The translations under genes were made by a program, and so were the position numbers. Of a stretch of 64,000 bases of DNA, positions 1-64,000 are shown piece by piece. Source of the DNA: Anthoceros angustus (lineage: Eukaryota > Plantae > Anthocerotophyta); NCBI GenBank assembly GCA_010909165.1, contig MU008164.1, positions 1,736,001 through 1,800,000 on the forward strand, given 5' to 3'. Position 1 is the first letter of the stretch. The number at the start of each line of letters is the position of its first letter. A model generated the notes under the pieces. The model saw nothing but the letters and a program-made list of their open reading frames with translations. It was not told the origin of the DNA and ran no database searches.

Positions 1-350
1 TCTGGCCAGGCTGCGATTGGGCAGCCGCGTTTGCTTCTCCATTGTCTCCAAGGACTGGCAGTCTTCCTTAGCATCCACATATTTCACGCGCGTGTGACTC
101 CGTGGAGCCTCACCTGCACTTCCGGTGTGTAGAATGTAGTACGAGCTTGGCGAGTTGGCTTCTTTCGAGACGCGAGCTCAAACGCTGTCTGAAATGGGCA
201 GATGGAGGTTCTCGAGGTTAACTTGTCTTTCCTTCCTCTAGAATTCCAAACTTTCGGAATCCAAGAATACGTTGTGAAGGACGGATTGGTTTGCATCTTC
301 AAGGCTGACAGACAAACAGAAGCATGAAAGACCAAAGGTTGAAACTCAGA
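1..350 (+). pseudogene. F-box family fragment (F-box end to just before the acidic tract)
   Basis: DNA aligns by eye to 9701-10050 (LARL..GSR..FSIVSKDWQS; KDGLVCIFK). Contains stops and frameshifts and is truncated at about 350. Confidence 0.85.
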
Positions 351-355
351 GTGTG

Positions 356-960
356 TATCCCTAGCCGTCCCCATCCCCATCCCCTGCAACCCAGCGCCAT
401 ATAATTGAGAGACCGACATATGGGGACGCTGAGTCTCAGGCTTCTGTCCGTCAACCTTGAAGATGCATCAATCCGTCCTTGACAAGGAACTCCCGGGCTC
501 TGAAAGCATGGAGTTCAGGAGGAAGAAAAGACAAGCCAAACTCGAGATCCGCCAACTCCCCCTTTCAGACCCCGCTTGAGCGCTCGTCTCGAAACAATCC
601 AGCTCTCCAAGCTAGCTCGCCAAGGTCATACTGCAAGCTGTACACCGGAGGGTGCAAGTCCAGGCTCCACGGAATCATACAAGCCCTTCAAATCTGAAGA
701 TGCCAAGACAGACTGCCAGGGTTAACGATAGAGAAGCGAACGCGGCTGCCCAATGGCAGCCTTGCCAGAATCATCTCCAGACACTCTTGGTACAGATTAC
801 TCCACAAACAAGGCTTCATCTTGAAGCTGTGTGCATGCAACGGTTCCGCCAACCAACCTTGCAAGACTTGCAGCTGTTACAGGGTTTCTCGATCCATGTT
901 CGCACTTGAAGCAACTCATGCCTCTGATGATCATTGGTTGGTCCTCCCCAGCCTCCGCGT
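356..960 (-). pseudogene. F-box family fragment, inverted relative to 1-350
   Basis: Minus strand encodes RTWIEKP, WSNL..ECLEMILARLPLGSR and KDGL.IFKV. Homologous to 28780-29340. Confidence 0.85.
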
Positions 961-3352
961 GAGAAGACTGTCCCACAAAAAGACGACCCCTCCTCATCCC
1001 TGGCGAAGAACTGCGGCTCAGTCTCAGAAGTTCCTAGTTTCAGCAGGAAGGACAGCCATGACGAGCGCGCCGAGGCCCAAAACAAGGCCCCAAGTGCGTC
1101 CCTTAGGCAGGTAACGGTCGCTTGTCAGGGCGCCCGGCCTCGAACGTTCTCGGCCGTGGCACCCCCTTCAAGCGACGGTGACCTAATACGACCACTCGGG
1201 CGACCAGCCAGCTCAGTCCAATAAAGTTCCCAGCCCTCCTCATCCCTGGCGGCTTCAGTCTGAGAAGTTCCTAGTTCCGGCGGGAATGACAGAATCACAG
1301 GCATTTCAAACCCTTGTGTGACTGGGATTTCTACGGCAGAAGTGGCCAGCCAATACCTAGAACCGTTATTCTTTTATTAGCGAATATATTCGTATACGCC
1401 CCGTATGCATGCTCTGTCTAACGCCATGTTCGACACTTTCACCAGAAAGGATGTGGTGACATAGGCGGCACTAGAGCTGGCTGGGTATGCAATGCAAGGG
1501 CTCAGCCAATAGAGCAAGAGAGCCTGATTGTGGCTGACCATGTTACTTTTGCTTGCATGCATTCTGAAGGCCTGTGCAAGCACTGGCGCCTGACAGAAAG
1601 GCAGGGAGCAACTGCACTTCCAAATTGTGGAAGGGGGACAGGTATAATGTGACATTTTGATGGGCAACAGTACTGACTGCCTGGTGGACGTGTATGCAAA
1701 ATTTAACGAACTGCAAGATGCACGCCGGGTGTTTGACAGTTGGGCCTCTCAAGGAATGTGGTGCCATGTACTTCCTTGACAGCTGGGTACGCACAGAAAG
1801 GGCTCTGTGAAGAGTGCTTGATCTGTGTGCAGCAACAGAGTAGGAGCTCCTGGTTTTGACTATCGAGGTTCCTTTTGCTTGCCTTTTCAAGGCGGATGGG
1901 AGCACTTGTGCCTTGCAAAATCTGAGGGCAGGCAGCTCTAATCACAGATTGTAAAACGAAGGTTGCTGAAAGTGACACGCTGGTGGGTATGGCGAAGGTA
2001 TTCTTGTAACGATCCATATCCCGGAAATCAAAAGGACATGGGGTAGAATTGTAGGTTGTAGATTGTAGATGACATGTAATGGAAAGACTCAAGGGCGAGG
2101 AGCTTGACGATGTGGACTACTCTTTCAGGTCCCTGCAACTGTGTCCTACCTACCCAGGTCCCAGAGTCAGAGTCCGAAGCTGCCGCTGCTGCTGCTGGCA
2201 ACAATTTTGTTTTGCTTGCAGATGGACTCGTTCTTGTGGCCAAACCAGTAGAAAAAACCCAGCTTGCATAGTCCAGTTCGGTACAGGTTGCATTCATACG
2301 TCTACCAGTTAAGACTAGTGCCCACAAGCATGCCTTTTGTGTGCATACACCGTCGGCGTTCCTGCTTGCATCACATAGGGACAATCGTCATCGTCTTTCT
2401 AGCTTCCACGGTGACATAGAGGTGAGGAGACGAAGGCATCATGTAAGTCGACATGCCTGCCTGTCAAAAGCTGCAAGATTCTACGGGATGCTTTTCTCCA
2501 AAATGTCCATACAGATCAAGCCTCTTTATCAACGTTAACAAAGCCCTTGCTGACATTACATGCCCAGATATCAGCAGGACATTCCTTGTACCTCACCTCT
2601 TTTGAGTCCAAACCGTGAATAGCCTAGCGTGCATCTTCCACTTCGCCACATTTATTTGTCAGGACTCCATTTTCATGGCCACCAAGAGTCCTGACACTAT
2701 TTGCATGCCCACCGGGCAGCTGCCCACCAAGCATGTCTCTTGTGTGGCCCCTTTTGTGTGCATACACCGTCGGCGTTCCTGCTTGCATCACATAGCTGGG
2801 ACAATCGTCATCGGCTTTCCAGCATTCCACGGTGACAGCTTGAGAGGCTAGGAGACGAAGGCATCGACATGCCTGCCTCTCAAAAGTTGCAACGTTCTAC
2901 GGGATGCCTTTCTCCATTTGTCCATACAGATCTTGCAATTGCAAGAATGCCTCTTCATCAACAGCGCCCTTGCTGACAGTACATGCCCAGCTATCATCCT
3001 CAGGGTATTCCATGTCCCCACCTCTTTGCAGTTCAAACCGTGAATGACCTAGCGTACGCGTGCATCTTCCACTTCACCACATTTGTCCTCCATGCCCACC
3101 AAGCAGCTGCCCACCGATGTGACATGTCATTTTCTAGCTGCGCTGTTTCCAACAATTTTTGCGAGTGCAGATGCCTGCCCTCTTGCAAGGCACCAGTGCA
3201 TCCACAGGCCTTGAAAAGGCAAGCAAAAATAACCTCGGCAGGCTAGCTAAACTAGCCTAGGCGCTCCTACTCCACTTCTGCACACACATCTAGCGCCTAC
3301 CTCTTCACAGAGCCCTTTCACGCGTGCGTACCCATGAGCTGTCTGGACGTCC
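790..3352. repeat. Segmental duplication, copy A (paralogous to about 16980-19331)
   Basis: Collinear, highly similar sequence, e.g. 1224-1700 vs 17220-17670, 1715-2600 vs 17670-18580, 2600-3352 vs 18585-19331. Confidence 0.9.
1400..2000 (+). pseudogene. PLS-class PPR gene fragments
   Basis: Degenerate motifs MFDTFTRKDVVT, AGYAMQG, TFAC.LKACASTGA, LVDVYAK...LQDARRVFD. Confidence 0.8.
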
Positions 3353-3770
3353 ATGTGGATCCGTCCACACCCGACCCGGCCTGCATCTTGTACTTCGTCA
3401 GATTTTGCACACATGTCCACCATCCAGGTAGCTGTCCACCAGAATGTCACTTTGTGGCTGTCCTGTTTCCACATTTACAAGTGCAGCTGCCTGCCCCTGC
3501 TGTCAGTTACGTACCAGTGCTTGCACAGGCCTTCAGAAAGGCAAGCAAAAGTAACACGGTCAACCACAATCAGGCCCTCCTGCTCTCTTGCCTGAGCCCT
3601 CGCTTGGCTGTGCATACCCAGCATTGAGCAAGCAGTGCCGTCCATGTCACCACAATATCCCTCCTGGTCCAGATGTCAAAAAGCCTGCGTTCATCTTCCA
3701 CTTCACCACATTTTGCATACATGTCCTGCCGAGTTGAGGGAAATGCCACTGGGCAATACATCTCAGTATC
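2300..3770 (-). pseudogene. PLS-class PPR gene fragments
   Basis: DMYAKCGEVED, KCGEVEDAR, EVGTWNT..MIAGH and LKAC.TGAL remnants in several frames. Confidence 0.8.
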
Positions 3771-3990
3771 TCAGTAGTGCGGCGCACTTTCTGACGGATC
3801 CCAAGTTCACGGCGAGTTCACAAGCTTTAAGGCCAGCTACAATCTACAGTATCATCTCCAATCTCATACCCTGTCATTCCGTGCATCCATGGATCCGCTG
3901 GCGTCCACATTTTAAGCCCTTGTCCTCGATGCTCAATTGGCCCCGCCGCCAAATCAGAACTAGAGTCAAGATGGTACTGAGGTTGAATTC

Positions 3991-4386
3991 TGAACACTTC
4001 ATTGGACAGATAGAGATACAGTAGGGGTAATTTTGAACACTTCATTGAACAGATGCAGATACAGTAGGGGTAATTTTGAGCACTTCATTGGACAGATACA
4101 GATACAGTAGAGGTATACGTAATCTCGCACAGAGACCACACATGAGGGGGCACTGGCCTCGCGCAGAGACCACACACGAGGGGGCACTGGCCTCGCGCAG
4201 AGACCACACACGAGGGGGCACTGGCCTCGCGCAGAGACCACACACGGGGGAGGCCAGCGCGCCCAGGTGAACTGGGGCGATTTCGACTCTAATATAAGAC
4301 ATCTAATATTTACCCAACCGCCAGCGCGCCCAGGTGAACTGGGGCGATTTAGACTCTAATCTAAGACATCTAGTATTTACCCAACT
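3991..4386. repeat. Cluster of three short tandem repeats: 43 bp x3 (3991-4112), 34 bp x3.5 (4124-4245), 67 bp x2 (4253-4386)
   Basis: Units start TGAACACTTCATTG at 3991/4034/4077, CTCGCGCAGAGACCAC at 4124/4158/4192/4226, and CCAGCGCGCCCAGGTGAACTGG at 4254/4321. Confidence 0.95.
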
Positions 4387-4390
4387 GGGC

Positions 4391-5585
4391 TGAAAGGTTA
4401 TGAGAGAATGAAAGATTGTGGAAGAATGGTTCCCCATCCCAGTATTGATCCGCGGTGCGCTTAACTGGAGTTCTCATGTCATGTGTTGGACAAAATGGAA
4501 GTGAGGTTAGAAATGGAAGGATAGCTTATATATTAAATTAATTAAATTATCTATATAATACATATAATAATATTCTGTTAAAATATAATAATCCACTCAT
4601 AATTAGATAATAAATCTGCATGTTTAAGTGTAGGTCAAGACTTTGATTGAAGTCATAGAGCATAGGATACAAGCATAAAGGCACTAGGATGTACACTCTA
4701 GCAAGGAAATTACCCTTTGGGCCACCATTCTTGCCCACAATATGCACTATAGATGACATGAATCATCTGCTCCTTCTCTTTGCTTTCCGTGTTTCTATAA
4801 TTGTTCTCGTCGGGAATCCATTCTTACCGATTTCTTGTCAAGCTTCGATTGCATACCTGTGTAGGGGATGCTCTCTCTCAACATCCTTAAGGCAATGCCG
4901 AGCTACTCAATCCTTTCATAGGCGCAAAGGTAAATTCAATCCAAACAGAAACCTTGCAGGCGAACCCTCACAGAAAGTGGCCGCATTGATCAACAACCAA
5001 ACCAGGATGCATAGAAGAGGACAGGCTGATATGGGTGGAACAAGTATCGAGCTTGGTAGGCCACCAACTAGCTAGCTTGTAAGCAAAAACTTCAGATCCT
5101 ATGCAGCTTGTGAGAGCGCTGCCAAAGTCTAAAGATTGGATGATGGGTTCTGTCGTGCGAGCATCATTTACTGTCTTCAGCGGCTTATGTTTAATTAGAA
5201 GCTGGCTATAATTAATTATATAATCATAAGAATCAGAAAATAATTACTTTCATACTCACATGCCTACCTATTTGTTGCAGCTATACACATAATTCACTTT
5301 CGCACTAGTACCCTGCATTCACTGTGACACACACCACTTCAAAATTGCAACACTCTTTGGTGGCTTGGTGTTCAGGGTGTCAATTTCTTATCCACCTTCT
5401 CACACCATCTTAACACAATGCTTGGTCTCTCTCCTCTCACCTCACCCTGCTAGTTATTGCTCCCCTTATCACACCCATTTTATACTCAATCACTTCTTCT
5501 CCTCCATCATGACTGTGAGAAGGAGCTCCCCTATCACAACCATTTTATACTCTTCCCCTCTTCCTCTTGCAACATGATTGTAACA
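4391..5585 (-). repeat. Putative 3' LTR of element A
   Basis: On the minus strand it starts TGTTACA 4 nt after a PPT-like GGGGGAGAGAGAGG and ends ...CTTTCA at 4391. No partner LTR was found. Confidence 0.5.
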
Positions 5586-8500
5586 AGGACCTCTCTCTCC
5601 CCCGGGGGGTATCCTTCTCTTCCTATTTTATCTCCTTTGCATATCCTTTGTATACGTATATATGTATATAGGCTTCAAGACATAAGTATGTGTAAGTATG
5701 TGTACATATATATGTACACATCCTTCCGTTATACTCATATTATATTAGTGTACTTATATTTACCTCCGTTGTATACGTATATACATATATAGGCTTCAAG
5801 ATTTGTTTATGTACTAATATGTATGTGCTAAACCTTATGTCACTCTCATACCTTGCATATATATATGTTTGATTTTATTGACAAATTAATTGGAATTTTT
5901 GGACACTTCAAGCGTCCTCTATCCCTTTCGACTTTGTTGCCACGATGCCATTGGCTTTGACTACGGTGTCGTCTTCCAAGTGATATGAACATATGCGTCT
6001 TGCGTGCAATACGAACATTTGCCTCACTGGCGGCGGCGTCACTTGGTGACTCTTCGCACCAACACCATTGTTTTCGTGGTTCCTCCACAACTTCCTAGAC
6101 CTATCCGTGACCTCAATTACCACTTTGACGCGTAAGACCCTCAGAATGCTGGGCTACAAAGGTGGGAAGACCAATTCCCCTCTTGTTCGATTGACCATCA
6201 CCGGTCCACCCATGCCTTTGGCGACTCCGGTCGCAAGAAAATGGCTCTGAACATTCACATTCCCCCTCCACAAACGGCCCACCTGCCACGGTTGTTTTCC
6301 AGATTGCATTCAGCATGCGCTCCCGCATTAATCTCGAGGATGCCGGAATCCCAGTGGTGGCTCCCGTGTACCATCTCCAACCAAGGTTGGCCCAAAATTA
6401 GATTATATGCGGAACCAGGTACTTCAACGACCGTAAACCCAATTCTCACCTTGATCCTATGTACAACTACCTTCACGTTCTCTATTACCCCGAGTACGGG
6501 TAGTGGGGTGTTTGAGGCATCCCTGAAGACTTGTGGGCAAGCGATTCTTCTTGTGGAGGTAAGACCAAAAACGGTCAGCCATCTCGAATTGATCAGTTGG
6601 TGGAGGCACCGACATCTACCATAACATCTCGTGGCTTCAACATCGCTTTACATATGCCGTGACAGATATACAGCGTATTTCCTCAGCCATCCCATTGGAT
6701 AGGCGGATGATTCCGCCAAGAACTTTTAATGCACCGACACTTTCAATTTCGCCTTTCCTTCGCCTTCTTAGGCTTGGGTTCCCTGGTACTCAAAGCAGAG
6801 GTCATTTCACGGCGAGCAGATGGCAACATCCCAAACAACTTGGGAAAGGTCATTTTTACTTCCCGATCTGCAATATCTTCTACTAGCAAATACCGGTGCG
6901 CCCCTGAGATAGTAGCACCCTTTTTCCTTCTTTTCTTTGGCTTGTTGACAACAGATGCGTCATGCATCTCCACTTCGGGACCAGCAAACGTGGTGTCCTT
7001 CTTTGTTGCTTTCCGTGGCTTGTCCTCCTCATCGATTTCGCTTCTTGTGTGAGGTATTGGCATCGGTAATGAGGAGGTCCGGAACGTGTGCGTGGCGTGA
7101 AAACACCATGCACGCGCCGCAGTACTTGGTTCCTCCTCCACAACAACAGAGTTGGATTTCCCAAGCATCCGCCCGGAAATCGACCACGAGCTGCCGGCTC
7201 CACGTCCCGTCCGCCTCTTCCACTTGATGAAGCCACAGATTCTTTGGGCAGCGCCACTCGACGTGACGCGCCCGCGCCGCGAACGCAAGGAGCTTTGGTA
7301 TGCACACCATGGTATGCTCAATTGCTCCACACTTCTTAGGCTCCGGATCGTGGCATGGCGGTTCATATATCTTCTCCAACTCTAAGCGGGTGATATGAGC
7401 CACATGTTGTTGATCTTCCTCAAAAGCTGTTCGACTTGCGTTTTTCCTTGATGTGCAGCGATTGCATCTTCAGCTTCGGTCCTTGCTTGCAACTTCTCCT
7501 GGGGATGGGTGAGCTTGGAGCCGCTTTTAGTTCGTCGATGAGGAGTATTTGCTCGCATCAAAATCGAATCGGACTTGTTAGATGTCTGGGGTGATGACGA
7601 AACCATCTTCTGGGTGGTGGCAGACGTGGTTTTGTTCTATCCGTTCCATGGCTATCTCAATGGCCAGGGAAAGTGTCACAACCTCGGCCCATTTTCCGAC
7701 TATAGAATTCGTCTCTTAACCCTCTGACGAACCGCCGCTTGACCTTGCTGAGCTTTTCAGGAGTCACATAGGCCAGCTTCTTGACCAGGATACGGGATCG
7801 CTCAGCATAATCTTCAATCGACTCATGATCTCCTTGGTATAATCAGTCAAGGGCGTCTTTGCTATCTGTATGGAAGGTTGGCCTTCTAAACTTGGTAAGG
7901 AAGGCACTGCAGAGGCCAGACCAATCTAATCTATAGGCATCCTCCAAGGTTTCAAACCAGGCCTCAGCCTCACCATGAAGAGAAGCAGGGAAAAGTTTTG
8001 TATACTTCTTCTCTGTTCCCATCATGTGAGTCTTGAGAATCCTACGGAATAGCCAGAGCTGTTCGTCAGGGTCTTCCCGTGGGGTCCCATAGAATGCTGG
8101 AAGCACTGACATATCCTCGACTTTCCTTGCACCAGATGAGTCTGAAAACGTCATTATGTCCTAGCTCTTCTAAATTTTAGTCCCTATCTATCATCCTATC
8201 ATTAATCCGTCGTTGGTTTTGTATCGGAAAGCCTGAAGGCCCGGAAGCACCACTCGGTCAAGCGTCGAGATGAGGATACACTGGGTGACTCGTCAAGAAC
8301 CGTCAAGCGCAAGTCAAGAAAGCAATCAACCGCAAGAGGATGGCCATTTTGATTGCTTCCTTACATAAGAGAAAGAAATTCGTGGACCTACACAACAGGG
8401 CAGAGAGGCAGGCAATTAAGGGCAGCCACATGTATTGGAATCATCAAAACACCAGGTCTACTCAAACCTGTGCAGGTCCCGCCGGGGGTGCCATTGTTAA

Positions 8501-9150
8501 GGTGTATCTAACTTTAAGCATGAACTATGTATCCGGACCTACAGACACATGCATGGGAAGGTAAGGTTACTAGACCGTATTCTTGCTCGTGACAAGATTG
8601 TGCCAAATCGTGGTCACCCTTCGTACTATCGATATGGCGAGTTGAACCGGAACGATGAACTGGCTGCAATGAACCCGATCAAGCAGGCATACGCATACAT
8701 CAAAGGTGATAGGATGAGGTCACTGCAAGAGGATCTATCTATTGTAATTCACAGCACCACAGTCCACTCGTGATTACACACAAATGGTTAGATGCCTCCT
8801 CGGTCCTTCGTGTCCTTCATACACTTTTCTCGCACAAGCAATCAAGGTCACGGCGAGAATTCAAGAGAGCGTGGCTCCAACCTCGATGGGGAGAGATCCT
8901 CTCAAGCATGGGCACGGATACTGTGCTCTCGGTATTCTCGTTGTACTTGCCCAGGAAAATGGAATACAATTTTTAGGATGTCCAAGGCATGTTTTCCTAC
9001 GCTTTAACTACAGTGACAGTCTTGTAAGTTATGGCCACTCACGTTTTCCCATAGCTAGTCCCTATAGCTCCTGGATGCCCGCTCTCATGTCCACCGTACT
9101 CATGCTGGCTCTTTCTTGACAAAAGCACAATCTAATCTTCCTCCTAACAG
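4391..9150 (-). mobile_element. Non-autonomous Ty3/gypsy-like element A (gag + protease only)
   Basis: Gag at 7843-8154 (LPAFYGTPREDPDEQL...LFPASLHGEAEAWF), a zinc-knuckle remnant at about 7300-7335, and a protease (VMVDVGAST; YNLILGQPWL, 6255-6630). A purine tract at 5590-5603 is followed by TGTTACA. No RT or integrase seen; the right boundary is uncertain. Confidence 0.75.
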
Positions 9151-9380
9151 TATCTATGTATTTGTTTGGGTGTCGCTATGAAGTGTCGCATAGACGGCCT
9201 GGTTCGACTTCCTGTAAGAGTTCCTAAGCGGGAAACGACTTTAAATCTTGCTCTTGCCCTAAAAACATTGAGACGTATCTATGTATTTGTTTGGGTGTCG
9301 CTATGAAGTGTCGCATTGACGGCCTAGTTCGACTTCCTGTAGGAGTTTGTAAGCCGGAGACGACTTTATAAATCTTGCTC
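9151..9380. repeat. 125-bp tandem duplication upstream of the F-box gene (also at about 58690-58925)
   Basis: TATCTATGTATTTGTTTGGGTGTCGCTATGAAGTGTCGCAT starts at both 9151 and 9276. Confidence 0.9.
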
Positions 9381-9418
9381 CGCGCAAACTGGCAACTTCT
9401 TACCGTGGAGAGTCTCTC

Positions 9419-11770
9419 ATGGCGTCCAGGTCTCTCGCGGGGAAGATGAGATTGTGCGACAAATGTATCCGCGTGAAGGATGTGTGCCAGGAATGTAAGG
9501 AATACGATCCGGGATGGGACAATTACGGAAGGTGCGAGGTCATCAGAGCCACAAGGTGCTCTTTGTGCCGCACATGGATTGGAAAACCCCATTTCGAGCT
9601 GCGAGTGTTGGATGGTCGGTTGGCGGAACCGTTGGATCCACACACCTTGGCGATGAAGCCTTTTTGTGGAGCAATCTCCCGAGGAGTGTCTGCATATAAT
9701 TCTGGCCAGGCTGCCATTCGGCAGCCGCATTCCTTCTCCATCGTTTCCAAGACCTGGCAGTCCCTGTTGGTATCTTTGGATTTCAAGCGCTTATGTGACT
9801 CTGTGGAGCCTCGACCTGCATTTCCGGTGTGTAGAATGCAGTACCAGCTTGGCGAGCTGGCTTCTTTCGAGACGCGAGCTCAAACGCCCTCTGAAATCGG
9901 GGAGTTGGAGGTTCTCCAAGTTGGGTTGTCCTTTCTTCCTCTCAAATTCCAGTCTTTCGGAGCCCAGGAGTTCGTTGTGAAGGATGGATTGGTCTGCATC
10001 TTCAAGGTTGACCGACAGAAGCCAGCTGCAAGACCCAAGGTTGAAACTCAGCGGATCCGAATGGATGAGAAACAGGATGAGGAAAGGAGGAGGAGAGTGA
10101 TGGGAACGGGATGCTGAGGAGAGGATGAGAACGATGAGGAGGAGGAGATGGATGGGGATGGGGACAGGGATGGGGAGGAGGATGATGGGAAAGAGGAAGA
10201 CGAAGAGCACGAGGATGATCAGGAAGACAAAGACGAAGAGGACGAGGATGATGAGGAAGACGAAGACGAAGACGAAGACGTAGAGGGCGAGGATGACGAG
10301 GAAGAGGAGGAGGGAGGAGGAGGATGAGGAGAGGTATTCGACGGCAGAGGATGAGGATATGCATAAGTGCTATCGAGATTATGATGACGATTGCAAGAAG
10401 GCAGAAGGTATGAGTTTCTGCGTTGCCAATCCTATTCTGAGAACATTCAAAGTGCTGCCACCGGAGCCGGGCATGGAAGCTGACTTTCACGGCTACCCAG
10501 AATCCTGGAGAGTCCAGCTTGAGGTGGAAGAAAGCGGACATTTCACCCTCATTGTTTTGTGTATGCGGACAGATAAACCAACTGTAAGCATCTACAGGTC
10601 CAAGGACAAGGATAATAGGTGGGACGCCACTGCTTTGACTCAGCCACTCTGGTTTTCTGTGAAAATGCGCTCAAACGACTTTCCTCAGTATTTTTTGTGT
10701 AATGCTGAACTGTGCGAAGCAAAGTGGGGCGCCAGGTGGGGCAACTCGATGAACATGCACTGTCTCAAAAGTGGCCGGGTTATTTGGGATGGCAACCCGG
10801 GTAACATAAGTATTGACGATGATGGGGATATGGAGCCAAGAGATATCCAGAATCCTTTGCGTGGGGGAGAATTTTTGCCTTGAACAAGACGACCAGCAGG
10901 ACAACTTGGTGGATTTTGGGATTTTGGCAGCTGGAAAGGAGCCCATACATGTGGCGGAAGGTATCGTTTCTGCCCGAGCATTTGCAGAAAGAGCTCTTGG
11001 GACCAGGCAGGTACCGGAGGCGGGCGAGGAGTCGGAGGAGCACCTTGTATGGAGCAACCTTGTTGGGTGATACAATGTTCTTCATTATTGCTACTGGCAT
11101 TGTCTCCGACCGTGAAGACGGCTTGTACACGCACTTGGTGGGATACAACATTCCCCACCGAAAATGGAGTCTCATTTCCACAGGCAAAGGCGAGAGTGCC
11201 TCATTCTGGAGCAACTCGTGTCGTCTCTTTCGACCGAATGATATGGGTGTTTGACAGTTTCCGTTGTTTCAACTCTGTCAGTGTGTGCTTTCAAACAGTC
11301 AAGTACCTGGTGTTGGAAGCTCTGTCCAAGTTCGTAGCGAAGTTGAATGGGTAGAACCTCAGACCCGGAGAGAAGTAGCTAGCCGAAGGTGTCCAGAGGC
11401 TGCCAATCAATTCCAGCAAAAGGTCTGAAGTAGTTTTGGTTGACAACATTGAGACACAAAAGAAGTGCTCACCACTTTCCTTCAATTTTGCATCTGCAGA
11501 GGGCTTTGATTTTCCTTTTCCGTTGCAGAGGAAGATGGCACTGCTCGTTATCTTGCCAAGTGCATAGACTCTTGTACCAAACATGTGCAGAATCTGTTCT
11601 CGTAGGTCACCAAAACTGGTTTTTATTACTCTGTCTGCTGGAAGCCCCAGTGCAAGGTGATGGAGGAAGAGTGAGCCAGCCTATGTGTGCGTTATCGGCC
11701 TCCATGGATAGGGCTATGATAATATGGACACCCGGCGCGTATATGGGATATATATGGTTTCAATGACGCT
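9419..11770 (+). pseudogene. F-box protein (Cys-rich N-terminus, F-box, acidic insertion, propeller-like C-terminus), frameshifted
   Basis: Assembled from ORFs 9419, 9514, 9666, 10293 and 10880: WSNLPEECLHIILARLP..., GLVCIFKV, D/E tract, FCVANPILRTFKVLPP. Several frameshifts; probable intron at about 11420-11528. Confidence 0.85.
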
Positions 11771-11859
11771 AATGTCAGGAAGTCCTCATGTTGGTAGAGG
11801 ACAGCCTTTTTCTGATCAAACCGCTTCCTAAGGAGAAAATTATTGAGGAAAAGCAATCA

Positions 11860-12140
11860 ATCACATAGACGGCTCACGTCCAAGTAGCCATAGCTGCAGC
11901 CTCGAGCTGGCGCACAGTACCGGCATCGGAACCGAAAGTCTGCCGACATGGGGGCAAACAGGAGCGAAGCTGGGCGGCCTGCTGCACGTCCGGGTTCTGG
12001 CTGATGAGCGCGGCGAAGACCAGGGCCGGAACGGTTCCCCTGTTGTTCTGGAAGTGCAGGAGGTCCCAGGGAAACACGAACAGGTCGCCTGCAATCAGCG
12101 TCTCCCGAAACAAGGTTTCAGCTTGACTTGTGCTCTTCAC
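11860..12140 (-). pseudogene. Germin-like protein (cupin) C-terminal fragment
   Basis: [33 protein letters not shown] matches germin box 2. The N-terminal half is absent. Confidence 0.85.
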
Positions 12141-12195
12141 TCGTTGTCGACATGAGCAGAGTCGTGAACTCCATCGCGAGGCTCAAGATTTACGT

Positions 12196-12450
12196 TTAGC
12201 TCCAGCCCCAGGTATGTATGTACATAGAATGTGCAGAGATGAGTAATGCCAAAGATTCATGTCCACCAGGTAAGTGCCCACAAGCATGTTTTTGTGGGTC
12301 CTTGTGTTTGGCACAATCACTTGCACACGCCACCAGCAGGCAAGAAAAGCTAACGTTGCAAACCTGCTTTATTAGTCCATGCAGTGCCGCTTGGCGGTCA
12401 AGCATCCCACATTTTGCATCCATTACCACCAGGCAAAATATTGCCAATCC
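12196..12450 (-). pseudogene. PPR fragment
   Basis: LVVMDAKCGML, VSFSCLLVACAS, ALLISAHSMY. Confidence 0.65.
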
Positions 12451-12887
12451 CTACGAGTAGCTGTATTATCCACGAGGTATGTCTCGTTGGAGGATCAGGG
12501 GCCAGCTGATGCCCCACCCTTAAGTCAGGAGGGCATTGAAGCAACACGAGTTCAGCCACACCTTCGAGTTATCCGGGCTTCCGTCCGGCAGTTGAGTGCA
12601 CACATATTAACAATGTCTAAAACGGATCTCTGCCGGGTGCAGTATGTTGTCAAGGGTGAGAGGAGGGGCCGCTATCTTCCACCACAATTGTCTGATGGGA
12701 GCAGGCGTACCTAGTCTCATCGTAAAGCCCCGTGTGGAAGACCATGGTTATCTTCCAAGAATTTAAGAAATAAAATAAAAACTAACCAAGAGAATAGGAA
12801 AACGGTCTACATGTTTTTGGGCAGAACACAGGGTGGTCATTCGGACTCCGCGACCCAGCCAGATCGGACTGGCTAATTCTTCATTTT

Positions 12888-15200
12888 TCACGGTCGACCT
12901 TACAACTGCTACAACCAGCTGCGAATCGATGCATACGGTACCCATCCCTGACAACAATGTCTTTGGTTCAAGCCTTGAGATAATCTCCTTGAAATTGTGG
13001 CAGTCACAGCACATGCGTGGATTCTTCGTTGCCACCAGAGGTGTCTCACTCGGAGTGTGCAACAGGCCAAACGCCAGAGCTAGCTTCTCAGCATGCCCAC
13101 AAAGCGCATCTTCCTTTTCATTCTCACACACTGGCTGCAACACCAACTTTGTGTGAGGGACGTGTCTTCCTTCCTGCTTCACACGGGCATTCGTGCCTCT
13201 ACCTTGAGCGCTATATCCTCTCCTTTCTCCCACCTCATTATCTATGTACCTGCTTATTCACCTCTATGGTCGCCACTGCAGGTTTCTTGTTAGCTCCTGC
13301 TGCCTTCTCTGTTTTCAATGATTCCTGTCTTCATCGCTCCACATACCTGCACCTGCTTAGGCATTGGCCATGAGCACATATGCAGGCGCATCCTTGGGGT
13401 CCAGCCTAACAAAGCACCACCTCGCCTTCTCCATATCCCCGTGACCTTTGCAGGCATTCAACAAAGTTACCAATCCCACAGCATCACTTTGGCCCTCACA
13501 AGCACCACCTCATCTTGTGTGCCTCATCTGAATGGCCTGCACCAAGAAGATCAATCATGCAGGTGTAATGCTCAATAGTAGGTTTGATACCATGCTGCTC
13601 AGCCATGGCATCAAAGAGCTTGCGACCCTCTTGGACCAGCCTCATGACTGCATGCTGCTAAAAGGCAAGTAAAAGTACCATCGTCAGGCTGAATACTGGC
13701 AAGTAACATGTCCTCAAAACAAGCTAGCGCCTTGAGACCTTCATCACAAGTACCATACCCAGATATCAGGGCAGTCCACGTCACCACATCCTTTGTATTC
13801 ATCCTGTCAAAAACCTGGCGTGCCTCTTCCAGTTCACCACATTTTGCATACATGTCCACGAGGCAGTTGTCCAAGATCATGCCATCTAGCAGTCCTCTTC
13901 CACAATCTGTGAATGCCGCTGCCTTCCCTTGTGTAAGGCACCGGTGCTTGCACAGGCCTTCAAAAGGCAAGCAAAAGTAACATGGTTAGCCAAAGTTAAG
14001 CTCTCCTGTTCCATCCGTTCATGCAGAACAAGCGCCTCTTGCCTGAGCCCTTGCTGTGCATACCCAGCTAACATGGCAATCTATGTCACCACATTCTTCG
14101 TGTTCATGCTGTCAAAAACCTGGCGTGCTCTTTCAGTTCACCACATTTAGCATACCCGGCAATACATTCTTCGTGTTCATGCTGTCAAAAACCTGGCGTG
14201 CGTCTTTCAGTTCACCACATTTAGCATACCCGGCAATACATTCTTCGTGTTCATGCTGTCAAAAACCTGGCGTGCCTCTTTCAGTTCACCACATTTAGAA
14301 TACCCGGCAATCAGCCCCGTCCAGGTCACCACATCCTCTGAGGCCATGCTGTCAAAAACCTAGCGTGCATTTTTCAGTTCGCCACATTTGGCATACGTGC
14401 CCACCAGACTGTTGCCAACAAACAAGTTAGTAGGAATGCCACTCTCCACCACATCGCAGTGCAGTTTTCTGCCAGATTCCAAGTCAGCGGCAAATGCACA
14501 AGTCTGAAGGGTAGCAACAAGGACGTGCTCATTCGCCTCCACTCCTGACCTACGCATCTCATGGTACAGTTGTATGGCCTCATTAGGTTTCCCGTGCTTA
14601 GCATGGGCAGAGATTATGGAAAACCACATGAAGACATTTGGTCTGCGACCCTGGTGAATACATCCATGGCCTTCTGCAGCCTACCTCCACATGCATACAT
14701 GCGCAAGATATGGTTCCCCAAGTATGCACTTGACTCGTCGCCCCACAACCAAATCCTTCTTAGCTGTACACAGTTTTAGCACACTGTAAAACAGGGACAG
14801 AGAAATAGCAGGGTCTGTCTGCACCAGAGATTCCAGGGCTCCATAGGCCTCAGAAAGCTGCCCCTGCTGACATAGCATGCTCACGGTTGCAGCCGTTACG
14901 ACTCCCATTTCCGATCCTCCACGCCTGCCAGGTTCAGGGTTATCTGGAGAGCTCGACTCGAAAAGAGGCACCATGGTCCATATGCATATCCAAGGAATCG
15001 AGCTGCTCATCAACCCAAGCTGGCTTAAACATGTTGTCTAACCACAGCACCTCACCGAACCCCTTACGCCGGAAGTCAGGCGAAGGAAAGCTCTTCTTGT
15101 TTCCTCTATTGTCCCACCACATGCTAGGGTCCAGAAAAATTGTTGCCACAAGTGCTCCTGCTCCTGGCGACGACGATCGCTGTAAAACCCGTCCCAACCC
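12888..15200 (-). pseudogene. PLS-class PPR-E-DYW:KP (GRP-type) organellar RNA editing factor, disrupted
   Basis: PLS repeats (LVDMYAKCGELEEARQVFDRMNTKDVVTWTALISGY), then KKPAVATIEVNKQVHR, EKEDALCGHAEKLALAFGLL, KNPRMCCDCH, and a terminal ggt cga ccg tga (GRP-stop) at 12899-12888 after a 1-nt indel. Confidence 0.9.
14091..14311. repeat. 73-74 bp x3 tandem repeat inside the PPR gene
   Basis: ACATTCTTCGTGTTCATGCTGTCAAAAACCTGGCGTGC starts at 14091, 14164 and 14238. Confidence 0.95.
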
Positions 15201-15369
15201 TCACATTTTGTCGGTAGAGGAAGTGCTGGGCTCCTTACACTCCTGCTCCTGGAGGCTTTGTTTGCCAGGGGTTCACCCTTACAGTGGGTGAGCGGGAGCT
15301 CCTAGTAGAATCCCTGTACACACAGGCATCATATATTTACGTCGACATGCCTGCCTCTATTGGCCAATA

Positions 15370-17130
15370 TTCCTGTTGGAATCTTGAAGCACGACTTCCA
15401 CCCATAGCTGCAGCTGGAGAGTGCCGGCCATTCACTGCATCTGCAAAATAGAAGGAAAGTGGTGAGTGCTAATTCTGTGCTGGTCATGTTCTCAACCAGA
15501 AAAACTTCAAACCTTTTGCAGGAAACGATTAGCAGCCTTCTGGACACTTTCCTTCTGGACACTTTCGGTACTTCTCTCCGGTCTGAGGTTGTACCCATTC
15601 AACTCATCTGCGATCTCGCGCTGGAGGCTACACACGGAGGAAGCCAGCGCGCCCAGGTAAACTGGATACGTGCTTGAATACACACACTTGACAGAGTTGA
15701 ACATGGACAATTGTCAAACAGCGAAATCATTTGGTCGGAAAAGACGGTAGGAATGGCTCCAGAATAAGTTACTCTTACCTTTGGAAATGAGACTCCATGC
15801 ACTGTCGAGAATCTTTGTCTCACCAAGTGCGTTCACAAACCCTCTTCACGGAGCGGAGTCAGTAAAAATAGTGAAGTAGATGTATCACCTAACAAGGTTG
15901 TTCAATGTACTTCACCGTTGCTACTATCTTCGGTCATTGAAAGAGCTGCCAGCGCTGGAGTCTGGCCTGGAAGCTGACTTTCATGACTACCCAGAATCCT
16001 GGAGAGTCCAGATTGAGGTGGAAGAAAGCAGGCACTTCACCGTCATTGTTTTTGTGTGCAGAGAGGCATACAAACTGTAAGCATGTACATCTCCAAGGAT
16101 AATAGGTGGGACGCCACGGTCCTGACTCAATCACTCTGGTTTCCGTCGAAATGCGATCAAACGATTACCCTCAAACGACTGCCCTCTGTCCGCCACAGAT
16201 ATAAGTTTCCTTTCCAGCTCCTAAAGCCCAAAATCGGCCAACTTGTGCCCGTGGTGGCCATGTCCAAGGCACAAAAGTCTCCCTCGCCATGCAAAGATAA
16301 CTCTTGGCACCGAATCCTTATCTTCGTCAGGACCTTGCTACTTCCCATCCCAAATAACTCGGCCACTTTTTGAGACACTGGATCTTCCTCGGGTTGGTCC
16401 ATTTTCCTTCGCACAGTTCAACGTTGCACAGAAAACAGATCGGAGGCCAGTCGTTTGTTCGTATTAAGACGTCTCTGGGTGAATCAGGGCCGTGGCTTTC
16501 CAGTTACTATCCTTGGACCTGTAGATGCTTACAGTTCATTTACCTTCCGCATACAGAACAGAACAACGACTGGTGAACGACTGGTGAAGCGCCCGCTTTG
16601 TTCCGCCTCAAGCTCGAATCTCAAGGATTTTGGGTAATCATAAGAGTCACCTTTAATGCCAAACAGCTCTTTGAATGTTAACTCTTCCCTATTGCCTTCT
16701 CGCAATCGTCATCCTCCTCATCATAAGCTCGAGAATCATCCTCTTCCTCTGCCGTCGAGTACCTCTCCTCATCCTCCTCCTCTTCTTCCTCCGCTTCCGC
16801 TTCCTCTTCCTCCTCCTCCTCCTCCTCCTCCTGCTCCCCTTCCTCTTCCTCCTCCTCATCATCCTCCTTCTCCTCCCTCTCCTCCTTCTCCTCCTTCTCC
16901 CCTCCTCCTCTTCCTCCTCCTCCTCATCATCCTCCTCCTCCTCTTCGTCGTCCTCCTCTTCCTCATCAAACTTCCTCATCAGATTGCTCCACAAACGAGG
17001 CTTCATCTTGACGCTGTGTGGATTCAAAGGTTCCGCCAACCGACCATACACAAGACTTGCAGCTGGAAATGGGGTTTCTCGATCCATGTTTCGCGCAGTT
17101 GAAGGAGCTCGTACGTTTGTGGTGAATCAT
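15370..17130 (-). pseudogene. Rearranged F-box paralog (F-box core deleted; internal inverted piece at 15935-16150)
   Basis: GRLAEPLNPHSVKMKPRLWSNL is fused directly to a poly-E/D tract. C-terminal pieces are homologous to 10400-11400, and a plus-strand piece encodes EADFHDYPESWRVQIEVEES. Confidence 0.8.
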
Positions 17131-19331
17131 TGGTTGGTCCTCCCAGCCTCCGCGCGAGAAGACTGCCCCACAAAGGACGACCCTCGGTCGACCCTCCTCA
17201 GCAGCCAGGTCAGTCCAATGAAGTTCCCAGTCCTCCTCATCCCTGGCGGCTCAGTCTGAGAAGTTCCGGTTCCGGCGGGAATGACAGAATCACAGCCATT
17301 TCAAACCCTTGTGTGACTGCGATTTCTATGGCAGAACTGGCCAGCCAATACCTAGAACGTTTTTCTTTTATTAGTGAATATATAGGTATACGCTCCCGTA
17401 TGCATGCTCTGTCTAACGCCATGTTCGACACTTTCACCAGAAAGGGTGTGGTGACATAGGCGGCACTAGTGCTGGCTGGGTATGCACAGCGAGGGCTCAG
17501 CCAATAGAGCAAGAGGGCCTGATTGTGGCTGACCATGTTACTTTAGCTTGCATGCATTCTGAAGGCCTGTGCAAGCACTGGCGCCTCACAGAAAGGCAGG
17601 GGCAGCTGCACTTCCAAATTGTGGAAGGGGACAGCTATAATGTGACATTTTAATGGGCAACAGTACTGAACTGCAAGATGCACGCCGGGTGTTTGACAGT
17701 TGGGCCTCTCAAGGAATGTGGTGCCATGTACTTCCTTGACAGCTGGGTACGCACAGAAAGGGCTCTGTGAAGAGTGCTTGATCTGTGTGCAGCAACAGAG
17801 TAGGAGCTCCTGCTTTTGGCTATCGAGGTTCCTTTTGCTTGCCTTCTCAAGGCGTATGGAAGCACTGGTGCCTTGCAAGATCTGAGGGCAGGCAGCTGTA
17901 ATCACAGATTGTAACACGAAGGCTGCTGAAAGTGACACGCTGGTGGGTATGGCGTAGGTATTCTTGCAACGATCCATATCCCAGAAATCAGAAGGACATG
18001 GGATAGAATTGTAGGTTGTAGATTGTAGATGACCTGTAATGGAAACACTCGTTCGCATAGCCGACATACGAAGGACGAAGGGCGGGAGCTTGACGATGTG
18101 GACTACTCTTCAGGTCCCTGCAACTGTGTCCTACCTACCCAGGTCCCAGAGTCAGAGTCCGAAGCTGCCGCTGCTGCTAGTGGCAACAATTTCGTTTTGC
18201 TTGCAGATGGACTCGTTCTCGTGGCCAAACCAGTAGAAAAACCCAGCTTGCATAGTGCAGTTCGGTACAGGTTGCATTCATACGTCTACCAGGTAAGACT
18301 AGTGCCCACAAGCATGTCTTTTGTGTGCATACACCGTCGGCGTTCCTGCTTGCATCACATAGGATAATCGTCATCGTCTTTCCAGCTTTCCACGGTGACA
18401 TCTTCAGAGGTGAGGAGATGAAGGAATCGACGTGGCTGCCTGTCAAAAGCTGGAAGATTCTACGGATGCTTTTCTCCAAAATGTCCATACAGATCAAGCC
18501 TCTTCATCAACGTCAACAGAGCCCTTGCTTACATTACATGCCCAGATATCAGCAGTACATTCCATGTACCCCACCTCTTTGAGTCCGTGAATGACCTAGC
18601 GTGCATCTTCCACTTCGCCACATTTATTTGTTTGGATTCCATTTTCATGCCCACCAGGAGTCCTGAAACTATTTGCATGCCCACCATGCAGCTGCCCACC
18701 AAACATGTCTTTTGTGGGGCCTCTTTTTGTGTGCATACACCGTCGGCGTTCCTGCTTGCATCACATAGCTGGGACAATCGTCATCGTCTTTCCAGCATTC
18801 CACGGTGACAGCTTCAGAGGTTAGGAAACGAAGGCATCGATATATACGTCGACATGCCTGCCTCTCAGAAGTTGCAACGTTCTACGGGATGCCTTTCTCC
18901 ATTTGTCCATCCGGATCTTGCAGTTGCGAGAATGCCTCTTCATCAACATAGCCCTACTGACAGTACATGCCCAGCTATCATCCTCAGGACATTCCATGTC
19001 CCCACCTCTTTCAGTTCAAACCGTGAACGACCTAGCGTGCATGCGTCTTCCACTTCGCCATTTGTCCTCCATGCCCACCAAGCAGCTGCCCACCAGTGTG
19101 ACATGGCATTTTCTAGCTGCGCTGTTTCCAACAATTTTTGCGAGTGGAGATGCCTGCCCTCTTGCAAAGCACCAGTGCATCCACAGGCCTTGAAAAGGCA
19201 AGCAAAAGTAACCTCTGTAGGCTAGCTAAACTAGCCTAGGAGCTCCTACTCCACTTATGCACACACATCTAGCGGCTACCTCTTCACAGAGCCCTTTCAC
19301 GCGTGCGTACCTATGAGCTGTCTGGACGTCC
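16980..19331. repeat. Segmental duplication, copy B (F-box and PPR fragments)
   Basis: Collinear with 790-3352. Homology stops abruptly after TCTGGACGTCC (19331). Confidence 0.9.
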
Positions 19332-19574
19332 GTCTGTCTCAACCGTCTGGTTTTCCAGCCTTTCGGACTGCCCTCCTGCCTCGTCTGGGGGTCATTTCGA
19401 CCCATTCTTCCTCCTGGGATATCCTTTTCAGCTCCCTAACCACATCCTACAACTCCAGCTTCAAGATTCTCAGAAGTTTTCCTGGCATGCTCCTCTTCGG
19501 GCTCTTCGATCAATTCTCTTCGATGCTCGTCTTCGAGCTCTTTTGGGCTGGTTGCCCAAACTTTTATGTTCCAC

Positions 19575-22500
19575 AGTGTAGATTCAATGAATGTTCTGTG
19601 CCATATCCCCACACCCCTCCCTTCGTCTTGAATTGTTTTATAATCATCTGTTAGACCCTTCAGCAGGAAGTTCTTATTTGGAAGTTCTGAACACCACGTA
19701 AGTGTGTTTTTTGTTGTGGTTTTTGTTTGTCAAGTTCTCTTTAGGATGTTGGTGTTCCTTGTCCACTCTAACGTTGTTGTGTCTTGCAGATGGCACCTAA
19801 AAGGAAACCCACTGGGCCTTCTGGACCGGGAAAGAAGCAAGGGTCCCTGGCGGAAGTCATGGCTAAGCCGTACACTGCATGGCGGTCAAGTCACCGCTCC
19901 ACATCGCAACTCATCCACTGCAGGATGATGGTAAAGTTGATGGTGTCTTGGTGCACAGTGAAGGAACATATTTAGTTCCAAAAAAAGGCATTCCTAAACC
20001 GCCAAGGCACTTCTCATCCAAGAAGGATGCTCGACGTGCAGCTGAGTTTGTGCAGAAGAGGAGAAGGGTGGACACTCGACCTGTGGCATTGGTTGAAGGT
20101 CCTCTTTCAGAGATTACTAACTATGTCCCAGTTTAGAGAGGGGTCCAGTTTGTAGGGGAGAATGATTTTTTGATAACTGACGATCCCATGGTTGTGACCG
20201 CTGCCAAAGCCTGTCTAGAGTCTAGAGATTTGTGTGGTGTGGTTGAACAGGATGCTTTACAGGCTGGGCAGTTTTCCATGCCTGTTGTGGTTCCTGACCC
20301 TGGAGTCATCCCTGATCAAGAAGTGCTCGATATGTTTGAGAGGCTAAAGTGTGCTGGTCCCGAAGATGACTTTGCCATGGGTATGGAGGAAATTGATGAT
20401 GAAGTAATTTTCAGAGAGCAGGGATTTGACCCGTTAGTCCCGAGGGAGCTGTGAATGATGCTTTGAGTGGTGGGGAGGATAGGTCCAAACGGCGTAATAA
20501 CCGTGTCAAGTCGCCCTGGCCTTTATGAAAGTGAGTGGTGGGATGGATCTGTTGAGGATATTCCTCACAAGGATCTAAATCTTATTCGATATCCTTTTTC
20601 CATCAAGTTCGAATCAAGGACAACAGAGATTTTCTCCGTAAACGTAAGTAGTGATGTTTTACTTGTTGATTTTGATAGTTCGACTTTCACATGACCGATT
20701 GCCGATCTTCACTGTGATGTCTTTCTTCGTGGTTTTAACCGAATTTTAACAAGGAAGTGCATCTGAACCAAAGCCGCTTGGTTCTCGATGTTCCTGATCA
20801 ACATGTTTCATGGAATTTTCCATGGGTCCTGTACGGGTTGCGCCCATGAAAATCGCAAGGACCTTGGGATTGTGTCATGTCGAAAAGAGGTGAAGTTGAT
20901 TTATGATGATGAGCGACGATTCTTTCACACAGATCATCAATGCTCATTTGGGCGGGGGCTCAAAAGGTAATATTGTTGGTTTTGGGGTGCACTTGATTGT
21001 TCATTTATGGTCTTAAACCTGGAGCTCTTATGCCTATATTGTTTGCAGGTGTGCATATTTTGCATGACCAGTTTGGAGTTCGAGGTGGTGAAGAGTTACA
21101 TAACCCGCTCATTAGGGACTTCTCATTTTCATCGATTCAAAGTGGACCTTTGTTCAAGATGTTTTGGTTGTTTTTGTCTTTTGTTTTTTTGTTGATGTTT
21201 TGATGTTTTGATGTTTCAAGCTCGCTTCATTTGCGTATGAAGAACGGCTTTCAAAAATTACAAAGTGGACATGAAGAATTACCAGTGAGCATTTCCCAAA
21301 AAGGTCAAGATACGAAAAGGATGATTACGAAACTTTTAAAGTCAAGTATTGATCACTCTCCCAAGTGGTCTCGAAACGACAAGAATCAATTGTGGGTTTC
21401 TCTTCAATTCAACCATTGATAACCCAAGATCAAATGTAAGTTTTGTTGTTATTGGGCTTAAGTTTTGTGGTTTGTTTTACTAACGCTTGTTTTTTGGCTA
21501 GGCTTGGTATGCAAAACTTCGTGTTTCAAAAGGAATGTTGTCAAGGTTTATGAAGACCATGGTCAAGACCGGGCTTGTTGGCTATTACACCAATAAGAGC
21601 TGCCGTAACATGATTACACGCTGGCTCGTGCCTCGATGCCGGGAGAAGTGTGACCGCCATAAAACGGATGCTGGATTTTCAAGGTAATATGTTTTGAAAG
21701 CTTGTGACATTTGAGTCCTTTGTATGTTCCTTCCTCGACGTTGATGTTTTGCGATATGACCGCTCGTCAAGCAAAACAGTAGCCGCGAAGAGTTCTTGTT
21801 GGTGAACGCGATCCTATCGAGCTTTTGAACGAAGAACTCAATCGGATGCGGATGATTTAAGGGTGTTCTTCCATCAGTGAATGTGACTCGAAATAGTATT
21901 TTCGAGTCACCAAGATCGCCTTGCAAGTGCAAAAGTTAACAATGTAAGTGTTTGAGATTTGTTGCAAGTATAGGGACTTGTGTCAAAATTGTCCCGACTT
22001 ATTTTTTTTGTCGTCTCGTGGCTACCCTCGTTATTCATCATGAAAGGCACCTTTGAACAAGGACCGAATCGAGTTTTTCCGCACCATGTGGTCCATGTGT
22101 CCAAGTTCGTTGGTATTGTCAAGTTCCTTTGTTGTAGTGGCCATGTTGGATTTTTAATCATACTTTTTGTTGTTACGTGGGAGATGGTGTTTTGGTTGCA
22201 AACATACCTCCAAAAGCAAAGGGCCAAGGCATCCAGATGGATAACGCAACGTGGTGTGTTCTAGTGAAATTCCATATGTTGACAAGGTTGATTCTTTGTT
22301 GTTGTTTGTTTTCATTTTTTGGAGTTTCGATTGTGTTTTCTTGGCGATTGTGAATCCTCGACTAGTGTGGCATTTTCCTCATTTCAACATTGATACCGAG
22401 GGAAGTCGATGCGTGGCCCCTCTGGAGGGCATTGTGCATAGTGAGTGTGATCCATCCGGGTTAACCAGATGTAAATGTGGTGGTAGCACCTCGATATCGA

Positions 22501-23627
22501 CTATGTGGGACGCAAGTGGCTTTGAGCGGCTTGCCGAGATCGCCGAGAACGGAATTGGAGTATGATACAAAACAGAAATGGAGTTTCAGCAAAAGGATTT
22601 GGAGGCACTTATAGAGAGACAGAGGCGAAAAGCAGAATTACGAGTCTCTAAGCAAAGAGAGAAAGCCCTTGAGATTCAGAGGCGGAGAAATGTGAGAGGA
22701 GACAAGAGCACATTAAGCATCAAGAGAAATCAAGCAAAGCAGCAAAAGAGCAAGAAGAGGTTCGAAGATTGCAGTGGGAAAGACAACAGGAGTAGAAGAA
22801 TGTGCCTCGAGATATTTTCACTGCTATCTGCGAAAATCGTCAGGATCCGTCAGGATCGGTAAGTTTTCTTATGCTCTTATTAATCAGTTTTAGTAGATTG
22901 AAAATTAATGGTTGTGTTTTATTGGGTTGTGACCTTGCAGGAAGACGGACAATTTCGTCCAAGTCCTCAGCTTCATCAATTGGTTGCCAATTATGATAAT
23001 GTTGTACAAGTGCCAATCAAGCCAAGTGGTCGGGAAAATTACATTTTCAATCTGTATAATTGTACAATTTCCCAAAATAAGGTGAGTATCATTTCTAAGT
23101 ATTTGCTATGATTATTTCCAGTGTTTTCTAGTATCAGCGTAATTACGGTTTGGGTGCTGATTTTTGTTTTGTTTGTAGGTTTCATTGTTGTTGAAGCAGA
23201 GTTCAATCTATTCAAGTATTTACTCTTCATTAGTTGAATTTGTATTTCATGCTCGGATATACAGAAACTCGCAAAGAAAAGGTTTCTTTGTTGGTTTTTG
23301 TATATCCCGGATCCGCATGAATATTATTTAATGTAAAATGTTTTTGTCGATTAGCGATTTTGGTGGGATTTCTAGAATGAGCTTCTACTAGATGCACCTG
23401 GTATTCACTTGGTCGTCATTTTTTCTACTCTAGTGCTCTATTTTCTACCTTGATGGTAGATCATTTTCACCCCACTTGGCATATTTTCTACTATATTGTA
23501 ATGAATTTTACTATATTGGGTAAAAAATGACCAAAAGGTCAATTCTCTCTCTAAAAATTCACCTCCACTACCCCGAAAAAAAATCAACTGGGCGCGTCGA
23601 GGCCCCAGACGAGGCCGCGACTTTACG
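19575..23627 (+). mobile_element. Crypton-like tyrosine recombinase DNA transposon, copy 1 (5'-truncated)
   Basis: Homologous to the reverse complements of 46458-50360 and 60818-64000. Shares the 3' end ...GAGGCC..CGACTTT. Flanks differ in all copies. Confidence 0.85.
19790..23233 (+). pseudogene. Spliced tyrosine recombinase gene (Crypton/DUF3504-like), frameshifted
   Basis: ATG MAPKRKP follows a TTGCAG acceptor. Motifs: KDLGIVSCRKEVKLI.DD.ER; FGVRGGEELHN (Arg at 21081); SKNYK-like; AWYAK; GLVGYYTNKSCR (21589-21606); HKTDAGFSR, intron, YDRS (Tyr at 21755). A coiled coil and FNLYNCTI tail follow. GT-AG introns. Confidence 0.8.
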
Positions 23628-26048
23628 TATGTGCATTGACTACCGAGGCCTTAATTCATTGACTAAGCGGAACACTTTTCCTCTACCTCGTATTGATGAG
23701 CTTTTGGAGGGATTGGCTGGTGCTCGGTACTTCACCAAACCAGATCTAGCAAGTGGATATCATCAGATTCGTATTGCTGCAGGGGATGAGGAGAAAACCG
23801 TATTTAATACACGGTACGGCCACTATGAGTGGCTGGTTATGTCGTTCGGGATGACAAATGCGCCAGCATCCTTCCAGACTCTTATGAATAATGTATTTCA
23901 TGGCATGATCAATCGAGGGCTGCTTGTTTATCTCGATGATATTCTCATCTATGGAGCTACCCGTGAGGAGCATGACCAACGCTTAAGTGAAGCGTGATAC
24001 GCGAGCTCATCATCTCTATGTCCAAGCTCAAGTGTGAATTCTTGCAAGAACGCTTGGAGTACTTAGGGCACATTATTGATGCGAAGGTATCCGTAGACCC
24101 GCTAAGATTGGTCATTAGGGATGGCCGATTCTCGGCAAGTACACGATGTCGAGCTTCCTCGGTCTTGCATCGTATTACCGTAAGTTTGTTTCACGGTTTG
24201 CTCATGTGGCTGCCCCTCACCCAACACCGCTTGAGCTTTGGACTTGGGGTGCTGCTCAAGATAATGCTTTTCATGCTATCCAGATGCTTTGGTGATCGCC
24301 TGTGTTGGCATACCCAAATCCGGCCTTCCCTTTTATTGTTATGGTGATGCCTCCGACCTTGCCATCGGTGCGGTCCTTCAACAAGACCAAGGCCAAGGCC
24401 GACCGATTGCTTACTTCTCATGAAGTTGAAGGGTGCCGAGTTGAATTGGACAACGGTGAAAAGAGACTTTAGCTTAGGTCTTGGCTTTAAAGACATGGCG
24501 CTGCAAGTCGGAGATTATCGGGACTCTCATACGGATGCCGATGCCCACTGCTTTGCAAGCCCTTGACTGGTTCTGTGGCGGGATGGTCTTCTTTGGTATC
24601 GTCACCGGCTCTTCATCCCTCAGGTTCCCCATATCCGTCGGGCTTTGATTTCTGAAGCCCACGACGTTCCATCTGCAGGTCATCAAGGTATAAGTCGGAC
24701 TACTTCCACTCTCGATCGGCTCTATTTTTGGCCTCACTCAACCAGACGTTTGAGATTATGTCCTCCTCTCGTAACTCATGCCAACAACAAAGCTTATCAC
24801 CAACGCCTGCTGCTCCAACCCTTGCTGCCTCTTTATTGCCTTGGGAGCAAGTCACACTTGACTTTATAACCGGATTGCCTCGCCGCCGGGCTTTGATGCA
24901 TTGCTGGTCTTCACGGATAAGCTTACCGTCAAGTGCTCCTTGCCCCACTCATCGAGACATGCTGTGAAAGCAACGACTTATTTTTGAAAGTAGTTTATCG
25001 TGCCCATAGCCTCCTCGCTCTCTTGTGAGCGACCGTGATTCAGTTTACTTCCCGCTCGGCAAGCACCGTGGTCTTGGCACCAAGCTGTATGTCTCGCCTT
25101 TCATCCTCGATGATGGTGCTACTGAGCTAGCTAATCAAGTTTTAGAGGATATTCTCCGTGCTTATGCGTGCACCAAGCTCGGTGGCGGACTTTCTCCACC
25201 TCGTTGAGTTTGCCTACAACAATGCCCCTAATGCCTCAACCCGAGTTACTCCATTCTTGTTCAACAAAGGTTTTCACCCTGACGCTTGCCGCTTGCCTTC
25301 CGCCTTGTGTCCCCGGCTGTAGATTTCCTCACCAACGTGTCCAGATTGAGTAGGCTCGTCGCCCATGAAGCCCAAAACCGCCAAGCCACCGCCAATCATC
25401 GCTGCGTCCTCAAGAATTTGCAGTTGGTACCTATGTCCTGGAAATTTGTCCCTTCACGGATTCGTAAGATTTCCCCTCATTTTGTTGGTCCTTACCATAT
25501 CCTCCGTCGCATTGGCCTGGCCTATGAGCTTGCCCTTCCCTCGAATCTCGCATTCACCCTATCTTTCATGTTTCCTTGCTCAAACTTTTTAACGGCTCCC
25601 CACCTTTCCGTCCCAATACATACGTGGTCCGCATATGAAGTGAAGAGCCTTCTCCGCCACCGATGTGTTCGCCATCGGTATGAATTTTAGTGCTGTGGAA
25701 AGGTTTCCCCATTAGCGATGCCTCTTGGGAACCCTTGCCAACCTTTCTCGCCTCTCGACCTTCTTAGTGTCTATGCTCGTTATCATCACCTACATCTTCC
25801 GGCCGAGGCGAAGCCTCTTCCACCGGGGTGAGTTGTCACGGATAAAGTTTGATAGCGCTTAGTCTTCCGCAATTAGAGGCAGGATAATCCGCTGTTTGCT
25901 GTGATCACGGCGAGGCTACCACCATAATATGTGGCATGTACTATGAAAGCCCCGTGCATAAAAGCCCGGCTCCCTTACTAGTAGACAGTCTCTCTTGGTA
26001 CAAGTGTACTCCTACTTGCTCCCTGTTTGCGAAGTCCGGCTCATGACA
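23625..26048 (+). mobile_element. Chromovirus-type Ty3/gypsy retrotransposon, 3' half (RT, RNase H, integrase, chromodomain, 3' LTR)
   Basis: LRMCIDYRGLN...YLDDILIY; HDVPSAGHQG; PWEQVTLDFITGLP; chromodomain YEVKSLLRHR...LWKGFPISDASWEP. The 5' part is missing. Confidence 0.92.
25834..26048 (+). repeat. 3' LTR of the chromovirus (215 bp)
   Basis: TGTCA...TGACA termini, preceded by a short G-rich tract. Confidence 0.75.
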
Positions 26049-26099
26049 GCGAGGTTGTGAACTGGGAAGAGCCCATGACATACAAGCTTAAGGGAGACA

Positions 26100-26720
26100 C
26101 TTGCATTTCTGGCGTATGTACAGCCGAGCGAGGACTCAGCCAAGGGGCCAGGGGGCCTGATTGTCCGTGTCACTTTTGCTCGTCTTTTGAAGGCCTGTGC
26201 AATACCACTGGTGCGTAACTTAAAGAAGGGCAGGCAGCTGCACTTGCCAATTGTGGAAACAGGACAGCTACAAAGTGACATTCTGGTCAGCAACAGCTAG
26301 CCTGGACAGTGGACATGCATGTATGCAAAATCTGACGAACTGCAAGTGGATGCTGGTGCCTTGCAAGGGGCCTAGGGCAGGCATGGAGGACAAATGTGGC
26401 GGAGTGGAAGATGCACGCTAGGTCATTCACGCTTTGGACTCAAAGAGGTGGGGACATGCATATGGAAGGCCCTGATAGCTGGGCATGTAAAGTATATTGG
26501 GAGAAAAGCATCCCGTAGAATCTGGCAGCTTTTGACAGTCAGACATGTCGACGTACATAAATGATGCCTTCGTCGAGATCCAAACCTCCAAAGATGTCAC
26601 CGTGCCAGGAAAGACGATGACGATTGTCAATGTGTGATGCAAGGTGGAACGCCGACACCCGTGTATGCATCACAGTTTTTTAACGGGCCCGCACACAAAC
26701 GAAAAGACATGCTTTTGGGC
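26100..26720 (+). pseudogene. PPR fragments (inverted paralogs of 3400-3620 and 2330-2660)
   Basis: TFARLLKACAI, MYAKSDELQ and KCG..EDAR remnants, with DNA similarity to the named segments. Confidence 0.7.
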
Positions 26721-26999
26721 AGTTGCCTGCTCTGGTGGACAAAAATGCTCTACTCCACCGTGAAGCAAATGCTCTAGATCTAGAGCATCAACCTGTTATC
26801 CAGATAACAGGTTGATCATGGCTAACAGAAACCACACAATAGTTACTGGTACGAGCTCGTCCGTCAGTGCAGGCCCAGGCCAGGTCAATGTCCAGAAGGC
26901 ACTATCTGTCCTTGTACACCGATGTCTTTCCAACCATGTAGAGAACCACCACGGTAGCCATGAGCCCGTATACATGGAGACTCCATAAACAGGAATTCA

Positions 27000-29527
27000 T
27001 ACAATCCTACAAGTGTGTGCGTAAGCCTCCCGACATTAACATCATTGAAACCATATATATCCCATATTTGGACGCGCCGGGTGTTCATATCATCATGGTC
27101 CTATCTATCCTTGGAGGCCTGCCGATGACACAAACACACACACACAGGCTGATCACACTTCTTCCATCACCTTGCACTGGGCCGGGGGTTTCCAGCGGAC
27201 AGAAAAATAAAAAGCCAGTCTGGCCAGAGACCTGCGACAACGGATTCTGCTCGTGTTTGGTAGGACAGTTTATGAACTCTGAACACCGGTCCATCACGAC
27301 ATGTTTTCTCGGAACCACGACTCTTGTCGCTTGCACCTCCCAATCTACCCCTCTGAGGACAATCTCCCAAGTTCTGATATACAGGTGCGCAACTGGCAAG
27401 ACAAAGTCTTAGAGCGGAGCCATCTTCCTCTGCAATAAGAAAAAGGAAAATCAAGGCCCTCTGCATATGCAAAATGCAGGAAACGATTGGCAGCCTTCTA
27501 GACACTTTCGGCTCCGACCAGTCTGAGGTTCTACCCATTCGAGTCAGCTACAAACTTGAACACAGCTTCCAACAGCACACACTTGACAGAGTTGAACTAG
27601 AAACCTGTCAAACACCAAAACCATTCGGCCGGAAGAGAGGGCACGAATATTTGTTCCAGACGAATTCACTCTCGCATTTGGAAATGTGACTCCATGCATT
27701 CTGGAGAAGGTGGTAGCCCACCAAGTGCGTGCACTCCCGTCATGGTCGAGGACAACGTCCGTAGCAACACTGAAATACATTGTATCACCCAACAAGGTTG
27801 CTCCATCCAACCGGATCCTCCGATTCCTCGCCCGCCGCTGATACCTCTGCGAATCGAAGAGCACTTTGTGCAAATGCTCAGGCAGAACCGATACCTTGCG
27901 CCACATATATGGGCTCCTTTCCAGCTCCCAAATCCCAAAATTCACCAAATTGTGCTGGTGGTCGTCTTGTTGAAGGCGCCAAATTCTACCCGCCACGCAA
28001 AGAATTTGCAGATAGCTCTGGGCACCGTATCCATATCTTCATCAGGACCTTGGTATTTCCCATCCCAAATAACTCGGCCACTTTCCAGACAGTGGATGTT
28101 CATCAAGTGGGTCCACTTTGCTTCGCACAGTTGATCAGCACTGCACAAAAGTACTGAGGCCAGTCGTTTTTCCCACTAAGACGGAAAACCAGAGTGGTTG
28201 AGACAGGGCCGTGGCTTTCCAGCTATCATCCTTGGACCTGTAGATGGTTGCAGTTGGTATGCCTCTCTGCACACACAAAACGATGACAGTGAAGTCCCCG
28301 CTTTCTTCCACCTCAAATTGGAATCTCCAAGATTCTGGGTACTCGTGGAAGTCAGCTTCCATGCCAAACTGAGGTGGCAGCTCTTTGAATGTTCTGGTAA
28401 TAGGATTGGCAACGCAGAAACTCATACCTACTGCCTTCTCGCTCTCGTCATCATAATCTCGAGAGCACTTATGTATGTTCTCTGCTGTAAAATACCTCTC
28501 CTCATCCACCCCTCTTCATCCAAAGGCTCCTCCTCCTCCTCTCCTCTTCCTCATCCTCCTCCTCCTCCTTCTCCTCCTCTTCTTCATCCTTCTCATCCTC
28601 ATCATCCTCATCACTCTCTGCATCATCCCCATCCGCATCCCCATCCTCGTTCCAATGCCTCTCCTCGTCTGCATCCGTGTCATCATCCTCCTCCCCATCT
28701 CCGTTGCAATGCCTCCTCCTCCTCCTCCTCCTCCTCCTCTTCGTCTTCATCTGCGTCTTCCTCATCATCCTCATCATCCCCATCCCCATCCCCATTCCCC
28801 ACTCCAGCGCCATAATATGTATTACATACAGACACCGGGAGAGGCTGAGTTTCAAGCTTAGGTCTTTCGGTCTTCGGTTTGTCGAGCTTGAAAATGCAAA
28901 CCAGTCCGTCCTTCACAAGGAACTCCTGGGCTCCGAAAGACTGGAATTTGGGAGGAAGAAAGGACAACCCAAGCTCCAGAACCTCCAACTCCCTGTCTCA
29001 GACGGCGTTTGAGCGGGCGGCTCGAAAGAAGCCAGCTCGCCAAGCTGGTACTGCAGGCTGCACACCGGTCGAGGCTCCACGGAGTCACACAAGCGCTTCA
29101 AATCTGGGGATGCTAAGGAAGACTGCCAGCCCTTGCAGACGATGGAGAAGCGAATGCGGCTGCCCAATGGCAGCCTGGCCAGAACTGTGTCCAGACACTC
29201 TTGGGGCAGATTGCTCCACACACAAGGCTCCATCTCGAAGCTGCATGGATCCAATGGTTCCGCCAACCGCCCGTGCAGCAACTGCAGCTGGAAATGGGGT
29301 TTCCCGATCCATGTTCGGCATGAAGAGCACCTCGTGCTTATGAAGAACATTGGACCTTGGTCCTCCCCATCATCGCCCGCGTTTACATTGGCAGCCCGTT
29401 GCTCCAACCCTCGACCCAGCAAAGCCTCCAACCTCGGATGGGAATCGTCCCACCCTTGATTCCACTCCTTGCATTCTTGGCACAAGCGGTTGATGCGGAT
29501 CCACGATCTCACGTTCACCATCGACAA
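27000..29527 (-). pseudogene. F-box protein paralog with Cys-rich N-terminus and acidic tract, frameshifted
   Basis: ORFs 28913-29527 (CQECK...CSSCRTWIGKPHF...WSNLPQECLDTVLARLPLGSRIRFSIVCKGWQS), 28683, 28135 (FCVANPITRTFKELPP) and 27544. The last exon is probably at about 27430-27000. Confidence 0.87.
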
Positions 29528-29929
29528 TTAAGCCAAGACACTGGGGACGGTGTGAAGTTCTCACTCCCGGACACGGGGACGGTGCGAAGTTCCCACTCCG
29601 GCGGCGGAAACACTCTCGGCGGGGAAAGGAGAAACGTCGAAGATTTATCAAGTGGTCTCCACTCAAATCACTCTGACAACAGAGAGTGTGGGCGCGCCAC
29701 GACAACAGAGAGTGTGGGCGCGCCACGACAGACATGTCAATTTAGGGCTTACTCATCATGCGCTTCCTCTTTTTCAGGGTTGGTTTGAGGCCAGGATTGC
29801 CTCTAATGTCAATGTGACAAAACCAACATGTGCAAACCTTAAATTTCAATGTGACAAAACCACCATGTGCAAACCTTAACCGCCAACGTCACCGACGAGA
29901 TACGCACTGCCCGCGCGGGAAATGCGAGA

Positions 29930-31090
29930 CTTGCTTCACCAGGAATGGAAAGCCGGTGTACCAGTGCTTGGGCACCTTCCGTTCAGCCAATACACATTAA
30001 TGTCGCATGGCTGTGTTGTTCATGAAAGTGAGCCCAGAGGCTCCTCTTCACGGAGTGTGCCTTCTCACCTGTGGAGTGGCCACAGGTACGATGATTTCAG
30101 TAATAGCAATTCGTTTAGTTGAGGGAGTAGCGTCCTTACCATGTAATTCTGCAGGCCTGGGAGCTGCTTGGAAGAGTGCCAAAGTGCATGCTCGATCAAC
30201 TTGTGGCCATCTTTGGCCTTGGAACTGTAGGACTAGCGGTAGGACTTTCATGTGTCCCTCTGGCAAGAGTGAATCCTCTGTGCGCTCTGCTCTGGTCGTC
30301 TGCATCCATTGACCTGATCGTGTGTTTGTGGCAGGTGGCTGAAGATGCCCGAGTGGCTGGAGCTTCTGGGATCATTGGAGTTGATGTGAGCCCAGAGAAG
30401 GCTGCACCAGGTAAATGTCATGAATGTCACTCTTGCTGTAGTAGATAGATGGTGGGCTTTTAATGGTGACGAGCCTCATGTTCTCCCAGGTCATGTTTTC
30501 GGAGCCACAGACTTCGTCTATCACGACAAGCCCATTCACCAGGTAGACAGACATGGAGTACAAAGTCAGCAGTTTTTCTTGCACCTCTGGCAAGGATGTC
30601 GACACGGAAGCGGAGTCTGGACCGGATATTTCAGGTGATCGCTCATATGACAGACGGAGGAGTGGACTACGCCTTTCAGCGTGTGGGGACCATCGACCTC
30701 ATGCAGGCCGCTTATGAGTGTCCCCACAAACAGGTATGGGGTGTTGCTGTGGTGATGGGGATCGCAAGTGCAGGCCATTCCATCAGTTTCAACCACCGGC
30801 TGCTCTTCACCGGCCGGATCATCAAAGGCGCAGTCTACGGAGACTTCAAAGGACGATCAGACTTGCCCGGCCTAGTTGACAAGTACCTGAGAAAGGTAAG
30901 ATGTAAGTAACATGGTGCGGCTGTCTGGTGCCCAACATAATGATGGCATGTTTGCAGGAATACAATCTTGACGACTTTGTCACTCACAACTTCTCCCTGT
31001 CTCCAATCAACAATGCGTTCGAGCTCATGAGGCAGGGAAAAGGCTTGAGATCTGTCATTCGTCTTGCTGAAAAGTTCGGAGAAACAATTT
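29930..31090 (+). pseudogene. Zinc-dependent alcohol dehydrogenase (plant ADH family), 3' half with introns
   Basis: VCLLTCGVATG, VAIFGLGTVGLA, GASGIIGVD, MTDGGVDYAF, GRIIKGAVYGDFKGRSDLPGLV, INNAFELMRQGK. GT-AG introns retained; the N-terminal Zn-binding half is absent. Confidence 0.9.
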
Positions 31091-31331
31091 CCAGTTTCAT
31101 CAAATCGGTCTTGTTGTTGGTTACGGGAGCCATGGTAGCTTCCCGTGTAGCTTCTTACTGTTTCCCTTGTGTTAAAGCTGGTCTTGTCTACAGCGTCAGC
31201 GTTTGTCCGCATTAGCTAGCTCCTGCTGTTCTAATACAATGAACTTTGTCATGTGAGCACGCAAGTGGAGTGGTAATACTCCTGGCTGATGGGGTTGTCA
31301 AAGCTGTACATGTGTGGATCCAAGGTTTGAG

Positions 31332-31369
31332 TTCATGGTCGGTTGGCGGATCCGCCAACCGACCATGAA
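31332..31369. repeat. Perfect 38-bp spacerless palindrome within a small F-box remnant
   Basis: TTCATGGTCGGTTGGCGGATCCGCCAACCGACCATGAA equals its own reverse complement. Confidence 0.97.
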
Positions 31370-31559
31370 AGACTTTCAGCATGAACTGGGGTTTCCTGAT
31401 CCATGCTCCTCACTTTGAGCGGCTAGGTCTGTATTCATCACCTCCGTCTTCAGAAGACGCCGCACGAGAAGTCCTCTCCACAGAAGAGTCCGACGAATCC
31501 CTTTCTTGGTTGTCTTCACATTCGTAGTACAGCTCCAGGCTCGTGACAAACGTCCAGCT

Positions 31560-31950
31560 GCTTTACCAACTACAAAGATATCTGGCTGTCCTGTGCTCCC
31601 AAACCCAGGATGAAATGTCCTCCGCAACCAACAAGAGCAGCAAGTGGCACAGCCACAAGTGATAGGGAATCAATTCCAATACTCTGGACAGACAGTGTTC
31701 CAGAGACCGTTCCAGCATCCAGACTCGCACAGCTCCATCCAATGAGCTGGAGGCTGTCGAAGCCTCGGAAGCAGCAGAACATAGCCAGAAATACAAGTGT
31801 CTGCTCGTCCCAGCTCACAACCTCGCCTCCACTTCCCTTGCAAGGGCTTGTATCCCCACAAAATTCTAACCCCATCGGCGCTCCCTGATAGCAAGAGTAT
31901 TTCACCATGCATGTTCCTCTATTGCACATAGAGGCTCCCTCCACATGCAC
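31560..31950 (-). pseudogene. Possible WD40-repeat gene fragment
   Basis: SSSLDGAVRVW and LLLSGSADGVRILW resemble WD40 repeat ends. Very degenerate. Confidence 0.4.
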
Positions 31951-32129
31951 ACCGTCTGCTCCACACTTGGAGTCCATCCCTTCACGCGTTCCATTGTTGG
32001 CATGTCACATTGTGAAGGCCTAGCTAGGGCTTCTGGTCCGTGTTGTATTCGGCTTTCATTGTCGGCGCTCTGGGTTGTGCCTACCATCACTTGACACTCA
32101 ACACGTGATATACTTGGCTTCCACATAAT

Positions 32130-32830
32130 TCATCTGGCCAATCCTGTTGGAATCTTGAAACACGACTTCCACCAATAGCTGCAGCTTCAGAGTGCCATTC
32201 ACTGCTACTTCTACAAGGGGTAATGTGTCGCGCAGAGTTCACACACGAGGAGGGAGGCCAGCGCGCCCAGGTGAACTGGGGCGATATTCAACATTGAAGG
32301 AAGGGGGTGCTTCTCGTGCTCTCAACCAAATTTACTTCAGACCTTTTTGCACGAAACGATTGGCAGCCTTCTGGACACTTTCGGCTACTTCTCTCCGGTC
32401 TGAGGTTCTACCCATTACATCATCAAGGAACTTCAATGGACAAAGCTTCCAACAGCAGGTACTCAACTGCTTGATCGTCTATTCTGCAGACTTATCGAGA
32501 CTCTGAACCCTTGAGCTTCACCTCCGGACTTTGAGCCGTGTCCTAAAGTGCACATGGACTACACACACCTGACACAGTTGAACATGGAAACGTGTCAAAC
32601 GCAGAAATCATTCGGTAAGAAGAGACGGTGCGAATCGCTCCAGAATAAGGTACTCTCACCTTTGGAAATGAGACTCCATGCATTGTCGAGAATGTTGTAT
32701 CCCACCAAGTGCGTTCACAACCCCTCTTCAGGGTCGAGGACAGTGTCACTAAAAAAATAGTGAAGTAGATGGTATCACCTAACAATCTAACAAGGTTGCT
32801 CAATCAGCTACTTCACCGTTGCTACTGACA
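32130..32830 (-). pseudogene. F-box paralog, C-terminal remnant
   Basis: LLGDTIYF..., homologous to 15370-15920 and 11060-11420. Confidence 0.7.
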
Positions 32831-34231
32831 TTGTCCTCGGCCTTGTCATGCACCCTTAATGTCATCCAATGCTCGCCATATATCTGGGTCCATAAGAATC
32901 AGAAAATAATTACTTTCATACTCACATGCCTACCTATATGTTGCAGCTATACACATAATTCACTTTCGCACTAGTACCCTGCATTCGCTGTGACACACAC
33001 AACTTCAAAATTGCAACACTCTTTGGTGGCTTGGTGTTCAGGGTGTCAATTTCTTATCCACCTTCTCACACCATCTTAACACAATGCTTGGTCTCTCTCC
33101 TCTCACCTCACCCTGCTAGTTATCGCTCCCCTTATCACACCCATTTTATACTCAATCACTTCTTCTCCTCCATCATGACTGTGAGAAGGAGCTCACAACC
33201 ATTTTATACTCTTCCCCTCTTCCTCTTGCAACATGATTGTAACAAGGACCTCTCTCTCCCCCGGGGGTATCCTTCTCTTCCTATTTTATCTCCTTTGCAT
33301 ATCCTTTGTATACGTATATATGTATATAGGCTTCAAGATATAAGTATGTGTAAGTATGTGTACATATATATGTACACATCCTTCTGTTATACTCATATTA
33401 TACTAGTGTACTTATATTTACCTCAGTTGTATATATATATACGTATATAGGCTTCAAGACTTGTTTATGTACTAATATGTATGTGCTAACCCTTATGTCA
33501 CTCTCATACCTTGCATATATATATGTTTGATTTTATTGACAAATTAATTGGAATTTTTGGACACTTCAAGCGTCCTCTATCCCTTTCAGCTTTGTTGCCA
33601 CCGATGCCATTGGCTTTGACTACGAACATGTCGTCTTCCAAGTGATATGAACATATCGTCTTGCGCAATCTGAACATGTGCCTCGAATCAAGCGACGCGA
33701 CGTCACTTGGTGACTCTTGGACCAACACCATTGTTTTCGGGGTTCCTCCACAACTTCCTAGACCTATCCAGCGACCTCAATTACCACTTTGACGGCAGAA
33801 GACCCCTGTAAATGCTGGGCTACAAAGGTGGGAAGACCAATTCCCTCTGTTTATTGCTGATTGACCATCACCGGTCCACCCATGCACTGGCGACTCCAGC
33901 GTCTGCAAGAAAATGGCTCTGAACATTCACATCCCCCCTCCACAAACGGCCCACCTGCCACCGTTGTTTTCCAGATTGCATTCGGCATGCGCTCCCGCAT
34001 TAATCTCGAGGATGCCAGAATCCCAGTGGTGGCTCCCGTGTACCATCTCCAACCAAGGTTGGCCCAAAATTAGATTATATGCGGAACCAGGTACTTCAAC
34101 GACCGTAAACCCAATTCTCACCTTGATCCTATGTACAACTACCTTCACGTTCTCTATTACCCCGAGGACGGGTAGTGGGGTGTTTGAGGCATCCCTGAAG
34201 ACTTGTGGGCAAGCGATTCTTCTTGTGGAGG

Positions 34232-37200
34232 TGTGGAACGAAGACTTTTGGTCACCCAAGACGCGGCAGGAGAGACTGACGCGTAGGATGGGTAATGGTT
34301 GTTCAGGCAGGTAGGTAGTAGGTAGGTCGATAGCAACAGGTAGGAAGCTGGAGGGACGTCCGAAGGAAGTTCGGGCCTTAACTGAATCGGCGTTTCGGTC
34401 CGGTAGGAAGTAGGAGTAGATAGGAGCATCTATAGGCATGATAGGTTCCATAAAGTTCCTTGGACCATGGGAAGTAAGAATATTCGGGAGTAAGAAGTTC
34501 CTTGGCCTTTGAAGTATTCAGGTTCTGCATGGCTATATATGCCAAATAGGGCTAGTTAAGTTGTAAATAGAAAGTAGCTGCAGGAGTTTTGGACCGGACA
34601 CATGGCGGCCATCCGGGAGGAGCGCAATTAAGGCAGATTTGCATGTACCGCAAACTCGGTTAGCTGTGGTTTGAACGGGCGCCAGCGAACCGCAGTCAAG
34701 GCGAGGGGAGTAAGTGGAGTTGCGCTCGAAGGAGGAAGGCGGCAGTGAGCCTACCGATTGCGCCAAGGCAAGTCGAGGGGAGTAAGTGGAGTTGCGCTCG
34801 AAGGAGGAAGGCGGCAAGGCGAGGCGCGAGTGGAGGCGCCAAGGGAGGCGAATGTTGAGAGGCGCCGAGGGGAAGAGCTTGAAGGCTACCGCATCAAAGG
34901 CGCAAGGTGGAGAAGTTGCTGGAGGGGAGATTGAAGGGGCCAAGGTCACCTCTTGGTGGTTGCGCTGAGGCTGACGAGGAGCGGAAACACTTCCCTTGCT
35001 GTCTCTCACCCAAACCACCACCTCTTTGCTCTCCACTCTTAGCCCGATAGATTACTTTCCAAACTCTCCAATTTTGCTATCCTTGTGTGTGCTCCCCTGC
35101 GATGGTGAAGATAGTGAGGACGGGAACGGGATACGCCCACGGGAGGAAACCTCCGCCACACCGCCCACAAAGGGAAAAGGGAAGAAACACCCACCCCGAA
35201 GTTCGAGTGTAGGCCGCCCAAATTTCACCTCGAGATTTGAGGCGCTCGAGCGCGCGCCCGAGATGAAGATGGAATGGTCAGATTTGGTGCCTGGTGGCAC
35301 TTTGCCCCGCCTTGGTTCGAGTGTGCGCGACGAATGCGAGTGACCAAGGCGACGGCCAATTCCGAGGATGCGACAATCAAGTCATCCCGGGATGTGGAAG
35401 GTACATTTCGTGGATACGATTTGATACCTAAGCCCACAAGGGAGGGATCATTCCGCAGCCTCCAAGAATCGATCCCGAGGAGGTTATGAGTATGTTCCTA
35501 CGACCAAAGGAGGAAGTATGGTCGCAAGGCAATGGCTGGAGGATCTCTTTGTTCAAGGAGCGGAAGTGGAATTTATTCGCCAAGATATGGCTGACTAACG
35601 GCGCAGGAAGACGACTGGAAATTCCCATTTAATGATGATATATGAGATGTCCTGTGGAAGTTGGTGGATTGGGCCACCATTCTCAGTATGAACAAAGCGG
35701 TTGACCGAAACCATTTGGTGATGGAGGGAGCAAGAATCGCTTTGTCTCTACCTTCCTCGACACCTATATCGAGGGAGGAGGTTCTTACCGACGAGGAAGA
35801 AGCCAAGATAGAAGCTACTCCGTGAGGGTGGTGGAAGGAGAGCCATCACCGCCCTGTGAGGATGAAGAGGGGCGAGGCCCCGGGCAAGAGACCGCCACGC
35901 CCGCGAACCAACATGAGGCCTCGTGGATCGTGAACCCAACAAGAGAAAGGGAAGAGGCTATAGAAGAACCTCCTACGGAGGAAGGAGGAAAGGATACGAG
36001 ACCACCTACCGAGGGTTGAGGATTGGTAGGCCGACAACCAAAGGGGGAGGAATGGAACCTCCTACCAAGGGACCTGTGGAAGGATGGAGGACCTACGGTA
36101 GGAACTTTACCTCCTACCAAGAAGTAGTAACAGCAAGACTGATGGAGGCGAGAAGAACGCCGAGGGCAGACCCACGCACCAACGGGAGGAGTGGAGGAAG
36201 TGTTTTGAGAACGCCGCATCCTACAAAGGGTAGTTGCCGAGAGGAAGTGGGCGCAGGATCTATGGACGCCCTAGTGACCGTGTCGGAGGTGGCCAAGTTC
36301 GTGCTGAACTTCGAGACCTACGAAAGGAGCCGGAGGATGCCGAGAAGAAATTGAGAGGAGCTGAAAACCACCTCCGAGAAGCAACACTGCTAGATCCGCC
36401 AAAGAGCGACAGATGACCACCAAGTTGGTGAATGTGGGAAATGATTGACTGTGTCTTAGGACAGAGGCAAAATCGCCAAGAGGCCGAGGAGTTGGAAACC
36501 GCCAGAAGGAGGCGAAGGAAAGTTGGAAGCTACCTAGCAAGGGTAGGACACATCGAACGCAGCAAGGAGGAGGCAAGATTCACCGCTAGCAAGGCCCTGA
36601 GACCTTGAAGACGAGAAGGACCTCCTACGAAGAAGTTAGTTGCCATGGAGCAACGGAAGGAGCATTACAAGGAAAATACGACTTGGTGAAGGAACGACAA
36701 GGATGGGACAATGTGACCAAGGGTCACAAAGAGGAGCTTCAGACACGAGAGAACTTTTGGAGCAACAACGAAGAAGGCCGACGACCTTACCCACGCCTAT
36801 GAGGAGGCAAGGAACCGAAGGAAGTTTTGATGGCCCAACGATCTTTGGAGGGTCTTCGTGTCATTCGAGGGAGCAAAGGGCGATCACGCTATAGTGAAAC
36901 ACATGGCAATGGAAGCCATGGAGAAAGATAAGGAGATTGGGAGGCTTGCCCCGGAGTTGGAGGGAGCGATAGTGGAGAAAGAGGCCGCATTGGTAGGAGT
37001 GACAACAGCCGGTGGGACGAAAAGGCCATCCCACTAAGGGTCCGCATCATGGACGACAAAAGAAGGAGAGTGGTAGGGTGGCGACCTACTACAACAACCT
37101 CCTAGAAGCGATTGAGGAACGCCATGGAGGAAGACGAAGAAACGGACCTCACCGCTCGACAAGTGGAATGGCAGCCGAGGTCAAACTTTGAGTTGGTACA

Positions 37201-38541
37201 AGGAAAGCAGTGCTAGACATAGCCGAACGAGCGAGTCAAGAAGCACCTACGGCGACGCCAGGAACCTCCCGAGACGGTGGAGCTATCTGCCGGAGGAAGA
37301 GACCGATGGTAGGATGGTATACCAAAGTTCCTACTGTAGGAACTGAAGAGGAGGAGGTGACCAAGGAAGGGTACCTCCGGTCTGAAAACCCAGCCGTGAG
37401 GGAAGGAACCCCATAGCAAGATCCGAGGCCGTGGTAGGATGAACCGCCTACCAAGCGAGTGAGAGGGGAGGAACCCCATCGAGGATGAACGGTAGGAGGA
37501 ATGGAACCTCCTACCACAAAGGAAGACCTACCACCAATGGGGCCGATGAGGGCTACCAGCATAGTCCCTAGAAAGACTGGAGGTGGCAAGGCTAAGCGAC
37601 CCATCAAGGGGAAGACATTGAAGCCGCAAGGCTAACAAAAGCAGCGAACGAGGATGTCAGGACCTTTCAAGAGGACGTTTTGTCCCAAGTGGTGCACACC
37701 TTGGGAAGTGTGAGTATTTAAGAGTGGCGGCAGATAGACAGGATATTCGGTCAAGGTGAGCAATCGAGCCGAGAGGATAAACCAAATGACAAGAGTCCTA
37801 TTGTTGGACTTGGCAAGTCGCCTAGCATTAAACTAGCACGAGTGACTAGTCGACTCCCCACCTATAAAAGGGAGGGTGGAAGAATGAATAAACACCGCAC
37901 CTTGCTTTGTCATGCATTCTTCGCCTCCGGCGCATCCCTTTGTGTGTGCTGACCGCCCGCCAAGCGACGAGAAGGCGAAGGGTGGGTTCGGTGAGGCCCT
38001 CGTGGGTTCGCCAACGCAGCTCCTCCTCTCGTGAAAGATTGTTGTTGGATGTGCTTTGTGCGTGGTGGCCTCAGGAGGATGGCGCCGACTACGCCGCGTG
38101 TTCGTGTACGCAATCGCCCGAGAGAAATACCCAGCTAGTCGCCACCCTGTGCAGGCGCAAGGGAGGCGTAAACCGCGAACTATGAGTAGAGTTAGATTTG
38201 GGGATCGAATGAAGTGAGCTTGAATGGGATTGTCCGTGTGTGTGTGAGTGAATGATGAGAGAGTTTGATAGGGTGTGTCGTTGTAGAGTGAATTGATCGA
38301 GTGGCATAGGAGAGTGTTGAGGTGGAGGAATCGAAGGCGTGGAGCGCGCCGGGGCCGAGCAACCCAAAACGCATAACACTTGTTGCCCACACCGAGGACA
38401 AGTAGACCGCAGATGAGCGAGAGTGAGAGGAACGACTGCAAACAATCCGAACCAAATCTCTTGGGATCGAACCTACGATTCAACGACTGTGGATAAGTGT
38501 GGCCACCGAGGCGAGCCCGTGACCGAGGCAAACCTACCACA
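34232..38541 (+). repeat. 5' LTR of element B (about 4.3 kb)
   Basis: TGTGG...CCACA inverted termini; TATAAAA at 37863; followed by TTTTTGGCGCC. Confidence 0.8.
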
Positions 38542-39399
38542 TTTTTGGCGCCGGACGGCTGCTTGAGGATTGTGTGTGAGTGAATGATGATAGAGGGAGT
38601 AAACGGGCATTGCGAGTCATCCCCTTTCAACTGTGGAGAAAGGGCGCGAAGGGATGAGTATCGACGCGGATAGAGGCAATCCCGGAGAGGTTAGCCGTAG
38701 CCATCGCAGCTAGAGTGGAGGTAAGCGAACAGCGGGAAGCTGAAGCAGAAGCTCGCGGGGAAGAAAGTACGGTACAACACACTGTCACCACGCTAGGACG
38801 TCTTGATTGTTTTGCAGGAGAAGGGTCCGACAGGCGCCTACTCCACGGGACGGGGAGCCAGGTGGTTCTTTGGAGCACCAAGAAGACAGAGCGGAACCAG
38901 TAACGGAGGCCGTGCTCATTCCTTTGCGTACCCTTCGAGAGGTCACGACCGTGGAGTTGGTATCACCCACAGTGTGAAAGGACTCGAGAGGGAAGTAGGT
39001 GGTCCCGCCGCTACCACCCGTCCGAACGCACTACATCCTCTTCCGACATCGACACCTTAGAAGATTTTTCGACTCGAGCCGACGAGAAAACGCCTTGTTT
39101 GATGAGATCATCGAGGGGAGTCAACGAGCGACACGCTGAATTTGTTACCGAGAGGGCTCGGAGGCAGCCATGGGCGGCGTTGATCGATCAACGAGGAGCA
39201 AGGATTGGGACACTTACAATCGATATCTCGATCATTTGGCTCGACAGCGGAAGTTGCGCAAAATGTAGGTGAGGCGCCGCGAGAGAGAAGCAAGAATTGT
39301 GGGAGCGAAGACACAATCAAGTCCACAACCCACGAGCAAGAGCTGCCCGAGTTTCTCACTTACTCAGTGACGACCCGCAAGGACACCTTTGCCCATAGC

Positions 39400-42300
39400 C
39401 ATGAGCGGAGCGGAGGAGCCATCTGAGGAGCAAGCTCATCACCCCACACAAGGCAGCCATATCCCAAATTTGGATCCAAGAAGGAGGACGACATCGATGC
39501 CGAAAGTTTTGTAAAACTTTTCAATCCATCTCGAGGGCTAACATCGAGGATTCCTCGACGATCGGGTACGATTTTCCAGATCATGCAGGACTGCGCAATG
39601 GTATGCCGTGAAGTTCTCTACCCCACCCACCGCTTGGCTGTAGCGAGCTGATTTCCTTATTCGCTGTGGTTTGAGCCACACTACCCATGTGACAAACTTC
39701 GTGACCAAGCGAAAGAAGAAAGAATCCTTGCTCGATTATGTGGAACGGTTTTACGCTCGAGAAGATACCTCCAGAGTGGACAACACGGAGGAGAATCACA
39801 AGCGATTCGGAAGAACAAGCGTTGGATTGGTTCGTCTGGACTACCACGAAGATGGAGATTCACCGCAGGGCAATGATACCTTGAGGAAGGCATTCGAGCA
39901 CCAAGCATGGGAGGCCGCCTGGGAGGAGAAGACGGAAGAAAGCGAGTGGCAAGAGGAAGAAAGGAAGAGACATCGCCTTCAAGTTCGCTGAAGAATCGAC
40001 GTCAAGACACTCACGGAACCATCATCATCTCAAGAGAATTCAACATCCGGGACGGATGATGAGTCGGAAGAAGCACATCAAGCGAGTGAAAAAGACTTGG
40101 AACATTTGTCAAGAAGAAGGAGAGAGACAAGAGAAACGCCACGAAGGTTGCAGAAGGGAAAAGGGACGAATGGAAGGTCGCCCCAAGACACCAAATTTGG
40201 AAGATGTGATGGCCGGCGACATCGAGATCAAATTAGTCAAGAATCGACCGACGACGATCCTTCCCTACCCGGCAGAAGTCTTTGTAGCAATTGTCATCAC
40301 CAGCCATACGATCACGAATGCCGCCTCAAGACACGATGGGTCAATCGTGGAGTACGATCTAGACCCATACTATTCGTGAGAGGAGGTGTATCGATGCGTG
40401 CCATGACAGAGCTCGACCGCCTCAATCCATGAGAGCCACCTATCAACCCCAAGATCACCCAAAGGATGAGGTATGGTCCAAGGCAAAATCGCGAATCAAT
40501 GGAAACCGAATCCTCTCAACGACCCTGTAATGTATCGGCCATTGTTACAACTGGGCGCCCGATCATTATGCGAATGCATGTCCGTAACCAAGGCGATGAT
40601 TGGGTACACCCTTCGTCAGTCTGCAAGGCGCCGGACATATAGCGGAGATGCAAGATGTACGGGCCCAAGACCATTCTCGCACTGTGGGTACGATTCGCTA
40701 ACCCAGGTGACAGGGAGATTCCACCAAACCTGAGCTCTCGTGCCCACCCCAGACAGTGGAAGTAGAAGACGAACGCTGGGGAGAGAGGAGCAAGAAGGCG
40801 AAATTGGAAGAGAAGTGGACTGCATATATCCGGAGAAGACGAGTTGGTCGCACGCCGCCACTCGGCCAAGAAGGAGGGACGACACCCGGCGACAAGGGAA
40901 TGCTCGAAATTGGAAGTTCGCGGAGATGGGCGGAATCCGAGCGAAAGAAAAGAAGAATGCCGAGGAAGTGAGAGATGAAGAAACGGCCAGAGCCCGGCCA
41001 GAGGGAGGGCGGTCCAAAGGCTTCAATTTGCACCGACATCGCCAGAGGTGGCGGCATGCTCGATGCCACGGAAACTCACTCAAAGTGAGAAACATGCACC
41101 CCGTAAAACCATGGGTCCAAGGGGAGTGATGACAAAGATGGAACCGCAAGAAGAAGTAATTGCGAGGAGGAGAAGACCCCTCTCATTGAGAAGGTCACCA
41201 GCTTTGCAGAATCTCTGTTGGATCAAGAATTCCTTGTGACATTTCGACAACTCTTGTCCGACAACCCCAAGTATCGACGTATGATTCGAGAAGCGATGAA
41301 AGGGACTCAGTCAACAGAAAATCAGAAACGAATCACGGATGTACGAGTTGTGGAACTCATGGATTTGGGTGCCAGTGAAATATCGGTCGAAGTGAACGGA
41401 TGCTTGATAAGGCGGTACCATCGACTCGGTCGGGGGTTAACTGCGATGGAAGAAACGGCCAGCAAACTAGGATACACCAAGTTCGAGGACACGCACCATT
41501 CTTCGAATGGCGGATCGACGGGCGGCCATCACTGGGGTACTTCGCGATACCCACTAACATTGGAGGCATTGTTTTCCTTTGACTTATGTGGTCATGCGAC
41601 CAGTCACCGGGGGTATCAAGTGTTGATAGGGAGGCCATGGCTATACGGCAGAAAAGCCGCCTTGATTGGGGAAGAAGGAAATTAGTTTCAGATCGCTCAA
41701 GGGCATGCTGGCTCATGCCTAGTCGGAGCAAGGAAACCTATGAAGGGGAAACTAATCCTCACCGAGGAGTACACCTCCGAGGTTGGGGAGGACAGAGGAG
41801 AGGAAAATTCTTCGATCGATGATCAAACGTATTGTCCCGCTGCTTGCTTCCAAGTCGAGATAGAGGAAGAATCGGAGTACAATGGAGAAGGACGGAAACG
41901 ATCCTTGGATAAGAAAGCCGACAATGAAGATTTTCCGGATGAAGGACCACATCAGGAAGTTGTCCGGACGGACTGGATCCGAGCCTTGGAGGAAATGGAG
42001 CTGGCCTCGGAAGAAAGTCATGATATGCGCATCCGCGAACAAAGAGAAGAACAACTCCATCACCGTTGTTGAATACATAGATTGTTTCGCGCTCAACCGA
42101 AATGACCGTATACCGAGGAGTTGGGAGTGCACCGAATCGACTTGAAGGAAGGAGCGACGTGAGGATCAAGCAAGACGACTCAATCCAAAGTATTCTAGTG
42201 GTGAAGGAGCAATTGGATCGATCCGGAGGCGGAGTAATCTATCCGCACTCACAAGCGAATGGGTGGCACCGATTGTGATTGTGCCTAAGAAGCAACAGGG

Positions 42301-44650
42301 AAAGTTCGGGTTTGTCGATTTCGTGAAGTTGAATGAGGCAACTAAGAAAGACCATCACCCTTGCCGCTTATGGATAGTGTATTGGACACGGTCGCAGGCA
42401 TGAGATGTACAGCTTAGATGGGTATTCGTGATACAATCGATCACGAGAAAGGAAGATCGTGACAAAACAACGCTTACCATCGAGGACGTTTGCATATGCC
42501 AAATTACCCTTTGGTCTTTGCAATGCCCCGCCACCTTTCAGAGTAGTGAATACCATTTTCCGAGAGTACCGAGGAAATTCATGGAAGTATTTCGGATGAC
42601 TTTTGTGTGTTTGGGAAGAGAATGCACTTGGGACATCTTCGCCATGTATGTAGAAACCAATTTGAAGTTGCACCCGAGCAAATGTTATTTGAATGACAGG
42701 AATCCACGGCACATCGTGTTTCAAGCGAGGTTTGGAGGTGGATAAGGTCGAGTCATCACAGATGGATGCTAAACGGTAAGGCCGAGCCTTCATCGGCTTG
42801 GTGGGATACTGAGATTCATCATTGATTTTGCAAAGAAGGCAGACCTCTCACGCAACCATCAAGAAAGATGTTCCTTTGATCGACGGCCGACGGGAAGGCC
42901 TAAGTTTGAAAAGAGCTTGGGCACCGTGTTGCAACCTCCAACCGGGAAGAACCTTTTCATGTCTTTGTGGATGTATCGCTTATGCCATAGGGGCCATCCC
43001 GAGTCAACGTGATGGAAGAAGCATGATAGGCCGATCTTCTATGCAGACGCCAACTTTCGGATGCGTAACGGAACTACTCCACGATCGAAAGAGAAGCTCG
43101 GCATCATCTATTCTCGCAAGAAATTTCGACACTATCTGGCTTGCAAAGTTGTGTTCCATGTGGACCATTTCGCATTGAAGTACTTGGTAAACAAACCCGA
43201 TCTATCCGGACGAATCGCGGATATCTGCTGAAGATTATGAGGTGGAAACACGGGAAGCAACATGTGAACGCCGACTTCATTTCTCGACTACGAATGAAGG
43301 GAAGTCACCACCGAACGATAAGTTCCCGATGAGGAGTTGGTAGCCGTAAAGCATGATCGAAGACGGAGGCACCGCAGAAGGACGGATCGAGAAAAACGAG
43401 CGGGACTCCTCCGGATATCGCAAAATGAGAACCGGAGGGGGGACGCAGACCAAGGACTACGCAACCCGCGACGTAAACCCCGCACCGTAAGGAGAAGCAG
43501 GAGGGCGGCGTGCCCGACACTTACATCAAGTCGGAGGTATTTAGAGCATGGGGAGTTGCCGGGTTTATCAAGGAAGGAGTTGTTCATACAGGCACCATAT
43601 TGCATCAAGGGAGTATTGTACAAATTGGGAGTATGATGAGGTGATCAAGATGTTTGAGGGGAATGAGAAAGCCATGGTGATAGAAGCCTTGCACACGAGG
43701 AAGGGAGGACACTATTCCGCCACAATCACAACAAAGAAGATTCTAACCAGTGGTTTTGGTGGGATACAATGTATAGAGATGTATGGTTATTCATCGAGTT
43801 GTGATGCTTGTCAACGGGAGGCCCACGCCGACGACCAAAGGCCTCTAACGTACATCCTACCACCGCACCTTTGAAAATGGGGAATTGATTTTGTGGGACC
43901 TATTCGACACCAACCCGGACCAGCGACAAGACATTCTACAGACATCGACAAAGATGGTAGAGGCGAACAAGGAAGGATGATGCGCCCACCGCCAAGTTTT
44001 TGTTTGAACGGATTATCACAAGGTATGGATGCCCATTGGAACTTGTTAGCGATCGAGGGACGATTTCCTCAACAAGATAATCGAGTCTGGATCGCCTATT
44101 TCAACATTCGACAGAAGACTTTTACAACCAAAGCCAACGGACTCACGGAGAAGACAAATGGGTTACTATGCAACATTTTGACAAAGTGACGGTCTCCCAT
44201 ATGTATGGATCGATACCAAGCTACATTCCGTGCTATGGGCTTTCGGAATCGAGAAGGTGACCACAAAGAAGACATATACTATCTCGACATACGGTATGTC
44301 ACCCGTAATGCCGAATTTGAGGTACCAACGATAGAATTATGGAAGATGAGCGAATGACGGTGGAAGATAGTGAACAAGCGTTGGAAGAATTTGCGAGCAT
44401 GAGGGACGATGCCTTAGAGGAGACACATGACACAGTGAACAGAGGAAGGAGAGGCACGATGGGAGGCTTCACTGGGACCCAATAGCGGAGACTTGGTGCT
44501 CCTTTACGATAGTAGGTATTTAGATTTTCCGGAAGCTACCGAGATGGATGGGCGGTTGTAGACTATGAAAATGGGTCAGCTTGGAAAGTTTACTGGGGAA
44601 CTACTTCCTACCAGAGTGAATGGGTGGAAGATCAAGAAGTACTTCACGCC
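39400..44650 (+). pseudogene. gag-pol of element B
   Basis: Fragmentary motifs in shifting frames, in gypsy order PR-RT-RH-INT. Confidence 0.88.
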
Positions 44651-44688
44651 GAGGATGTTTGCGGCGCAAACAAATGGGGAGAGGAGCA

Positions 44689-46310
44689 TGTGGAACGAAG
44701 AATTTTGGTCACCCAAGACGCGAGAGACCGACGCGAAGGATGAATGGTTCGTGCAGGTAGTAGGTAGGTCGAAGTGTAGGAAGATGGTAGGGACGTCCGG
44801 AAGTTCGGACTTAATCAATCGCGTCGGGTCCGTAGAAGTATGGGTAGATAGAAGCATATAGGCATGATAGGTTCCAAAGTTCCTTGGACCATGGGAGTAG
44901 GAATATTCGGGATAAGGAAGTTCCTTGGCCTTGAATTATTTAGGTTCGATGGCTATATATGCCAAAGGGCTAGTTAAGTTGTAGATGGAAAATAGGCAGG
45001 AGTTTTGAACCGGACATGGCGCCATCGTGAGGAGCGCCATTAAGGCGCATGTACCGCAAACTCGGTTAGCTGTGGTTTGAACGGGGCGCTTCAAACCCGC
45101 AGGCGGTACCGAGGGGTGGAGTTGCGTCAAGAAGGAAGGCGGCGTGAGCGGCGCCTCACGATTGAAGCGCGCGAAGCCGAGAGAGCGCGATCACAAGCGA
45201 ACCAAGGCAGGGCGCGCGAAAGTGGAGGCGTGCCAAGGGGCGAGTGAGAGGCGCCGAGGGTGAGCTTGCAAGGCTACCGCATCAAAAGGCGCAAGGTGGA
45301 GAAGTTGCTGGAGGGGAGATTGAAGGGGCCAAGGCCACCTCTGGTTGTGTTGAGGCTCGCCGAGGAGCGCGGAAGCTTCCCTTGCTTGCCTCACCCAAAC
45401 CACCACCTCTTTGCTCTCCACTCTCTTAGCTCGATAGATTACTCCAATCTCTCCAATTTTGCTATCCTTGTGTGTGCTCCCACCGTGCGTGATGGTAAAG
45501 ATAGTGAGGAGGGAACGGGTACTCCCACGGGAGGAAACCTCCGCCGCCACACCGCCCACAAAGGGAAAAGGTAAGAAACACCCAATTCCCGAGTTCGAGT
45601 GTAGGCCGCCCAAATTTCACCTCGAGATTTGAGGCGTCGAGCTACGCCCGAGATGAAGATGGAATGGTCATTTGGTACCTGGGTGGCACTTTGCAGAGCC
45701 CGCCTTGGTTCTGGAGTGTGCGCGATTAATGAGAGTGACCAAGGCGACGGCCACCTGAGGATGCGATCAAGTCATCCCGGGATGTGGAAGGTATGGCATT
45801 TCGTGGATACGATTTGATACCTAAGCCCACAAGAGGGATCATTCCGCAGCTGCCTCCAAGAATCGATCCCGAGGAGGTTATGAGCATGTTCCTACGACCA
45901 AAGGAGGAAGTATGGTCGCAAGGCAATGGTCGGAGGATCTCTTTGTTCAAGGAGCGGAAGTGGAATTTATTCGCCAAGATATGGGACTAACGGCGTGCAA
46001 GGAAGACGTGCAGGAAATTCCCATTTAATGATGATATATGAGATGTCCTGTGGAAGTTGGTGGATTGGGCCACCATTCAGAAACAGCGGTTGCATCGAAC
46101 CATTTGGTGATGGAGGGGAGCAAGAATCTTTGTCTCTACCTTCCTCCTATATCGAGGGAGGAGGTTCTTACAAGACGTGGAAGAAGCCAAGATAGAAGCT
46201 ACCGGTGAGGGTGGTGGAAGGAGGCCATCAGCCCCGAGGATGAAGAGCCGAGCGAGAGACCCCGGCAAAGACCGCCACGCCCACAACCAAGATGAGGCCT
46301 CAGGATCGGA
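44689..46310 (+). repeat. 3' LTR of element B, truncated
   Basis: Collinear with 34232-35932, then broken by an inverted 84-bp piece. Confidence 0.88.
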
Positions 46311-46839
46311 AACCCTCCGGTAGGTGGTCTCGTATCCTTCCTCCTTCCACCGTAGGAGGTTCTTCTATGGCCTCTTTCCCTTTCTCTTGTTGGGAATTGA
46401 TCGATTGGTGGACGACATCTACCATAACATCACTGGCTTCAACATCGGTTTACATGCTTAAAGTCGCCTGCCTCCGACGCCTCGAATTGGTTTTTTTCGG
46501 GGTAGTGCGGGTGAGTTTTAGAGAGAATCGGCCTTTTGGCCATTATTTTACCCAGATAGTAAAATTCATTACTATAGTAGAAAACATGCCAAGTGGGGTG
46601 GATATGATCTACCATCAAGGTGGAAAAGCAGCACTAGAGTAGAAAACATATGACCAAGTGAATACCAGGTGCGTCTAGTAGAAGCTCATTCTAGAAATCC
46701 CACCAAAATCGCTAATCTGACAAAAACATTTTCTGTTAAATAATATTCATGCGGATCCAGGATATACAAAAAACCAACAAAGAACCCTTTTCTTTGCAGA
46801 GTTTCCTGTATATCCAGAATTGCATGAAATACGAATTCA

Positions 46840-49800
46840 ACTAATGAAGAGTAAATACCAGTATAGAGTGAACTCTGCTTCAACAAGAAACCTACAAACA
46901 AAACCAAAATTAGCACCCAAACCGTAATTACGCTGCTACTAGTAAACACTAAAAATAAAAAACATTGATACTCACCTTATTTTGGGAAATTTACTGTACA
47001 ATTATACAGATTGAAAATGTAATTTTCACGACCACTTGGCTTGATTGGTACTTACAGCATTATCATAATTGGCAATTGATGAAGGCGAGGACTTGGGCGA
47101 AATTGACCATCTTCCGCAAGGTCACAACCTAAAACAACCATTAATTTTCAATCTAGTAAACTTAATAAAAGCATAAAGCTTACCGATCGACGGATTTTCG
47201 CGAGATAGCTTGAAATATCTCGAGGCACATCCTTCTCTTGTCTTTCCCACGTAATCTCCGAACCTCTTGCTGCTCTTTCTGCTGCTTGATTTCTCTTGAT
47301 ATATGCTCTTGTCTCCTCTCCGCATTTCTCCGCCTCTGAATCTCAAGGGCTTTCTCTCTTTGCTTAGAGACTCGTAATTCAACCGCCTCTGTCTCTCTAT
47401 AAGTGCCTCCAAATCCTTTTGCCTGAAACTCCATTTCTTTCAATTTGTCATTCTCCAATTCCGTTCTGAGATCTGCAAGCCGCTCAAAGCCACTTACATT
47501 TCCATTTGCGATCACAGTGCAATATATCGAGGTGCTACCAGCCACACATCTGGTTAACGGATGGATCACACTCACTCACAATGCCCTCCAACGGAGGGCC
47601 ACCATCAACTTCCCTCGGTGTATCAATGTTGAAAATGAGGATGATAGCACCTTACACTAGTCGAAGGATCCATCGCCAAGAAGAACACAATCGAAACTCC
47701 AAAATGAATGAAAACAACAAACAAAGAATCAACCTTGTCAACATATGGAATTTTAGTAGAACACCACATGGTTGGTGCGCTAGTATCCATCTGGATGCCT
47801 TGGCAATGCTTTAAGGTGCACGCCGGTAAAAACAAAACCATGATTAAAAAACTAACATGGCGGACTACAAAGCAACTTCACAATACCAACGAACTTCAAG
47901 ACAGTGGACCACATGGTGCGGAAAAACGATTCGGTCCAACATTGTTCGTGCCTTTCATGATGAATAACGGGGTGGCCACGGGAGGAAAGACCTACAAATC
48001 AAGTCGGGACACGTTTTGACACAAGTCCCTACATACTTGATACAAATCTCAAACACTTACATTACTAACGTGTTGCACTTGCAAGGCCGATCTTGGTGAC
48101 TCGAAAATACTATTTCGAGTTACATTCAACCGTTGACGGAAGAACACCCTTAAATCATCCGCATCCGATTGAGTTCTTCATTTAAAAGCTCCGATAAGAT
48201 CGCGTTCACCGAACAAGAACTCTTACTGTTGCTGTTTTACCGAGCGGTCATATCTCAAAACATATGAGAACGTTAGGACGAGCATACAAAGACTCAAATG
48301 TCACAAGCTTTCACAACATATTACCTTGAAAATCCAGCATCCGTTTTATGGCGGTCACACTTCTCCCGGAGGGCACACAGCCATCGTCAAGCGTGTAATC
48401 ATCGTTACACGGCTCTTATTGGTGTAGTAGCCAACAAGCCCAGCTTCACCATGGTCTTCATAAATCTTGCATTCCTTTTGAAACACGAAGTTTTGCATAC
48501 CAAGCCGAACAAAAACAAGCAGTTAGTAAATAGAAACCACAAAACTCAAGCCCAATAAACCAAAAACTTACATTGGATCTTGGGTTATCAATGGTTGAAT
48601 TGAAGAAACCCCTGAATTGACAAATTCTTGTCATGTCCGAGACCACTTGGGAGAGTGATCAATATGACTTTAAAGGTTTCGATGGCGTCCTTTTCGTAGA
48701 TCTTGACCTTTTGACGGAAATGCTCACTCGGTAGTTCTTCATATCCACTTTGTAATTTTTGAATGCCGTTCTTCCGCAAATGAAGGAGCTCAATCTGATA
48801 CATCAAAACATCAAACAAACAAAAGACTACACCCTCGAACAAAAGGTCCTTTTGAATCGATGCAAATGAGAAGTCCCTAATGAGCGGGTTATGTAACTCT
48901 TCACCACCTCGAACCCCAAACTGGTCATGCAAAATATGCACACACCAACAATATAAGCATAAGGGCTCCAGGTTTAAGAGACCATAAATGAACAATCAAA
49001 GTGCACCCCCAAAACCAACAATATTACCTTTTCTGAGCCCCCCGCCCAAATGAGCATTGATGATCCCTGTGTGAAAGAATCAGTCGCTCATCATCATCAG
49101 AAATCAACTTCACCTCTTTTCGACATGACACAATCCCAAGGTCCTTGCTGATTTTCATGGACGCAACCAGCGCTGCCTGGGCCCCATGGAAAATTCCATG
49201 AAACAAGTTGATCACCGGAACATCAGAACCAAGCCGGCTTTGGTTCAGGATGCACTTCCTTGTTAAAATCCGGTTAAACCCACGAAAGAAAGACATCAGC
49301 CTGCACAAGTGAAGATCAGCAATCAGTCATGTGAAAGGAAAGTCAGAACTATCAAAATCAACAAGTAAGAAAACATCACTACTTACGTTTCTGGAGAAAA
49401 TCTCCTGTCCTTGATTCGAACTTGATGGAAAAAGGTATCGAATAAGATTTAGATCCTTGTAAGGAATATCCTCAACAGCGATATCCCATCCCCGACCACT
49501 CACTTTCATAAAGGCCACGAGGCGACTTGACACGATTAGCTTTGACCTATCCTCCCCACCACTCAAAGCATCATTCACAGCTCCCTCGACGGGTCAAATC
49601 CCTCTCGAAAATTTCTTCATCATCAATTTCCTCCATACCCATGGCAAAGTCATCTTGGACCACTTTAGCCTCTCAAACATATCGAGCACTTCTTGATCGG
49701 GGATGACTCGGTCGGGAACCAGCATGCGCCGACTGTAAAGCATCTGTTCAACCCACGGCACACAAATTTCTAGACTCTACAGGCTTTGGCGGCTCACAAC

Positions 49801-50185
49801 CATGGGATCGTCGTTATCAAGAAATCATTCTCCCCACAAACCTGGACCCCTCTCTCGGACCTTTGGGACATAGTTAGTAATCTCCGCAAGAGGACCTTCA
49901 ACCAATGCCAGTCAGTGTCCACCCTTCTCCTCTTGCACAAACTCACACGTCGAGCATCCTTCTTGGATGAGAAGTGCCTTGGCGGTTTAGGAATGCCTTT
50001 TTGGAACTAAATATGTTCCTTCACTGCACCAAGACACCATCAACTTTACCATCATCCTGCGGTGGATGAGTTGCGATGTGGAGGGCGGTGACTTGACACT
50101 GTCTAGTGTGCGGCTTAGCCATGACTTGACGGGGACCCTTGCTTCTTTCCCGGTCCAAGAGGCCCGGTGGGTTTCCAGGTGCCAT
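46840..50185 (-). pseudogene. Spliced tyrosine recombinase gene, copy 2
   Basis: MKISKDLGIVSCRKEVKLISDDDERLILSHRDHQCSFGRGAQKR; FGVRGGEELHN; YTNKS; HKTDAGFSR|YDRS with an intact AG acceptor. Confidence 0.8.
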
Positions 50186-50399
50186 CGCAAAAGCAGTGAT
50201 CAAAACACAAAAAAACTTGAACTAATGAACTTGCAAACCAATATGAAAAGACTTACATGGTGAATGCTTTCAAATGAGAACTTCTGAAGGGTCTAAAAGT
50301 TGATTATAAAACAATCGAAAAAGAAGATAGGAGACACATCCTTTGAATCTATACATTGTTAAATTTTGATCCCTCCACTTTTAAGTTAGAACGAAACTC

Positions 50400-52525
50400 C
50401 TTTTAACAAAACCCCACATACTTCCTGAAACACTTTTTCAATAATATTGATAGAAAACACAACAGCCTTGATCGATCAGACACTGAAGAAACAGATTTCA
50501 CACTCGGCAAATAGTTATCACGATTCACAGACAGACGAATTAGAATGTTGGAAAACCCTTCACGATGACAAATTTGCCTACACACAAAGATTTAGTGAGG
50601 TAGAAGTAGAATAAACAAAACAAAAAGGCAAGTGTAAACATCTCTTACTAAAATCACGAATTCACCCTAAGAATTTTCCTCAGCTGTGCAACAAAACAAA
50701 AAGAGTTAACAACAAGAGATGAAACACATAGAGCGGGCTTAAAAAGACAACGATTTATCATTGACAAGCGTGATAGGATGATAAATGTAAAATACAAGAC
50801 AAATCGATAACACCTGTTTACCAACACGTCTTCTAGAAAATCTTGAAATTACTTCTGCGTCAACGACAAAGACAATGAAAACTAATACAAGCTCAAGAGA
50901 ATCTAAGCGGCATTTTCAAAAGCATCTTCATACGATTAAAACAAGGTTCATTGGCATACCAAACAAAATCCCAAATATGTCGCCACATAGACCGAACGCA
51001 TCCATGAGGAAAAAGAACACACGAGGTAAGAACACACAGGGAAAAACTTTGTGACAACACACTCATAAAGGCGTGAAAAACAAAGGTGATGGCAAGCAAT
51101 CAATCGGACTAAGCGGCGAGACAAAATAGTGCAAAACAAAACCAAGCCATGGAACAACGGCAAAGAGACAAAAGTCACTTGACAAAACGAACAAGTTATA
51201 GCAGCGTACGAAGGTGAAAACAAGCGAAGGTGAAAGAATCGCATAAACAGACCTAAACAAAACTTAGCTTGGAAGTAACACAAGAACTCTCGAGACAAGA
51301 CCCGTGGGATTTCAAAAAACGACAGAACGACGATGGCGTCAAGCAACAAGTCAACAAGAGAGCAAAGCAAATCGAAACCAAGCTTATACAAGTTAAAGCA
51401 AAACACATGAGCGTCACGCAAAACAAGAACACAGAGGTCGCGAGACAAGAAAACAAGCGAGATGCGGTACCAAGCCATGACACACGACAACAAGCGAGCA
51501 GAGAAAAGGTCTTCCAACAATCAAGCAAGCGAGTTAGAAGGTCAAAGAACAAGAATCACTCATGGAGGACATGACAACCTTCAACTAGATGCAACAATAT
51601 GAAGGCTCAAAAGCGGGAGATCGCGTTTTCACAAAAAGCAAGCGAGACTCCATACAGCATCAACGGAAACAAAATAAACAAGACAACCTCGACGGCAAAT
51701 CAACTAGCAGCTATCTGAGCGTAAACCAAATACCATCATAGCAAAGTAGTCATTCCTATGATTTAGGAATCGCATACAAAACAACATCGGGCGAGATCGA
51801 GAAAAGCGATACAAAAAGCCACGTAAGCGGTAGAAAAACACTTTAAAAACAAACAAAAACCACAGATACCCGGGCGCGAACACCACCGCGTAACAAGCAA
51901 AACCGCACAAAACAACAAAACAAAAAGAAACAATAGGCGAGAAACAAATAACGTAAGCGCAAATGGAAGCAACTTCAAAGAAGGCAGGCCTTAACCACAA
52001 ACCGAAACCTCAAATGCCAATCAACCTTGGCCTTGAGCAACAAAACAACACGGGCAAGGACACCGTGACCCCGGACGAGCAAACCCTTGGCCTTGAAAGA
52101 ACCAGGCGGCAACACCTTGGCCTTGGCGACTGTCGAGACCTTGGCCTTTGAACGAAGGCTGGAAAGGGCCTTAGCCTTTCGAAAGGACCTGAAAAACGCA
52201 TTGGCCTGAAAACTTATACAAAGCCTAGAAGCCTAGAAGCCTAGAACACCTTGGCCTTCAAAAGAAGGCTACAAAACAGCTAAGCCTTCGGACCGAAGCC
52301 AGAAATCACTTTGGCCTGCGAAACTAGAACTAGACAACTCATGGACTTCGGAGCAAAGCCTGGAAGCATGCACAAGGCATAGGCCATGGCCCTCTGAACA
52401 CGGACACAGCCTTGGCCTTGAAGCAGAGAAGACCTTGGAAACTAAAGATGAACAAGCAGGCTTGGACGACGCCACCTCGGCCTCCAAAACACAGATGCAA
52501 AAGACCTCCGCTTTGGAGAAGCCAT
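50400..52525 (-). other. Putative spliced gene or 5' exons with AAGGCCAAGG (KAK) repeats, inside copy 2
   Basis: ATG GCT TCT CCA AAG CGG at 52525, repeated CCTTGGCCTT on the plus strand at 52025-52420, then T-rich intron-like sequence on the minus strand. Product unknown. Confidence 0.4.
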
Positions 52526-52580
52526 TTATATAGGCCCAAACCCTAAACACTCTCCCTCTGGCGGCGCCACTCTCTCTCTA
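52523..52580. promoter_or_regulatory. Candidate bidirectional core promoter (TATA-like, site II GGCCCA, telo-box AAACCCTA, CT patch)
   Basis: TTTATATAGGCCCAAACCCTAAA at 52525-52547, followed by a CT-rich tract, at the point where strand composition flips. Confidence 0.45.
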
Positions 52581-52599
52581 CCAAAATTTGAATTAAGAA

Positions 52600-55500
52600 C
52601 CTAAGATTCGACGATTCCAACCCTCGTAGGTTCGCCATTGCCCGCCTCTCAACCAAAACCTAGGTTCTTGATTCCAAACCTAGCCTAAGCACCAAAACCT
52701 AATCTCCGAACCCTCGTGGCGTAACGAACCTGCTTCAACCCACGGCCACGCCGCAGCATCGAACCATCTAGAAGTTTCAATTTTGATGCGGCACACCTAG
52801 GGTTTCTTCATACGCCCAACACGCGCCGCTGCTCGCGTAGGATGTGCGGCGCTGCAGGTTACGATCGGTGTTTGACAGTGCCTTTTCAAGTTTGGCTCGT
52901 CCTCGGGAAGGTCACGGCGCCTCGGCTCCACGTTCCCTTCATCTCACGCCCACCATGCGTCGTTTGATGCTTCTTTTGATCGCATAGTTTCTTGATTCAC
53001 CTAGGTGGGTACAATTTGCACTCTATCTCACAATCGATCCGCGTCTCTTTTCTCATCATGGCATCCAGCTTAGCTCACCGCCCATAAGACAACAAGAAGT
53101 CTCTTTTGGCGTCCTTCGTGACGACGTCAAGCCCACTAAGGTAGTGTCGGTTCTCCTTACTTGTTGAAGTCCTTTCGCCCACACTATCTTGTGGGCTCTT
53201 GCAACCATTGCTAGTGCATGAGCTAATCGTGAGTTTGCCATTGAAGCCTTTCTCACAAGTATGTATTGTGAAACTCGGACCACGCAAAGACCCTTCAAGT
53301 TCCAACGCCAAAAGGGACCTCGAGACACATTAGCCTACGGTAGACAAGACCTTATTACCTTGGTTGTTTTCCTTTCAAAGTCGGGCTAATGCATCACCCA
53401 AGCTAGCGATGACGTCTTGTCTTTGATCGGCTTGCGATCGGATTAATCTCGGTTGCCTTTACCTAGGTCACAACAACAGACACTCGTTGCTATGTCTGAA
53501 GCCGGTCACCACAAGAACTCCTGCGTAAGTCCTTCCTTCACTCTTGAAGCGCATCACGCATGCAGAATTCTGCATGCCTCCTGCGAGTCGTGCATGGCTG
53601 CAAAGCATGACTTGCCATTTGACTCGGACGCAAGCTGCATCGGCTCGACGTAAGCGTGTGCGAGCTTGGGGCTGCGCTAACGCCTGATCTCAACCAGCGC
53701 TGCGATCGTGCGTACATCCTTTCCTTTCCTTGTTTTCCTTTACTGCGTAATCACCGAATAAGCGCATGCCGTTTAACACGGTTGCGTTTCACCTTGAGCT
53801 TGCATTCTCTGCTTATTTCATCGCTTCAAAAGATTCCGTATCAAAAGCTCCAGTTAAGATCGGCCTCGGTTTTGAATTTACTTGTACGTTCGTCCTTGTG
53901 ATCGAGTTCTAACAAACTAATCACTCGTGTAGACAGCAAGAATCTTGAGTAAGGCGGTCACGCCTCGTCAAGAGAACACATCAAGTGGTCGCGCTACATT
54001 TTCCGTTTTTGTGTAAAATCGAGTTATCAAAGGTTGGTATCAATTTGTTTTCCACCTCTGTAGAAGTAACAATGTGGCATGCACCGCGCATATCTGAAAT
54101 GCAGGCATAATCGCATGATTGCCGCTTGAAGGTATGCGGCATGCACGCAAGCGCGACGCATAGAACTGCGGCACGCGTAGCGCATAACGCGCCACAACGT
54201 CTGGCGGCATGCCATCTTATGGTGACATCAGCGAATATCACCACATGGTGGCGTATCCACTGAGCAACGTCCCTCCACGAAGTCCCACATGCGGTGGCTT
54301 TGCAGTGGCCCTTAGCATGCTTTAGCAGCAGCATCGAGCATGTTGCGGGAACTCGTAGATGTTTCAAAAGTTGAAGCATGAGCATTGTTTGTGTCGTTGA
54401 CGATGCTTTTATTTGAGAATGGTATCCGAGAATGAGAGAAACAGCGATGAAATGGTCGACATCCAAGAAGGTAATGATCATTTTACGCCTCGCTAAATCC
54501 ATTTTAGGTTGATAAATCCATGGCTAAAATGATTTTCTCGAGCGATCACAATAGTAGAGCCAACAAACCTAATATGGCGATCGAACAATCATGTTCCCAC
54601 CCATGGGGATCCAGGATATGATGACAGTGAAGTTGAAATCCCTCTCATTGAGATACGAAAATAGTTGAGAAAGGTAGTACATTGCAATTTCAATTGACTT
54701 TCCTGTCAACATTTCTAATTGGATATATTTGATAGATACTCGAGCACACTATGTTCACATCAATGGACAAAAGGACTTGCGCTCCTTTGCGGATGCTGCT
54801 CAATTGGAAAAAATTAAAAAGGTAAATACTTGATTCAACTTCTCTAGAACTATAGAACAAAATATAGGTATCAAACTTACAATGGTTGTATATGGTTACA
54901 GGATATTAAGAAGAATCTCCGACAATGCTCAATTAGAGTTGGAAACAATGACTGGTCCGTTTCAATGGACATCGGATCTCAATTTTGGAGGTAAACAACA
55001 AACATTTAATATATGTATTTGTTTACATTAAAGTACTAATATATTTGTTTACTGAGTCTTCTTGAACAAGTAGCTGCTAAGGAAATTAAGGAAAATAGAA
55101 GAAATGGATGATAAAATCAACAACACGGCCATCTCACATCGTAATTGCTATTGTATATTTGTAAATAATTAAATATATTTGTAACTAGTATTTACTAATT
55201 AATTCTGTTTTTCAAAAGGACAAAAGAGGAAAAAGGGTGAGTCAAGATAATGCACGTATGGACCATCGAAGGAATTTGTCGACTTTGGAAAATGGATGGA
55301 TAACTTTCGGTATCCACAAGTCTTCCAAGATTTTAAAAATAGATATGTTCCCATTTGGGAACATAGCCTCAAAGATCCAAGACCAATCAATGAAGATGGG
55401 TCGTGACAACCCTAGAGCGACATGGAGATCCGAGAAAAGTAAGTGTTATCGGTTTGTATTGTTTTTAATAGTTTATTTGAATCGGTTGATAGTAGTAATG

Positions 55501-56000
55501 AAATATTTTGTTTTGGTAATGTAGAAAATATCACATTGAAAATAAGGAGCTAAAACCAGACTTGTTGACTCTCATGGAAGATCCGAAACTACAAAAACAT
55601 TCAAAAGGTTAGTTAATAATTTACGTATGTAAACAAGGAAAATATTAATATTGGTATTTACCAAATATGCAAATTCTAAGGTTGATATTTCTTTGAGCGT
55701 CCAATCACATTTCCGTAGTGTGGGAAATCTTCCATTGCCTCACATTAGTGAGAAAGGTATTTAGCAAGATCTTCTTCGACTTGAAATGGAGGTAAAATAT
55801 TAACTCCTCTTTTTGTTTGTAGTTATCGAAGAATCAAAAGGAGTTGTTTGCACTATTTGAGGTTAGTATATCATATTTACAGTGGTGAAATTATATAGCT
55901 ACGATGTTTGACATTTACCATTGCCTGCAGAAATATTCCCGTTTGGACGAAATTTTCGAAATGATTAACTTTCTATCTGGACCGTATAATGAACAAAGAA
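52600..56000 (+). other. Unidentified multi-exon gene remnant inside copy 2
   Basis: Alternating purine-rich exon-like blocks and AT-rich GT..AG introns (54470-55930). A degenerate CCHC knuckle (CYV...GHHKNSC, then GTAAGT) lies at about 53488-53530. Confidence 0.5.
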
Positions 56001-56390
56001 AGAAGTATTACTGAAGGCAGGCGGATCCGAAATCGCGGTGTACACCCCTTCAACGCTGCGGAAGAAAGTTAGAAGAGAAATGCCAAAACCACGAAAGACA
56101 AAGCGTGCAGTAGTGAAAGTGAAAACTACGAAGTGTGAAGGTAAAACTACGAAGTGCGAAGGTGAAAACTCGAAGAGAGAGAAAAAGACTTCTAGCTTGG
56201 GTGCACAAGGCAACAATTCTAAAGATGCGCATACGGACCTCGGCTCGCCTCGATGCAGTCAGTGTGCGTCTCGGCCCCGCCTCGCTCCCTTCGCCGAGGC
56301 GACGCTCGTCGGGCGCCTGCGGCCTAGAACGGTCTCGGCCTAGCGGCCTCGACTGCGTTCTCGGCCGTGGACGCCCGGCGTCGTTCTAAT

Positions 56391-58690
56391 CGTACAAGAT
56401 GGCGCAGTATTTCCTCGACCATCCCATTGGATATGATTCCCGCCGGAACACCCAATGCCGACACTTTTCAATTTCGCCTTTCCGCGTCTTCTTAGGCTTG
56501 GGTTCCACGGTACTCAAAGCGAGGTCATTTCACGGCAAGCGATGGCAACATCCCAAACAAAGCGGGGAAAGGTCATTTTACTTCGATCGCAATATCTTCT
56601 ACTGGCGAATACAGGGTCGTCGGTGGCGGCGGCGGGGTAGCACCCGCCTTCTTTCTTTGGCTTGTTGACAACGGATCGTCATGCATCTCCACTTGGGACC
56701 AAAGCGTGGTGTCCTTCTTTGTTACTTTCCGTGGCTTGTCCTCCTCATATTGGCTTGGAGGTATTGGCATCGGTAGCGGAGGTCAGGGAGCGTGTGCGTG
56801 GGCTGAAAACACCATGCACATTCGAGCTCAATTGGTTCCTCCTCCACAACAACACCGAGTTGGATTTCCCAAGCATCGGCACAGGAAGCCCGACACGAGC
56901 TGGGCTCCGTCCCGTCCGCCTCTTCCACTTGATGAAGCCACGATTCTTTGGGCAGCGCCACTCGGCGTGACGGTTTCGCCCAGACGCAAGGAGCTTTGGC
57001 GATTACGATGGTATGCTCAATTGCTCCACACTTCTTACAGGCTCCGGGATCGTGGCATGGCGAGTTCATATATCTTCTCCAACTCTAAGCGGGTGATATG
57101 AGCCTACATGTTGTTGATCTTCCTCAAAAGGCTTAGACTTGCGTTTTCCTTGATGTGCGCGATTGCATCTCGCTTCTCCTTGCAACTTCTCCGGGATGGG
57201 TGACAAGCTTGGCCGTTTTTAAGTTACGTATGAGGAGTATTTGCCTGCATCAAAATCAGAATCGGACTTGTTAGATGCTGGGGTGATGATGCGAAACCAT
57301 CTTCTTGGGTGGCCGGCGCGCAGACGTGGTTTTGTTCTATCCCGTTCCATGGCCATCTCAATGGCCAGGGAAAGTGTCACAACCTCAGTTTCCATTTTCC
57401 GACTATAGAATTCGTCTCTTAACCCTCAGACGAACCGCCGCTTGACCTTGCTGAGCTTTTCAGGAGTCACATAGGCCAGCTTCTTGACCAGGATACGGGA
57501 TCGCTCAGCATAATCTTCAATCAACTCATGATCTCCTTGGTATAATCAGTCAAGGGCTTTGCTATATATGGAAGGTTGGACTTGAACTTGGTAAGGAAGG
57601 CCGCAGAGGCCGGACCAATCTAATCTATAGGCATCCTCAGGTTTCAAAAACAGCCTCACCTCACCATGAAGCGGGGAAAAGTTTTGTATACTTCTTCTCA
57701 TTTCCCATCATGTGAGTCTTGAGAATCCTGAATAATAAAGTGTTTAGGTTTCCCAAAATCACGCATCATTAATGATAGGATGATAGATAGGGACTAAAAT
57801 TTAGAAGAGCTAGGACACACCACTCGGTCAAGCGTGAGGAGATGAGGATACACTGGTGACTCGTCAAGAACCGTCGGCGCAAGTCAAGAAAGCAATCATG
57901 AGAGGATGGCCATTTGATTGCTTCCCTTACATAAGAGAAATTCATGGACCTACACAAGGAGGCAGGCAATTAAGGGCAGCCACATGTATTGGAATCATCA
58001 AAATACCAGGTCTACTCAAACCTGTGCAGGTCCCGCCGGGGGTGCCATTGTTAAGGTGTATCTGACTTTAAGCATGAACTATGTATCCGGACCTACAGAC
58101 ACATGCATGGGAAGGTAAGGTTACTAGACCGTATTCTTGCTCGTGACAAGATTGTGCCAAATACTGGCAGGGTCACCCTTGACTATCGATATGGCGAGTT
58201 GAACTGAGCGATGGGCGTGCAATGAACCCGATCAAGCGGGCATCGCATACATCAAAGGTGATAGGATGAGGTCCAAGAGGATCTATCTATTGTAATTCAC
58301 AGCACCACAGTCCACTCATGATTACACACAAATGGTTAGATGCCTCCTCGGTCCTTCGTGTCCTTCATACACTTTTCGCACAAGCAATCAAGGTCACGGT
58401 CGAGAATTCAAGAGGCGTGGCTCCAACCTCGATGAGGAGAGATCCTCTCAAGCATGGGCACGGGATACAGAGCTCTCGGCTGTTCTCGTTACTTGCCCGG
58501 CGGGAAAATGGAATACAATTTTTAGGATGTCCAAGGCATGTTTTCTACGCTTTAACTTCAAGGAGTCTTGTAAGTTATGGCCACTCACGTTTTCCCATAG
58601 CTAGTCCTATAGCTCCTGGATGCTCTCATGTCCACGGTACTCATGCTGGCTCTTTCTTGACAAAAGCACAATCTAATCTTCCTCCTAACA
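56391..58690 (-). mobile_element. Remainder of the element A duplicate (gag region, start deleted)
   Basis: Collinear with 6658-9150, except for a deletion/inversion at 57730-57817. Confidence 0.85.
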
Positions 58691-58957
58691 ATATCTATGT
58701 ATTTGTTTGGGTGTCGCTATGAAGTGTCGCATAGACGGCCTGGTTCGACTTCTGTAAGAGTTCCTAAGCGGGAAAGCGACTTTAAATCTTGCTCTTGCCC
58801 TAAAAACATTGAGGGGCGTATCTATGTATTTGTTTGGGTGTCGCTATGAAGTGTCGCATTGGTGACCTAGTTCGACTTCACAGCAGGAGTTTGTAAGCCG
58901 GAGACGACTTTATAAATCTTGCTCCAGGCGGCAACTTCATACCGTGGAGAGTCTCTC

Positions 58958-60817
58958 ATGGCGTCAGTCTCGGGGAAGATGAGATTGTCGACAAATGTAT
59001 CCGCGTGAAGGATGTGTGCAGGAATGTAAGGAATACGATCAGGGATGGGACAATTCACGGAAGGTGCGAGGTCATCGAGCCACAAGGTGCTCTTTGTGCC
59101 GCACATGGATTGGAAAACCCCATTTGCTGCGAGTGTTGGATGGTCGGTTGGCGGAACCGTTGGATCCACACACCTTGGCGATGAAGCCTTTTGTGGAGCA
59201 ATCTCCCAGGAGTATGCATATAATTCGGCGCCATTCGGCATTCGCTCTCCATCGTTTCCAAGACCGCGGTCCTGTTGATCTTTGGTTCAAGCGTATGTGA
59301 CTCTGTGGAGCCTCGACTGCATTTCGGTGTAGAATGCGGTAGACAGCGGTAGCTTCTTTCGAGACGCGAGCTCAAACGCCCTCGAAATCGGGGGAGGAGG
59401 TTCTCCAAGTTGGCTTGTCCTTTCTTCCTCTCAAATTCCAGTCTTTTCGAGCCCGGAGTTCGTTGTGAAGGATGGATTGGTGCATCTTCAAGGTTGACCC
59501 GAAGCCAGCTGCAAGACCCAAGGTTGAAACTCGCGGATCCATGGATGAAAGCGATGAGGAAAAGGAGGAGTGATGGAGCAGGGGATCTTGAGGAGGAGGA
59601 TGAGAGCGATGAGGAGGAGGAGATGGATGGGGATGGGGGCAGGGATGGGGAGGAGGATGATGGGGAAGAGGAAGGCGAAGAGCACGAGGATGATCGGAAG
59701 ACAAAGACGAAGAGGACGAGGATGATGAGGAAGGCGAGGCGACGAAGGCGTGGGCGAGGATGACGAGGATGAGGAGGAGGAGGAGGAGGATGAGGAGAGG
59801 TATTCGACGGCAGAGGATGAGGATATGCATAAGTGCTATCGAGATTATGATGGCGATTGCAAGGCGAAGGTATGAGTTTGCGTTGCCAATCCTATTACGA
59901 GAACATTCAAAGTGCGCCGGGCCGGGCATGGAAGGCGACTTTCGGCTACCGAGAATCACGGAGACTCCGGCTTGAGGTGGAAGAAAGCGGACATTTCACC
60001 CTCATTGTTTTGTGTATGCGGACAGATAAACCAGTAAGCATCTGGTCAAGGATAAGGATAATAGGTGGGGCCACGCTTTGACTCAACCACTCTGGTTTCT
60101 GTGAAAATGCGCTCAAGCGACTTCCCTCGTATTTTTGTGTAATCGGCGAAAATAAAGTGGGGCGCCAGTGGGGCAACTCGATGAACATGCTTGTCTCAAA
60201 AGTGGCCGGGTTATTTGGGATGGCAACCGGGTAACATAAGTATTGACGATGATGGGGATATGGAGCCAAGAGATATCCGAAATCCTTTTGGGGGAGAATT
60301 TTTTGCCGAACAAGGCGACCACGGGGACAGTGGATTTTGGGATTTGGCGGTGGAAAGGAGCCCATACATGTGGCGGAAGGTATCGTTCGCCCATTTGTAA
60401 GAGCTCTTGGGACCCAGTCTGGAGGCGGGCGGTCGGAGGAGCACCTTGTGGAGCAAGCTTGTTGGGTGATACAATGTTCTTCATTATTCTGGCATTGTCT
60501 CCGATGAAGGCGGCTTGTACACGCCTTGGTGGGATACAACATTCCCCACCGAAATGGAGTCTCATTTCCACGAGGCAAAGGCGAGTGCCTCGTGCAGCAA
60601 CTGTGTCTCTTTCGACCGAATGATATGGGTGTTTGTGATTTCCGTTGTTTCAACTCTCTCAAGTGTGTGCTTTCAAGCAGTCAAGTACACACAGTGTTGG
60701 AAGCTCGTCCAAGTTAAATGCGAAATTGAATGGGTGAACCTCGGACCCGGAGAAGTAGCTAAAGGTGTCGGAGCAATCAATTCCGGCAAAAAGGTGCAAG
60801 TAGTTTTGGTTGACAAC
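58958..60817 (+). pseudogene. F-box paralog (duplicate of 9419-11448), heavily indel-disrupted and cut by Crypton-like copy 3
   Basis: Collinear with the 9419 gene (CQECKEYD, RCSLCRTWIGKPH, D/E tract). Confidence 0.88.
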
Positions 60818-63800
60818 GTAAAAGTCGGCGGCCTCTCTGGGGCCTCGGCCGACTAGTTTTTTTTGGTAGTGGTAAATTTTAGAGAGAAGAATTGACCTTT
60901 TGGTTATTATTTTACCCGGTAAAATTCATTACAAGATAGTAGAAAATCATCTACCATCAAGGTACAAAACAATGAACCATACAAGTGGGTAAAATCATCT
61001 ACCATCAAGGTAGAAAATAGAGCACTAGAGTAAAAACATGACGACCAAGTGAATACCATGGGTCTAGAAGCTCATTCTAGAAATCCCACCAAAATCGCTA
61101 ATCGACAAAAACATTTTCATTAAATAATATTCATGCGGATCCGGGATATACAAAACCAACAAAGAAACCTTTTCTTTGCGAGTTTCTGTATATCCGAATG
61201 GCATGAAATACAAATTCAACTAATGAAGAGTAAATACCGAATAGATTGAACTACGCTAGATTGAACTCTACTTCAACAACAATGGAACCTACAAACAAAA
61301 GCAAGCACACAAACCGTGATTAGGTGATACTAGAAAACCGAAATAATCATAGCAAATACTTAGGAAATGATACTCACCTTATTTAGGAAATTGACTGTAC
61401 AATTATACTGATTGAAAACGTAATTTTCCGACCACTTGGCTTGATTGGCAGTTGTACAGCATCATTCTTGGCAACCAATTGATGAATGAGGACTTGGGAA
61501 ATTGTCCGCTTCACGCAAGGTGACAACCTAATAAAATACAACCATTGATTTTCAATGTACGATTAATAAAGAGCATAAGAAAACTTACCAATCTCGACGG
61601 ATTTTCGCGATAGCGATGCAAAATATCTCGACACATTCTTACGCTCTGTTCTCTTTTCCACTGCGGTCTTGAACCTCTTGCTCCATCTGCTTGATTTCTC
61701 TTGATGCTTAATGTGCTCTTGTCTCCTCTCCACATTTCTCCGCTCTGGATCTCAAGGGCTTTCTCTCTTTGCTTAGAGACTCGTAATTCAAGCGCTTTAC
61801 GCCTCTCTCTCTAAGAGCCTCCAAATCCTTTTGCTGAAACTCCAATTCTTTTATCATACTCCAATTCCGTACTCATCTCGGCGCTCAAAGCCACTTCCAT
61901 TTCCATTTGCGATCCAGTGCAACAATATCGAGGTGCTACCACACATTTACATCTGGTTAACCGGATGATGATCACACTCACTATGCACAATGCCCTCCAA
62001 CAGAGGGACCATCCACTTCCCTCGGTATCAATGTTGAAATGAGGGATGAAGGTCTTCCACTAGTCGCAGGATTCACAACCGCCAAGATAAACATAATCGA
62101 AACTCCAAAAGAAGTGAAAACAAACAAAGCGGACAAGAATCAACCTTGTCAACATATGGAATTTCACTAGAACACCCAGTTGTTGGTCTTGTTATCCATC
62201 CGAATGCCTTGGCCACGCTTTCGGAGGTATGTTTGCAACCAAAACATACGATCTCCCACCCGTAACAAGAGACCGGTATGATTAAAACAGATCCAACATG
62301 GCGCAGCAAGGAACTACCAACAGAACTTGGGACACGGTGGAACAAATGGTGCGGAAAACTCGATTCGGTCTTGACATTGTTCAAAGGTGCCTTTCATGAT
62401 GAACAACGGGAGTTACGAGACCTAACACACAAAAACAAGTCAAGACACATTAGTCAAAAAAAAGTCCCTACAAACTTGCAACAAATCTCAAACACTTACA
62501 TTGTTAACTGTTGCACTCGCAAGTGCGATCTTGGTGACTAGAAAATACAATTTCGAGTCACATTGAGGGCAGTTGACGGAAGAACACCCTTAAATCATCC
62601 GATTGATTCTTCGTTCAAAAGCTCGATAGGATCGCCGTTCACCGAACAAGGACTCTTCTGCGGTACTGTTTTGCTTGACGCCGGTCATCTCGCAAACCAT
62701 ATAAAACATCGTGAAGGAACATACAAAGGACTCAAATGTCACAAGCTTTCAAAACATATTACCTTGAGAATCCAGCATCTTTTATGGCGGTCCACTTCTC
62801 CCGGCCGAAGGCACGAGCCATCGTCAAACGTGTAATCATTGTTACACGGCAGCTCTTATTGGTGTAATAGCCAACAAGCCCGGTTGCTTGACCATGGTCT
62901 TCATGAACCTTGACAACATTCCTTTTGAAACACGGAGTTTTGCATACCAAGCCTAGCCAAAAACAAGCAGTTAGTAAATACAAACCACAAAACTTAAGCC
63001 CAATAACAACAAAACTTAAGCCCAATAACAACAAAACTTACATTTGATCTTGGGTTATCAATTGTTGAATTGAACAAAACCACGAATTGACATGATTTTT
63101 GTCGATGAGACCACTTGGGAGAGTGTTCAATGACTCTAAAAGTTTCGATAACATCCCGCGTAAATCTTGACCTTTTGGAAATGCTCACTGGTAATTCTTC
63201 ATGTCCACTTTATAATTTTTAGCCGTTCTTGATACGCAAATAAAAGCGAGCTTAATACGATTACATCAAAACAAACAAAACATACCGACGTCAAAGATAC
63301 AATGAACAAAACAACCAAAACATCTTGAACAAAAGGTCCTCCGAATCTGCGAGAAGTCCCGAGCGGGTTATGTAACTCTTCACCACCTCGAACTCCAAAC
63401 TGGTCATGCAAAATATGCACACCGCAAACAATAGAGACCTCCGTGTTTAAAACCATAAATGAACAATCAAAGTGCACCCCTAAACCAACAATATTACCTT
63501 TTTGAGCCCCCGCCCAAATGAGCATTGATGATCTCGTGTGAAAGAATCAGTCGCTCATCGCCAAATCAACTTCACCTCTTTTCGACATGACACAATTCCA
63601 AGATCCTTGCGATTTTCATGGACGCAACCACAGGACCCATGGAAAATTCCATGGAACATGTTGATCAGGAACATCGAGAACCAAGCCGGCTTTGGTTCAA
63701 GATGCACTTCCTTGTTAAAATTCGGTTAAAACCACGAAGAAAGACATCAACGCAAGAGAGAAAAATCAGTCATGTGAATGAAAGTCGAACTATCAAAATC

Positions 63801-64000
63801 AACAAGTCAAAAACATCACTACGTTTACGGAGAAAATCTCCTGTTGTCCTTGATTCGAACTTGATGGAAAAAGGGTATCGAATAAGATTTAGATCCTTGT
63901 AAGGAATATCCTCACAGAGTATCCCATCCCCGACCCCACTCACTTTCATAAAGGCCACAGACGACTTGACACGATTATTACTTTGGACCTATCCTCCCCA
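60818..64000 (-). mobile_element. Crypton-like tyrosine recombinase transposon, copy 3 (runs off the window)
   Basis: Same 3' terminus as the other copies; GLVGYYTNKSCRVTMITRLTMA and FGVRGGEELHN. The empty site is at 11441-11455. Confidence 0.88.

Follow-up and report, generated by a model that had tools for sequence, protein, structure and literature searches.

The block at 46458-56390 on the minus strand of the 64-kb window, the window being the whole stretch of hornwort DNA analysed here, is probably a dead full-length Crypton-like DNA transposon of non-seed land plants, and two homologous stretches in the same window are probably further dead copies of it. The evidence comprises defined ends and empty paralogous sites, a decayed gene carrying the catalytic motifs of a tyrosine recombinase, and intact plant genes colinear with that gene.

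Copies, ends and insertion sites

The copies, their termini and the paralogous sites used for comparison are as follows.

19575-23626, plus strand: copy 1, comprising the 3' 4 kb only (recombinase module), with the 5' side truncated or rearranged
46458-56390, minus strand: copy 2, a complete insertion of 9,933 bp with both ends defined and decayed genes
60818-64000 and beyond, minus strand: copy 3, comprising the 3' 3.2 kb and cut by the end of the window
46458-46474, minus strand: 3' terminus of copy 2 (...GAGGCAGGCGACTTTAA), common to copies 1 and 3
56369-56390, minus strand: 5' terminus of copy 2 (ATTAGAACGACGCC...), read directly from the sequence
56113-56175: subterminal tandem repeat of three 21-nt units, lying about 215 nt in from the 5' end of copy 2 (TRF score 98)
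50327-56368: 5' half of copy 2, about 6 kb
53984-54523, minus strand: longest ORF of the 5' half, 180 aa, without a match
6586-6700, plus strand: paralogous empty site for copy 2, from comparison of the flanks
11400-11500, plus strand: paralogous stretch uninterrupted across the position of the 3' junction of copy 3, from comparison

Self-BLAST of the window and alignment of the 3' ends recovered the three homologous copies with a common 3' end that the initial annotation had reported. Positions 19621-23603 (plus strand) aligned with 50326-46470 (minus strand) at 83%, 20471-23628 (plus strand) with 64000-60816 (minus strand) at 83%, and 46447-49558 with 60808-64000 at 78%. According to the 3'-end alignment and a pattern search, all three copies stop at the identical sequence ...GCGACTTTA(A/C), beyond which their flanks differ. 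The 5' terminus of copy 2 was found once in the window at up to three mismatches (pattern search; 0 expected). Read as the reverse complement, GGCGTCGTTCTAAT, it is similar to the 3' end (GGCGAC-TTTAA), and comparison by eye, based on this one 5' end, gave a short and imperfect inverted end, about 13 bp long. The repeat search revealed no long direct or inverted repeats of the LTR or long-TIR type.

The flanks of copy 2 are contiguous in a paralog, the left flank (46394-46455) corresponding to 6586-6653 and the right flank (56407-57729) to 6675-8043. The filled site reads TTTACATGC before and CGTACAAG after the element, and in the empty paralog the insertion point lies between TTTACATATGC and CGTGACAG. 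This contiguity indicates that the insertion corresponds to 46458-56390 and that it lacks a target-site duplication; no direct repeat of at least 3 bp was present at the junctions of this one complete copy (...GTACG/ATTAG...TTTAA/GCATG...). For copy 3, comparison with the empty paralog (8248-11447 and beyond) was restricted to the 3' junction (60817/60818), past which the paralog runs uninterrupted. The empty sites claimed for copies 2 and 3 were thus both recovered, the latter on its 3' side. The 64-kb window contains no empty site for copy 1. A Ty3/Gypsy RT frame (TLRMCIDYRGLN...YLDDILIY) resumes at the 3' end of that copy, and the DNA upstream of it does not correspond to the N-terminal part of the same RT. 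The missing N-terminal part indicates that the upstream side of copy 1 is rearranged, so that the start of this copy is not necessarily a true end of the element.

Three unrelated targets had been proposed. The Ty3/Gypsy RT does adjoin copy 1, whereas the ORFs taken for a gag-protease element and an F-box gene had no Pfam match. The two flanks so named both lie within one copy of a host repeat. The empty sites and the differing 3' flanks agree with the earlier view of mobile insertion as opposed to plain duplication and support, from sequence comparison, the assignment of 46458-56390 and the two further stretches to mobile insertions of one family.

The 5' half of copy 2 belongs to the inserted block. 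It occurs once in the window and is absent from copy 1 and from the compact relatives described below. Its 65 stop-to-stop pieces, each 45 aa or longer, matched no Pfam family, RVT, RNase H and methyltransferase included; tblastx gave no similarity in the window, Gypsy pol genes included, or in L001 and L004-L006; and comparison with PDB sequences gave no match. The absence of RT, LTRs and long TIRs noted initially was thereby confirmed by the repeat search, the 65 pieces and tblastx. The accessory genes and the Starship analogy proposed for this region are not supported, the 5' half having no recognizable gene, occurring once in the window and being missing from compact relatives: there is no evidence for a role as cargo.

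The probable recombinase gene and its relatives

The following parts of the gene were recognized in copy 2.

49027-49299, minus strand: exon encoding the N-terminal (core-binding type) domain, with a GT donor after ...FGRGAQK(R)
48873-48947, minus strand: part of an exon, containing the first catalytic Arg (HILHDQFGVRGGEELHNPLIRDF), colinear with FFVRGNRELYNLLLKD of L004 and present in 3/3 copies
48648-48793, minus strand: part of an exon, containing the Lys motif (..FKNYKVDMKNY..) and then EHFRQKVKIYEKDAIETFKVILITLP, matching L004 and L001 (SKN...EHFRK...)
48324-48530, minus strand: exon with WY...TNKS-R and ...RHKTDAGFSR, ahead of a GT donor
48226-48252, minus strand: start of the next exon (YDRSV...) with the catalytic Tyr, read across the splice

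The motifs listed by the initial annotation, namely, FGVRGGEE, WY, TNKSCR and HK..GFSR with YDR following across the splice, were all found in the copies. A frameshift separates the Lys motif from the EHFRQKVKIYEKDAIETFKVILITLP part in 3/3 copies, and the WY...TNKS-R exon, which carries a frameshift in copy 2, is intact in copy 1 (21502-21684). The residues R (FGVRGGEE), K (KNY), K-S-x-R, R-H-K and Y(DR) follow each other in the same order in the window, L004, L008 and P0004. This is the catalytic order R...(K)...H-x-x-R...H/W...Y, except that Lys replaces the His of the tetrad: the TNKS-R box provides Lys-x-x-Arg where His-x-x-Arg is canonical, and T-N-K-S-x-R is invariant across the aligned family members. 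The catalytic Tyr lies nine residues past the His, as in L001 (GHRNLKTLGCYDR), L004 and L008 (GHRNLKKLGRYDR).

Plant contigs carry intact, intron-split genes (L004 and L008, from metagenome contigs, and P0004) with which the window exons are colinear, the relatives being 36-52% identical to the window in colinear exons. With the three-exon gene of L004, the colinear segments comprise the N-domain, R, EHF and TNKSxR. The N-terminal exon (49027-49299) matched P0001 (E 3.5e-7) and P0002 (E 6.5e-6) in a phmmer search of 1.84 billion representatives and was 38% identical to exon B of L004 over 102 aa (tblastn). A protein fragment from the moss Ceratodon purpureus, KC19_VG038500, is also a family member. 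A K/E/R-rich C-terminal tail (KALEIQRRR) resembled that of moss relatives by eye; tblastn gave no support, and this likeness was discarded. No match was obtained for the FGVRGGEE ORF within its length range in a word-indexed search, and two scans of metagenome loci returned pattern matches and zero confirmed relatives.

Phage_integrase (PF00589) was the sole Pfam match of L004 exon C (E 1.2e-4, 22.4 bits), P0004 (E 7.5e-6, 26.3 bits) and L008 exon C (E 9e-4, 19.5 bits); these scores, obtained with single exons and not whole proteins, do not reach the gathering score of 27.1, and the matches cover profile positions ~82-169 of 172. Window pieces alone had zero Pfam matches, the queries throughout being individual exons. 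The best PDB match of the family profile was XerA (E 0.056), with the K/H-x-x-R, G-H and Y positions aligned, and a profile made from a fragmentary alignment gave only noise against the PDB. The AlphaFold (AF2) model of L004 exon C was poor (pLDDT 54.5); the best Foldseek match to it (Cre 3c28, E 0.41) was not significant, in a likewise insignificant list whose top ranks were crowded with Cre, XerA and integrases, and VIA on this poor model gave no significant match either, with Z values of at most 4.3, tied with TrpR. The model of the N-terminal piece (pLDDT 55.0) led to a meaningless fold-search list. Language-model neighbours fell into DUF3504/QRICH1/ZMYM, DUF3435 and Phage_integrase clusters (scores of 0.96-0.97), DUF3435 ranking lower. 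By hmmscan, PF12012 (DUF3504) was not listed at E values up to 10 for L004, L008, P0001, P0002, P0004-P0006 or the window pieces.

Together, the homology chain to intact plant genes and the set of catalytic motifs indirectly support the identification of the family enzyme as a tyrosine recombinase. The initial assignment to Crypton/DUF3504 recombinases was therefore upheld in part: the catalytic motifs and the subthreshold Phage_integrase matches of the relatives speak for the recombinase, whereas membership in the DUF3504 group, to which language-model neighbours alone point, is not supported. We more tentatively consider it possible that these tyrosine-recombinase DNA transposons represent an undescribed lineage confined to non-seed land plants (mosses and the hornwort), with Lys in place of His and, here, with a two-part organization of 10 kb and a high copy number.

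Decay, signs of past selection and abundance

To judge from their sequences, all three copies are dead: they are decayed and their genes are broken. The description of copy 2 as apparently complete holds for its two ends and not for its genes. The three copies differ from one another by 12-14% in substitutions and by about 90 indels in every 3 kb. We considered and rejected sequencing error as an explanation for the frame breaks, the indel/substitution ratio being equally high (0.19-0.39) in all repeat pairs of the window. Since the ratio is high in all these pairs, the indels span 1 to more than 10 nt and only ~20% are of the homopolymer type, the breaks are read, short of proof, as real decay. 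Exons have diverged about half as much between copies as the noncoding tail, and codon third positions changed more (50 versus 30 and 31). Both observations count as support for the notion that the recombinase gene was formerly under selection.

In a DNA run of organism A, 46534-50151 was represented by 635 short contigs with a summed word depth of 100-1800, compared to 4-8 on adjoining stretches, and contig depth fell from hundreds to 4-8 near ~50150 (run X1). A single run, taken by guess to be RNA, contained no transcript, and no circle or excision footprint was seen.

Alternative readings, mechanism and known systems

The drop in depth at ~50150 speaks for the possibility, which we regard as unlikely, that the mobile unit is a compact recombinase module of ~4 kb, like that of copy 1 and the moss relatives, and that the 6-kb 5' half is an unrelated element or sequence inserted at the site or joined to it. 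This composite would also account for the start of copy 1 coinciding with the end of its homology to copy 2 (~50326-50370), for the recombinase gene of ~3.5 kb being all that L001, L004 and L008 have in common, and for the lack of a recognizable gene in the 5' half. However, the whole 9.9 kb is missing as a single block from the paralogous empty site, the 5' and 3' ends of this block make a short imperfect inverted pair, and the rearranged upstream side of copy 1 means that its start need not be a true end. Spread of a host recombinase-derived gene by segmental duplication, for which the abundance of duplicated blocks in the window could be invoked, is extremely improbable, being contradicted by the unrelated 3' flanks, the sharp common ends and the empty paralogous sites.

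A pol gene would fit into the unexplained 5' half, and recombinase-bearing retroelements occur in green algae. A DIRS/Ngaro-type retrotransposon whose RT/RNase H part decayed beyond recognition is nevertheless very unlikely: the 65 pieces of the 5' half gave no match to these domains or to a methyltransferase, the half shows no tblastx similarity to Gypsy pol genes of the same window, inverted terminal repeats, split direct repeats and an internal complementary region are all absent, and moss relatives carry the recombinase alone. A size of ~10 kb and a recombinase gene at one end could likewise suggest a Starship-like large carrier mobilizing host genes, but the 6 kb contain no host-like gene or known domain and captain-type DUF3435 is just a lower-ranked language-model neighbour, making this reading highly improbable.

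For the preferred reading, a dead Crypton-like DNA transposon, the following mechanism may be proposed. The enzyme would be the intron-split tyrosine recombinase that the 3'-terminal 3-4 kb encode, with an active site composed of Arg, Lys, Lys-x-x-Arg, His and Tyr. It may excise the element as a circle, the joint of which (...GGCGACTTTAA joined to ATTAGAACGACGCC...) would form an imperfect lox-like inverted pair with the expected sequence ...GACTTTAA/ATTAGAACG... Recombination between this joint and a target would then insert the element without duplicating target bases.

We found no publication describing Cryptons in land plants, in agreement with the initial annotation. In one review of land-plant transposons, DIRS are omitted and Cryptons go unmentioned (PMC9033089), and tyrosine-recombinase elements are not listed in reviews of this kind. 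If the preferred reading is correct, the land-plant inventory would gain a class of transposon, namely, recombinase-driven, duplication-free DNA elements of bryophyte-grade plants, and L004 and L008 would be intact candidates for the study of a eukaryotic Cre-like enzyme with a Lys-for-His active site. The window copies are fossils, valuable mainly for fixing the element ends and the insertion behaviour.

Crypton DNA transposons were reportedly described by Goodwin et al. in 2003. The element resembles them by its tyrosine recombinase without RT, by the lack of LTRs, long TIRs and a target-site duplication, by the introns of the recombinase gene, and by language-model neighbours of its N-terminal and catalytic parts (DUF3504/QRICH1/ZMYM and Phage_integrase). 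It differs from Cryptons by its 9.9-kb unit with 6 kb of unexplained sequence, by R-K-R-Y in place of R-H-R-Y, and by the lack of a match to Pfam DUF3504. A Crypton survey (Kojima & Jurka 2011, PMC3212892) lists animals, fungi and stramenopiles as hosts and reports that each terminus carries a short direct repeat of 4-6 bp, whereas the hosts here are land plants, as opposed to fungi, animals, oomycetes and a diatom, and a short imperfect inverted end replaces the direct repeats. DIRS/Ngaro elements differ by their RT/RNase H gene and their inverted or split direct terminal repeats. Fungal Starships span tens to hundreds of kb, with a 5'-terminal DUF3435 captain and a variable cargo of host genes. 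The element is similar in that its tyrosine recombinase gene lies near an end, but this end is the 3' one, the size is 10 kb, no cargo is identifiable and PF11917 is not matched. Alignment with Cre, XerA and phage integrases covers the C-terminal half of the catalytic domain, with the HxxR box, G-H and the nucleophilic Tyr in register; in contrast to these PF00589 enzymes, the gene is eukaryotic and intron-split, the first His is replaced by Lys, and scores are below threshold. Finally, the compact plant genes (L004, L008, KC19_VG038500 and P0004), in which no counterpart of the 5' half was found, share with the window only the recombinase gene of ~3.5 kb, intron-split and with TNKSxR and GH...RY, and belong to the same family.

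Copies of the element and their insertion sites

Comparison of the window with itself revealed matches between positions 19621-23603 (+) and 50326-46470 (-) (83%), 20471-23628 (+) and 64000-60816 (-) (83%), and 46447-49558 and 60808-64000 (78%). These matches belong to the following copies.

19575-23626, plus strand, copy 1
46458-56390, minus strand, copy 2
60818 to beyond 64000, minus strand, copy 3

Alignment of the 3' ends showed that the similarity of all three copies stops at one point, after ...GCGACTTTA(A/C), past which the flanks are unrelated to each other, confirming the homologous copies with a common 3' end proposed in the initial annotation.

The left (46394-46455) and right (56407-57729) flanks of copy 2 matched positions 6586-6653 and 6675-8043 of a paralogous host repeat (85% in both cases), in which they are separated by only 21 bp. 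Base by base, the sequence of the filled site is TTTACATGC|TTAAAGTCGCC...GTTCTAAT|CGTACAAG and that of the empty paralog is TTTACATATGC^CGTGACAG. Thus, copy 2 is a clean block insertion of 9,933 bp (46458-56390) with no duplication of target bases. The 3' junction of copy 3 is located at 60817/60818, and the paralog (8248-11447) is uninterrupted past the corresponding position; the remainder of copy 3 extends past the end of the window. The empty sites claimed for copies 2 and 3 were therefore both found, the latter at the 3' junction only. Copies 2 and 3 share one orientation and are separated by 4.4 kb within one copy of the host repeat (56391-60817, corresponding to 6654-11447), the paralog of which is empty at both insertion positions. 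The first bases of the three 3' flanks (GTATGTGCA, GCATGTAAA, and GTTGTCAAC) would provide at most a weak hint of target preference. A small local inversion is present 64 bp from the 3' junction of copy 2, since an 84-bp segment (46311-46394) is a 94% inverted copy of paralog sequence (35935-36017), right after a direct match between 44689-46315 and 34232-35937.

No long direct or inverted repeat was found inside copy 2 or at its ends, which read ATTAGAACGACGCC (5') and ...GGCGACTTTAA (3'). The reverse complement of the single 5' end, GGCGTCGTTCTAAT, is similar by eye to the 3' end. Joined in a circle, the ends of copy 2 would form, as judged from this single 5' end, an imperfect inverted pair resembling the binding sites of tyrosine recombinases, which comprise 11- to 13-bp inverted repeats flanking a 6- to 8-bp spacer (PMC3212892). 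One internal repeat was located near the 5' end.

~215 nt inside the 5' end of copy 2, tandem repeat of 21 nt x 3

Decay, extent, and abundance of the element

Stops and frameshifts interrupt every reading frame in the three copies, which are fossils. Substitutions between copies amount to ~12 to 14% (10 to 14% in the three-way alignment) and indel events to ~90 per 3 kb (114 to 135 in the three-way alignment). The ratio of small indels to substitutions is unusually high (0.19 to 0.39) in every repeat pair of the whole window, with indel lengths of 1 to >10 nt, only ~20% being of the homopolymer type. This excess stems either from assembly noise or from indel-rich decay throughout the genome. 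In pairwise comparisons, differences in the four mapped exons were at about half the level of the non-coding 3' tail and affected third, first, and second codon positions in 50, 30, and 31 cases, respectively; the same count in the tail gave 74, 73, and 66. The lower divergence of the exons and the third-position excess indicate that part of the divergence arose in functioning lineages. The frameshift that separates the KNY segment from the EHF segment occupies an identical spot in the copies read through.

The 3' end of copy 1 adjoins a Ty3/Gypsy reverse transcriptase (RT) frame (TLRMCIDYRGLN...YLDDILIY, 23602-24000), the DNA upstream of this copy is not the N-terminal part of that RT, and the copy retains no more of the element than its 3' 4 kb. 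We read copy 1 as truncated or rearranged, although its start could instead mark where a shorter form of the element ends. In one public DNA run (organism A), 635 short contigs map to 46534-50151 with a summed word depth of 100 to 1800, indicating that the recombinase module is highly repeated in that organism, and the depth is 4 to 8 in the adjoining 46400-46533 and 50152-50400. The drop at ~50150 corresponds either to less-conserved non-coding sequence or to a common form of the element that is shorter. The search for RNA evidence of the element was negative, which is no proof of silence.

The initial annotation also claimed cargo or accessory genes. The 5' half of copy 2 (50327-56390) contains 65 stop-to-stop pieces of 45 aa or more, none of which matched a Pfam family, including RT, RNase H, and methyltransferase. 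This half displayed no protein-level similarity to the Gypsy pol genes or any other part of the window, or to the loci of the relatives, and its longest open reading frame (ORF; 180 aa, 53984-54523, minus strand) had no match. Because these searches were blank, cargo is unsupported and a second gene is unconfirmed.

The probable recombinase gene and its relatives

Protein-level searches were run with single exons. Pfam searches with individual ORF pieces of the window returned no family. Long Pro/Ser-rich, low-complexity, coding-like tracts (16700-16970 and 10100-10370) were the main source of tblastx noise. When a 94-aa piece (49024-49308, minus strand) was searched against 1.84 billion representatives, two relatives were retrieved, P0001 (E 3.5e-7) and P0002 (E 6.5e-6), both encoded by eukaryotic, plant-like, metagenome-derived contigs. 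Intact-looking genes were found at two loci of plant-like metagenome contigs.

L004, three exons, 5606-6454, 6521-6958, and 7217-8392
L008, three exons, 7512-9757

Both genes, in which the R/K/K-x-x-R/H/Y motifs are complete, may encode an active enzyme. Four segments of the window are colinear with L004.

Segment 1, N-terminal domain, 38% identity over 102 aa
Segment 2, FGVRGGEE
Segment 3, EHFRQKVKIY...
Segment 4, ...YYTNKSCRVTMITR..., 52% identity

The L008-type gene also occurs as a pseudogene (L001, 4991-5440), which adjoins ankyrin/PGG-domain genes, is interrupted by in-frame stops, and has Gln substituted for the first catalytic Arg (FLIQGNTELH). Profile searching also placed a moss protein in the family (E 3e-33), KC19_VG038500 of the land plant Ceratodon purpureus, annotated as hypothetical. 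Its locus (CM026426.1, ~12.65 Mb, on a 110-Mb chromosome) has kept the first conserved exon alone (N-domain and first Arg) and is a fossil of the family.

Phage_integrase was the sole Pfam match of each of three intact catalytic exons, in all cases through the C-terminal half of the profile.

Phage_integrase matches of catalytic exons
L004 exon C, E 1.2e-4, 22.4 bits
P0004 (related protein), E 7.5e-6, 26.3 bits
L008 exon C, E 9e-4, 19.5 bits

All three scores are under the gathering score (27.1), as expected for single exons devoid of the first third of the domain. The relatives thus match the tyrosine recombinase profile at sub-gathering level and the ORF pieces of the window do not. DUF3504 membership, also proposed initially, was not borne out, as PF12012 matched no family member. 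The family profile retrieved the XerA recombinase as its top match in the PDB (E 0.056), with N-K-S-x-R aligned on H-x-x-R, G-H on G-H, and Tyr on Tyr; the integron integrase IntI4 ranked fourth. Protein-language-model neighbours fell in the DUF3504/QRICH1/ZMYM, DUF3435, Phage_int_SAM, and Phage_integrase clusters (scores of 0.96 to 0.97), and the ten best family-carrying matches of the catalytic piece all belonged to one family or clan. AlphaFold, run on two unjoined pieces with a handful of relatives, gave poor models (pLDDT 54.5 and 55.0). The upper ranks of the Foldseek list for the catalytic piece were largely occupied by Cre, XerA, and integrases (all E >0.4), and VIA gave Z values of at most 4.3 for this piece; the N-terminal piece gave a meaningless list. 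The motifs R (FGVRGGEE), K (..KNY..), K-S-x-R, H (RHK), and Y occur in this order in the window and all relatives, the catalytic Tyr being nine residues past the His and, in the window, directly beyond a GT-AG intron. Since T-N-K-S-x-R is invariant, Lys at the position of the His of the R-H-R-Y tetrad (PMC3212892) is a family trait rather than decay. The gene very probably encodes a tyrosine recombinase.

Relation to Cryptons

The transposon family is real, lacks target-site duplication and RT, and is Crypton-like in architecture. The initial reading is thus supported in part, for the transposon and its probable recombinase, but not for membership of the DUF3504/Crypton clade, a second gene, or cargo. 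Searches of the full-text literature (land plants, hornwort, ferns, liverwort, and Viridiplantae; Repbase and subscription journals being outside their scope) retrieved no description of land-plant Crypton-type elements. Cryptons are absent from a review of land-plant transposons, which also excludes DIRS (PMC9033089), and DUF3504 CryptonA elements were described in Glomeromycota fungi in 2026 (PMC13465315). The hosts in a Crypton survey are animals, fungi, oomycetes, and one diatom (PMC3212892). Cryptons have the tetrad R-H-R-Y (PMC3212892), whereas the family present in the window has Lys in the His position.
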